Assembly: GCA_043228905.1 (NCBI GenBank)
Contig: JBHGNT010000002.1
Coordinates: 4,712,001 to 4,776,000, forward strand
Source of the DNA: Azolla caroliniana
Taxonomy: Eukaryota > Plantae > Polypodiophyta
DNA: 64,000 bases
Direction: 5' to 3'
Shown one piece after another: positions 1 through 64,000 of this stretch (the first letter of the stretch is position 1; the number at the start of each line of letters is the position of its first letter). The notes under the pieces were generated by a model, which made no database searches, had not been told where the DNA came from, and was given only the letters and a program-made list of their open reading frames with translations. A program made the translations under genes and the position numbers.

Positions 1-1159
1 TACATTGTGTAAATTGTATTTATGAGGAGCCTAACTAAAGGTGAGCACCCTAAAAGTGTAGCCCTTTTACACAGGAGTCTATTGGGATAACAATCTCACA
101 TTTCTTATATTATCCATAACACTCATTGGTTGATTGTTGTAGTGTGAAGCCTTTGTAGGTTGTATATAAAGAGGAAACCCCAACAATAGAAAAGTAGCTC
201 ATTTGCCACACACGCGCTCCTCTGCATACTTTACAAATTCCACTCTTGTTCTCTATTTTAGAAGCATCCAACTTCCACTATAGCCATGCCCTATGTCTCA
301 TTGATCTATAAAGCTAGAGAAATATCGGTGTTTTTCCCTACATCATTTTTGGATGCTTGGGGTTGTGGAAAATAGCCATAGAAAAAATAAAATTTCATCT
401 ATATGAGATTCACTTTGTAAATAGCCAAAAGTTCGGGGTGAAATTGTTATTTTGACTGGATCCTTCTAAAATATCGTTGCATTGTATGAAACCCATCTTT
501 ATAAATGGCTCAAAAGTTAGGGGTATATTGTCTTTTTAACAATGATTTCCACTATTGGTTTGTGGGAGCATAACAATAGAAGATTTATTTCTATGAGAGA
601 CATTATCATAAACAACTTGAAAGGTAGGGGTAGTATATTGATTATTTTCCCTAAGGAATTTTTGACCGTTTGATTGTGGGACATAGCAATTGCAAGATTG
701 ATTGAATGTGTATGTGACACACCTTCTAAGTATCGTTTTTGGACCCTTGTGTGTTGACAAATATCAACAGTAAAATACAATGTGTATGAGACGCTAAAAT
801 TGTTTTTTACCCTTGATGCATTCCATAATCCCATTGTTAAAGATATCTTTTATTTTAGTAATGCTTATATTTACTTGTGGGAATCTCAATGTGAGGTGAA
901 AACTCACCCAAAAAAAAGAGAGGCGTACAAAGTGTCAATGGACACTAAACTGCTCAAAAGCACTCAAAGAGAAGAGAGTTCATGACTACAAAGCATGGCA
1001 TTTACCATTAAGTGTTAATGTTTCCACAATTCACGTTTTTATTTTTATCAAGGTAAGCTAAACAATGATTTGCCAAGTGACTTGAGAGGGATGTCTAGGG
1101 TCTTGGATGATTTGTGACGACAAGGTTTGAACATTCTACTTGATTGCATAATTTGTTTG

Positions 1160-1550
1160 TGTTGAGAATCAAGCTCAACTTGGTCTAGTGTGTGAACTCA
1201 CCTTGAGCATGAATAGACACTCCAACGGTCAAGAGTCACCATTATGTCACCACTTTATATTCTAGCATTTAGTATGAGTCATAATATCATATTCTATGAC
1301 ACATAACTTATGAGCTTTCACATTCCCCATGCTCCATGAGTCTTGTAGTTAATGAAGAGAGAGAGTGACTATATAAAGCACCCTCCTCCCACCTTGTAAA
1401 ATGTTGTGTCTTTCTCCTTTGTTAATATACTTTACCTTGCGTATTCTCTGTGTCTTACTTTGTGTCTCTCTCACTCACTCTCTCTTCCTCATACACACAC
1501 ACAGTTCATATCTATTCCGCTGCACAGAATCCATCTCTTGATTCTTTACA
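1160..1550 (+). repeat. 5' LTR of copia-1
   Basis: Direct repeat of 6455-6844; contains TATATAAA; followed by PBS. Confidence 0.97.
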
Positions 1551-1694
1551 TGGTATTAGAGCGGCTTGGTAGCTCGATCTAGCCCATCCGCATGCGCTGT
1601 GTCCTACGCCGACGACCAAGAATCGGCTCATCGCTATCGTAGCTTCGCTACATAGCTCGCATTCGAAGAGAGAAGAAGAAGGAGAATCGACATA

Positions 1695-4600
1695 ATGAAT
1701 ACTCAAATGGGGAGCGCTCTCCCTACTGAGAAGTTGGATCGAAAGAACTTCGTATCTTGGGAGTACAAGATGCACCAATACCTTGTCGAACAAGGCTATT
1801 GGAGCTACATCAAAGGAACGCACGAAGACCGACCCATCGAAACGGCTCCCAAATACGCGACATGGGATCAAGTCGCAAGCCGCGTGATGTATTGCTTGGC
1901 AACATGTGTTCACGATCACATGCTCGGCTACATTCGCGAAGCCAAGACGTAGAAGGAGGCATGGGAAAATCTACGAAAGATTTTCACGGGGAACACAACC
2001 GCAAGAAGGCTTCAACTCAGCCAAGAGTTGAACAACATTCAACAAAGGGACATGTCCATCACGACATACACCTTGAAGATCAAGGAGCTTTGCGACTCGC
2101 TCGGCTCGATAAGCATAAATATCGATGATGATGATGATGAGATGGTGCAAATATGCCTTGGCGGCCTCGCACCACGGTTCAGTGCGATGCGAACTGCCGT
2201 TCTAGCATGGGAGAAATCTCCCTCCTTCTTCGAGCTCCAATCAATGCTATTGGTCAAAGAAAACCACGTGCGTACAAGGAGCAATGAGTCGGAAGGCCAC
2301 ATGCTCTACACGCACTCGAACGGAGGAAGAGGACGCGGACAAGCGAGAGGCCGATTCGGCCAAGGACAAGGCGGACAAGGTCCGACCTATGGCAACAACT
2401 CCCAATTTCGACCGCAAAACAAAAGCCAACGAGGAACCTTCGCAAGAAGGGGGAGCTTCCACTCCGGCCCGAGCGGTCAAAACGCAACTGAATGTAGATA
2501 TTGTGGAAAGCTTGGCCACCACAAAGAAGAGTGCCAAAAGAAGATGCACGAATCGGCTTCCACAAGTCGACAACTCACGAATTAAGCGCACAATTCCGAC
2601 TATGAAGAGCATAGCGGAATGTACGTGCACAAATCCGACTACGAAGATCGTGGCGAAATGTTCATGATAAAACATAGAGCAAACTCTATGTCGGCCTCTA
2701 CCTCAACTAGTGCCCTCAATCCAGAGGACGTATGGTTTGTTGACTCCGGAGCCTCAAACCATATGACATCTCATAAAGAATGATTTCTCAAACTTCGAGA
2801 GCCGGAGCGACCCGGTTATGTCGAAACTGGAGATGACACTACGCACCCGATTCGGCACATCGGCAATGTTTCGTTCGGCGAAAGAGGTAAGCAAACATAC
2901 ATTAAAAATGTCTTGCATGTTCCCACCATCACGAAGAATTTAGTCTCAGTCGGCCAAATGGTTGAGCAAGGGATGCAAGTACGATTCGACCAAGAAGGGT
3001 GCTTCATCGAAAAAGAGGGTTGAATCATCGCACGCGGCAGAAGAGAGGGCTGGATGTTCATTCTCGATTCACACGAGATGAAATCCGCCATGTTCGCAAA
3101 AAGCACGAAAGCCGACTCCGATATAGACCTATGGCACAAGCGAATCGGCCACATCAATCTCAACAAACTCAAAGCAATGAAATCGAACGGCGTTGTCATT
3201 GGACTCCCGACATTCAAAGAGAAGGAGATTGAAGGTGTATGCGAAGCGTGCCAATTCAGCAAGCAACACTGGCACCCATTCCCGAAAGAGCGGAACGTGA
3301 GCAAAGGTCTACTCGACGTAGGCCATTCCGACGTATGGGGACCAACGCAGACGGCTACATTCGGCAGATGCCGATATTACGTGCTCTTCATCGACGACTT
3401 CTCCAGGCACACATGGCTCTATCCGATGCGGCAAAAGAGCGAAGTGTTCAGACACTTCCAAAGGTTTAAAAACGAAGTCGAAAAAGCTACTGGTTGTCAT
3501 GTATGATGCCTTCGATCGGATGGCGGCAAGGAGTACTTCTCAGACGATTTCACGGCGTATCTCCGAAAGGAAGGAATTCGATGAGAATTCACTTGCCGAC
3601 ACACTCCGCAACAAAATGGAGTAGCCGAGCGCAGAAATCGGCACATCCTCGAAGTAGCGCGGGCCATGATGAACGAGAAGCATATGCCCAAGTCATATAT
3701 GGGCCGAAGCTGCAAATACGGCTGTCTACGTAGTGCACAACATTCGGAGTGCATGAGGTCACTCTACACGAAAAATACTTCGGAAAGAAACCGAACTTAT
3801 CGTACGCCCGGATATTCGGCGCGATAGCATACGTGCACATACCCGACGAAAAGAGGCAAAAGCTAGATCCAAAGTCGGAGAAATGTATCCTCGTAGGATG
3901 CGCACTCGAACAAAAGGGGTACAAATGCTACAACCCATCTACCTGAAAAGTTCGAGTAAGTCGAGACGTCGTGTTCGACGAATCCACATCCTGGTACACA
4001 CCAGAGAAGATTCCGACTTCGACCCCGATCGATGCGGAATCGGCCGAACAAGAGCAAGAAGGTGGAGATCGCCTCGAAGACATGTTCGAAGATAGCCCGA
4101 TTACCACAAGGCTAAGTGGGCCACAAGAGCTCCAGAGCGATCAAAGCACATCACGGCCTAGCCCGAAGATGGACAAAAGCAAGGCAAAAATGTCGGAATA
4201 GGAAGACGATCACTTCGACAATGATGAGTCGACTCACTCACTCGACAGTGAGTTTGGCGGCTTCGACCCCGATCGACGCGGAATCGGCCGAACAAGAGCA
4301 AGAAGGTGGAGATCGCCTCGAAGACATGTTCGAAGATAGCCCGATTACCACAAGGCTAAGTGGGCCACAAGAGTCCCCGAGTGATCAAAGCCAATCACGG
4401 CCTAGCCTGAAGATGGACAAAGGCAAGATGAAAATGTCGGAATACGAAGACAATCGCTTCGACGACGATGAGTCGACTCACTCACTCGACAGTGAGTTTG
4501 GCGGCTTCGATGTACCAATCAGAGCTAAGAAAGCCCTCATCTCTGCAAATGAAAAGCTCTGTCACTCCACCCGTGAAAAGAATCCGGTTAGCCGATTCGT

Positions 4601-6225
4601 CTACAACGACTACATGGCATATCACTATGCCTTTATGATGAAGGTGGCGACAGTACGCAAGCCGGAAACATTTTCCAAAGGAGCCAAGGATCCGCGATGG
4701 ATCGAAGCCATGAACGAGGAGATGCAGGCACTACGCAAGAACGAGATGTGGGACCTCGTTCCCACCTCACCACACAAAAAGGTGATCGGATGCAGATGGA
4801 TTTACAAAGTGAAGTACAACACTGACGGTTCCGTCAACCGCTACAAAGCGCGACTCGTAGCAAAAGGCTAAGCACAAATGCACGGCATTGACTACAAAGA
4901 GACCTTTGCCCCGGTGGCAAAGATGACGACGGTACGGACCGTAATTGCGCTTGCCGTGGCGAAAGGGTGGCACCTCCATCAAATGGACGTCAAGAACGCC
5001 TTTCTACAAGGCGAATTAGAAGAGGAGGTGCACATGATACAACCACCCAGCTTCAACTCGAGCACCCATCCGAAAGCTGTATGTCGACTCAATAAGCCAC
5101 TCTACGGCCTCAAGCAAGCACCGCATGCTTGGCATTCGAAGATAACGCAATATCTTCATTAAATCGGCTTCTGTATGTCAAAATCAGACAACTCCCTCTA
5201 CATACGAAGCGATTTCGCAAGTCTGATCGTCATCATCTTATATGTGGATGACCTATCATTGGAGGTGAGCATCTCGTCGAAATCAATAAGGTCAAATCCC
5301 TCCTTTCTGACAAGTTCGAGATGACGGACATGAAGGAGCTCCACTACTTCCTCGGCATTGAGGTAATTCGGATTCCGGCCGGAATCATGATCTCTCAACG
5401 ACACTACATCCTCAACTTGTTATACAAGTTCGGTATGGCTGAGTGCAAATCCACGGCAACCCCGCTCGATCGCAATCTCAAACTAGATGGAAACTCCGGC
5501 ACCAAAGCGTGTGAGCCGACTCAGTATCAGCAACTCATCGGGAGTCTCATCTACCTCACGATCACACAACCCGATCTTAGTTATCCGGTCGGTCTCCTTA
5601 GCCAATTCATGCAAACACCACGTGGTAATCACTTGGATTGCGCTAACCGAGTTCTACGATACATGAGCGGCACAATGGATTGCGGCATCCTCTACAAGAC
5701 CGCGATGCCAATACGACTCGAGGGGTACACAGACGCCGATTGGGCTGGCCACAAAGCCGATAGAAGATCAACCTCCGGATTTGTTTTTCCCTCGGCAGCG
5801 GAGCAATATCCTGGAGCAGCAAAAAGCAACCAACCGTCACTCTTTCGAGCACAGAGGCGGAATACAGGGGCGCGGCAATGGCTGCATGTGAAGCCATATG
5901 GCTCAAAAGGATACTCAAGGATCTGGGCGTACCCATCAAGGATCCGACTTCCCTTTACTGCGACAACATGAGCAGTATCTATCTGGCTCGGAACCCGGTG
6001 TTCCACGTGCGGACAAAGCACATCGAAGTGCACTATCACTTCATCCGAGAGCGCGTTCTACCTGGCGATGTCGACCTACAACACATTAGCACAAATCTTC
6101 AAGCGACCGACATCTTCACTAAAGCCTTAGGAGCCGACAAGCTATGGCAATTCATGACCAATCTCGGATTGACGATCCCTGATCTGCCAAGCTTGAGGGG
6201 GAGTACTGAAGACACTATGCAATAA
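1695..6225 (+). pseudogene. copia gag-pol pseudogene
   Basis: Zinc knuckle CRYCGKLGHHKEEC, protease WFVDSGAS, integrase HSDVWGP/FIDDFSR, RT YKARLVAKG/MDVKNAFL/LYVDD, RNase H TDADWAG/TKHIEV. Many stops and frameshifts. Confidence 0.95.
4017..4504 (+). repeat. 244-bp tandem duplication inside copia-1
   Basis: 4017-4260 repeated at 4261-4504; CTTCGA microhomology at all three junctions. Confidence 0.93.
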
Positions 6226-6454
6226 CGCGTGGATTCCGCAACCGCGCAATGAAGCCGCGAAGAGTCGATCTACCACGCAAAGCCGCGAAGAAAGACACAA
6301 GCCGAAGCACAAACTTTGCAACTATGCACAACGCAAGCTGGAGCACGGATTCCGCAACTCTGCATATATGCGAGTCGACGCGGACTCCGAAACGCGAGTT
6401 GAAGCGGATTTCGGATACCGTCTGAAACCAACCCGACTTGAGCTTGAGGGGGCG

Positions 6455-6844
6455 TGTTGAGAATCAAGCTCAACTTGGTCTAGTGTGTGAACTCACCTTG
6501 AGAGTGAATAGACACTCCAACGGTCAAGAGTCACCATTATGTCACCACTTTGTATTCTAGCATTTAGTATGAGTCATAGAATCATATTCTATGACACATA
6601 ACTTATGAGCTTTCACATTCCCATGCTCCATGAGTCTTGTAGTTAATGAAGAGAGAGGGTGACTATATAAAGCACCCTCCTCCCACCTTGTAAAATGTTG
6701 AGTCTTTCTCCTTTGTTAATATACTTTACCTTGCGTATTCTCTGTGTCTTACTTTGTGTCTCTCTCACTCTCTCTCTCTTCCTCATACACACACACAGTT
6801 CATATCTATTCCGCTGCACAAAATCCATCTCTTGATTCTTTACA
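6455..6844 (+). repeat. 3' LTR of copia-1
   Basis: Preceded by PPT AGCTTGAGGGGGCG; matches the 5' LTR. Confidence 0.97.
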
Positions 6845-8420
6845 ATTTGCTTCATAAAGAAGTGTATAGAGAAGAGTGCAATGTTCTGCCTAATGCACTC
6901 AATAATATGTTAAGGCATTTGGTTCATGGAAATACTCTATGGCAAATCACTAGATTCGAGGCATAATGGAAGAAAATACTTGGAATTCAGGTTTTTTACA
7001 TAGGATATCATGAATCGCCTAGAGGAAAGGGAATAAATCATTCTTCTTTTATGAGATGTCAGAGAGGTTCGGAAACAATGGTTCGCTTTCTATGGACTTT
7101 TCCATCAAAGATAACTTGTATCCATAAACTCAATTACAACCTTCAGCTTAAGGTTTCTAAATATGTGGTTTGGAAAACCCTTTTGTTTGTTTGGTCTTTT
7201 GATCATTTACAAGGATGTTGCCATCTCTGTCCAATAGATCAGATTTTGCACTATATGGGCAACTCAACATCATGTGATATTTCTTAATATAACTTTGTTG
7301 CTTCAAGTCCTCATGAAGACAATGTTTTTATGATTCTCTTCAATTAGATGAAATCCCATGATAGATGTTTCACCTTTAGCTTGAGTGCTTTTGACTAGTG
7401 TTTTTTTATCCAGGATTGAGGTATCCTATCCCATCACAAATAAATGTCTTGATAATTTAAAAAGAGTTAAAGATATTCAAACGTATCATATTCTCATATT
7501 TGAAGAAAAGAATTATGGGAATGCAACTTCATTAACCCAAACAATCAAAAGCAACCGTGTATAATAGTTGTGTTTAAATTGAACTTGGTTATCAATAAAT
7601 ATTTCAAGAATACACTTTTTTCAAGCGACACACAAGGTTATCTGAAGATGTGGTTATACTATTTGGCAATGCTTTTGGAATTATACAATTATCAACAAAT
7701 CCATATCTAATTCAAAGCTTTTTTGCAAATAAAGAATCTTTCTTACTTTAACTCAACAACAATGCTAATTGGTAAAATACCCAATAGGAAACATTGTGAA
7801 AATATTCCCTACTTTAGAGATTCCTCTCAAGTAATTCCTCCAATAGCCATCTCATCTAACAACTAATTTCAACCATTAGATTACTACTTTATAAAGGGTT
7901 CAAGAAAAGCATGGAACAAGTTTGTGTTTGATGATTAATGATATATTAGGGATTGACTTTTTGGATGGTGTGATGCTATTTTTTATGAATGAGATTACCT
8001 TCAATATTAGGTTGCAACATATGCTCATTGACATAATTTATGTTCTTATATACAAACTTTGATCAAATGTCCGTGTTTCAAGGGGTTTGATATTATGGAA
8101 GCTTCATGTGATAACACATCAATTTCACAAAATTAGTTGGTAGCAGAGTTTGACAAGCATTCCTATATTTTACAACATAGACCACATGACCTAATTTGGC
8201 AATGTAAAAGTCAACATGTGTGTATTGTGGTGCACATACTTTTCCTTGAGCTTTTCAATGGATGAAAACAATTGCAATGCTCCAAATCCATACACAATTA
8301 TAAGTCTAATTTTGGAAAATGACAAGACCGATTGATCCCACGTGTGAGAGAAAGAAAATATGAATGAGCAGTTCTACCTTGATCCAATTGAATCTTCTAT
8401 GTATTATATACATACATTTC

Positions 8421-8711
8421 CCTATGTTTGCATATGACTTTAGAACTGCATTGTCGAGAAACCATGTTACATTAGAGAAGAGAGCAACTTCCAATGTATA
8501 TGTGGATAGATCTACATGGCTTTTGTCATAACCCTCTCACACGAGCTTTAATTTGGGCAAGCTACATGGTTTTTACCTATGTTTGCATATGACTTCACAA
8601 TCGCATAGTTGAGAAACTATGTTACATTATAGAAGAGAGCAAATTTCAGTGTATATGTGGATAGATCTAGATGGTTTTGTCATAACTTTCTGATGCGAGC
8701 TTTATTTTGGG
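8421..8711. repeat. Diverged tandem duplication, about 155-bp period
   Basis: CCTATGTTTGCATATGACT...GAGCTTTA starts at 8421 and again at 8576. Confidence 0.8.
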
Positions 8712-9090
8712 AATGTTATACACATAAATAAAGTGAAAAATCTAAGAAATTGTAAATGCTTGGTAGCCAACTTCAAATCATCGTGACAACATCTATTATA
8801 GGTTCTTTAAACCCATAGAATGATATTATGGTTGATGAGAAAGCTTCAAACAAATTGAGAGTAGATGGAGTTCATATCACAAGATTGACATATGTAGCGC
8901 GCCTAAACAATTGTATGTTGAAGCTAAATGCAAAAGTGAGGAGGAGGTGATTGAACAATATTGGGCTACTCTAGTTTTTCAAAAGCAAGAGGTTTTTAAG
9001 AAGATATGGGAAAGGTTGAATGTCTTCTTCGTGTTTAACGGTTTTATATTGGAGGTATCAACCACCTCTCTAGGCATTTCCTCCACTGAC

Positions 9091-9300
9091 ATGAAGCATG
9101 TGGCCATGTACAAGTAGTTGATAAGGGAAAGAAAATTCATGAGGAGATCATGGACAAGGGATTGCTAGAAAAACATGTTGTATTGTACTTAGCAATGCTT
9201 TCGTAGATCTATATGCAAAATGTGGCGCACTAATGAATGTTTGTGGTAGCCTAAGAGTAGTTGAAAAAGTTAAAAAATCCATGATGAAGTTGTTAAGAAT
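9091..9300 (+). pseudogene. Degenerate PLS-class PPR gene fragment
   Basis: Reads ACGHVQVVDKGKKIHEEIMDKGLLEKHVV..SNAFVDLYAKCGAL..CGSL across frameshifts, matching the NALVDMYAKCG PPR motif. Confidence 0.75.
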
Positions 9301-10699
9301 ATTTGGAAGTGTCCATGTATCATTGGTGGAAAGAAAACAATGTTGGGCTATTGTTCACGAAGTTGCAAATATTGGATGTCCTACTTGAGAGAGATGATGT
9401 ATAGCCAAGATTCTATTTATTTGTTGGAAGAATATTATTGATGGCTTAATCCTCAATTAGGCCATAATAATAGTTTGGAAGATGAAATTGTGCTTATGTG
9501 GGATACAAAGGGGAGCTTCTTCTCCCTTTAAAATTGATGGGACCTTGCACTCTATCATTATAGAACTTCTCATGCATTGGAAACAAAAGGTGACAATTAA
9601 TATCATAGTTGCAAGACAAATGTAATATAAGCATTGATGTTCGTCCCCACAAATGGTGTATTATTTGATATGTAGGCTAACATGTCTCAAGCTCTATCGC
9701 ATCTTATGCCTCATAAACCTAAATAGTCTTCTTTTACACATGAGGAATAAACTAATAGATAATAGTTGGTAGTCTACTAGTCCCATAAAATCTTCTATGT
9801 GTTACATGCCTTGTATGCAACATTGAATGTGGTTTGTCAAGAGGTCGATCCCTATGCTATTGGTCAATAAATCTATTGATCATTTCCCAAATCTTGAAGG
9901 TTCCAAATGCATGTTTAATGCCAAGATGGGACATCAAAGATGATATGTTTCGAGCTTGACCAATGCAACATTGGCACGTGTGTTGCATGCCATTACTAGT
10001 CTGTCGAGTTTTGCAACATTGCATGATTGGGTAGAATACGTGGAAGCGATTTGACATGTTGTTCCATCAGAGAAATAACTGATAACTCATTCAAATGGTT
10101 CATGCACGTTCTTGAAAGCACTAACCCGATAATAATAATAATAACAGTATGGCTAAAATCCATGGGAGCATTGAATGTAAATTGCATTTGGCATTAGGGT
10201 TACGAGCTAATAAACATTGGCTCGCAAACTAAAGTCTTTGTATACTACGGAAGAAAGAGTCAAAGGCTAGGGTATGGAATGGGATTCATGGAGTGGCATA
10301 CACCATGTCGAGAGCATAATTTAGAGAGACGTGTCTCCCCGTACAGTAGTGGGATTCAAGATATAGTCATGGATTGAAATATTCGTCATTCGTGTCACAA
10401 GTTATTTGAAGCCGATCCAAGGTTTCTGGGCAGGGGATTGAGGTGTCATAGTAACGATCATGCTCACGGCAGCGGCTCCGAGGAGTCGCGGTCGGAAAGG
10501 GTAGGTATGAGTGAGTATGGAGGAGTGGATTGATCGGAGGTTTGTTTTGAGTATGGGCCAGGTCGGGGAGAGAGTGGCCGCATGGTGGATCAACACATTT
10601 GCTCCAGACTTAATATTAATACACCGGTGCTCTCGATCATTTGTTTATTCTTGCTCGACCGAATTGTTGTGTTTATGTGACCGAACGAACAGAAAGAAA

Positions 10700-11095
10700 A
10701 TGGGGTTAAAGAAAAAGTAAAAGAAAAAAAAAAAGGAGATATTATGAAAATGCGTATAATTTATGTAGATACGCATATTAGTATTTTTCTTTTAAGCAAA
10801 AAAGAAGAAGGAAAAAGCAGAAAAGCAAAAAACAGGGGAAAAGCAAAACGTGCAAAGAAGCGAAATAAGAAGAAGGAAAAAGAAGAGAGTGAGAAGGAAA
10901 AAACGAAAGGAATTTGCTGCAAAAAGCAAAAAGCAAAAAAGCAAGAAAAGCAAGCAGAAGGCAAAAAGCAAAAAAGCAAAAAACAGGGGAAAAGCAGAAA
11001 ACAGGGGAAAAGCAAAACGCGCAAAGAAGCAGAATAAGAAGAAGAAGAAGGAAAAAGAAGAGAGGAGAAGAAAAAACGAAAGGAATAAATAAATA
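10700..11095. repeat. Purine-rich low-complexity tract (AAAAGC-type units) upstream of the kinase gene
   Basis: A/G-rich; AAAACAGGGGAAAAGCAAAACG unit duplicated. Confidence 0.8.
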
Positions 11096-11712
11096 TAAAG
11101 CTGCAATTTTTATTTCGGTTTACTCTGTTGCTGTGGGGGATCGCCATCGCCATCGCCATCGCCATCGCCAGCTCTGCAATCTCTTCCTCTTCTTCTTCTT
11201 CTCTTTTCTCCTCCTCAGGTATTATTCCCTTCCGTTCCTTTTGTTTTCTTCTTCGATTCCTTTGGATACGACCTGCTGTTTCCCTTTCCAAAATGATGAC
11301 CCACCCAGATCTAGGGTTCCTGTCTCCTCGGAGTCTCTTTTTTTTTTCTTTTGATTTTGGCTCTCTATTCTAAAAACAAATGTTATATTTTGTTTCTTCT
11401 TATTCTTTGTTTTCGTTTTCTTAATTGAAACAACCCTGAGTTCACTGGTCTATCCTCCTCTGTTTTCTGAGCTTCATAGGTATATATATATATATATATA
11501 TAATTGTTTTTTTCTCTTTCATATTTAGAACTCTAATCTTTTCTGCTTTAGAAAACTTTGCTCTGTTTTCCCAACAATGCCACGACTTTTCAGAAAAAAA
11601 GTTTTCAGTCTAATTTTTGCATCTGATTTTCCTCCAATGAAAGAATAATGCTACGGAATTGCGAGCGAACAAGAGAAGCAATAGAGTGAAATTGGTTGAT
11701 CTTCTTCCAAAA

Positions 11713-14700
11713 ATGGGGAACTGTTGCAGTTCTCAGTTTCAGCATGAGAACAAGCCTACGGTTACAGTGAACGATCCTCCATTCAATGGAGGTTTAATTT
11801 TATTTCCCTAAACTAGCATATGCATGTATGTGTATGTTTGTTATGCAGAGTGTTTACTCTATGTCTCTGGACTCGTGTCTGCATGTATGTTTATGTATCA
11901 ATATGTATGTATGTGAATGTGTGTCTGTCTGCATCTATGTATGTATATGCAGGTATGAGTATATGTATCTATGTACATGTATGCATGCACAGATGCATAT
12001 GTATGAACGTATATGCATGATATATGTGGATAGATGCTATGCTCTGTTTATTTCATCCGTTGTTTATGTTTTCTAGGGTATGGTGGTGCTCAGAAAGGTG
12101 GTGGGGCCTCTACCAATGTTGCCAGAGTAGCTCTGCAGCCTATTGAGGCCCCTTCCATATCACTCGATATGCTTAACGAAGCGACTGAAAGTTTTGGAGC
12201 AAAAACTTTGATTGGGGAGGGTTCGTATGGACGAGTGTACTATGCCACTCTTTTTGGGCGAGCCTCAGCAGTTAAGAAGCTTGACCTTAACAACCAGCAA
12301 GAGTCTGATGACGAGTTTTTGTCTCAGGTTTCACAACTTTCTCAATGCTTGGCAAATTTGTTTTCTTTTGTAATCGTCTTATATGCCTTTTCTTTGATTG
12401 AGAGCATATTTTTCCCAATAACCACAAAGTTTCGATCTTAAAGCCATGGTATAAAGATTTAATAGCATTGGCAATGAGACATTCATAAATTTAAGATACA
12501 AAAAAGATAAGTGGATTAAAATAGAAAATCTCACATTTGATCAAGGGGGAAGAATTGTGATTTTCTAAATGCCTTGTAAAATCATTCATAGGCATCACAT
12601 GTTTGTAAAAAATTTAGTAGCTTTAGAAAGATAAATGAGCTAAATTTATCACATAAACTTCAATGCATCATAATGTAGTAAGCTGTGGCTCTTAGTTAAA
12701 CAATTTATTTTATGTTTTGTATTATTGCAGGTATCGATGGTCTCGAGATTGAAACATGAAAATGTGGTTGAACTTATCGGATATTGTATCCAGGGGAATT
12801 TGCGAGTATTGGCATATGAATTTGCAACCATGGGCTCTCTACATGATATTCTTCATGGTGATGATCGGTTTCACACTCATGAGATATCACAGTCTCATGT
12901 TACAATCATGGTTTGATAATTACTGTGAGACTAGTGGGCTTTACTAATGCATGTTGATTTTCTTATAGGTCGAAAAGGTGTGCAAGGGGCACAACCGGGG
13001 CCTATACTTGAGTGGATCCAACGTGTAAAGATTGCAGTTTGTGCTGCAAGGGGTCTTGAATACCTACATGAGAAAGTGCAACCAGCCATAATTCATCGGG
13101 ATATTCGATCCAGTAATGTTCTACTTTTTGATGATTTTACTGCCAAGATTGCAGATTTTAACCTCTCAAACCAAGCTCCAGACATGGCTGCGAGGCTTCA
13201 CTCGACTCGTGTGCTAGGAACCTTTGGTTATCATGCTCCAGAGTATGTTATGCTATCTGACCCATAGAACACTTGTTAGTGTTGCCGCTCTAAGAGGCCA
13301 TCCATTGTTTCTGAAAATCTATTTTTGAGAAGCTTTTGAAATGAAGATCTGTTATTTTAATAAATATTTCAGGCGTAAATTTTAATCAAGCATATGCACT
13401 GTTCTTGTCAAGCACATAAGAAATTTTTTCTTCTATACTACTGTTTTCTTTGCTTCTCTCTCTCTCTCTCTCTCCTTAGTTTTAAAAGTTGCTTCATCAC
13501 TACATTTGTTGGTTGTGTTCTGTGCACAATCTCTTGTTCAACATGTAAATATTGCATTTTTGGTAATGGCTATGCAGAGGTGACATGTACAAATTTTGTT
13601 TGGTTATTAGGTATGCAATGACTGGACAGCTTACTCAGAAAAGTGATGTCTATAGTTTTGGAGTTGTGTTGTTGGAATTGCTTACAGGAAGGAAGCCTGT
13701 TGACCACAATATGCCTCGTGGTCAACAAAGCTTAGTGACTTGGGTAAGTACTAAATTTAATAATTCTCTTTAGTAATATGCTAAAAAATGCTATTTGAGG
13801 TCTTAACCATTGTCATATTTCTTGTAGGCCACTCCTCGGCTGAGTGAAGACAAAGTGAAGCAGTGTATTGATCCGAAGCTTAAGTCTGATTATCCACCAA
13901 AAGCAGTTGCTAAGGTAACCAATATATATTGTAGGATGGCATTAATGGATAAAAATGGACGGGATGTATAAGTATCCTCAACATATTGTTAAACCTCGGA
14001 TGGTCCGAATTTTGTAATGTGAATGGATGTCGAATGACACCATCTATTACAGAAACAGTTTAAGAGCAATTTGATGGCTAGAATCTCATCAAGTAGTGGA
14101 GTGACTATTTCCATAGAATTTCTTGTGGTGTTTATACTAGAGACTCACGTGTGTAAAAGCAGGAGAATCAAGAATCATTATGCATGTGTCACGGTTGTTG
14201 CCTCAGGAACGAAAATAGGGAAAACACTTCCAAATGTAGGAAATGAACGTAAAATGTCAACTTGTTCAAGGATATATATATGTACATAGAAACAGACACA
14301 CACACACACACACATATACACACATTACATATTACATATACACACATGACACATGACACATGACACATGACACATTACACATGACACATTACACATTACA
14401 CATTACACATTACACATTACACATTACACATTACACATTACACATTACACATTACACATTACACATTACACATTACACATTACACATTACACATTACAGA
14501 TTACATATGCACACATTACACATTACACATTACATACACACATTACACATTACACATTACACATTACACATTACACATTACACATTAGACATTAGACATT
14601 AGACATTAGACATTAGACATTAGACATTAGACATTAGACATTAGACATTGCACATTGCACATTGCACATTGCACATTGCACATTGCACATTGCACATTGC

Positions 14701-16718
14701 ACATTGCACATTGCACATTGCACATTGCACATTGCACATTGCACATTATACATTACACATTACATGTTACATATATGAAACAATTTCAAAACAGTTACAT
14801 TGAAGGTTTTAAACCTAAAGAAATGGAAAGATTATCAAAAAGATCGGAGAAGACAAATCAAATATAGATACAATGAGAAGTCTATTGGATATGGGTTGCG
14901 AGGTGAGAAAGCCTGAGGAGGGGGAGTGAAAGCTCAGGGAGATCAATAGCAAATTGATATCGAAAAGTTCTTCGTCATCCATATTTCTGAACATATTAGA
15001 AGCGCCATTTTTCTCTTCGGACTCTATCATAAACCTGTTTAATAGCTATCCAATCCATGTGGTCACTTAAAACAGATTTATAAGCTTGTCTGGGAAAGTG
15101 CCTTGCATAAAACCCTCCACTCAAGTGGAATCGGTGTTAATAAAACCCTTCATTCAAAATTTTTTTAGTGATGAAATACATGAGCCAGAAAGATGGATGA
15201 ATCCTAATAAGTTACCATTATCTATATTTTGGAGAGCCGTAATATACTCATGTCTCATTGGAGATGGTTACTTTTTTGATGTAAAAATCAATTTCAAAGG
15301 AGAGGTGGATGATGGACAAAAAAATAGAGGTTTAGGCTGAGGCTCCATAATTCTCAGGTTTCTGATTGAAAAACATTGCCAAAATGTTATGTTTTATGGT
15401 GTATTTATGGTATTTTAAAACTTAAATAAAATGCGTTGAAATAAAATCCAATTACTAACTTTAAGCATGAAAGTATCCCAAAGAAGAATAAAGTAAGGTT
15501 TTAACCTATATCCTTGCCATCTCCCAACAACACACATCGTGTTGGAAATGCAAACTCCAGGAAGGGATGTTTATCCTCCCATTTGGAATGTGTCTGAGTG
15601 GCAATGTGCGTGACATGTATCTTCCAAACTTTGATCTGTGACAATGTTTGATACTTCTATTTTAGGTTCATTTTTATGTTGATTCAAGAAGCTTAGTTAT
15701 TGATCACAATCATGTGAAAGAAACTCTTAATCAAAGCCAACGGCCACAATCATGCCGTCCTTGCAAGCTGAGGAATGCAAAACATAAATAATGGAATCCA
15801 CTTGATTATCCTAGTCTGTCAGAAGAGCAATAGGACTATTAGAATTTCCATGTAATGGGAGCTTGAATTATATACAATAAATATAAGATTAATTGGGTCT
15901 TTAAATAAAACTACTATTTGTCTATTTTCATTTGATCTCATGTTCTCTGGTGTTGAAATACTCCAGTCCTGATGATGAACTGAAATCAGTTCCAGGTTGA
16001 ATGGTCTATACTAGCTTTTTATTTGCCTAAAATGAAAACTAATGCCTACAGAATTATACCACGTGCTATATAATCATCAGGTATCGTCAGTGCCACATTT
16101 TTTTCAAGCTGGTGTTTTTCATCCTCCGGATATGATGTATTTGCGAGCAATTTGATGTGTGATACTATATGCGTTGTTGTCGAAGTGTCACAGAAATGGG
16201 CAGATTCATACACACTAAGAGAGTTTGTTTCTGTGGATTGGTGACATGGTTGAACAGAATGAAATAATCATTTGAAATAATTATCTGGTTCAGAAAACTT
16301 GTGATGCTGTTGGGGTGTTTGTGTGATGGTATACCCACAAATTCTAACTGGTTGTTGAGGTTGCTTCATCTATGTAGTTTATACTATGTAGTTCTTGTTT
16401 TCTCACCTTTGTATTTAATGTATGAACTTGAAATGTTTGAGCTATATTTCAAGAGTTTTCTGAGTTTTGAGTACAAAACAAGTGTGGAATTTAACTTGGA
16501 ATGTTTTCTCTTTATATTACCACTGTTGGGCATTCAAAACCCGAAACATGGGATTTGTTGAACTAATGTTTTTCATTTTCAATTTTCAGATGGCAGCAGT
16601 TGCAGCCCTTTGTGTGCAATATGAGGCGGAGTTCCGCCCAAACATGAGTATTGTTGTGAAGGCCTTACAACCTTTGCTGACACCTAAACCGACTCCACCG
16701 CCACCTGGCATCCCATAG
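11713..16718 (+). CDS. PTI1: Pti1-like receptor-like cytoplasmic Ser/Thr kinase (RLCK-VIII), 359 aa. Exons 11713-11791, 12077-12327, 12731-12857, 12969-13242, 13611-13743, 13828-13914, 16590-16718
   Basis: GT-AG introns; exons sum to 1080 nt in frame. Motifs [78 protein letters not shown]-terminus MGNCCS is a myristoylation/palmitoylation signal. Confidence 0.96.
14296..14765. repeat. (CA)n followed by heptamer satellite (CACATGA/CACATTA/GACATTA/CACATTG) in kinase intron 6
   Basis: Tandem 7-mers arranged in variant blocks. Confidence 0.97.
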
Positions 16719-16984
16719 AGAAGAAGACACTTCGAAATAAAAGAACTTGGTTGGCTGTAATGTTTGTGTGTGCATTTTGCATTTTTCTATTATGATGGAG
16801 ATGATCTCATTTGTTATGCTTTGAGAAATTTAGGAAGGAGATACTGAAAGTCGTCAGACTATCCTCTTCATTTGTTTAGCTTGTGGGCACGGTGTTTTTG
16901 CATTGACATTTATTTTTACTTCATGGACCGTGGGCTTGTAATATGTTTGAAAAACCACCTGATTTGGGCCGGAATTACATAATG

Positions 16985-17018
<34 letters not shown>

Positions 17019-18617
17019 CGTTGAACCAAATCATGTAACAATATCATGTTTTTTTATACACGATTCTTTGTTTAAAAGGGCTCCTTTTTGTTACAGAGGA
17101 TTGTTTTTTATATTTTTGATTTTGGAATCGCTTGTAGCTATTGAGTTTTTGGTGGATAAATGTTCCAAGTCCTTTTTTTGATTGCTTGAGGAAAATTCGT
17201 GGTGGGGAGTGTCTCAAATTGTGTCTTGAATTTAGAGGTTAGTAATGATGTTGGGTGTTTGCGAATGTTCTTTGAGGATTAAAATTCGAACAATTACAGT
17301 CGTATCTTTTCTTTTATTGTTTCTATGTTTTACTCGATTCAATCTTCTTTTGTTCATTGCAATATAGGAAAACTAAGTGTTTTAATGGAAATAATAGTAG
17401 AGTAGTAACTATCTTTTTTAATGAATGGGGCTATAGCTTCTTAATAAGGAGCAAAACCTCTGTCCTCCATTTATGTTTCTTTGTTACTCATGTCTATTTA
17501 CATCCTATGAGGCGTTAAATCATATGTTTGGATAAGAGAGTGAGAGAGAAAAATAGCAAGTACTCAGATGTTTGACTCCGCTTTTCCTTTGTTCACGCAT
17601 GGATGCATACATGAGATCACATAAGAACCAATAAGAAATGTGTAACTCGTGATGTTGATCTTCCAAAGAGAGTGCTTTCATTCTTGAGCCATGGGAACAT
17701 ATGCAAACTTCAGCCACACATAACAAAAGTCTTGTTTACCTATACTAGCAACTACCAAATCTCGTTCATTGTTGGCAACATTCCCTCCGGCATTTGTGAG
17801 TATTGTTGACAAATTCATTTTTTGGGGCAACAATAATGATGCTTAGCAATGAAGTTCCAAAATAGTCTCCATATTCTTAGAGATGCATGGATCTTTACTA
17901 GAGGTTTATATCACAAAGTTACTTGTTTCATTGCACGGTACCATCAACAAGCTGGGCAAAGCATTGATGGCATTTATAATAGAGAAAGCACAATAATTTA
18001 ACTATATTCTTTCAGGCATGGAAATGAAGTTAAAAGATGACGTTCATTCATATTTCTCAAACTAAAAACGCTAATGCAATGTGTTATAGGTGCACATGTG
18101 AGTCCAAAGTGATTAAATCCCATAAGAAATCGAAATTTTAGAGTGGTTGGGCTAGAACAATATTGGGGTATAACAAAGTGAAGCTTTACTAGCACTCATA
18201 AATTATAATAGAGAAAGCATTGCATTGTAATTGTACTCTTTAAATCACGGGCGCAAAGTTCGTAGAAGTCAAAAGTTGAGGTTCCTTCATTTGCCACAAA
18301 CTAAAAACTCTAATGCTGTGTGGTATAGTTGCGTGTAGGAGTGCAAAATCATTAAATCCCACAAGAAATCTAGTTTTTTAGAGTGTTTGGGTGAGAACAA
18401 TATTCAAATGTATGATGTCTTGAGAAGTCCTACGCCATGCCTTCCTATGTGAGCGAACATCCATAAATCCATGATGATGTTGCTACATAAATTTCTTGTA
18501 TCATATTTGTCAAGTGATTGTACAAGTGGCATGGTATGAAAATAATTTAGTCATATTCATGAAAACATGGTTGTCATGTCATTGCTCACACATTCAAACA
18601 TGCATATGTGCTTGACC

Positions 18618-18656
18618 GTGTGCGTGCATGTGTGTACGTGCGCACACGCGCACACG

Positions 18657-18694
<38 letters not shown>
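18618..18694. repeat. Alternating purine-pyrimidine tract (TG/CG/CA)n
   Basis: Seen directly; abuts the 5'-truncated gypsy. Confidence 0.9.
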
Positions 18695-18695
<1 letters not shown>

Positions 18696-18696
18696 T

Positions 18697-21600
18697 GTAG
18701 AGCTACTACGGAGACCCCGGTCCGGATCGGGAACATCCAGGAGCCGGTGGTAGCACTGATAGACCACAGTTCCGAAATAAACCTGATGTCCATGGACTTC
18801 TACAAAAAGGGCAAATGGTTGATCAACACCAAGCACAGGTGGAAAATACGCGCGACCACGGGTGCTACGGAGGAACTACACGGGGCATGCTTGAACGTGC
18901 GCGTCGAAATTGGGGATGTCGAGATAGATCAACACTTTTTTGTGTAGGAGACTTCTTCGCACCTGGTGATACTCGGCGAACCATACAGTACGACGGCCCA
19001 CATGGAGACCAAGGTGCTGGACAATGGTTCAGCGTACGCACGCGTAAAGACCCAAGATGGACATCATTTCGTCTAGTTTTTGATGGTATGACCAAACCAC
19101 AAGTGAAATTGTGAGACTCTCGGTAGTGATGACCGAGGGGATTTTTAGAGAGGGCTATCCAAGCGTGAGGCCGTGATAGTCCGGACACCTCAGAGGAACC
19201 CCACACATGTACCATAGGTAGGAAATTTTGGTTCTCCGACAACGGAGGTTGTATGATAGCTGCCATCAGCTGTTGGGAAAGAAGAAGGGTCAAGGAGTGT
19301 CTCAGGGCGTGCGGAGCCCTCAACCCCGATGAAGAGATTAGCGGCGCTGTGGAGGTGGTCTCTTTCGACGGCACCCTGGAAGAGATAGGGAAGGCGTTCG
19401 ATGAAGGCCTCAGTGAAGACTAGGTGATTCCAGTTAATTTTGTGAAAATGTCCGAAGTCATTGCCGACTTCGGGGAGAAGGTCGGGTCGGGTCAGATGGC
19501 CTGCGTAGACATGAGGTACAAGACTGTGGACCGGAAGGTGAGGCCAGTGGTGGCTCCCTTGCCGGAGGGCAGTGAGGAACGGATGAAGGGGGTTGCATCG
19601 GACCCAAGTTTGCGGAATCCAACCGACATAGGGCACCGGTTCACCGATATAACTCTACGGGAGCTCAAGATCGGTGGGGGTGGCTTTCTATTGCCGATGG
19701 AGGAGGACCGGTTTCCGAGGATGCTTGGGAGGCACGGGAAGGCCTTCGCATTCTCGCCGGAGGAGATCGGGTAAGTGAACCCGATGATCGTGGAGTCAAT
19801 GGTTATCTTCACGATACCGCATGTGCCATGGAACCTCAAGCCGATTCCAGTACCCAGAGCTCACATCCCGAAGTTGATGGAGCTGCTGAAGGAGAAGGTG
19901 GAGATGGGCATCCTTGAACCGTCGAGTGCCTCGTATTCGAATTAGTGGTTTACAGTGCCGAAGAAGAACGACACGTTGCGCTTCATTCAGGACCTGCAGC
20001 CGGTCAATAAGGTGACTATTCGAAATGCAGGAATTGGGCCAACCATTGACGAATTCGCGGAGGCCTTCGCTAGAAGGTCGATCTATTCGGTTGGCGATCT
20101 GTACTTAGGATACGACTAATTCCAACTAGCCATAGAGAGCAGGGATATTATGACAATGCGGACTCCTCTTGGTTTAGTGCGGATGTGTACCCTGCCGCAA
20201 GGAGGAACCAACTCAGTGGCGCACATGGTGAACGCAATGAACAAGGTGCTAAGGGATTGCATCCTGGACATCACCATGCCATTCTTGGATGACATCCTGA
20301 TCAAGGGATGTCCGGTGGAAGATAAGGATGATTCAGTCGGGCCGAATGGATGCCGGAGGTTCGTGGCCGATAACATTGACGATTCCAAGAAGGTGCTACA
20401 AAGGCTCAAGAGTGCGCGACTCACCTTCTCCGGAGAGAAGTTGGCTTTGGGGCAGTCTGAAATCTTGGTGGTTGGGCACTTGTGCGGGCCTTACCGTCGG
20501 AGATCGTCTCCGGAGAAGGTGGAGGCCATCTTCGCAATGAAAGAGGAGTGCAATTCGGTAACGGAGGTCCAAAGGTTCCTGGGTGCGTGCACATTCTATC
20601 ACATCTGGATCCCGCATTACACACATGTCGCGGAACCGCTCTACCGGTTTCTGAAAAAGGTGCGTAAGTTCGAATGGAATGAGGAGCACGCAAAGTCGGT
20701 CCGGAGGTTGAAGGAGGCACTAGCCGAGGCATGGGCCCTCCGGAAAGTGGTTTATGGGAAGGGTGTCTTGGTTTTTGTGACCGTGGACACGAGTTCGACC
20801 AAGATCAGATGGGTGGTCAATCAGGAGGACGAGAACGGCACAAGGTTCCCCATCCGGTTCGGGGCGAAGGTACTGAGTGAGTGATAGCGAGGATACGCCC
20901 AGGTTAAGCGCGAACTCTAGGGTATTGTTTCAGCAGTCAAGGCCGACAAAGACTATCTGATCGGAACGGAGGTAGTAATCGAGACGGACTGCCTACCTAT
21001 CCTAGGTATGGTTTTCGGATGTGCGACTCCGGACTTGGCCATGCTCAGGTGGATTGCATACATTAAGTCCCTGAATCCGGAGATATGGCACATCTCCGGG
21101 AAGGACAACACCGTGGCCGACATGCTTTCAAGAGTGCGGTTTGACAACGAGGACGGCATGGTGTCCGAAGACGAAGAAGTCGACGTAGACTTCTTCGAGT
21201 CGGCTCACATAGTGGCAAGGGGGTGGGGCGCTCCAGCACTTAACAAATTTAACGAGGACGACTATGACGGGGAGTGGCTCCAGATCGGCAGGTTCTTGAG
21301 GACGTTAGTGCCAGACACGGCATGGACGAAGGGCGAGGCGAGCAAGATTCGGAAGAAGCCGTACCGGTTCTTCTTGCGGAATGGAAGTATATGGAAGCAT
21401 CTGAAGAAGCAGAACGACATTCCACTCCACGTAGTGATAAGAAGAGAGGAACAGAAGGCGCTGTTATCGACGTATCACGAGAGCCCTTGGGGCGGACATT
21501 GCGGAATGTGGACCACATTCAAGAAGTTGAAAGAGAGGTATTGGTGGCCGGGGATGTATTGGGATGCACATCAGTTCGTAATGACTTGCGAGAGTTGTCG

Positions 21601-23402
21601 GATGCATTCGGTGATCCGACACAGAGACGAGTTGCACCCGACCTACCCACTGACTGTCCATTTCAAATGGATGGTGGATTTAGTGATGATGCTGATGGGG
21701 ATAGGGCAGATGCGGTACCTGGTGCTTACGTGAGAAGACCTGACGAACCAAGTGGAGGCCGTGCGCTACAGAACAAGACGATTGCGGCCGTGTGTCGGTT
21801 CCTGATTGAAGAGGTGGTCTGCCGGTATGGGTGCGTGGGGAAGATCGTGGTTGACGGGGGAGAACTAGATGCGTAAGAGGCCGAAGAGCTGTTTGGCCGG
21901 TTAGGGGTGAAACTCTCCCTCACGAAGACGTACAATCCGAAAGCGAACGGAAAGATAGAGCGCGAACACGGGCCAATCGTAAAAGCATTGGTACGAGCAT
22001 GCGAAGGGCAAGTCGGGAATTGGCCATGGATCCTACCTTACGCGTTATGGGCAGACCGAACTTTGCATAGTTCGGTGATCGGATTCATATCGGCGGAGCT
22101 GATGTACGGGCAGAAGCCGATCATGCCGATGGAACAGACTGTTTCCTCATGGGGAGCAATCGACTGGAGAGACGAGATGAGCCGAGAAGAGCTGTTGGCA
22201 GCACAGATTCGACAGCTCGAGTGGAGGCTGGAGGATGTAGATAAGACGAAGGTGAAGTTGCACGCGGCAAGGATGAAGAACAAAGACCGGTTCGACCGGA
22301 TGCACCGGCTACGACCAAAGAAGATCGAGGAAGGCGACTAGGTATTGGTTTATGACAGCAGCCTCAACAATTAGCACAAGACAACGCGTAAATTCACCAG
22401 AAGGTGGTTCGGGCCCTACGTCGTAACGAGCTCAAACAACAACGACACCTACCATCTCGTGGAGCTCAACGGAACACGGATAACAATATCGGTGGCGGGA
22501 AAGAGGATCAAAGCGTTCAAGAAGCGGCATGCGGATGAACCGGACTAGGGGAGCACGGATGATGGCGGCGACTTGACTGGAACGGACGACGAATCGGAGA
22601 GTGACGGTTGAGAACGGGCCGATTTTTCCCTAGAATCTGTCTCTTTCAGCGAATACCGGTGGATGCGCGGTTTGGTGGGGGTGGATGTCGTGAAGAAAAC
22701 CGACCATAGGAGGAAATGGGGATTCGAGCGCGTGAACCATGACATGCGTGAATGCGCGCAAATTTTAAACAACTTTGTACATAGTCTAAGAATAGGTCGG
22801 CGTGATGTAAACAAATTAAATATAAACATATTAATAGGTTAGGAAATCAAAGCATATCTCTGTCCGAAGGGACAGAGAATAATGATGATGTAACTAGGAT
22901 GGGACGACTCTTACTCGTCGGCTTATAAAAGGGCGAGAGAAAGGACCAAATGATATTGCGTTTTGGGAGGAGAAGAGAGTGTTGTCGGACTGGGAACTGA
23001 GCGCTAGTTCCATCTCTCTGTAGGGTTTCTCTAGGCTGGTCGCCTCTGTCCGCGCAGGAAGCTTGCGTGCTCCCGATAGAGGCTCCACTTTGTATTTTGG
23101 TTTGTGTGTGCGGGAGTTGTTTGGGGTAGTTGCCGGCGAGCCGGTTGTAATGTTCTTGATCAGTTGTAACCTTCTTTAATCTATTGTAATCTATTGTAAT
23201 TGGTGAAGGGTCCCTTTTTCCCATCTATCCTTTTGCATGTCACCGTGTCCTTGTTTGATAGGGACAAGCCCTGTGCTGGCCGGTACCCTGCACTTGCCGC
23301 CTCACTCTTCCTTTCTCTTTTCCTCTACCTTTGCACACTCCTCAGTTCAGGCCCCCCGTGGTCCCGCTTTAGTTTTCGACGCGCATGCGTGATAACATGA
23401 TA
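18697..23402 (+). mobile_element. 5'-truncated Ty3/gypsy (family A): PR-RT-RH-INT, PPT and 3' LTR (22686 to about 23402)
   Basis: ALIDHSSEINLM (PR), RMCTLPQGGTNS...FLDDILIKG (RT), VTVDTS (RH), YWWPGMY/FKWMVDL (INT). PPT GGTTTGGTGGGGGTGGA, then TGTCGTGAAG. Confidence 0.93.
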
Positions 23403-25858
23403 GTGTGTTGACACCTTATCCCCGATTCGGTTTTGGATGTAGATGGCCGTCTGGACCGCCTTGAACTAGTAGAACTTGGGCATGCTCTTCTCTTCTAGCA
23501 TTGCCCGTACCACCTCCATAATCGACCGATTCTTCCTTTCGGCCACACCGTTTTGTTCCGGTGTGTATTTGCAGCTAAATTCTCTCCGAATTCCTTTTTG
23601 CTATAGATAATTGTTGAATTGGCTGGAAAAGTATTCTTTTCCGCCATCCGACCACAGGCACTTGATCCTCCTCTCCGTTTCCCATTTGACAAGACTTTGC
23701 ATGTGTGTCTATTGTAGTCCTCGATGAAGGAGACGAAATATCAGCTCCCGCCAAGACTAACGTTCTGTGCCGGTCCCCATATATCTGAATGTATCAAGTC
23801 GAGCTTGTTACTACTCCGGTTTCTTTTGGTGGGGAACAGAAGCCAATGTTGCTTCCTGAGTTGGCAGGCTTCCCAAATTCGTGTCTTCCGGCCACTGAAT
23901 TTTGGCAATTTGAAAACAACCTGTTTCGATTGCAAGTCTTGAAGCCTCTAATAGTTGACGTGGCCAATCCGCTTGTGCCACAAGTCGATATTCGACTTGA
24001 CTTTCTTTCCTTTTACGAACAAGGTTGTGCCTACGTTGTTAGTGTTGAGGATGAACATCCTCCTGTCTGGCGCCCTTGCGTGATGATCTGGCCTTCATCC
24101 TCAATGAAGCACCTGAGGTGCATAAACTGCACTTGCATCCCATGGTCGACGATCTGTCCGACCGAAACCAGGTTCTTTGTAATTGTCGGAACATGTAAAA
24201 CGTTCATCAATTTTCCCTTTTGTTCGAACGACTTAAAGGGACTTCTCTGACATGCACTATCGGGTGAGGAGTGTTGTCTCCGGTTTCGACAACTCCCGGT
24301 TGTTCCTGCTTTTCTAGAAACGAGAACCACTCTTGGTGGCTCGTCATGTGGTTACAGACTCCGGAGTCAACGTACCACAATTCCTCCGATCCAGAAGTGG
24401 ACTTCTTCATTGAGTTTGCCTTGTGCTTCATCACGAAGACTAGCCCTTTTCCGGTCTTACCGATTCCAGATCCATCGGATCGTTCGTCGTAGTGCAAGCT
24501 TTATCGGTTCCCTTGTCTGACCTTACCGGATCCGGATTTATCCGAATCGGCGCGCTTCTTCTAGAACTCGCTCTCTCGATGGCCCTTCTTGCCACAATAC
24601 CAACATTTCATTTCGTTCTTTGGTTGCCAGTTTCCAGTGCATCTTTGACTCCCTTTGCTTGTGGAGGGTCCGGAACTACTGTCAACACTGTCTCTGTGCC
24701 TTTGGTTCTGCTCTTGTCAGCCGCCTGCATTGTGTGCCGACCCACCTCATCCGCCACACCTACGGGGCCAATCCGCCTATGTGTGTAGAATTCGACTATC
24801 TGATTGAGTGGCCCTTGACCCACTCACATGGTTTTCTTCGACCAAGAGCATTGATTGTAGGTCAAAGAAGGACGATGGCTTCTCCCGGGTGCAAATTGCC
24901 GTCCGGATTGGTCCTTTGGTGACTTTGCATCACTGATGTAGCCAAGCATCTAGTCGTGCACACAGGACGCGAGGCAATACAACACCTTGCTCGCTCCTTG
25001 CTGCCATACTGGGAAGTCCTTGTGTGCCGAATCCGGCGCTGCTTCATTTGCTCCTTCTACGTAGCTCTAGTATCCATGCCCTTACATGTAGTAGTACATT
25101 TTATACGACTAGGAAGCATAGTTGCTCCGATCAAGCTTTTCTAATGGAAGCGAGCTCGCCATGCTTCTGTCCATATCTTCCTTCCTGTTCTTTATCGGTT
25201 GTTAGGGTTTGTCTATGAGCATCACTCATCGATAACAGAGGATTCTCAACCCTCGCGCTCTATTACCATGTAAAAGTTATTATGTGGAAGCTTAGGTAAA
25301 TCGGCCCAGCCGGATAACAACAGTAAAATAGAAATGAAAGTTTAATGGAAGCTTAAAAATACATAGTACACGGGAGAGACAGAGAGAGTAGAATAACATA
25401 ACTCAATTAAAAAATAGTAACACTCTGTACATATAAATGTCCTACAGAACACTTTTTATACAATTCCTTAAAAGGATTGCGGTGAAAGCATGAGAGTGGA
25501 AACAATTAGCTATGTCCTTGACATAGCTAATTAGCTATGCAAAAAGTTACCATTGATAAATAGTCATTTTAGCAAAAAGCCATCATTAATTAATTAACTA
25601 TGCAAAAAACTACCATTGAAAATACTAGAATGTTTTAATTACATATGTAAATGAGCACCATAAATGTGCAACATAAACGTGCAACATAAACGTGCAACAT
25701 AAATTGATATGTGCACCATAAATGTGTACCATAAATTATATATCGAATTCCTAGGTCCATTATGCATGATCCTTTGCTACATCACGTAGGCCATCTCTAG
25801 TTGAGTATTGTGGGTTAGTTGCTACCACTGTTGCTAAACCCTATCGAGTCCACCTGCC

Positions 25859-26280
25859 GCCACTCTACACTCAAGGGCCGCTATTGTGCATTCCAAGCAT
25901 CATCGATAACTGTTCAATCTGACGGGGTTCTCTTCTTTGTGCCACTCTACACTCAGGGGCCGCTATTGTGCATTCCAAGCGTCATCGGTAACTGTTCAAT
26001 CTGATGGGGTTCTCTTCTCTGTGCCACTCTACACTCAGGGGCCGCTACTGTGCGTTCCAAGCATCATCGGTAACTGTTCAATCTGACGGGGTTCTCTCCT
26101 TCATTGCCATCATTCTACACTCAGTTGCCGCTACTGTCTAGTCTTGGATTGCTTCCACATTTCGATTTGACGGAGTTCACTCATCCAACGGCAACAATCT
26201 ACACTAAGTTGTCGCCATTGGTCGGTCCTGGATCGCCTCCTCAACTATTCGATCCAACGGAGTGAACTCCTCTACTGTTC
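25859..26280. repeat. 82-bp tandem repeat (3 good copies plus degenerate ones) upstream of the transposase
   Basis: Units start at 25859, 25941 and 26023. Confidence 0.9.
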
Positions 26281-26430
26281 GGTCTTGGATTTCAATAACT
26301 TTTCTGTCTATTGATTATCTTGTGTATTGTTGTGTCTAATCTTGTGTATTGTGGAATATTTTTGTGTATTGTTGTTGCCCATAGCCATCTTAAATACTTG
26401 TTTTTTTTTCTGGAAATTTAGGGTTTTAAT

Positions 26431-28382
26431 ATGTCCAGCCAAATGGAAGGGGAAGAAGGGTGTTTAGAATTACCCCTCAATAATCATAAGGATAGGGATG
26501 ATGCTATCAGGACACAACAAGCCATACGAAATTATTGGGCAGAAAAAAAAGGAAACATCGTCAATTGTTGAAGGATACGAAAGCCACACTCAGTAAAGGT
26601 AAGGATAGTTTAGCTGAGAATGTAAGTAATGCGACTACCATCATAGAGAGAAAGGTTGTAGACTATTTCAATGTTCAAACCAAGCACATCAGCAATGAAG
26701 AAAAGAAGGTAGTACTTTATGGAATATTAAATGATCCATCGATAAAGGTCATAGTTGATTGTGATGGTCTTAATGCAAACATATAATCTATTTTAGTAAA
26801 TAATCTTCGTAATAGTTTCGTATCCATGAGCAGGTTAGAAGATGATCTTGTCTTAAAAAGGTCTAGTCTAATGATGTTACTTAATAGTGATGTTGACGAT
26901 ATAAACATCAGTCAGCTATCTAAGGTAATTGGTGTTAGTAGAAAAATAGTGTACAATACAATGAACTGTATAATTTCCTCGGGTGAAGGAACTAGTCTAC
27001 TAAAGCTAACTACAAGATGTAAGCCAATGACACCCATAACATTTGAAATCAAGGATGTAATCACAATGTTTTGGACTAATGAGAGTAGGGTTTCACCCAA
27101 TAAAAAGGATTTATGCAGGAAATGTGTTGGAAGAAATCAATACGAGGAGCATCCCATTCATCTTCTTGATGTACCTCAGGTATTTACATTTATCTCAACA
27201 TTTGTTTTGACTCTACACGAAATAGGTAATTAGAATAGGTAATTAGCTAATTAGCTATTAGAATAGGTAATTAGCTACCATGATAGCTAATTAGCTACTA
27301 TGATAGTTAGCTACTCTAGTTATTACCAGCTAATTAGCTACTAAGAAAGCTAATTAGCTACTAGAATAGCTAATTAGCTACTAGGACAACTAATTAGCTA
27401 CTAGGAAAGCTAATTAGCTACTAGAATAGCTAATTAGCTACTAGGACAACTAATTAGCTACTAGGATAGTTAGCTAGTTACGAGAATAACTAATTCCCCT
27501 TTATTACGCAAGTCGATTTATTTATTAGGTTCAAACGAATGCATCCAAATATCAAAGTTCAACTACGAACATTCGAGTCTCTTAAGCCACACTTTGTGAG
27601 ACGCTTAAAGGATCGATACACATGTTGTTGCATCACATGTAGTTGAATTTTTAAGAACAAATATGTCAACGAGTGCAACATGTGTTTATTCCTCGCAAGT
27701 CCGAGATATCAAACGTGAATTTTGGGAAGTGAAGATAGATGAAGTAAATAGGGAGAAGACCTGGGAGTGCCAAGGAATTCCCGAATTGTGATCTCTGCAT
27801 GCTGTTCGCGGTTATTCTAGGTTGGATGGTCATTGTATTGCGGTTAGAGAATTGACTTGTTTTTGCTTCCATTGTGTGCAGGGAAATTGGAGATATTGTC
27901 TAAACAAAGCATACATTCAGAATTGGGAGTATCACACTCTGAATGATAAGGAAGCAGTTGATGGAGAAACAAGGCAGAATGCTGACTTCATATATGAGGG
28001 ACTTGGAGATACTTTGAGTGATGTCCTGAACGTTGGGGATAACTTCGCTGTAAATGTTGAAGAAGGCAATTCAGAGGGTGCTGATTTCTATATATTGAAG
28101 TGCACGGTTAGTAAACAGTGTGCAAGGCAGAATATTGTAGATGCATGGGGAAATTTTGTATCTGCCGGGACATTCTACATCGAAGGCATTTTTTATGCAA
28201 AACTAGATGACTACGAATATGTGTACAGGCTGTTAGAAGACAAACCAACGGCGTACATGTACTCTCATTTGGTCAGGTGCATCAATGTCCCAATGTCAGA
28301 ATACAATAGCTGCTTAGGTTTATACACTGTTGGTGCTAATGTGTATGAATGTATTTACAAAAGTATGCCATGGAATTTGTAG
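26431..28382 (+). pseudogene. Sola2-like transposase pseudogene lacking its catalytic core; one intron, 27180-27511
   Basis: FWTNESRVSPNKKD; FKRMHPNIKVQLRTFESLKPHFV...RYTCCC; SLHAV...RELTCFCFHC. Frameshift near 26545, stops, and acceptor mutated CAG>CAA. Confidence 0.72.
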
Positions 28383-29008
28383 CTACAAGTAGCAATTACC
28401 ATGTTCTCTTGTAAAACAAACATGTATTTCGCGAAAACAATTAAATAAATTCGTTTGAGAATCAATTTCTTGTATATAGTTTGCTTTCTGTTCTTCTTTC
28501 TCAATAAAATCATGTCTTTTTTGTTAAGTTTTAAGTTATAAGTTATAGCGAAATAGTCATCAATAGCTAATTAGCTGTACAAATGCAGCTAATTAGCTCA
28601 ATAGCTAAATAGTCATCAATAGCTAATTAGTTGTATTCAAGTTTACTCAGGTTTACCAGAATAGCTAATTAGCTACCATGATAGCTAATTAGCTACTCCA
28701 ATATTGCAATCAACCAGTAGCTAATTAGCTGTCAATAGAACCATGTACAACAGTATGCCATGGAACTTGTAGCTGCAAGTAGCAATTACCATCTTTTCGT
28801 GTTAAACAAACATGTATTTCGAAAATACAGTTAAATAAAGCACTAGCATGAAATCAACAATCTGCAACATATTCCTCAAATTACACAATAGATAAGTACA
28901 GTGGGAACAAGTAATTAAATTCTTCATTGAATAATGTCATCTCTTTACATATTTATAAATTACCATTGGAAATGTCTACAAATCTCCTATAAACAGCTAA
29001 GCTCTTGC

Positions 29009-29646
29009 TAGTCAGTGGAACGAGTATACATATATTATCCGCATATCGAGCTCGGTATGGAGTCCACAACCATGCACCTAGTTGGCAGCTCACTGTTGGG
29101 AGACAAGTCCCTCCGGATGGGAAGGGAGAAGTACAGTGCCGACGAACAAACTCGGCCGAGGCCGAATCCGGAAGAGGAGTACCTGGCTACGGAGAGCCGG
29201 ATGGCGCAGACCCGGTATGAACCGGATGAGGAGTACCCGGCTACGGAGAGCCGGATGATACAGGCCCGGTGAGAACCGGAAGAGTACTCGGCTCCGGAGA
29301 GCCGGATGGCGCAGACCCGGTATGAACTGGATGAGGAGTACCCGGCTACGGAGAGCCGGATGATACAGGCCCGGTGAGAACCGGAAGAGGAGTACCCGGC
29401 TACGGAGAGCCGGATGATACAGGCCCGGTGAGAACCGGATGAGGAGCACCCGACTACGGAGAGCCGGATGACGCAGACCCGGTGAGAACCGGAGGAAGAG
29501 ACATATTCGTAAATATGTTTCTGAGAGCCCATCGAGGCTATATTTGTAAATAGCCGAAAAGTCATATTAGTATAAATATGACTTAGGGCAAACTTTTAGT
29601 CGTGGTTGTCATTTTCTGTTTTGCACGAGATTGGTGTGCGTAACTG

Positions 29647-29685
<39 letters not shown>

Positions 29686-29965
29686 GTCGCTGCCTCTATT
29701 GTAACCGCCGCCTGTGGCGAAGATTAGTGAGCACGAGGTCGGTGCCTCAGTGAACTCACTGTTGTATATTCCTACATAGTGACAGTTTGTAGCCTGTGGG
29801 CTGCCGTGGTTTTTCCCCTAGTTTGGGGTTTTCCACGTAAACCTCCTGCGTATTCTCTCCTTCTTTGTGTCGCGTTTTTTTATTTCCCGTTTTCTGTGTA
29901 TCATTCTAAGCTCGGTTGTGGCCGAGCGTTGCGCATAAGGAACGTTGGGTTCCCGTCACTCACTG
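29009..29965 (+). mobile_element. Solo LTR (copia-like U5) inserted in the last exon of the cargo gene
   Basis: TSD CTTGC/TTTGC. About six 54-bp U3 repeats (29164-29500), TATAAATA, (GA)n, CGTGGTTTTTCCC...GGGTTTTCCACGTAAA. The host reading frame rejoins on removal. Confidence 0.8.
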
Positions 29966-31597
29966 TTTGCACCAGGTATTGTTCAGGCATTTCCTCAGGT
30001 AGAATGAGACAACATCTCCGAATATTGAAGTAGTGCCGGAAATGTTCTGTATCCAAAATCAATGTGTTGTCGACATTATATTAAGGACAAGTAGCCCAAA
30101 AATCAGAAAGTCTCTTGAATCTTGCAACTTCCATTTGCTCACAATTTTCTCGTGCCCATTGACCTTTAAAATGACTTCGCCATTTTAGGAAGAATCTCGC
30201 TAAACACTTCCACACATCTGATTTTGGTTTTTCACTCGAAATAAACAAATCAAAGTATTGCACAACCCACTCTAGAAACTGATTTGCGTCCCTCCTTGGC
30301 TGCATATATCTCACACTCATCAAGACTTTATCAAGCTCCAAGATCAAGGCTCTTCTTTCGACTTCTAGTGGTTTAGGTTTCCATTCCTGAAACTGAGCTG
30401 ATGTTACACCATTTTCTGGTAGGACACGATCAATCTCAATCAGCTCAGGTTCGACCGACACAACTGGCGTCCTTTTCCTCTTCAAACCCCTAGTCGACTG
30501 TGTTGGGCCTGGCTTCACATTCTGGTGCTCTTGTTTTGTCGACTTAGTTATCAATCCTTGGATTACCTCGGTGCATGTAGCTATTGATCTGCTCGATATC
30601 AGTCCACTGGTATCACATGCTGCATCTACCTGCAACATCAAGTCATCCGTGAAACATGCTTGATCAACTTGTGTGACCAGATCACTTGTGTCAGTTGCTA
30701 CATCTACTTTCAAGATGGGGCCCTTTAAACATGCCGCAACATCAACAATATCCACACTGCCATCGACCTTACGAGCAATAGAATCAAACCCTTTAGACTC
30801 TGCAACATCAGAAAACACCAACATATTCACACTCACAAAGTAACTAACAGTCTCACAAAACAACATCCTGAACATCAAAGAGTTTCAATCATAGAACAAC
30901 ACTCTTCAAATTATCTTGGAAAAACATCATAGAGTTCCATTACATAATGTGGATCAAGCAACAACCAATTTGAGGTTTTACTTGTCCAACAGGATAATAA
31001 AACTTCATAAAACCCTAGCAAAATCCCTAAGCTAACAATCATATCCAACTAAACAATATTTCACTCCACTACATCTGGGCCCCTTGACTGAGTAATTGGT
31101 CTTGTTCCCGATCGTGGCCCCTTTTTCAGCCTTTTTCTGGTCGGTTGCCCATTTAGCCTTGCTTCTTTCACCCAATGCGCAAGTGTGTCCTCCTCCGACA
31201 ACCTTCCCATCACCTCAGCAGCTAATTGCACATCGACCGTTTCTTGCGCTAGCTTTTCAAGTATAGAGGGATCTGTTTGGACATTTTCAGTAGTTGGGCT
31301 CGGTGGGGTGGAATCAAGGTCTTGAGATTCGAAGAAATGTTGCATCAAGTGTTCATAAACACTGTTGTTGTGAACCTCAGTTTTACATGTTGTTTCCACT
31401 ATTTCATGGCATTTCACATCGTTGCCTAATTCAGTACACTGTTCCAAAAGAATAGGGTGGAGCTGATCTAAAGGAGATGTGATAGCAGGACTCTTACTTT
31501 CAGCCACGTTGGCAGCAATATCCTCATCTGTTGCAGCGTCATCAGCACCAGACACATAATGTGCCGTCCTTAATCCACAAGATTCTACAATAACATG

Positions 31598-32715
31598 ATA
31601 GCTATTTAGGATAGCTAATTAGCTACTTTACTAAACTATGGTAGTAGCTAGGATAGCTAATTAGCTAGTACGATAGCTAATTAGCTAGTACGATAGCTAA
31701 TTAGCTAGTACAATAGCTAATTAGCTACTTTACTCAACTATGGTAGTAGCTAGGATAGCTAATTAGCTACTATGATAGCTAATTAGCTACTTTCAACAAC
31801 TATGGTAGTAGCTAGATAGCTAATTAGCTACTAGGATAGCTACCAGTAGCTAATTAGCTAGCAGGATAGCTAATTAGCTAGTAGGATAGCTAATTAGCTA
31901 CTTTACTCAACTATGGTAGTAGCTAGGATAGCTAATTAGCTACTATGGTAGCTAATTAGCTACTTTACTCAACTATGGTAGTAGCTAGGATAACTAATTA
32001 GCTACTAGGATAGCTAATTAGCTACTTTACACAACTATGGCAGTAGCTAATTAGCTAGTAGGATAGCTAATTAGCTACAATGATAGCTAATTAGCTACTT
32101 TCTCAACTATTTAGTAGCTAGGATAACTTATTAGCTACTAGGATAGCTAATTAGCTACTTTACACAACTATGGCAGCAACTAATTAGCTACTAGGATAGC
32201 TAATTAGCTACTAGGATAGCTAATTAGCTACTAGGATAGCAACTAATTAGTTTCCAGTAGCTAATTAACTAGTAGGATAGCTAATTAGCTTTTATACACA
32301 ACTATGGTACTGGCTAATTAGCTATGAGTAGCTAATTAGCTAGTACCATAGCTAATTAGCTACTAGGATAGCTAATTAGCTAGTAGCTCATTAGCTGCAA
32401 GTAGCTAATTAGCTACTTTACACAACTATGGTATTAGCTAATTAGCTTGAGTAGCTAATTAGCTAGTAGCTAACTAGCTGCCAGTAGCTAATTAGTTGCT
32501 AGTAGGATAGCTAATTAGCTAGTAGCTAACTAGCTGCCACTTAGCTAATTAACTACTGTAGTAAACTATGGCAATAGCTAATTAGCTAATAGGATAGCCA
32601 TTAGCTGCTTTAATCAACTATGGTAGTAACTAATTAGCTACAACGATAGCAGCAAAATAGTTTCCATACCTTTTACGGCTTAGCTAATTAGAAAAGACTA
32701 AGCTTATTAGCTACA
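31598..32715. repeat. Array of the 14-bp palindrome TAGCTAATTAGCTA, intronic. Smaller arrays at about 25505-25600, 27225-27495, 28555-28730 and 35100-35152
   Basis: Dozens of copies seen directly, seen only inside the TIR element. Confidence 0.95.
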
Positions 32716-34084
32716 ATATGGTATACCTGTTAGTTTTCTCCACTCATTTGGTAGAGTTGTACTGCAATCTCCCAAACAGAATGCAGCAATTCGACAGGCA
32801 TGTTGAAAACAAAGCAGATGGTATGTGTGGTTGCATGGTTGTAGGTGAACCAACAAAGACGCAGTTTTGTCCTCCACACCTAACCTGCAAGCGATGCAAC
32901 GTGCTTGAACTGTCAATAAATCATTTTCTGGTTCTCCTTCATTTGGTAAGGGAGCAAGAATGTTCAGGTCCAAATCCTCTCTGCTCCTTACCATTCCCTC
33001 CACAAAATGTAGCTGCTTCTTAAGGCAGCTAACTACTTGTTCTTGATGAATGTATTGTTCCTTCAACGCAACGGAGAAATTTACCGATTAATTATTCCTG
33101 TCTGAGAAAGATACACCAACTTTGCTCAGGAATCATTAACTTAAAGCTTTTCCAAATTGTAATCTGCAACAGTATTTACACCTAGAAGGTCCAGGTTCAT
33201 TGAAAGAACCTGGATCTCTGTTTGCAGTTGTATTTTACGCTGGGGATCTAGTGGCCCCTCTAATTCAAGCTCCTGTTGCGCAACCTATTCCAGATAATGC
33301 TTGATTAGCACATTTTACCCTTAATGTTATTTATAACACAATCACATACCAACAAAACAATAGTTACCTGAATCTTATTTCTAATCGTTGTAACAGCGGA
33401 AGTAACTTTGCTCTCCATTGCAGAAGCCATTGTGGCTTTCTCTAAATCAGTCTTAAAAAATGCCAATGTCTCACAAGCTTCATGGACATTTTTTACCATA
33501 TAGCTAACCAATGTCTCACCTGTATCATCGACATTGGCTTTCCTTGGGTGTCGGTGTGGTGTATGCCCCTGGTTTTGATGGGAGTCGGCAGTTGCATCAA
33601 CAGCTGCCGTGCTCCAAAATCTGTCTATTTTTTGGGCCAAGGTCCCCATCTTTCGGCATCTTTTTACAGATGCCTCACCATAGACTGCCTAAGCTACCCT
33701 ATACATTTCAGGGTCTCTGGATTCCTTCGCTGTTTTGTAGTACTCATATGCAAATGCTCTAGCAAATGAAACTAACAACTCATTGTTGACTGGGTTCTCT
33801 TGATGAACTTTCTGGTGCAGCCTCATGCAGTCATCGTACAAGTCGGCTCGTACATGCTTCAACTTGACCTTGCCTTTGACTCTAGGCACTGTATATACTG
33901 TCATCCAGTCTACATCACTGATCAATTTATCACTTAGGACAGCAGGGTCAACACCCTCGAGTGACAGACCATAGGTGTTGTGGAAGTCCTCCTTTGTGTT
34001 GCAAAATTTTGCGAAGTTTAGCACTCTCGGATACGGAGGAACGAGCCATCTGAAATATCATTTCAGAAATAAGAAATAGTGCAA

Positions 34085-34630
34085 AATCAGAATATGTCAA
34101 AATCAGAAACCCCAATCAACAATAACAGAAATAGTGCAAAATCATTAACTTAGCAAATCAGAAACCCTAATCATAATTTGTATTCAAATATTTTAAATCA
34201 GAAACCCTAATCAAAATCTGTAATCAAAAGTTTGAAATAAGAAACCCTAATCAAAATCTGTAATCAGAAGTTTGTAACCAGAAACCCTATTCAGAAATTC
34301 TAATTAGAAATTTATAATCAAAAACCCTAATCAGAAATTTCAATAAGAAACCCTAATAAGAAATTTCAATCACAAACCTTAATCAGAAATTCTAATCAGA
34401 AATTTATAAACAAAAACCCTATCCAAAAATTCTAATAAGAAATTCTAATAAGAAATTCTAATTTGTAATCAAAATTTGTAACCAGAAACCCTATTCAGAA
34501 ATTCTAATAAGAAATTTATAATCAAAAACCCTAATCAGAAATTTCAATCACAAACCCTAATCAGAAATTCTAATAAGAAATTTATAAACAAAAACCCTAA
34601 TCAGAAATTTCAATCAGAAACCCCAATCAT
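34085..34630. repeat. Telobox-rich tandem array (CAGAAACCCTAAT) in the first coding intron of the cargo gene
   Basis: Repeated AAACCCTAAT interleaved with AGAAATTCTAAT variants. Confidence 0.9.
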
Positions 34631-37580
34631 CACTAAAGACAGGATTAAACACAAAAAAAGCAATATAAACACACCTGCTGCTACTCCTCGATCTGCGAGA
34701 CATCCTTGTATGGGACTCCAAGGACTTCGCCCTATTCGATTTTGGGGAAATATGAATTGGCACCAAAGTTCAGACAGTAGTAAAAAAGAAAAAACAAATG
34801 TTTGGGGTTTCTGTAACTGAAACATACCTGGACGATGATCGAGTGGGTTCTGTGTTGTAGCTCTAAATCTGCAATGTCGATTTTCTGCTGCTGCGGGAGC
34901 TACGTCTGCGTTCGTGCTCTGAGTACTCCATCTGTGTTCAAAATCAAACTTAGGCTAAACAGGAAATTGATGACATTGAACTCGACCTTAGATGATGGTG
35001 CTATTCCCCAAGTTCCACTACGTCTGAAACAGAAGTTCAAATATTTGAGTTTTTTCATTAATTAGTTTTTCAAATATTTGATTTTCCCACAAAAAAGACT
35101 AGCTAAAGAAATAGCTAATTAGCTATGGCCATTTTAGTAGCTAATTAGCTATAATAGTGTTTCCACTCGCATGCTTTTACCCCATTGACAGAAGTAATGA
35201 CAAGTACTTCAATGCTCATACGAGCGACTGCCACTAACTTCGAGGAATATGCCTATGTACTAGGCTCGGACTGTAGGCTTCTCCTGGGTGCAAATTGCCA
35301 TCTGGATTGGTCCTTTGGTGACTTTGCATCTCTGATGTAGCCATGCATCTAGTCGTGCACACAGGACGCGAGGCAGTACAACACCCTGCTCGCTCCTTGT
35401 TGGCATATCGGGAAGTCCTTGTGTGCTGAATCCGACGCTGCTTCATTTGCTCCTTCCACGTAGCTCAAGTATCCATGCCCCAACATGTAGTAGTGCATTT
35501 TATACGACCAAGACACATAGTTGCTTCGGTCAAGCTTTTCTAATGGAAGTGAGCTCGCCATGCTTCTGTTCATATCTTCCTTCCTGTTCTTTATCGAGTG
35601 TTAGGGTTTGTATGTGAGTGTCACTCGTCGACAACAGAGGACTCTCAACCCTCGCGCTCTATTACCATGTAAAAGTTATTATGCGGAAGCTTAGGTAAAT
35701 CGGCCTAGCCGGATTACAACAGTAAAATAGAAATGAAGGTTTAATGGAAGCTTAAAAATACATAGTACATGGGAGAGACAGAGAGAGCAGAATAGCATAA
35801 ACTCAATTAAAAAATATTAACACTGTGTACATATAAATGTCCTACAGAACACTTTTTATACAATTCCTTAGAAGTACTGACAAAAGTATTGACAAGTACT
35901 TCAATGCTCATACGAGCGACTGACACCAGCTTCAAGGAGTATGCCTATGTACTAGGCTTAGACCGTAGGCTTCTCCCAGGTGCAAATTGCCATCCAGATT
36001 GGTCCTTTGGTGACTTTGCATCTGTGATGTAGCCAAGCATCTAGTCATGCACATAGGACGCGAGGCAGTACAACACCCTGCTCGCTCCTTGCTGCCATAC
36101 CGAGAAGTCCTTGTGTGCTGAGTCTGGCACTGCATCATTTGCTCCTTCTACGTAGCTCCAGTATCCATGCCCCAACATGTAGTAGTGCATTTTATACGAC
36201 AAGGACCCATAGTTACTCCCATCGAGCTTTTCTAATGGAAGCGAGCTCACCATGTTTCTGTTCATATCTTCCTTCCTGTTCTTTACTGGGTGTTAGGGTT
36301 TGTCTGTGAGCGTCACTTGTCGACAACAGAGGATTCTCAACCCTTGTGCTCTATTACCATGTAAAAGTTATTATGCGGAAGCCTAGGTAAAATTGGCCCA
36401 GCCGGATAACAACAATAAAACAGAAATGAAGGTTTAATGGAAGCTTAAAATTACATAGTACACGGGAGAGACAGAGAGAGCAGAATAGCATAAACTCAAT
36501 TAAAAAATAGTAACACTCTATACATATAAATGTCCTACAAAACACTTTTGATACAATTCCTTAAAAGGACTAACAGAAGTACTGATAAGTACTTCAATGC
36601 TCATACGAGTGACTGACACTAACTTCAAGGAATATGCCTATGTACTAGGCTCGGACCGTAGGCTCCAATGGCCCATTGGTTATCACTATTCCGGAGTATG
36701 ATCCGGCTCTAGGTTCTGGATACCGATATATCCGGACACCTATCCGGTTCTCCGTCCCGGATACCGATCCAGCTCTGGCTTATTCAGCCGATCCGGATCC
36801 GGTTGAGCTTTCCCGCTCAACAAAGGGCTACTTTGCTTATGTATCCAAATAATTGAGGTTATCTCCGCTATGAACCTAGATTATAAGTCTAATCTATAGT
36901 TACAATTGTTCCCTTACAAGTATGTCTGCATTCGGCTGAGTTAGCAAAGGTATAGTTGGAACCTAATCTAATTCAACTAGTCATCTGGATCATAGGTTAT
37001 CCCGATCGGCCAGACTGGGTCGGTTGGATCAGCTTGCGTCTGAGTTAGCTCGATCGTACATATCAACTCATGTCCGATTCCGACTCTCGGTCTCTAGTAG
37101 ATCGTTTGCCGTAAGTATGCACTTGTTTCTATGCTCCACGCTGGATCCTCGATCTGTTTTCAGGTTCGTTCATCCCTCGATTGTCTCCTCTCCAGTCGGT
37201 ATGCTCGCCTAGAGTTGCGAAGAAAGGATCCTCGACATCAAGGGGGAGCTCTCATTAAGACAGGAGCTTGGAATAGCAAAAAGGGAATTCCACGATTCCA
37301 TCGTGGACCCAGTGAATAGGAAGTGGCTTTTAATGGAGCCGGAGCCAGAGAAGCCGGTCGAAGTGAAGGCGGCCCACATCAAAGAGGTAGCAATGGAAGA
37401 AGAGTTTCCGGGTAACTACTATACACGGCCACATTGGGCAAGAGCTATGATGAAGACCCTGGTACGGATGAGGGACGTTAAAGAGCCGGTGGTGGCATTA
37501 ATCGACCATTGATCAGAGATTAACCTAATGTCCATGGACTTCTATAAGAAGGGTAAGTGGCTAATTAATACCAAGCACGG

Positions 37581-40500
37581 TGTCGTGAAGATTTTCGTCC
37601 ATAGGCGGAAACCGGGGTGGAAGGGGCAAGTCAGTGGTGTGCAACATGTGCACATGTATACTAGGATATGGTGTATAGAAAGAGAGGGGAAATTTTGTCC
37701 CACATTGTAAGGTCCCTCCCTCCTTGGGCTATAAAAGGAGGGGAGGGGTCACTTATGAAGGGGTTGCCTATTTTGTGCGAATAAGGTATACCACTTAGTC
37801 TAGGTTTCTCCCTCTTCCCATTTCGTTTTAGGGTTAGGGTTTCGGTTAGGGTTTTCTTCTTGGGTTTTCCCGTTAGGGTTTTCGGATAGTCATTTTTGGT
37901 GCGGCCATGGCGGCCACCACTGTTGTAACCGTTCGTTGTTTTAACATAACTTGTTGAACATCTTGCCTCCGCCAATCTCTCCTTCGATGTCGTGGTCTTA
38001 TTCTTTCCTCTTGTCCTCTTGAGCTAAGCCTCCATATCATGTCCTATTCTTTCTCCTCCACTCCCTAGTCCAAGACCCCCGCGGTCCCGCCCCTTCTACA
38101 CGCACGCGCGTATCAACGCGACATCTTTGGTGAACTCGACGTGAAGGGCGGCAAGGGAGCATGGAGATGGAAGAAGACTTGGACTTCGAGGAGATGATGG
38201 CAAAAATCGTGATGGAAGCCGGACGGAAGATGGCGAAGCGAGATGCGGCTCAACAAGCCGTCGAAAGGGTGGTCGATTGAGTCGGCCGATTCAAAGGGGA
38301 CGATGTCCCGAGGTTCTTGGAAGCGTACGATGCCGAGATGGCGAAAGGGGGCGTGGACGAGGAGATGCGGCTAGAGTATTTTCCTCGAGTGGCGGCCGCA
38401 TCGGTGCACAAGGAGGTCAAGGAGCTACGAGAAGCTCACGGGTCGTGGGTGTCCTTGAAGGTAGCCCTATTGGAAGCGTGCGGATACGCGAAACCGGAGT
38501 GGGTATGCCGGCAACCCGTTGGGGAGCGGTTGGCAACAACGTGGCCCGCGAGCGGCAGAGAAGAGAGAGTGGCGAGTGAGTACGCACTACCGCCGGAAGA
38601 GAGCTCAACGCAAAACGGTTCGGAGGAGCTCGACCTAGAAGCGCTAATACGAGAGGCATGCGAGCTTGTGAAGGCGAAAATCGGAGCCGAAGAAGGGCTT
38701 ATTATGGAGTCGGGCCGAAGGCGATCGGAGGATATGGAGGAAGAAGCCTCCCTAAGCGTAGAAGACGGGGCCTATACGGAGGCCAGAAGAGCGTATGACG
38801 GATACATGGGAGAGGGTGCGGAGCAAGCGACCCTCTTGCCTTGCGGTGAAGGGACGGCCATGGAGGCCGGTAACTACGGATTCGGGACATGGCGGCCCGA
38901 AACATTGAGTGAGGAGCGGACAAGCGGCGGTGCCGCGACCTTACACACACCGGTCATAGAGATTCCGGCATCCGGCCCGAGAGCCGGTGTGAGACCTAGA
39001 GTGACGGACGGTGGCGGAGGCAAGGCGGGCAACCGAGACGACAACATGGGAGAGATGGTGGCAAGCGTAATCGAGGTTTGCGGAATCGGAGATGGGGTAG
39101 ACGCGGACAACGACGACTGGACGGAAGCGGCTACTGACACAACGAGTGGCGGTGCCGGGTCCTTACCCACACCGGTCCTAGAGGCTCCGGCGGCCGGCCC
39201 GAGTGCCGGCGTGAGACCTAGAGCGACGGGCGGTGGTGGCGGCAAGGCGGCCTACCACGGCGACGAAGAGAACGAGGAAGAGATAGCCACGGACCACGGC
39301 GTCCGAACGAAGGTGGCTACGAACATGGCATCGGCGAGTAACGGTATCGGTACTTTTCCCACACCTATTCAAGAGACTTCGGCAGTCGGCCCCGAGAGCC
39401 CACGTGAGACCGGAGAGACGGAAGGTGGCGACGGCGAAGTGGACGATCGAAACGACGACGAGGAAGGTCATAGCGGACGGAGGCAAGACCTCTCGACACC
39501 GAGACCGGAGACTACGGCGGTTGCGCTCGAATGCCAACATAAGACCGGAGAGAAGGGTGGTGGCCGTGAGGAGGTGTGGCCCGGAGCGAACACGTACGAA
39601 GATGAGGATGCGAGGCCCGGAACGGGCATATACGAGAGGACCAACGGAGAGGTCGGGAGTGGCAAAGAGGAGAGAGTCGGGAACCGACCCGACCTGAAGA
39701 TGGACCGGTCGATAATCCGACATGACCGGAAGACGACGCGGAAGAACATTGGAGCAGGGTCTGGTTAACTGGGCCCGAACCGAAGAAGAGTTGGCAAGGT
39801 CGGATTTGTTCGGACAAACATCTACCGGCCGGTTACGATTACGGAAGGGAGCCGACCTAACCGGAACTCGATCGGCCGAGACCGATCCGGGCGAAGGCAA
39901 AGTTGGCACGGTTGGAGGTCGAGGCGAACGGGCCACAACACCCGGTGGGAGCCGGTGAGCGCGAGAAGGAAGCTAACCGGGCACGGTGATTACGGCTTGG
40001 CAGAAGACCGAGAACGAGAGGAGCCCTCCACATCTATCCTTGAGACTTCGGCGGTTGCGGATCAACATAAGACCGGAGACACGACGGGTGGCGGCGAGGA
40101 GTCGGAGACCGGAACGGACAAGGCTACCGGAACGGGTAACCGGTGCGTGAAGGCGGACGGGCATGACCAAGACGGCAAGCCGGAGTCGAAAGGGGCTACG
40201 GCAACGAAATACGAAGAGGCCGACGCGGAGGTCGGGACTACAACGAGGGAAGTGTGTAACGCAAACCATGCATTACGGCGTAGAACGGAGCGTGCACTAC
40301 GGTCGGCGAAGGGCCAAGAAGCAAGCATGCACCCGGAAGAGCCGCAACGAGTGACCGATGATGACGGTCGGGGAAAGCCTTCAAGAGGCAAGTGCAGGAC
40401 GACGGGCAGTGCGACGAGACGCCAAGATCAACAAAAAGAGACGGGCATGATCGGCGTGAACGAAGGATTGTGTCTGGGAAAACGGAGGGGATGCGCGGAG

Positions 40501-42057
40501 AACAACGGGGTACACACCGGGAAGAGAAAACGTGGCGGCTTCCCGGAGGGCATACAAGGCCAGGTGGAACAAGAGGGTGTACCTCGGGGCGAAGCGGCAA
40601 CATCAGAGGTTGCGGAGGACACCGAAGAAGAGAGCACCGACACGGATGTCGGGGAAGCAACGTACCTTTTCGAAAGGGGACGCAGAGCGGAGCGGAGTGC
40701 GAGACGTGCGATGTGGCCGCGTAAGGGCCGAACGACAAGCATGAGGATGATCGGCGAGCATGGAAGGCTATGTCTTGAGAACCGGAGGAGGTGCGTGGAG
40801 AGCAACGGGCTACGGAAGCACGGCATCCCGGAAGGCATGCGAGGCCGAGCGGGCCAAGAGGACGAGAGACGGGATGAAGCGGTAACGGGAGTCGCGAAGG
40901 ACACTGACATGGTGGTCGGGATGACGGTACGCTCTACGGCGAGAGAGCACGGCGAGCGAGGGAGAAGCGAGGAGCGCGTAATGAGGTCACCGAGGGACCG
41001 AAGAACGAGCGCATGTTCGGGAGACAACAAGGGCACATGGGAAGAGCCTACAGAAGGTGAGCGTGGAACGGAGGGAATTGGCACGAGGTGTTCGAGACGA
41101 AGAGAGGATCGAGCCGGAGATAGAACACAAGCGGTACGCGAGGGGCGGAATCCGTCGAGCAAACAGGGTGACCGAGGGCCTAATCGGAGGACCTACATGG
41201 CGGACAAAGTAAGAGTGACCAGATCGGCAATGGCGTTCGGGAGGGTCGGTCGAAGAAGAAGGCGTGAACGTCGGATATGGCGGATCGGATGGAGCCGCCG
41301 GTTCGGGGACACACGCTGGATGTGGTGGATCGGATGGAGCCGGCGGGTCGGGGACGGTAAGGGGCCGGCAAGACGGATCGGCGCCAGCAAGGGACCGGCA
41401 AGAAGGTTGGGTGCCGGTAAGGCGAAAGACCCGGTTGATCACCGTGGACGAAATCTCTCACCCTTTTCCTTTCTTGGCACATGCCGGTGGATGTGCGGTT
41501 TGGTGGGGGTGGATGTCGTGAAGATTTTCGTCCATAGGCGGAAACCGGGGTGGAAGGGGCAAGTTTGGTGGTGTGCAACATGTGCACATGTATACTAGGA
41601 TATGGTGTATAGAAAGAGAGGGGAAATTTTGTCCCACATTGTAAGGTCCCTCCCTCCTTGGGCTATAAAAGGAGGGGAGGGGTCACTTATGAAGGGGTTG
41701 CCTATTTTGTGCGAATAAGGTATACCACTTAGTCTAGGGTTCTCCCTCTTCCCATTTCGTTTTAGGGTTAGGGTTTCAGTTAGGGTTTTCTTCTTGGGTT
41801 TTCCCGTTAGGGTTTTCGGATAGTCATTTTTGGTGCGGCCATGGCGGCCACCACTGTTGTAACCGTTCGTTGTTTTAACATAACTTGTTGAACATCTTGC
41901 CTCCGCCGATCTCTCCTTCGATGTCGTGGTCTTATTCTTTTCTCTTCTCCTCTTGAGCTAAGCCTCCATATCATGTCCTATTCTTTCTCCTCCACTCCCT
42001 AGTCCAAGACCCCCGCGGTCCCGCCCCTTCTACACGCACAAGCGTATCAACGCGACA
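37581..42057 (+). mobile_element. Non-autonomous pol-less gypsy-related LTR element (gag-only, TR-GAG/LARD-like)
   Basis: LTRs 37581-38123 and 41514-42057, about 98% identical. 4-bp TSD ACGG. PBS TGGTGAACTCGACGTGA (tRNA-Trp-like). Same PPT as family A. No RT or INT motifs. Confidence 0.94.
38161..41598 (+). pseudogene. Gag N-terminal domain fused to a long low-complexity repetitive extension
   Basis: GRFKGDDVPRFLEAYDAEM is gag-like. One frame with only two internal stops (38278, 39766). Confidence 0.6.
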
Positions 42058-43045
42058 ACGGTTGGAAGATTCGCATGGAAACTCGCGCCATGGAAGAGCT
42101 TCACGGGGCATGGCCGAATGTCTGGGTAACGGTGGGCGATGTTGAAATAGAACAACACTTCTTCGTACAGGAGTCTTTGTCGCATCCAATTATACTCGGT
42201 GAACCTTACATTACGACAACTTGTATACAGACCAATGTGCTGGACAACGGTTTGGCGTACACGCGGGTGAAGAGCTAGGTCGGTAAGCACTTTGTCCAAT
42301 TTTTGACAGTTCGGCCCAACCACGAGCGGAATCGCGACACTCTCGGCAACGACAGTTGAGAGGATTTTTGAAGAAGAATATCAAGGCGTGGGGCCAAGGT
42401 AGTCTGGACAACTAGAAGAGACCCCACACTTGTATACTAGATAGAAGTTTTTGGTCCTCTGTTAATGGAGGTTGTACCATAACCGGCATCGGTGGCCAGG
42501 AGAAGAAGCAAGTTGAAAGGCGTCTGAAGGTATGCCGAGCCTTGGACCCTGACGACTCGATTACTTGCACCGTGGAGGCGGTCTCGTTTGACGACACCCT
42601 TGGGGGAATCAAGAGGGTAGTCGAGGAGGATCTTCGCGAAAACCGGGCCATCCTGGTAAATTCCGTCGATATGTATGAAGTCATCGCGGAGTTTGGGAAG
42701 ATGATTGGGTCGGATCGGACCGCCCGAGTAGCACCAAGTACAAGACTGTGGACCGGAAGGTGAGGCCAGTCGCGGTTCCCTTGCCGGAGGACAACTGGGA
42801 ACGGATGAAAGGGGTCGCAATGGACCCGAGTTTATGAGATCCGGCCGGCATTGGACACCAATTCACTGACGAGACACGGAAGCTCAAGATCGGTGGGGGT
42901 AACTTTCTACTACCTGCGGAGGAGGACCGGTTTCAGAGGGTGCTCGAAAGGCATGGGAAAGCCTTTGCATTCTCGTCGGGGGAGATCGGGTGCATCGACT
43001 GGATGATTGTAGTGCCAATGGTGATATTCATGGTACCACACCTAC

Positions 43046-46000
43046 TGTCATCGTGAAGATTTTCGACAACGGTGTGAAAAACAAGTGGAAAGGAGAAAAC
43101 CGAGAAGGGTTCACTTTCCCGCTTCTTTCACTGTTTTTTCTCAATGAGTTACCCCACACATATATGCATCTAATACGACTCTCTCTCTCTCTATAAACTT
43201 ATCTATCACACACACACACACACATATATATATGACTATGTGTATATATATGTGTGTGTATATTCGTCGGAACTTCGATTCGGCCGACTACCATTCGACC
43301 TGTAAAGAATCAGGTATAATTCTTGTGTAACGGAAGAGATGTGTGTTATGTGTATGTGTGAGAGGAATTAGAGGAGAGATGAGAGAACACAAGATAGATA
43401 GAAAGAGGAATACTCAAGAAGAAGAAGATGCATATTTCACAAGTAGAATGGACATACAAAATTGTAGCATTACAAGGAGTCACAACCAACCTAGTATGAA
43501 GTATGAGGAGGGTGCTTTATATAGAGTCACCCTCTCTCTTCATTAACTTTACAACAACCACTCTCTCTCTTGGGGAATGTGAAGACTCATAGTCATGGGG
43601 AATATGTAACTCATTAGTTATGTGTCATAAAATATGATTCTATGACACATAGTTAATGTGTAGAGAGTAGTGGTGTGACTCTTGACCTTTGAGTAATCAT
43701 GGATTCTCAAAAGGTGTGTTCACACATTGCACTATGTTGAGCTTGATTCTCAACACACCCCCTCAAGCTCAACTCGGCTTTGGTGAAGATGTCGGCCGTC
43801 TGAAGATTCATGTTGATGTGTTGAAGGTCGACATCTCCGGCCTGTACGCGCTCTTGAATGAAGTGATAGCACACTTCGATATGCTTTGTGCGTGCGTGGA
43901 ACAACGGGTTCCGAGCCAGATATATACTGCTCTTGTTGTCATAGTAAATGGGAGTCAAATCCTTGATGGGGACACCCAGATCCTTCAAAATTCTCTTGAG
44001 CCATACGGCTTCACATGCAGCTACGGCTGCGCCCCTGTATTCGGCCTCCGTACTCGAAAGTGCAATGGTAGGCTACTTCTTACTACTCCAAGATATTGCT
44101 CCGCTACCAAGCGAGAAGACAAATCCGGAGGTCGATCGTTGATCGACTTTGTAGCCTGCCTAGTCCGCGTCTGTGTACCCTTCGAGTCGTATTGGTGTGG
44201 CCGATGCGTAGAGAAAGCCGTAATCCATTGTGCCGCTCACGTATCGTAATACTCGCTTAGCGCAATCGAAATGGATATCTCACGGAGTTTGCATGAATTG
44301 GCTAAGGAGTCCGACTGGATAGCTAAGGTCGAGTTGAGTGATCGTGAGATAGATGAGGCGCCCGATCAGATGACTATATTGGGTCGGCTCGCACTCGTTT
44401 GTGCCGGAGTCAACATCTAGTTTGAGGTTTCAATCGAGAGGCGTAGCGACTGATTTGCACTCCATCATCCTGAACTTGTATAACAAGTTGAGGATGTAGT
44501 GCCGTTGAGAGATCATAATGCTGGTTGGAATCCGAATTACTTCGATGACAAGGAAGTAATGGAGCTCCTTCATGTTCGTCATCTCGAATTTTTCGGAGAG
44601 GAGGGACTTGACCTTGTTGATGTCGACTAGACTTTCACCTCCAATGACCAGATCATCCACGTATAGGATGATGACAATTAAGCTTCTAGAGTCGTGTCGT
44701 ACGTAGAGGGAGTTGTCGGATTTCGACATTCGAAAGCCGATTTGATGAAGATATTGCGTAATCTTCGAATGCCAAGCACGCGGTGCTTGCTTGAGGCCGT
44801 AGAGAGGCTTCGTTAGTTGGCATACGGTTTTTGGATGAATGCGCGATTCGAAGCTGGGTGGTTGTACCATGTACACCTCCTCGTCTAATTCGCCTTGAAG
44901 AAAGGCGTTCTTGACGTCCATTTGGTGGAGGTGCCACCCTTTTGCCGTTGGAAGTGCGATCACGGTTTGCACTGTCGTCATCTTTGCCACCGGGGCAAAG
45001 GTCTCTTCATAGTTGACTCTATGTGTTTGTGCATATCCTTTCGCTACGAGTCGAGCTTTGTAACGGTTTACGGAGCCGTCGACATTATACTTCACCTTGT
45101 AGATCCATCTCCAGTCAATTGCCTTCTTGTGCGGTGAGTGGGGAACGAGATCCCATGTCTCGTTCTTGCGTAGTGCATGCATCTCCTCGTTCATTGCTTC
45201 GATCCATGGCGGGTCCTTCGCGGCTTCAAAAAAGGTTTCCGGCTGCTGTACTATTGCTACCTTCATCATAAAGGCGTAATAGTACGCCATATAATCGTTG
45301 TAGCCGAATCAGTTTATGGGGTTCTTTTCACGGGTGGATCGGCGGAGCTTCTCGTTTGCGGATACTACAACTTTCTTCGCTCCATTTGTCCGGATCTCAA
45401 GGCCTTTGAACTCACTATCGAGGGAGTGAGTCGATTCATTGCCGTCGATGTGATTGTCTTCATACTCCAGCATTTATGCCTTCCCTTTGTCCATCTTCGG
45501 ACTCGGCCGAGATGTGCTTTGATCACTCGGGGGCTCTTGTGGCCCACTAAGCCTTGTTGTAATTGGGCTTTCTTCGAACATACGTGTGAGTCAATCTTCG
45601 GCTTCTATCTCTATATCGGCGTATTTTGGGTCAAACGGAATCGGAGTCAAAGTTGTCTCTGGTGCGTACCAGGATGCAAACTCGTCGAAAACAATGTCTC
45701 AACTTACTCGAGATTTTCGAGTTGACAGGTTGTAGCACTGGTACCCCTTTTGCTCCAGTGAGTATCCTATGAGGATACATTTCTCCGACTTCGGGTCGAG
45801 CTTTTGACGCTTCTTGTTGGGGATGTGCACGTACGCAATGGAGCCAAAATCCAAACATGTAATAGGTCCGGCTACTTTCCGAAAAACTTCTTGTGCGGAG
45901 TAAGTTCATGCACAACTGATGTCGTACACCGATTCATTAGGTATACGACCATGTTAGGCGCTTCTGCCCAATGAGACTTCGGCACGTGCTTTTCGTTCAT

Positions 46001-49000
46001 CATGGCCCGTGCTACTTTGAGGATGTGCCGATTCTTTCGTTCGGCCACTCCGTTTTGTGGTGGCGTATGTCGACATGAAAACTCTCGCTGAATTACTTCT
46101 TTCCGTAGATACGCCGTAAACTCATCCGAGAAATATTCCTTGCCTCCATCCAACCGAAGACATCGTATATATCGGCCCATGGCTTTCTCGACTTTATTCT
46201 TGAATTTTTGGAAGTGTCCGAACACTTCGCTCTTTTGCCACATCGGGTAGATCCAAGTGTGCCGAGAGAAATCGTCGATGAAGGTAACGTAGTATCGGCA
46301 TCCGCCGAATGTCGCCGTCTGAGCCGGACCCCATACATCGGAATGAATTACATCTTGTACACCTTTGCTCACGTTCCGCTCCTTTGGAAATGGGTGCCGA
46401 TGTTGCTTTTCGAATTGGCAAGCGGCACACACACCTTCAATCTCTTTCTCCGTGAATGTCGGGAGCCCGATGACGACTCCTTTCGATTGCATTGCCTTGA
46501 GCTTTTGGAGTTGATATGGTCAATCCGCTTGTGCCATAACTCTATGTCGGAATCGGCTTTCATGCCCTTTGCGAACATGGCCGATTTCATCTCGTGTGAG
46601 TCGAGAATGAACATTCGGCCCTCTCTTCTTCCGTGAGCGATGAGTTGGCCCTCTTTTTCAATGAAGCAACCGCCTTGATTAAATTGTACTTGCATTCCTT
46701 GCTCTACAATTTGGCCGACGGAGACCAAATTCTTCATGATTGTTGGTACATGCAAGACATTTTTAATATAAGTTTTCTTACCTTCCTCTCCTAACGAAAC
46801 ATTGCCGATGTGCCGTATCGGGTGTGTAGTGTTGTGTCCGGTTTAGACATAGCCGGGTCGGTCTAGCTCTCAAAGTTCTCAAAAACATTCTTGATGCGAT
46901 GTCATATGGTTCGAGGCACCGGAATCGACGAACCATATGTCTTCCGGACCGGAGGCACTAGTAGAAGTAGAGGCTGACATAGAATTCTCTCTATGTCTCA
47001 TCACGAATATTCCGTCGCGATCATCATAGTCGGAGGGTGATGGCATAGTTGGTGAGTTGTCGGCTAGTGGAAGCCGACTTGCGTATCTTCTTATGACATT
47101 CTTCTTCGTGGTGACCTATTTTTTCGCAATATCTGCATTCGATTGAGCTTTGTCGGTTTGGACCGGAATGGAAGCTCCCCCTTCTTCCGAAGGTTCCTCG
47201 ATGGCTTCCATCTTGATGCCGAAATTGCGAGTTGTTTTCGTAAGTCGGGCCTCGTCCACCTCATCCTTGACCGAATCAGCCTCTTCTTGCACGACCGTGT
47301 CCTCTTCTTCCGTCCAAATGCATGTAGAGCATGTGGCCTTTCGAGGTGTTGCTCCTCGTTCGAACATGGTTTTCTTTGACCAACAACATAGATTGAAGAT
47401 CGAAGAAGGAGGGTGGATTCTCCCGTGCTAGTACGACGGTCCGCATCGCACCGATTCGTGGTGCAAGGCCGCCGAGGCATATTTGCACCATCTCATCATC
47501 ATCCACATTGACGCTTATCGAGCCAAGAGAGTTGCAAAGCTCCTTGATCTTCAAGGTGTAGCTTGTGATGTACATATCCCTTTGTTGGACGTTGTTCAAC
47601 TCTTGGCGGAGTTGAAGCTTTCTCGCGGTAGTGTTGGTGGCGAAAATCTTTCGTAGATTCTCCCACGCTTCCTTCGGTGTCTCGGCTTCTTGAATGTACC
47701 CGAGCATGTGGTCGCGAACAGATGTCGCCAAGCAATACATCACTCGGCTTGCCGCTTGCTCCCACGTTGCATAGTCGGCGTCTTCCGGGTCGGGTCGGTT
47801 TTCTTGTGCTCCCTTGATGTAACCCCAATAGCCTTGGCCGACAAGGTATTGGTGCATCTTGTACTCCCAAGATGCGAAGTTGTTTCAGTCCAACTTCTTG
47901 CTAGGGAGAGCGCTCCTCATTTGAGTATTCATTGTCGATTAAGCTTCCTTTCTTCTTTTCCTTCTCTCTCGAACACGAGCTATGTAGTGGTACTACGATA
48001 GCGATGAGCCAGTTCTTCTTGAACGTCAATGTAGAGCACACCACATGATCACGATGAGGCGAGTGGGCTAGATCGAGCTACCAAATCGCTCTGATACCAT
48101 GTAAAGAATCGAGTATGATTCTTGTGTAGCGGAAGAGATGTGTTATGTGTATGTGTGAGAGGAATTAGAGGAGAGATGAGAGAACACAAGATAGATAGAA
48201 AGAGGAATACTCAAGAAGAAGAAGATGCATATTTCACAAGTAGAATGGATATACCAAATTGTAGCATTACAAGGAGTCACAACCAACCTAGTATGAAGTA
48301 TGAGGAGGGTGCTTTATATAGAGTCACCCTCTCTCTTCATTAACTTTACAACAACCACTCTCTCTCTTGGGGAATGTGAAGACTCATAGTCATGGGGAAT
48401 ATGTAACTCATTAGTTATGTGTCATAAAATATGATTCTATGACACATAGTTAATGTGTAGAGAGTAGTGGTGTGACTCTTGACCTTTGAGTAATCACGGA
48501 TTCTCAAAAGGTGTGTTCACAGGTATCACTATGTTGAGCTTGATTCTCAACACGACCAAATCCCATTTCGGCTTTTTGGTCGATTTTGGCAAACCGACTA
48601 TTGTTTCTACTTTCTGTTCGATTTCAGCTAGCTGACTCCCATTTCGGCTTTTCGGTTGATTTCGGCCAACCGACTCTTGTTTCGGCTTTCTAAACGATTT
48701 CGGCCAAACGACTCTCGTTTCGACTTTTCGACCGACTTCCCCCACAAGGAGGGACAATCTTACATAACACAATTGACTTACCACAAAGCCAAGTCATTTC
48801 TTTAAAAGTTGTATTTTCATCATTATACTTTTCATATGTAAATTCTCATACATGAGAGTTTGAATGAATGACATGGTTATCATGCATCACATGTAATGCA
48901 TGAGCGCCAAATGGCAAACATGCATTACATGCATTGTACGTATGTCTTGCACCCTCACATGCATCATATGGATGGGGGCATCTATAAAAGAGGGGAGGAA

Positions 49001-49564
49001 AAAGAAAAGGGGGATCAAGGAATGAAGGAAGCAAGCTATGTACTGAATTAAGAAACAATAATAACATCTAGTTATGTTCTTGGTGATGTATCTTGTCTCT
49101 CTAAATTGAAGTCAAGGATCTCAATCTCTCTCTCTCTCTCTCAATCTGTCTCAGAATTGAAATCTCTGTCTCTCAATCTCTCTCAATCTATCTTAAATAC
49201 TTTCTCACTAAAGCTTCAAATCCTTCTGGTCCAGGACCCTAGCGGTTCCGCTTCATTTCGCGAACACGCAAGGATTTCCTCGACATCTTTCTTGGTGAAC
49301 CTGACGTGAAGAAACGGTAGGAAGGATCAATATGAGGATCAACCGATACTTAGAGATGGCATCCTTAAGCAATCAAATGGGAGAGTTCGAAAGGATGATG
49401 GTAATCGTCGAATAAATGATGAGATCTCGGGACAACGATGCGAGTGTGGAGAAGGACGTTGACCGTGTCGTGGAGATCAAGGGCCAATTGATGGAAGGAA
49501 CATTACGAAGTTCCTTGATGCATACAAAAGGGCGATGAATCATAGGGACGTGTCTGAAGCACGT
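43046..49564 (+). mobile_element. Gypsy family A-related 5' LTR (about 43046-49285, split by copia-2), PBS and gag start, truncated
   Basis: Begins TCGTGAAGATTTTCG, ends CTCGACA. PBS TGGTGAACCTGACGTGA. Gag-like VDRVVEIKG..DGRNITKFLDAY. Confidence 0.8.
43301..48552 (-). mobile_element. Full-length decayed Ty1/copia (copia-2), same family as copia-1
   Basis: LTRs 48100-48552 and 43301-43755. Perfect TSD CGACC. PBS TGGTATCAGAGC at 48088-48099 (minus). PPT 43756-43769. All pol motifs present. Confidence 0.97.
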
Positions 49565-49585
49565 TGTCGTAGTGTAATTCGCACA

Positions 49586-51958
49586 CTACGTGAAAATTGC
49601 ATTTTTGGTTCCTCCGGATGGGATGGAGGAACTGGTAAGGAGGAACCGGTTTGCCACGTCTGCCCGTAGCAATTGGAGTTCCGCCGCATTTTGTGCCCAC
49701 TTTGTCCACCATCTTACGGAGCTTTCGTCAATCAAGCGTTTTGTCTGATTCAACCATGCCCGAAGGATGCATTGAATCCGGCCCGTTCCCAATTGCGATT
49801 TGATTTCCGCCGCTTGCCGTTCCTCCTTCAGTTGCTTGATGATTTTGACGTTGTCTTCCGCCTGCTCCTTGTAATGCGTCAATTTCCTTTGATATGTGCT
49901 TTGTAATTTTTGCAATACCGTTGACGCTCTCTCCTTTTCTTCTTGCTGCTGCCTCTAGAGCTCCATCCGGACCTTCTCCGCCTCGTCCAACCGTCTTGTA
50001 TTTTCCGCACGTTCGTCTGCGATCGCCGTCGCGGCCCGATCAACTTCCTGCTGGAGCTCGGCCATCCGTTCCTTATGCTCCGTTTCCAGCCGTTTGTAGT
50101 CCCGGTGCAGGTGCTCAAAATCATTTGTCTTTTGCTTGAGCCGTGCGTTGATCTGTCGACGGGCCCAGTCCTCGCGGTCCTTCTGCTGGCGGAGCTCTTC
50201 CTTTAGCCGTTCAATTTCCGTTTTCGCCGTCTTCCGCAGCTTGTCCTTTTCTGCAGCACTTTGTCTTTTTCCTCCCTTAGCCGGTCGTACGCTTGATGGC
50301 CTTTCCGGAGGCTCTCCTCTGCCCGGCGGAGGTTCTCAGCAGTCTTCTTTAATTCAGCTTCGGCCGCTGTCTTCAATTCCCGTTCACGGCTCCTTAGCGC
50401 TTCTTGTGCGGCAAGTTCATCTCTCAATTCCGCAAGCTCTTGGGCTTGCGCCGCATCTCTCGCCGGAACGGTTTCCGTTGCCGGGGTCTTATTGGTATGT
50501 ACAGGTCGATCTGTTTCTTTATTCTGTACACTTACCGGGGTCACCGGTGATTGGATCTGTGTTGCCGTTAAGGCCATTTTGGCCATCTCTGCCGTGACCT
50601 GATCCAAGTCTCTTTCAAGGCACCGGATTCTGGACCGGGCCGTCTCTAGTTGTTCGGTTGTGACGAGCAACCGTTCGCTTTGCGCTCTTTCTTCCGCCTC
50701 AATATACCCCACTGCTCCGGCAATCTGTTCGCCTATCCACCGGAGCCACAGGCTACCAGTGCCTTGTTGTTGCGTTTGCCCGGAGGTTTGACGGATGGGC
50801 TCGCTTGTAGATGGGTGGTCCCGCCTGATTGCGCTGAGTTTCAATTCCGTTTCTGCCCGTGGACCACCCTGCTGTCCTGGTTCCCCTTGCGGTTCTTCTT
50901 GGTTGGCCGAGGTGAGGCTGCATTGACCTTTGCGGCTCTGGCGGAATGGGACTTACCGGTGTTGCCGGTGGTGCCGGGGCTTTTGATTCCGGTGCCATGC
51001 GCACCAGTTCCGGTTCTTCCCTTGGCGTGGGAGTCTCAGTATGGGGAGCCGGTGTTCCCTCCGTCTGAGGGTTCGAACGTTTCCCGGCTGCCTCAACGGT
51101 CCTTGCCGACGACCGTCGCTGGAGGTGCTCCGTAGGCTCCTCTTCTATTTCCTCTTCCTGAGTCCCGGCATTGAGTTTTGCCGCCAAGGAGTCCGCTTCT
51201 CTATTCACCGGTCGGCGGAGTGTAACCTTTACGGGCTGTGCCGATGGTTCCTCCTGCGCATCCATTGGCCGCTTCCGACAGGCGCTCTCCTTTCCCGCCT
51301 GTTCTGCGTCCGCCGCCTTCCCCTTAGTGGCCTTAGAGGCCAACAATTGTTGTCTTTTGGAAGCCGTCTTTGGGGTGCCGTCCGCCACTCTTCCTCGCTT
51401 CTTGGGCTGGACGGGCTAGACGGGTGGCACAAGCAAGGTGAGCCACTACGTTACGGTGTGCCATATCCTCCGTCCGTCTCGGCCTTCTTTGCCGTCTTTG
51501 GCTCTGACGATCTCGATCGCCGCACACAACCCGTCTGCGATCAATACCGGCCAATCCACCTTGATCCCTTCATAGGTGGCGATGATCATTCCTGCCCGGT
51601 TCTGCGGCATGACAGGGGGTCTAGGGTACACATGGCTGTATTCGTGGAGCACACGAGCAATCTCGCGGAACAACATATCTCCGCCGCCCTGTGTCCGGTA
51701 GCCCTTGCTGGCTAGGGAGTACTCACCAAAATACCTGATGAGTTGCTCCGAGGTCGGATTTTAAATCGTGAGTATGTTTCCCTCCGGAAGGCCTGTTAAC
51801 GCTCGAATCGCCTCCGCCATTATGACCTCTGTGTCGATTTCTTTCATCACCTTGTCGGCTTCTTTGTGTGGCGGTACCTCCATAATCATCAAGAAGCCCT
51901 CGAGCCCGTGTTGCTTTAGCCATGTCTTGGCGGCTTCCGACAGCGTTTGCGGGTCCAT
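49586..51958 (-). pseudogene. Extra sense ORF after pol: PMD/Athila-ORF-like N-domain, Pro-rich linker, long coiled coil
   Basis: 51958-50753 is one frame with point stops. WLKQHGLEGFL...IRALTGLPEG...GIKVDWPVLIAD; E/K/R heptads downstream. Confidence 0.7.
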
Positions 51959-54900
51959 GTCTGTGTCGAGGTCGGCTTGTGGTGGCGAGGTCGGCTGGTG
52001 ATGAGAGTGAGAGTGGGAGAGAGAGAGTTCAGAAGGCGGGGGTTCTTCTTGCAGCGCCTTGGTGCTTCTGTGCTCCTGGGTTCGCGAAAGTAGAGGGTTT
52101 CCACGCGCAATGGTTTTTCTCTGTGCATTCTGGCACCTTTTTCGAGTGTGTGCACGTTGTGTACTAAAATAGCATTATGTCTTGTGGTGGCGCTTTAAAT
52201 GCCCACTACGTACCTTTTCGCTCCTCGCTCTTTCGTCCATTCATTCCTCACTTTTGCATGATTACTTCGTTTTTTCTTTTTTCTTTTTTTTACTGTTAAT
52301 GTGACGTTACTTGTCCGTGGGTCCTATCGGACCCTTACCGGCCTCATTCTCCCCAGTTACCGGCTCGCCGTCTTTGCTATCTTGGTGGTTGCCGTTTCCC
52401 TCATAGGTTGCCATTTCCTCACCGGTGTCGGTCCTTTGCTCAAATGGGTTCTTAGGCATCGGTCCTCTATATGGCTTCAATCGGAATCCGTTGACCCATT
52501 TGCCTGGCACTTCGCCGGCAAGTGTCCCTAACTGGTAGGACCCATTATACTCACGTGTCAGCCAATACGGGCCGGTCCATCTAAACCGTAGTTTACCCAA
52601 CATCTTGCCCATCCGTGTCTGAAATACTAACACTGGCTTGCCGATTGCGAACATTTTTTCATTTCCTTTCCTGTGCCGGTCGACAAATGCTTTCCGTCGC
52701 CATTGTTCCAATTCTAAGTGCAGGATGCTTGCCAGTCGTTGTTCCTCGAGTTCACACAACGCTGTTAACTGTATTGCCTCCGACTCCTTCTCGTTCAGTC
52801 GTTCCTGTAGCTGGATCCGTAAGCTGGGTACTTGGAATTACACCGGCATTACCGCCTCTAGTCCGAACGCTAACCGGAATGGTGTTGTTTGGATGCTCGT
52901 TTTATATGCCTTCCGGTATGCCCAAAGCGCACTATGTAGCTTGGTATCCCAATCCATTCGGTTTTCGTTGACGATCTTCCGGAGGATATTCTGGAGCGTT
53001 TTGTTTGTCGATTCCGCTAACCCGTTTGCTTGCGGATAGTATGGTGTGCTCCATTTATGGACAACGACATAGAATGTCGTCAGGCTTTCAACTACTTGGC
53101 CAGAAAGTGCCCCCCTTGGTCGCTTATTAATTCGATTGGGCATCCGTAACGGCACCAGATGTACTCGTATAGAAATTTCGCCGTTGACGCAGCGGTGTTG
53201 TCTTTTAAGGCTTTGGCCTCCACCCATTTCGTGCAGTAATCCGTCGCAACGATGATGTACCGATTACCCGTTCTCATTGCCGGTGGTTTGAATGGTCCAA
53301 CAAAGTCCAACCCCCACTTCTGGAATGGCTCGAGTGGTAGTACCGGCTGGTGTGGCATACGAGCCTGCTCCGTTGGCTGACCCATTCGCTGGCATAGGTC
53401 ACATTCTTTTGCGTACCGTACCGCATCTCTTAATGTCGTTGGCCACCACAGGCCACTTTGCCATATTTTCCTGGCCGTCGCATCTCCGGCATAGTTACCT
53501 CCGGCAACTCCGCAGTGGGCTTCCCTCAGTATCAGGTCCTTTTCATGGCTGCGCACAACCCGTCTCCATATGCTGTCCGCGCCCTTGTGGTAAAGTGTGT
53601 CTTGCAGTAAGCAGAAATGTCGGCTTTGCACTGCTAGGATTTTCCGTTCGTCCCGGTTCATCTCTTCCGGAGGCAGTCCTGTGCTTAGAAACTGGTGCAT
53701 GTTTGTGAACCACTTGTCTTCCTATGCCACCGTCTCATCTGCTGCCGTTTCCGTAGTGACTCGAAACAGCTCCATATCCGGAAACTCATCCGCTACTCCG
53801 TCACCTGTCTCTCTAGACTCTAATCGGCTTAAGTAATCCGCCACAGCATGTTGTATACCGGGTCGGTGGAATATTTCAAACTTGAATTCCTATAACAGTA
53901 AGGTCCACCGGGCCAACTTACCGGTGAGTGACGCTTTGGACACCAGGTAAAGGAGTGCCGAATGATCTACATGGAAGGAAAACTTCCTTCCCAATAAATA
54001 ATGTCGAAACTTTGTCACACTGTAGATCATCCCTAGAGCTTCCCGTTTCGTGGTAGAGTAGTTCCGTTCTGCTTGGGATAGCTTTCGGTTGGCATAGTAC
54101 ACTGGCCGGTACCACTTTGGCTCCGTAAGCTGCATCAGTACGCTTCCAATTGCGATGTCGGAGGCGTCCACGAACACATGAAATTCTTTACTCCAATCCG
54201 GAGGCTACACTACCGGTGCTTGTGACAATAGTACCTTGAGGGCCCTATACGCCCTATCCTCGGTGTCGGTCCACTGGAATGGTGTCCGATGTACGGCGGC
54301 ATGCAATGGTGTAGCCAGGTCAGCCAAGTATCGGAGCATCTGGATGTGCCACCGGATCTGGCCTAAGAACCAGCTCAATGCCTTTGCCGTTGCTGGCGCC
54401 GAGGCTTCTAATATGGCTTTCACTTTGTCCGGGTCGACTGCAATACCTTCCTGGCTCACAATATGTCCTAATAAGGTTCCACTGGACACGCCAAATACAC
54501 ACTTTGCCGGATTCAAGCTTAGCCGGTACGATCTACACTTTTCTAGACAAAGACGGAGGTGCTGAAAATGGTCCTCCTCCTGGCTATAGACGGCGAAATC
54601 GTCAAGGAAAACCTGCATAAAAGCCGGGATATATTCACCAAAGATTTCCATGATGATTCGTTGAAATGTTGTCGGTGCCGTTTTGAGTCCGAACATCATC
54701 ACCACGGCCACAAACACCCCCCATTCGGTGACGAAAGCCGTTTTCTCTTGGTCGTCGGGGTGCATCCGGATCTGATTATACCCGCTGAATCCGTCTAGGA
54801 AGCTATAGACCTCATGGCCGGCGACGACATCCAACACTCCATCTGTGAACGGAAGTGGAAACGCATCCGTTACCGTAGCCGCGTTGAGTTTCCGGTAGTC

Positions 54901-57900
54901 CACACAAACTCGAATTTTTCCGTTCTTCTTCGGTACGACTACGATCGGGCTCAACCATGTTGCTTTCTTTACCGGACGGATAAAGCCAACTCTTAGCAGT
55001 TTGTCGATTTCCTCCTTGACTTTGGCGGCATAATTGGGATTCATCCGGTACCGTCTTTGTGCCACTGGTTTTGCATCCTTGCTCAAGTGAACCTAATGCT
55101 GGTATAACTGAGGGTCGAGTCCTCGCATGTCTTCGTATGACCAGGCGAACACATCGCGAAATTCCGTGAGAAGTGTGATCATCGTCGTTTTGTCTTCGGA
55201 CTTCATCTCCTTGGCGATGTGCACCGGTTTTGCTTCGTCCATGGTCCCTAGGTTCACCTCTTCCAGTTGCAACGCTTGTACGCGCTATGAAACGACCATT
55301 TCTTGTTCCAACGCTTCCTGCGCTTGCCGTAACTCCCGGATTGCGTCTTTATCCGGCTCTGCTTCAGCCTCTTCCGGTTGCGGTAAGTATGGTGCTACTG
55401 CTTCGGCAATGTCAATTTCGAAGAGGGGTATGATCTTCGGGTTTTCCAGCAAGTATTGAGCTTCTTCTTCATCAGCTAACCCTTCTAGCATGTTGACGCA
55501 CTCTGCATACAACGGTGTACACTCCTTGCCAGTGCTCGTCCTTGGCTGTGTTGGTACTCGTACCTTGGCTTTCCTCGCCGGAAGGTAATTATATTTTTCC
55601 TCCAATTCTGTTTGATATGTGCCGTTTTCAATCACGGCTGCCCCAACAATAGCGGGTATGCGCCTTGTGCCTGTAATTGTAGCACTACGACCGAGATGTG
55701 AAATGTATGACCGCCCACGGTGACTTCTAATTTCCGTATTAATCCTGTCGGCCGTACTGAGCTTGTATCGGCCACCGTTGGTCCCTCCTCCGGATTCGAG
55801 AAGAGTACCGGTGCCGGTGATGATTCTCCTGCTGTCATGGCCGTCTTCAGTCCTTCCGTGAATCTTGGCACGAGTTGTAGGAGTCTTCCTAGTGGCAGCG
55901 TAATCTGGCATTCTTGCAACGTCTGCCATGTCTCGTTCTCGGAGTGACTGCCGCCGGCAAGCCCTACCGTGTTCTCCTTTTGCCGCTGTAAGTGTGTGAC
56001 ATTCTGCTCGTTTGCTTTCTTCACCCATTCCGTCGCTTGCTTCCGGATGGTCTCCTGCGTCTCCCATTCCTTGGCCATGCCCTTCGACCTTGTGGTTACC
56101 TGCTGCAGATCTGCCACCTCAGGGACTACCATATTTACCGCCGATCGTTTTTCATAGTTCTTCACCGGGCATTGATTACTATAATGGCCTTCCTGTCGGC
56201 AGTAGTAGCAGTAGGCTTTCCGGGTATTGCTGGATTCGGCATTGTCTGTTGTACCCGAGGCAGGTCCTGTGGTAAGCACGGGGTTTTGGGCCGGTTGGCT
56301 GCTTGAAGCTCCTTGTTCCGGATCCCGTGGGTAGCCGCCTTTTTTGAAATGTCGTTTTTTGTTATAGCTCTTCTTATTGCGGTACTCTTGACGAGGTTGC
56401 TCGTTATATCTGCCGTATTCCTCCCGTTGATGATACCTGGGGGAGTGCTCCCGGTCGTAATGTTCGTATTGTCTATTGTAATCCCGGTACCGATCATGCC
56501 GGTCATAGTTATCCCGCCGATCACCGTACCGGACATCATTCTCCCGTCGATCGCCATACCGGACATCCTGTGCCGGTCGGTTGCGGTCCATTCGCCGCTA
56601 GCGTTCCTCTTCTTCATCCCGGCTACATGTGTGGCTCTATTTGTCGGACGGGCGGTGCTTGCCGGTTCAATAGATTATACTCGCACCTATCCGTTGTATG
56701 GCCCTTGGATTGACAGATTACACATTGTGTCCTCATAGTGCATTCTAGTGCGGAGTGTCCGGAATTCAAGCAGGTTGTGCATTGTATTGCTTGCCGAAAC
56801 CGGAGGTCTTCATTGGATGGTAACGCCCATTGGAGTGCTCCTAGTGTGAGCCAGAAGCTTGTCTTTTCCATCTCTCGCACCCGGTCAATGACCTAGTCGA
56901 TGGTACTTGTGCGGAAGTCAATTACCGTGCAAACCGTGCGTAGGGGTTCCCGGAGCGCATTTAGGAATATAGTCCGTAATTCCTCCTCTGGGGGTGCGCG
57001 GGCAAGCTGACTATGCATCCGTTGAAACCGGATGACAAACTGGGGAATGCTCTCCCCTGCCTCTTGTCGGATGGTATAAAATAAGCCCACCATTACAGTC
57101 TGGTCCACCTCCTTTTGGAAAAAATGCAAGAATTTAGCTTTTAAATCTGTAAAGGTGGTGATGGTAGACGGGTCCTGCGTCCGGCGCAATCTTGCTGCCG
57201 GTCCCTCCAATGTGACGCCAAATTCCGCTATCTTAGAGCATTCCTCTTCTTCCGGGGTCAATCGCTGGGACACATGGTTGGCTTCCCATGTCTGTTCAAA
57301 GGCGTGCACATGAGCTTCCGCTTCCGGATCATCTCTATACTTGGAGTACTGGAACGACATGTCGTCATCCGGTATCGGTGCGCGGGCTGGCAGTGTTGGT
57401 GCTCGTTCCGGGATTTTCTCCGGCGTCGGTGGTCTTTCTGGATTTGTTTCCGGCGTCGGTGGTCTTTCCTCTTCTTTTGGTGACGGAGGCCTCTCCTCTT
57501 CGACTTCCGGTGTCGGAGGTCGCTCTTCCTCTGCTGGTTTCGGAGGTTCTAGCCTTAGCACTTCCGGTTCCGGTGTCGGTAAGGTATCCGATCCTTCGTC
57601 CTCCGGTCCGCCTGGGGTTTCGTTGCTGCTACGGTAGTTCGTGTGCACGCTGTACTCCCCTTCGGAGTCCGATTCATATGCTGAAAAGGCTTCTGCTTCA
57701 CCTTCTCCGTTTGCTAACGCCTGGAGAAGGGATTCGGTTTCCCGGAGGCTGCTTAGGCTGCTGCCGTCGTCCGGGTGCGATGTTTGCTGTAACCCGAGGG
57801 AGTCCTCCGTTACTCTCCGAATTACGTTGGAAAACGAGCGATCCGCTCTAATTTCCTGCGCCGCTTGCTGGAAAGCCTCATGTCTCCTTTGCCTTTCGGC

Positions 57901-58406
57901 AAGGCGTTGAGTTCGATCTGTAACCAGGTCGTGCGTTGATCTAGTCATCCATCCGTGCCGTCGTTCGCTGCAAAAACAGGAATCGTGATCGCCAAAAACT
58001 GTGTTAACTCTTAGGGCCGGACAATGGCCTAACACAGGGTGTCTACGGAAGAAACTTCACCAAAGGGGTGTTACGGCAACAGGATTAGACTCAACGATTA
58101 ATCCGACTTTATTAGGTTACTTAGCATGATTGTCTTTAATAATCACACGCGTAAGATATAACAATGAATGCAGAACGGCAATTCACACAGAGAGATAACA
58201 ACACTAAGCTTTATTAATTAACCGATGTTCATTACATTGTATCCGGGCCTTTAAATAGGTTTCCGGTCTGTATTACAAAATGGTGCCATCCGCACCTGTT
58301 CGGGATCGGTCCGGATCCGGAACGGCATACCGATTCCGGTCCGTCCGTCCACACTCATAGATTACTTACAACCATTCCTACTAATTAAATAACTCCCCGT
58401 TTCACA
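49597..58406 (-). mobile_element. Athila-like non-chromovirus Ty3/gypsy (family B): 5' LTR, gag-pol, extra 3' ORF; 3' LTR missing
   Basis: LTR 58069-58406 (TG...CA). Gag with CCHC knuckles. RT LSPIVVVPKK...CVDYRKLN...FLDDF, RH VDASDIAIG, INT KWGLDFVGP. No archaeal-type RNase H seen. Confidence 0.9.
52307..57948 (-). pseudogene. gag-pol of family B (protease active site deleted)
   Basis: ORF pieces 56893-58035, 55632-56591, 54205-55086, 53890-54177, 53092-53700, 52307-52759. Confidence 0.9.
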
Positions 58407-61400
58407 CTTTGGACTCCTTTGCCGGCCGGTAACAGCCGTCACTATCCATGTCCTCTGGGTCTAGTTCGTCCTCGTGTCGATTCTTGAATGCCTTGATTCT
58501 TTTCCCGGCCACCGGCACAACTATTCTCGTTCCGTCGAGCTCCGCGAGATGGTAGGTGCCGTTATCGTTGGCGCTTGTCACCACGTAAGGCCCAAACCAC
58601 CTCGTAAATTTCCGCATCACTTTGTGCTGGTTGTCGAGGTTGTTGTCGTAGACCAGAACCCAATCGCCCTCCTCAATTTTCTTCGGTCATAGTCGGTGAG
58701 TCCGGTCGAATCGCCCCTTGTTCTTTGTCCTTGCTGCACGCAGCTTCGCCATTGCTCGTTCCACGTCCTCCGGTCTTCGCTCGAGCTGTCGGATTCGCGC
58801 TGCTAACAGCTCCTCCTTGCTCATCTCGTCTCTCCAGTCCACCGCGGCCCATGAGGAGATCGTTCGCTCCATCGACATGATTGGATTCTACCCGTACATG
58901 AGCTCCGTCGGCATGAACCCAGTTACCGAACTGTGCGCAGTTCAGTCCGCCCACAACACGTAAGGTAGGAGCCGCGACCAATTCCCTACTTGGCCTTCAC
59001 ATGCCCGTACCAACGCCTTTACGATTGGCCCGTGTCCGCGTTCCACCTTCCCGTTTGCCCCCGTATTGTACGCTGTGGTGAGCGAGAGTTTAACCCCTAA
59101 CCGATCAAACAACTCTTTGGCCTCTTGTGCATCCAGTTCTCCATGGTCCGCTACGATCTTCCCTATGCACCCGTACCGACATACCACCTCTTCGATCAGG
59201 AGCCGGCACACGGCCACCGTCATCTTGTTCGGTAACGCTCGACCCTCCACCTGGTTCGTCAGGTCCTCTCGTGCTAGCACCAGGTATCGCATCTGCCCTA
59301 CCCCCATCGACATCGTCACCAGATCCACCATCCACTTGAAGTGGATGGTCGGCGGGTAAGTTGGATGCAGCTCGTCCCGATGTCGGACTATGGAATGCAT
59401 CTAATAGCTTTCGCAAGTCGTTATGAACCGATGCATGTCCCGGTATAGTCCCGACCACCAATACTTCTCCTTCAGCTTCTTGAACGTGGTCCATGTTCCC
59501 TGATGTCCGGCCCAAGGAATCTCATGGTACGCCGTCAGCAATGCTTCCTGCTCCTCCTTCCTCACCACTACCCGGAGTGGGACGCCGTCTCGCTTCTTCG
59601 GGTGCTTCCATATGCTTCTGTCCCGTAGGAAGATCGGTACGCTTTCTTCCGGATCCGGTTAGCCTCTTCCTTCGCCCACCCCGCGTCCGGCGTCATCGTT
59701 TTTAGGAACCCACCGATCTGGAGCCACTCCTTGTCGTACTTACTCTCGTCGAACTCGTTAAGCGCCGGAGTGCCCCCCTTTCTCGTCGTCACGTAAGTTG
59801 TCTCGAAGAAGTCCACGCCGACTTCCTCCTCCTCTGAAACCATGCTGCCCTCGTCATCAAACCTCGCTCTTGAAAGCATGTCGGCCATGGCGTTGTTCTT
59901 CCCGGAGATGTGCCGTATCTTCGGATTCAGGGACTTAATGTATGCTATCCACCTGAGCATTGCCAGGTCCGGCGTCGCGCATCCGGAAACCATACTGAGA
60001 ATCAGTAGGTAGTCCGTCTCTATTACTACCTCTATCCCTATCATGTAGTCTTTGTCAGCCTTGACCACCGAAAAGATACCCAGAGTTCGCGTTTAACTTG
60101 GGCGTATCCTCGCTATCGCTCGCTAAATACTTTCGCACCGAACCGGATGGGGAACCTCGTGCTGTTCTCATCCTCCTGGTTGATCACCCATCCGATTCCG
60201 ATCGGAGTCGTGTGTACGGTTACATAAATCGGAACATGTTTACCGTAGACTGCTTTCCGGAGTGCCGGTGCCACGACAAGCGCTTCTTTCATTTTCCGGA
60301 CCGACTCTGCATGCTCCCCGCCCCACTTGAACTTGCGCCCTTTCTTCAACAACCCGTAGAGCGGCTCCGCGATATGGGCGTAATGCGGGATCCAAATGTG
60401 GTAGAACGTGCAAGCTGCCAAGAATCTCCGGACTTCGGTAAATGACTTTTAGTCTTCCTTCATCGTGGAGATAGCTTCCACCTTAGCTAGAGACAGTTTT
60501 CGGCCAAAAGGCCCACACAGGTGTTTGACGACCATGATTTCTGACTGTCCAAAAGCCGACTTCTCCCCGAAGATGGTGAGCGGTGCCTCTTCCAGGTTTT
60601 GTAGCACCTTCTCGCAGTCTCTGATGCGGTTTGAGACGAATTTCCGACACCCGTTCGATCCGACCGTTTCGTCCTTATCCTCCACCGTACGTCCCTTGAT
60701 CGGAATGTCATCCAAACACGGTATGGGGCATGGTGATGTCCGGGATGCAGTCCCTTAGCACCTTATTCATCGCATTCACCATGTGCGCTACCGAGTTTGT
60801 CCCCCCTTGCGGAAGGGTACACATCCTCACTAGGCCGAGAGGAGTCCGCATTGTCGTAATATCCCTGCTCTCTACGGCTAGTTGGAATTGGTCGTACCCC
60901 GAGTACAAATCCCCAACTGAGTAAATCGACCTTCCGGCGAAGGCCTTCGCGAATTCGTCAATGGTCGTTCCGATTCCTGCATTCCGAATGGTCACCCTGT
61001 TGACCGGTTGCAGGTCCTGAATAAAGTGCAACGTGCCGTTCTTCTTTGGCACGGTAAACCACTGATTCGAGTATGGGGCACTTGACGGTTCAAGGATGCC
61101 CATCTCCACTTTCTGTTTGAGCAATTCCATCAGCTTCGGGATGTGAGCTCTGGGTACTGGAATCGGTTTGATATTCCACGGCATATGCGGTACCATGAAG
61201 ATAACCATCAGCTCAATGACCGTCGAGTCTGCGCACCCGATCTCTTCCGGCGAGAATGCGAAGGCCTTCCCATGCCTCCTGAGCATTCTCCGAAACCGTT
61301 CCTCCTCCGCCGGTAGTAGAAAGCCACCCCCACCAACCTTGAGCTCCCGTAGCGTTATGTTGGTGAACCGGTGTCCTATGCCGGCCGGATCTCGTAAACT

Positions 61401-63711
61401 TGGGTCCGACGCAACCCCTTTCATCTGTAACTCGCTGCCCTCCGGCAAGGGTGCCGCGACTGGCCTCACCTTCTCGTCCACAGTCTTGTACCTTGTATCC
61501 ACACGGGCCGTCCGATCCGACTCGACCCCTTTCCTGAAGTCGGTGATGACTTCGTACATCCGTTCCGAACTAACCGGAATCGTCCGGTCTTCACAGAAGC
61601 CTTCTTCGAGCACGTTCCTCAGATCTCCTAAGGTGCTGTCGAAAGAGACCGCCTCCACGGCGCTGCCTATCACTTCGTCAGGGCCTAGGACTCTGCATGT
61701 CCTGAGACGTTCCTCCACCCGCTTCTTCTCCTGGCCGCTAATGGCGGTTATTGTACAACCTCCGTTGTCGGAGAACCAAAATTTCCTGTCTATAGTACAA
61801 GGTTCCCTTCCTATGGTACACTTGTGGGGTTTTTCCGGGGTGTCCGAACTATCGTGGCCCCACTCCTTGATAGCCCTCTCTAAAAATCCCCTGGACCTTC
61901 GCCGCGGAGGGTCTCGCGGTTGTGCTCGTGGTTCGGTCGCACAATTAGAAACTGGATGAAGTGCCACCCATCTTGGCTCTTCACTCGGGCGTACACCAAA
62001 CCGTTATCCAGCACCTTCGTCTCCATGCATGTTGCCATAATGTACGGTTCTCCGAGTATTACCGGATGTGAGGATGTCTCCTGCACGATGAAGTGCTGGT
62101 CAATCTTGACATCACCAATTTTCACCCGTACATTTGGGCAGGCCCCGTGTAGCTCCTCTGTGGCGTGCGTCGCCGCTCGTTTTTTCCACCTGTGCTTGGT
62201 GTTGATCGGCCACTTGCCCTTCTTGTAGAAGTCCATAGACATCAGGTTGATCTCCGAACCGTGGTCTACCAACGCCACCACCGGTTCCTGGACGTCTCCG
62301 ATCCGAACCGGGGTCTCCGTAGTGGCCCTTGCCCAGTGCAGCTTCGAATAGTGGCTTTCCGCCAACTCGTCTTCTAGAGCCATATCTTCTAGGTGTGTCG
62401 TTCGCACCTCCACCGGCTTCTCCAGCTCCGGCTCCATCGAAAGCCTTTTTCGCTTCACGAAATCCACGATGGAGTCATGGAATTCTTTCTTGGCGATACC
62501 AAGCACTTCCCTCAGCGACAGCTCCACCTTGCTGTCGAGGATTCGTTCCTCAAGGACCTTTCGTAGGTCCGTCGTTCTTTTTATCTTGGTCCTCAACCGG
62601 TAACCGTCTTTCTTTGTTTTATCCGGTCTGCCGGAAGTACCAATGTCATGCCTTTCGGCTCCGGATCATTGTGTGAGTCGGGTGGGAACCGCTGAGGTTT
62701 TGGACTAGGAAGAGGAGAGTTTTAAGGCTAATAAGAATATAAATAGATTATAATAAAGAGATATAGAAAACTTGTGAATCCCACAAGGATAATGAATTTT
62801 ATTAATCAATATATATATATAAGAATATGAATTTGGATTCAAGGAGAAGGATATAGAAATCTCGTGAATCCCACAAGTATAGTTTATTTCATGAATCCCA
62901 CGAATATATTTTATTAATTGGTGTATTTTAGAAATATATCCAATTTCCAAATATTCTACACACCCCCTTACATTGTGCTCCCCATCCTTATATAATGATG
63001 AGAGAGTCTTAGTAATCCATGTTTTTCTATCAATAGACTATATGCTTTATCTAAAAGTAATCATACTTTTTCTAACTTGATGCGTTTTTATCGACTATAG
63101 TGTTCATGCACGCTAGATTTGCATGTGTAGCTTTTTCTTTTATCATGCATTTTCTTCTAACTAAAGTTTATCCTAGTGTGCACTTACCTTTCTATGTGGG
63201 ACGTCTACTTTTTTAACACTAATGATATGTTAGTGTAATGGTAAAGCTTCACATTATGTACATGGAGGTACAAGGTTTGAATCTTGCCCTATCCATGTAT
63301 GACGTATTTTAACATTTTCTTTTATTTTTTCATATTTATTGAATCGGTTATTTTATACATTTTTCACGTAGTGTACGAAATACACTACGACACTAACATC
63401 ATTCTGCTTTGGCCCAAACTGGGTCTCGTACTGCTGCGAGGGTCCGACCCCTCTGGTCTTCCCCGCACGCTTGTTTTCTACCAGAACTTCATAGTTCTAG
63501 CACGCGGCTTCCATGAAGCTGGTCTTTTCCTCAACCGGATCGCTCCACCCGATGACCTCCCGGACCCGTCTGTCTGTGCAGTCTGCTTCCTCCTTCCTCA
63601 ACCGCACGTTGGCGAGGCCTTCTAGCACCAACGGCTAGAACTCAAAGTCCTTCGTCTCCAGCCTTCGTCTCTCCCGAATCGGATTCCTGCCGACGCCGAG
63701 TAGTGGATGGT
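58407..63711 (-). mobile_element. Gypsy family A internal region (gag-PR-RT-RH-INT), with an insertion at 62709-63392
   Basis: Homologous to 18697-22560; ALVDHGSEINLM, RMCTLPQGGTNS, FKWMVDL. Confidence 0.93.
62709..63392. other. AT-rich insertion in gag; includes a copia-like PPT/LTR start on the minus strand (about 62970) and a terminal hairpin
   Basis: Flanked by CTAG/CTAA; the flanks appear to rejoin (NDV-SPKP). AAGGGGGTG-TGTAGAA on the minus strand. Confidence 0.55.
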
Positions 63712-63875
63712 CTCCATCGTCCATATGGCCTTCTACACCCACTTCCAATTCCCATTTGACCTTGGGCATCTCTCTCCATGGACTTTATCACCGACCTTCC
63801 TCGGGTCGGTGACCATGACACGGCGCTAGTGGTCGTCGATCGGTTTTCGAAGATGGCTCACTTTGTCCCATGTTT
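63712..63875 (+). mobile_element. Chromovirus-type gypsy integrase fragment, followed by a probable LTR start at 63876
   Basis: [26 protein letters not shown]...[15 protein letters not shown], then TGTCACGG. Confidence 0.85.
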
Positions 63876-64000
63876 TGTCACGGATAGATCATAAGCTCAA
63901 GTGAAAAGAAAGAAGATAGACAAATGGATGAGTAGTATTAACAAAAAGACTCCATAACTGGTGTTGTTCACCTAGAAATTCCTTCAAGGTGAACTCCTCT

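Follow-up and report, generated by a model that had tools for sequence, protein, structure and literature searches.

A dead accessory gene of a two-gene DNA transposon in Azolla caroliniana, with a predicted RING-like finger and an NIF/FCP1-type domain

The window analysed here, a stretch of 64,000 nucleotides of Azolla caroliniana (contig JBHGNT010000002.1), contains a dead copy of an accessory gene, the second of the two genes in an abundant cut-and-paste DNA transposon found in non-flowering plants. Our fuller structural and evolutionary reading, which we consider probable, is that this inactivated accessory gene of a high-copy element combined a RING-like finger with an NIF-type HAD domain in which the nucleophile Asp has been replaced by Glu. 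The features on which this reading is built are collected in Table 1.

The element and the damage to its accessory gene

The gene had originally been predicted to be transposon-borne, and the TIRs, a 4-bp target duplication, two empty sites and a high copy number confirm it. The TIRs are about 23-26 nt long, and the 4-bp duplication at the element flanks reads TTGC on the left (25477-25480) and TTGA on the right (35185-35188). The sequences on the two sides (24877-25476 and 35186-35874) are neighbouring parts of a single tandem repeat unit of about 692 bp. Two nearby empty sites, at 35840-35910 and 36535-36605, are unbroken units of the same tandem repeat, with CTAA and CTGA as their 4 bp. The accessory gene is covered by tens of thousands of contig pieces from the DNA runs X1 and X2, and one homologous contig reaches 195x coverage. 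With its short TIRs and 4-bp target duplication the element resembles the Sola2-type DNA transposons, 4 bp being the length of the Sola target-site duplication; a literature search turned up no published account of Sola2 elements with a RING or NIF gene.

The other gene of the element, gene 1, is a putative transposase remnant, and its ORF pieces in the window copy gave no Pfam match. Homologues of its C-terminal domain adjoin the NIF exon, again convergently, in the copy L001 and in the Ceratopteris loci L002, L003 and L010. Gene 1 of the window copy looks internally deleted. The palindrome TAGCTAATTAGCTA is common to intron 4 of the accessory gene, the gene 1 intron (27231-27500) and the neighbourhoods of both element ends.

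Table 1. Features of the transposon copy (positions in the window)
Feature	Positions	Strand	Remarks
Whole transposon copy	25481..35184	.	9.7 kb, TIRs and 4-bp target duplication
Left TIR	25481-25503		
Right TIR	35159-35184		
Gene 1, putative transposase remnant	26431..28382	+	convergent with accessory gene
Gene 1, C-terminal domain	27822-28382		
Exon 1	34675..34703	-	MSRRSRSSS then AG; ATG and donor GT kept in L006
Exon 2	33368..34049	-	conserved N-terminal domain; interrupted by TAG at 33691-33689
Exon 3	33180..33284	-	helical, coiled-coil-like segment (VAQQELELEGPLDPQRKIQLQTEIQVLSMNLDLLG)
Exon 4	32727..33060	-	helix and RING-like zinc finger; Cys/His ligands 32898-32764
Intron 4	31585..32726	-	full of palindrome arrays (TAGCTAATTAGCTA)
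Exon 5	31073..31584	-	acidic linker
Exon 6, first part	29964..30797	-	Asp/Cys repeats, KRKR patch, NIF-like domain; TAA at 30083-30081
Asp/Cys-rich repeats	about 30755-30585		four of 13 residues, in exon 6
KRKR basic patch	30482-30471		conserved
Motif I, ELDKV	30338-30324		
Motif II, FISS	30245-30234		
Motif III, FKRL	30119-30108		
Motif IV, LILDTE	30062-30045		
Solo LTR in exon 6	29094..29958	.	865 bp, TG..CA ends
Exon 6, last part	28953..29093	-	C-terminal helices of NIF-like domain; stop codon 28955-28953

The window copy of the accessory gene is dead, as it carries two in-frame stops and a solo LTR. Stops in need of repair and a solo LTR to be removed had both been part of the original prediction, and both are now located. 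The TAG in exon 2 stands where the copy L006 has W, and the TAA in exon 6 where the intact relative P0011 has D. The solo LTR is bounded by a 5-bp duplication, CTCAC (29089-29093 and 29959-29963), and it is absent from L001, from L004 and from contigs of the X1 and X2 DNA runs that skip 870 bases.

The exon model, and one protein or two

The accessory gene consists of six exons on the minus strand, from 34703 to 28953, and as modelled it would encode a protein of about 878 residues. The predicted order of domains runs from a conserved N-terminal domain through a helical segment, a RING-like finger with unusual last ligands and an acidic linker to an NIF/FCP1-type HAD domain. The GT and AG of the modelled introns are conserved across copies. 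Exon 1 joins exon 2 in phase (R-WLVPP...) with the ATG at 34703 and the junction at 34675/34049, just as had been proposed. Exon 2 found no match in a Pfam search; its counterpart in L006/P0070 is a single open ORF of 239 aa with W at the stop position. In P0078/L012 the intron between exons 2 and 3 is missing and the sequence reads straight through, tblastn placing P0078 residues 1-238 at 34045-33368 and residues 240-274 at 33281-33177; the GT/AG of exon 3 is kept in L005 and L006. The acidic linker expected after the RING-like finger is present as exon 5, whose acceptor TTGTAG/AATCT is kept in L006 and whose donor GAT/GTAGTG reads GAC/GTAGAG in L001.

Two details at the far end of the gene had to be corrected. 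The junction between exons 5 and 6 had been put at 31065/30799, which is out of frame (GA+A, GTC, TAA) and whose GT is GC in L001. Moving it to 31073/30797 restores the frame, uses a GT..AG that is conserved in L001, and brings the exon lengths to a total of 2634 nt, or 878 codons. The end of the gene had been placed at 28960, while the stop codon actually lies at 28955-28953. The last part of exon 6 continues residues 299-347 of P0011 and is conserved in the Ceratopteris proteins.

The linker region as modelled bears the four 13-residue Asp/Cys-rich repeats and the KRKR patch. The four repeats are conserved, and within them acidic residues flank a hydrophobic core (ILKVD, LVTQVD, MLQVD). By eye only, they resemble the SIMs of SUMO-targeted ubiquitin ligases, which join a RING to tandem SIMs.

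It should be stressed that RING and NIF as parts of one protein are a phase-consistent model read from the exons, and not a proven structure. No RNA evidence was found, the only RNA-labelled run with any matches covering the solo LTR alone, so that a single mRNA with both RING and NIF is only a model. The upstream exons with the RING and the last exon with the NIF domain might instead be separate genes or alternative transcripts, which we regard as rather unlikely. In favour of this, no RNA match was found over the exon junctions, and the junction first proposed between exons 5 and 6 is out of frame. The annotated Ceratopteris gene models are NIF-only, and at the four Ceratopteris loci the 10 kb preceding the NIF exon yielded neither a RING-like string nor a homologue of exon 2. 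Against two products speak the in-frame alternative junction with its conserved GT..AG, the position of all parts on one strand between the element end and gene 1, the divisibility of their total length by three, and the constraint on the linker that joins the two parts (dN/dS 0.23). In the relative P0055, in addition, one open frame takes in a coiled coil and a CxxC together with the Asp/Cys repeats.

The two recognisable domains

The original prediction of a RING-H2 finger holds for the first six ligands and fails for the last pair. The string C-x2-C-x17-C-x-H-x2-H-x2-C at 32898-32809 agrees with the canonical RING-H2 pattern for these six, C-x2-C-x(9-39)-C-x(1-3)-H-x(2-3)-H-x2-C, and as in the RING-H2 E3 ligases (zf-RING_2, zf-rbx1) there is a hydrophobic residue within the first pair (CIAC). 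The last pair of those ligases is C-x2-C, whereas the transposon family has C-x4-C-x5-C-x3-C in its place. Alignment A1 preserves the full string C-x2-C-x17-C-x-H-x2-H-x2-C-x4-C-x5-C-x3-C, and so does L012 at 44% identity. The three last Cys persist in L012 amid altered intervening residues, and are gone from some decayed copies. All matches to the Pfam RING models were below threshold: the window exons gave E values of 0.045-0.26, and across the family 7-8 of 10 members matched PF13639 or PF12678 with at best 12-14 bits (E 0.01-0.26) against thresholds of 27-31. A profile search of PDB sequences gave no significant RING match. The ten nearest named Atlas clusters all belong to the RING clan, with scores of 0.89-0.93. 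The AlphaFold model of the exon is all-helical and of low confidence (pLDDT 50), and is thus uninformative on the fold. The assignment of a RING is weaker than that of the NIF domain.

The C-terminal domain is an NIF/FCP1-type HAD fold, closest to UBLCP1, and here the original prediction was borne out by Pfam in relatives and by Foldseek and VIA-align. Since the window's own exon stays below the gathering score of the Pfam NIF model (PF03031; 17.4 bits, E 0.0037, against 21.8), the call rests on intact relatives, which score above it: 32.2 bits for P0011, 93% identical, and 29.9 bits for the Ceratopteris protein P0045. UniProt labels the Ceratopteris proteins as 'FCP1 homology domain-containing'. 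The best Foldseek matches were UBLCP1 (3shq, E 2.4e-4), TIM50, CTDNEP1, SCP and FCP1, and the best 50 matches of VIA-align were all HAD folds with Z of 6.2-7.8, for a model with a mean pLDDT of 50 and with a Z of 7-8 falling in the range that the tool calls common. The sole match among PDB sequences was UBLCP1, aligned through IWS of motif II, identical in both, and YNxxNTLxxD of motif IV, where NTLILD faces NTIMFD of UBLCP1.

The motifs ALILELDKVL (30350-30324), FLEWVVQYFDLFISS, FKRLSDFW and NTLILDTE (30062-30045) can be read along the C-terminal exon of the window copy. Thirteen of the 14 family sequences carry Glu at the nucleophile position of motif I, across several subfamilies and in Ceratopteris, and these lack the canonical catalytic DxDxT with its nucleophile Asp. 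The variants are ELDKV, ELDIL, EVDKV, EVDTV and EVEVF, with the pattern E-[LV]-[DE]-x-[VLF]. The replacement of DxDxT by ELDKV was thus correctly called in the window, and its occurrence in relatives removes the original prediction's own test of its pseudo-enzyme claim, the retention of DxDxT in intact copies, save for the 48-residue fragment P0050, whose DLDKV is a canonical HAD motif I. In motif IV the family has Thr or Ser where the second acidic residue would stand, and the window copy has the DT in place of DD that had been noted. The Ser of motif II, the Lys of motif III (FK(R/K)L) and the first Asp of motif IV are retained; motif II reads FISS in the window copy and FIWS in relatives.

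Could the domain still be an active, atypical phosphatase, using Glu or a neighbouring acid on a substrate such as Pol II CTD, the proteasome or the transposase, with a true Asp in some lineages? The retained Ser, Lys and Asp of motifs II, III and IV, the D or E that still fills the second acidic position of motif I, and DLDKV in P0050 would agree with this. The nucleophile of HAD phosphatases, however, is an Asp that forms a phospho-aspartyl intermediate, and the prevalence of Glu across subfamilies and in the fern makes an active enzyme improbable. UBLCP1 and the small CTD phosphatases (PF03031) share the HAD-type fold by Pfam and structure search, but they have DxDxT, where the transposon domain has Glu for the nucleophile Asp and Val, Leu or Phe for Thr, and they have the second Asp of motif IV. 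Unlike UBLCP1, the transposon protein shows no N-terminal ubiquitin-like domain, and it is transposon-borne rather than the product of a host gene. In a different respect the domain is like TIM50, which uses the NIF fold as a binding module in a non-catalytic role and whose chains are among the best Foldseek matches. The two have no sequence relationship beyond the fold, and the transposon protein showed neither mitochondrial targeting nor a membrane segment. A probably non-catalytic role is what they would have in common.

Selection across copies and a possible role

Purifying selection acts on the accessory gene. In the comparison of the window copy with L001, dN/dS was 0.105 for the NIF core (p 2e-7) and 0.23 for the linker (p 2e-4). 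Exons compared between two copies are 89-96% identical, against about 79% over the whole stretch aligned between these two, including introns. Compared with the divergent copy L012, the first half of exon 2 (2a) had a dN/dS of 0.09, and the RING exon, with synonymous sites saturated, a raw pN/pS of 0.59 (p 0.003). The Ceratopteris copies gave 0.36-0.48.

These values bear on whether the exons are functionless fragments of host genes, captured by transduplication and carried along in the element. Plant DNA transposons often capture host fragments. In every well-sampled exon, though, dN/dS is far below 1, and the exons are more alike than the whole aligned stretch with its introns. Three of the four Ceratopteris loci have the NIF exon and the C-terminus of gene 1 in convergent arrangement, at 35-45% amino-acid identity, and because the NIF part adjoins gene 1 there too, the gene is not a neutral capture. 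A finding of neutral single-copy captures had been named at the outset as one that would overturn the prediction; the selection on the NIF core and the linkage to gene 1 in the fern contradict it, and we rejected the captured-fragment reading as very improbable.

What the protein did for the element can be suggested only tentatively, and this applies equally to the originally proposed phospho-reader coupled to an E3 ligase and to an anti-silencing or host-manipulation role. It may have helped the transposon to spread by attaching, through its catalytically impaired phosphatase fold, to a partner protein, which may be phosphorylated and may come from the host or from the element itself. Should the finger work as a RING, the protein would bring a ubiquitin-conjugating enzyme to this partner. 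We hold both partner binding and the recruitment of a ubiquitin enzyme to be possible rather than probable. The same doubtful standing is given to a transposition cofactor without ubiquitin-ligase activity, which would bind the transposase or the repeat arrays of the element, or help nuclear import, with both its zinc finger and its dead phosphatase fold acting as nothing more than scaffolds for protein-protein interaction. Two-gene DNA transposons commonly require a non-catalytic partner protein, and a non-canonical RING under every Pfam threshold, the conserved linkage to gene 1 and the conserved basic KRKR patch all fit such a cofactor. The Cys/His set kept at 44% identity and the RING clan membership of all the nearest Atlas clusters argue against it, and none of the exons yielded a recognisable DNA-binding domain.

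Whichever way the protein acted, accessory factors that counter silencing or assist the transposase are known from other transposons (PMC5735166; PMC13547354), with TnpA discussed in the latter, an atlas of Arabidopsis transposon products whose text does not contain the words 'RING' or 'phosphatase'. The accessory protein resembles neither VANC of VANDAL nor TnpA of En/Spm in sequence or domains; its likeness to them is that of a second, lineage-specific gene under selection beside a transposase gene.

The C-terminal domain and its catalytic motifs

The accessory gene of the transposon (gene 2) ends in a domain which, judging from the Pfam scores of its relatives, the structure searches and an alignment to UBLCP1, is a NIF-type HAD fold (NIF, Pfam PF03031) nearest to UBLCP1. 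The broken exon of the window itself scored 17.4 bits against Pfam NIF (E 0.0037), below the threshold of 21.8. An exhaustive protein search, however, returned 47 relatives, and these carry the assignment. The relative P0011 is an intact open frame with 93% identity to the window exon, runs across both lesions found there, and scores 32.2 bits. The relatives in Ceratopteris richardii, at 35–37% identity, are labelled in UniProt as FCP1 homology domain-containing, and one of them, P0045, scores 29.9 bits. The predicted structure of P0011 residues 135–347 is of low confidence (mean pLDDT 50, pTM 0.52); a Foldseek search with this model placed UBLCP1 (E 2.4e-4) at the top together with TIM50, CTDNEP1, SCP1-3 and FCP1, and a second structure aligner returned HAD folds only, with Z ≤ 7.8. 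Spurious hits aside, the sole PDB sequence match was UBLCP1, a weak one (E 1) that pairs IWS with IWS and YNADNTLILD with YNSSNTIMFD. The FCP1-like domain of the original prediction is thus borne out by both Pfam and Foldseek. The spurious hits were an interferon, the sole match of a profile of the NIF alignment against PDB sequences, and amidohydrolases, which were all that phmmer returned for P0045 against the same set. A metagenome scan with P0011 gave a single truncated locus, and the NIF exon matched nothing in a plasmid collection.

The domain had also been proposed to be a pseudo-enzyme, a claim that would fall if intact copies kept the canonical DxDxT of motif I. It survives: the nucleophile position is Glu in 13 of the 14 sequences. 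Motif I reads ELDKV in the window and its close relatives, ELDIL in the subfamily of the related copy L008 (48% identity), EVDKV and EVDTV in two further fragments, and EVEVF in Ceratopteris. It is well established that in HAD enzymes Glu is unable to replace the nucleophile Asp. The domain retains the motif II Ser, the Lys of FK(R/K)L and, in motif IV, the first Asp, with Thr or Ser at the second position. The exception is P0050, a 48-residue fragment from an ENA metagenome and the only member with an Asp nucleophile; its DLDKV is a canonical HAD motif I. The fragment may come from a decayed copy that reverted or from a lineage that retained the Asp, and it could mark a lineage in which the domain is still catalytic. 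The rival reading of the accessory protein as a still-active phosphatase would draw on this one fragment and on the retained residues of the other motifs, and it has the Glu of all the other sequences against it.

Gene model, RING-like finger and lesions

The gene was searched and folded exon by exon, and the splice phases were checked by arithmetic. The exons of the six-exon model total 2634 nt, exactly 878 codons, and the GT and AG are kept in the related copies L001, L005 and L006 at each junction they cover. Intron 2 is borne out by P0078, a divergent relative on the copy L012 that is open straight through exons 2 and 3 and maps by tblastn to 34045-33368 and 33281-33177. The junction between exons 5 and 6 had to be moved: the originally flagged 31065/30799 breaks the frame and has GC for GT in L001, whereas 31073/30797 keeps the frame and is conserved. 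The intron so defined shows indels relative to L001, and the exons show none. RNA support was looked for and not found: the records list no run as RNA here, and of two runs guessed to be RNA one covers the solo LTR only and the other covers nothing.

Features of the transposon copy and its two genes (window coordinates)
Feature	Position	Strand	Description
Element	25481-35184		9.7 kb; houses accessory gene and gene 1
Accessory gene	34703-28953	-	six-exon model; stop codon 28955-28953
Exon 1	34703-34675	-	MSRRSRSSS, then AG
Exon 2	34049-33368	-	N-terminal domain
Exon 3	33284-33180	-	helical segment
Exon 4	33060-32727	-	probable RING-like finger
Exon 5	31584-31073	-	acidic linker
Exon 6	30797-29964 + 29093-28956	-	repeats, basic patch, NIF-like domain
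In-frame TAG	33691-33689	-	in place of Trp in L006
In-frame TAA	30083-30081	-	in place of Asp in P0011
Solo LTR	29094-29958		865 bp; TG..CA ends; 5-bp duplication CTCAC; interrupts a Ser codon of exon 6
Gene 1	26431-28382	+	CCC-x2-C motif 27539-27646; C-terminal domain 27822-28382

The finger of exon 4 is probably RING-like. The string C-x2-C-x17-C-x-H-x2-H-x2-C is conserved in nine close relatives and kept in L012 at 44% identity; L012 also keeps all three later Cys (C-x4-C-x5-C-x3-C), while the intervening residues differ. A search for language-model look-alikes gave the RING clan in 10 of the 10 top named clusters (0.89–0.93), a tool that itself warns of chance matches. The RING-H2 of the original prediction is supported only in part: the final pair differs from C-x2-C, the Pfam RING models score only 12–14 bits, and a profile of the finger found no significant RING among PDB sequences, with a weak Deltex RING at E 0.42. 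Structure prediction of the exon was of low confidence and uninformative. A carbonic anhydrase match of the same profile was spurious. At the beginning of exon 5, a CVWC in a different frame was considered as the missing last pair and dropped because it is not conserved in L006.

The domain encoded by exon 2 is well conserved and has no match in Pfam; SWIM and RteC leads from an Atlas look-alike search were mixed and below useful confidence. Near the start of exon 6, at 30755-30585, four tandem 13-residue Asp/Cys-rich repeats, VD-x-A-C-x-T-x-D-L-x-x-Q, lie between the finger and the NIF domain and are followed by a KRKR patch. Both are kept across copies, and the repeats also across subfamilies (they are present in P0011, P0013-P0023 and P0055 too). 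With their hydrophobic cores and acidic flanks, the repeats look by eye like SUMO-interaction motifs.

The window copy of the gene is dead, with two in-frame stops and a solo LTR in exon 6. The LTR was recognized earlier as an insertion into the gene, and this proved right: L001 and the related copy L004 are without it, and contigs of two DNA runs skip 870 bases there. The LTR contains a 54-bp tandem repeat in six copies and an (AG)18 run, and in DNA runs it is far more abundant than the transposon. Because the copy is dead, its own value lies in being a well-delimited example of the family.

Selection, age and possible function

The dN/dS values, in which selection on active lineages is combined with the neutral decay that follows insertion and which therefore understate the constraint, are low across copies: 0.105 in the NIF core (p 2e-7) and 0.23 in the linker (p 2e-4) for the window against L001, 0.09 in the first half of exon 2 (p 7e-11) for the window against L012, and 0.36–0.48 (p 0.004–0.04) for pairwise comparisons of the Ceratopteris NIF open frames. 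In the RING exon, where the synonymous sites between window and L012 are saturated, the raw pN/pS is 0.59 (p 0.003). Between the window and L006 the exons are 89–96% identical, against about 79% for the whole aligned stretch including introns. In three of the four Ceratopteris loci the NIF exon stands tail to tail with a homologue of the gene 1 C-terminal domain, as in the window. This makes the NIF module an old, selected component of the transposon family rather than a recent capture, and the neutral capture that would have undone the original prediction finds no place beside these values and this arrangement.

Neither the RING nor exon 2 was found within 10 kb in the four Ceratopteris loci by profile, phmmer and pattern searches; these loci are broken up by retrotransposons. 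The RING-NIF pairing is thus proposed for the window's lineage only, and as a gene model only. A rival account makes the RING and NIF parts two separate products; the Ceratopteris loci would suit it, and the in-frame, conserved junctions of the window's lineage speak for a single protein.

Under the best-supported reading, the accessory protein would be needed for the spread of the element, with the impaired phosphatase fold serving as a binding module and the finger perhaps adding ubiquitin. UBLCP1 is a proteasome phosphatase, and so finger and fold both point, suggestively only, to the ubiquitin-proteasome and phospho-signalling world. Some viruses remodel host control with E3 ligases of their own. 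We think it a long shot that the transposon likewise encodes a substrate-targeting ubiquitin ligase, in which a dead UBLCP1-type fold reads a phosphorylated host protein (e.g., Pol II CTD, a proteasome subunit or a silencing factor) for the RING-like finger, and the acidic repeats might bind SUMO. Should the protein bind and mark a factor of the host, it would represent a new mode of transposon–host interaction and show, in nature, a phosphatase fold converted into a reader.

To our knowledge, only a handful of DNA-transposon accessory proteins (VANC, TnpA) are understood, and these control silencing or transposase targeting. The accessory protein could also be a non-catalytic cofactor of the transposase, a rival that the non-canonical finger and the conserved linkage with gene 1 would fit; the conserved Cys/His set of the finger speaks against it. 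Literature searches on Sola2 in plants and ferns and on RING or CTD phosphatase genes in transposons found nothing relevant, and no account of a DNA transposon that carries a RING or NIF gene or the two together. An atlas of Arabidopsis transposon products (PMC13547354) does not mention a RING or NIF gene. What the family offers is an accessory protein that was kept under selection across distant plant lineages and whose gene model joins two modules that both belong to ubiquitin and phospho-signalling.

The element and its surroundings

The window is plant-like and transposon-rich, and Copia and gypsy reverse transcriptase, integrase and gag fragments flank the element on both sides. The left flank (24877-25476) and the right flank (from 35186) belong to one tandem repeat with a unit of about 692 bp, whose uninterrupted units at 35840-35910 and 36535-36605 serve as empty sites. 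The flanks read TTGC/TTGA, against CTAA/CTGA at the empty sites, which gives a 4-bp duplication. The terminal inverted repeats are imperfect (left GGTGAAAGCATGAGAGTGGAAAC; right, on the other strand, TGGGGTAAAAGCATGCGAGTGGAAAC), and both genes are directed inward from the ends. The repeat units (24877-25476, 35186-36664) carry a copia gag-like open frame (MNRSMASSLPLEKLDRSNY...), and the repeat resembles a piece of a retrotransposon that was amplified into a satellite.

The open-frame pieces of gene 1, a putative transposase remnant, add up to only about 500 codons, and none of them matched a Pfam family. The catalytic core of gene 1 appears to be deleted in the window copy, since barely 60 codons separate the CCC-x2-C motif from the C-terminal domain. 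The copy could not move on its own.

The palindrome TAGCTAATTAGCTA is repeated in arrays throughout intron 4 of the accessory gene (31598-32715) and an intron of gene 1 (27231-27500). It also lies just inside both ends of the element (25505-25540 and 35120-35155), as would be expected of putative transposase binding sites. Intron 1 of the accessory gene (34162-34600) has eight sense-oriented copies of the plant telomere-type motif TTAGGGTTT (telobox), and one more (26418-26426) ends 4 nt 5' of the gene 1 ATG; chance would give 0.6 copies in the whole window, which has 18. The motif may be an expression or chromatin signal shared by the two genes.

Near the Ceratopteris copy on L002, open frames with a ParB-like look (…YYVIGGSHSAEARR) lie at 16099-17777 (-), without a Pfam match, and a distinct DDE-type open frame at 20185-21709 (+) matches Pfam DUF7869 (E 6e-49). 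On L004, a truncated 3' end of the accessory gene (1760-2014) adjoins an open frame that by eye resembles a Bet v 1/major latex protein host gene.
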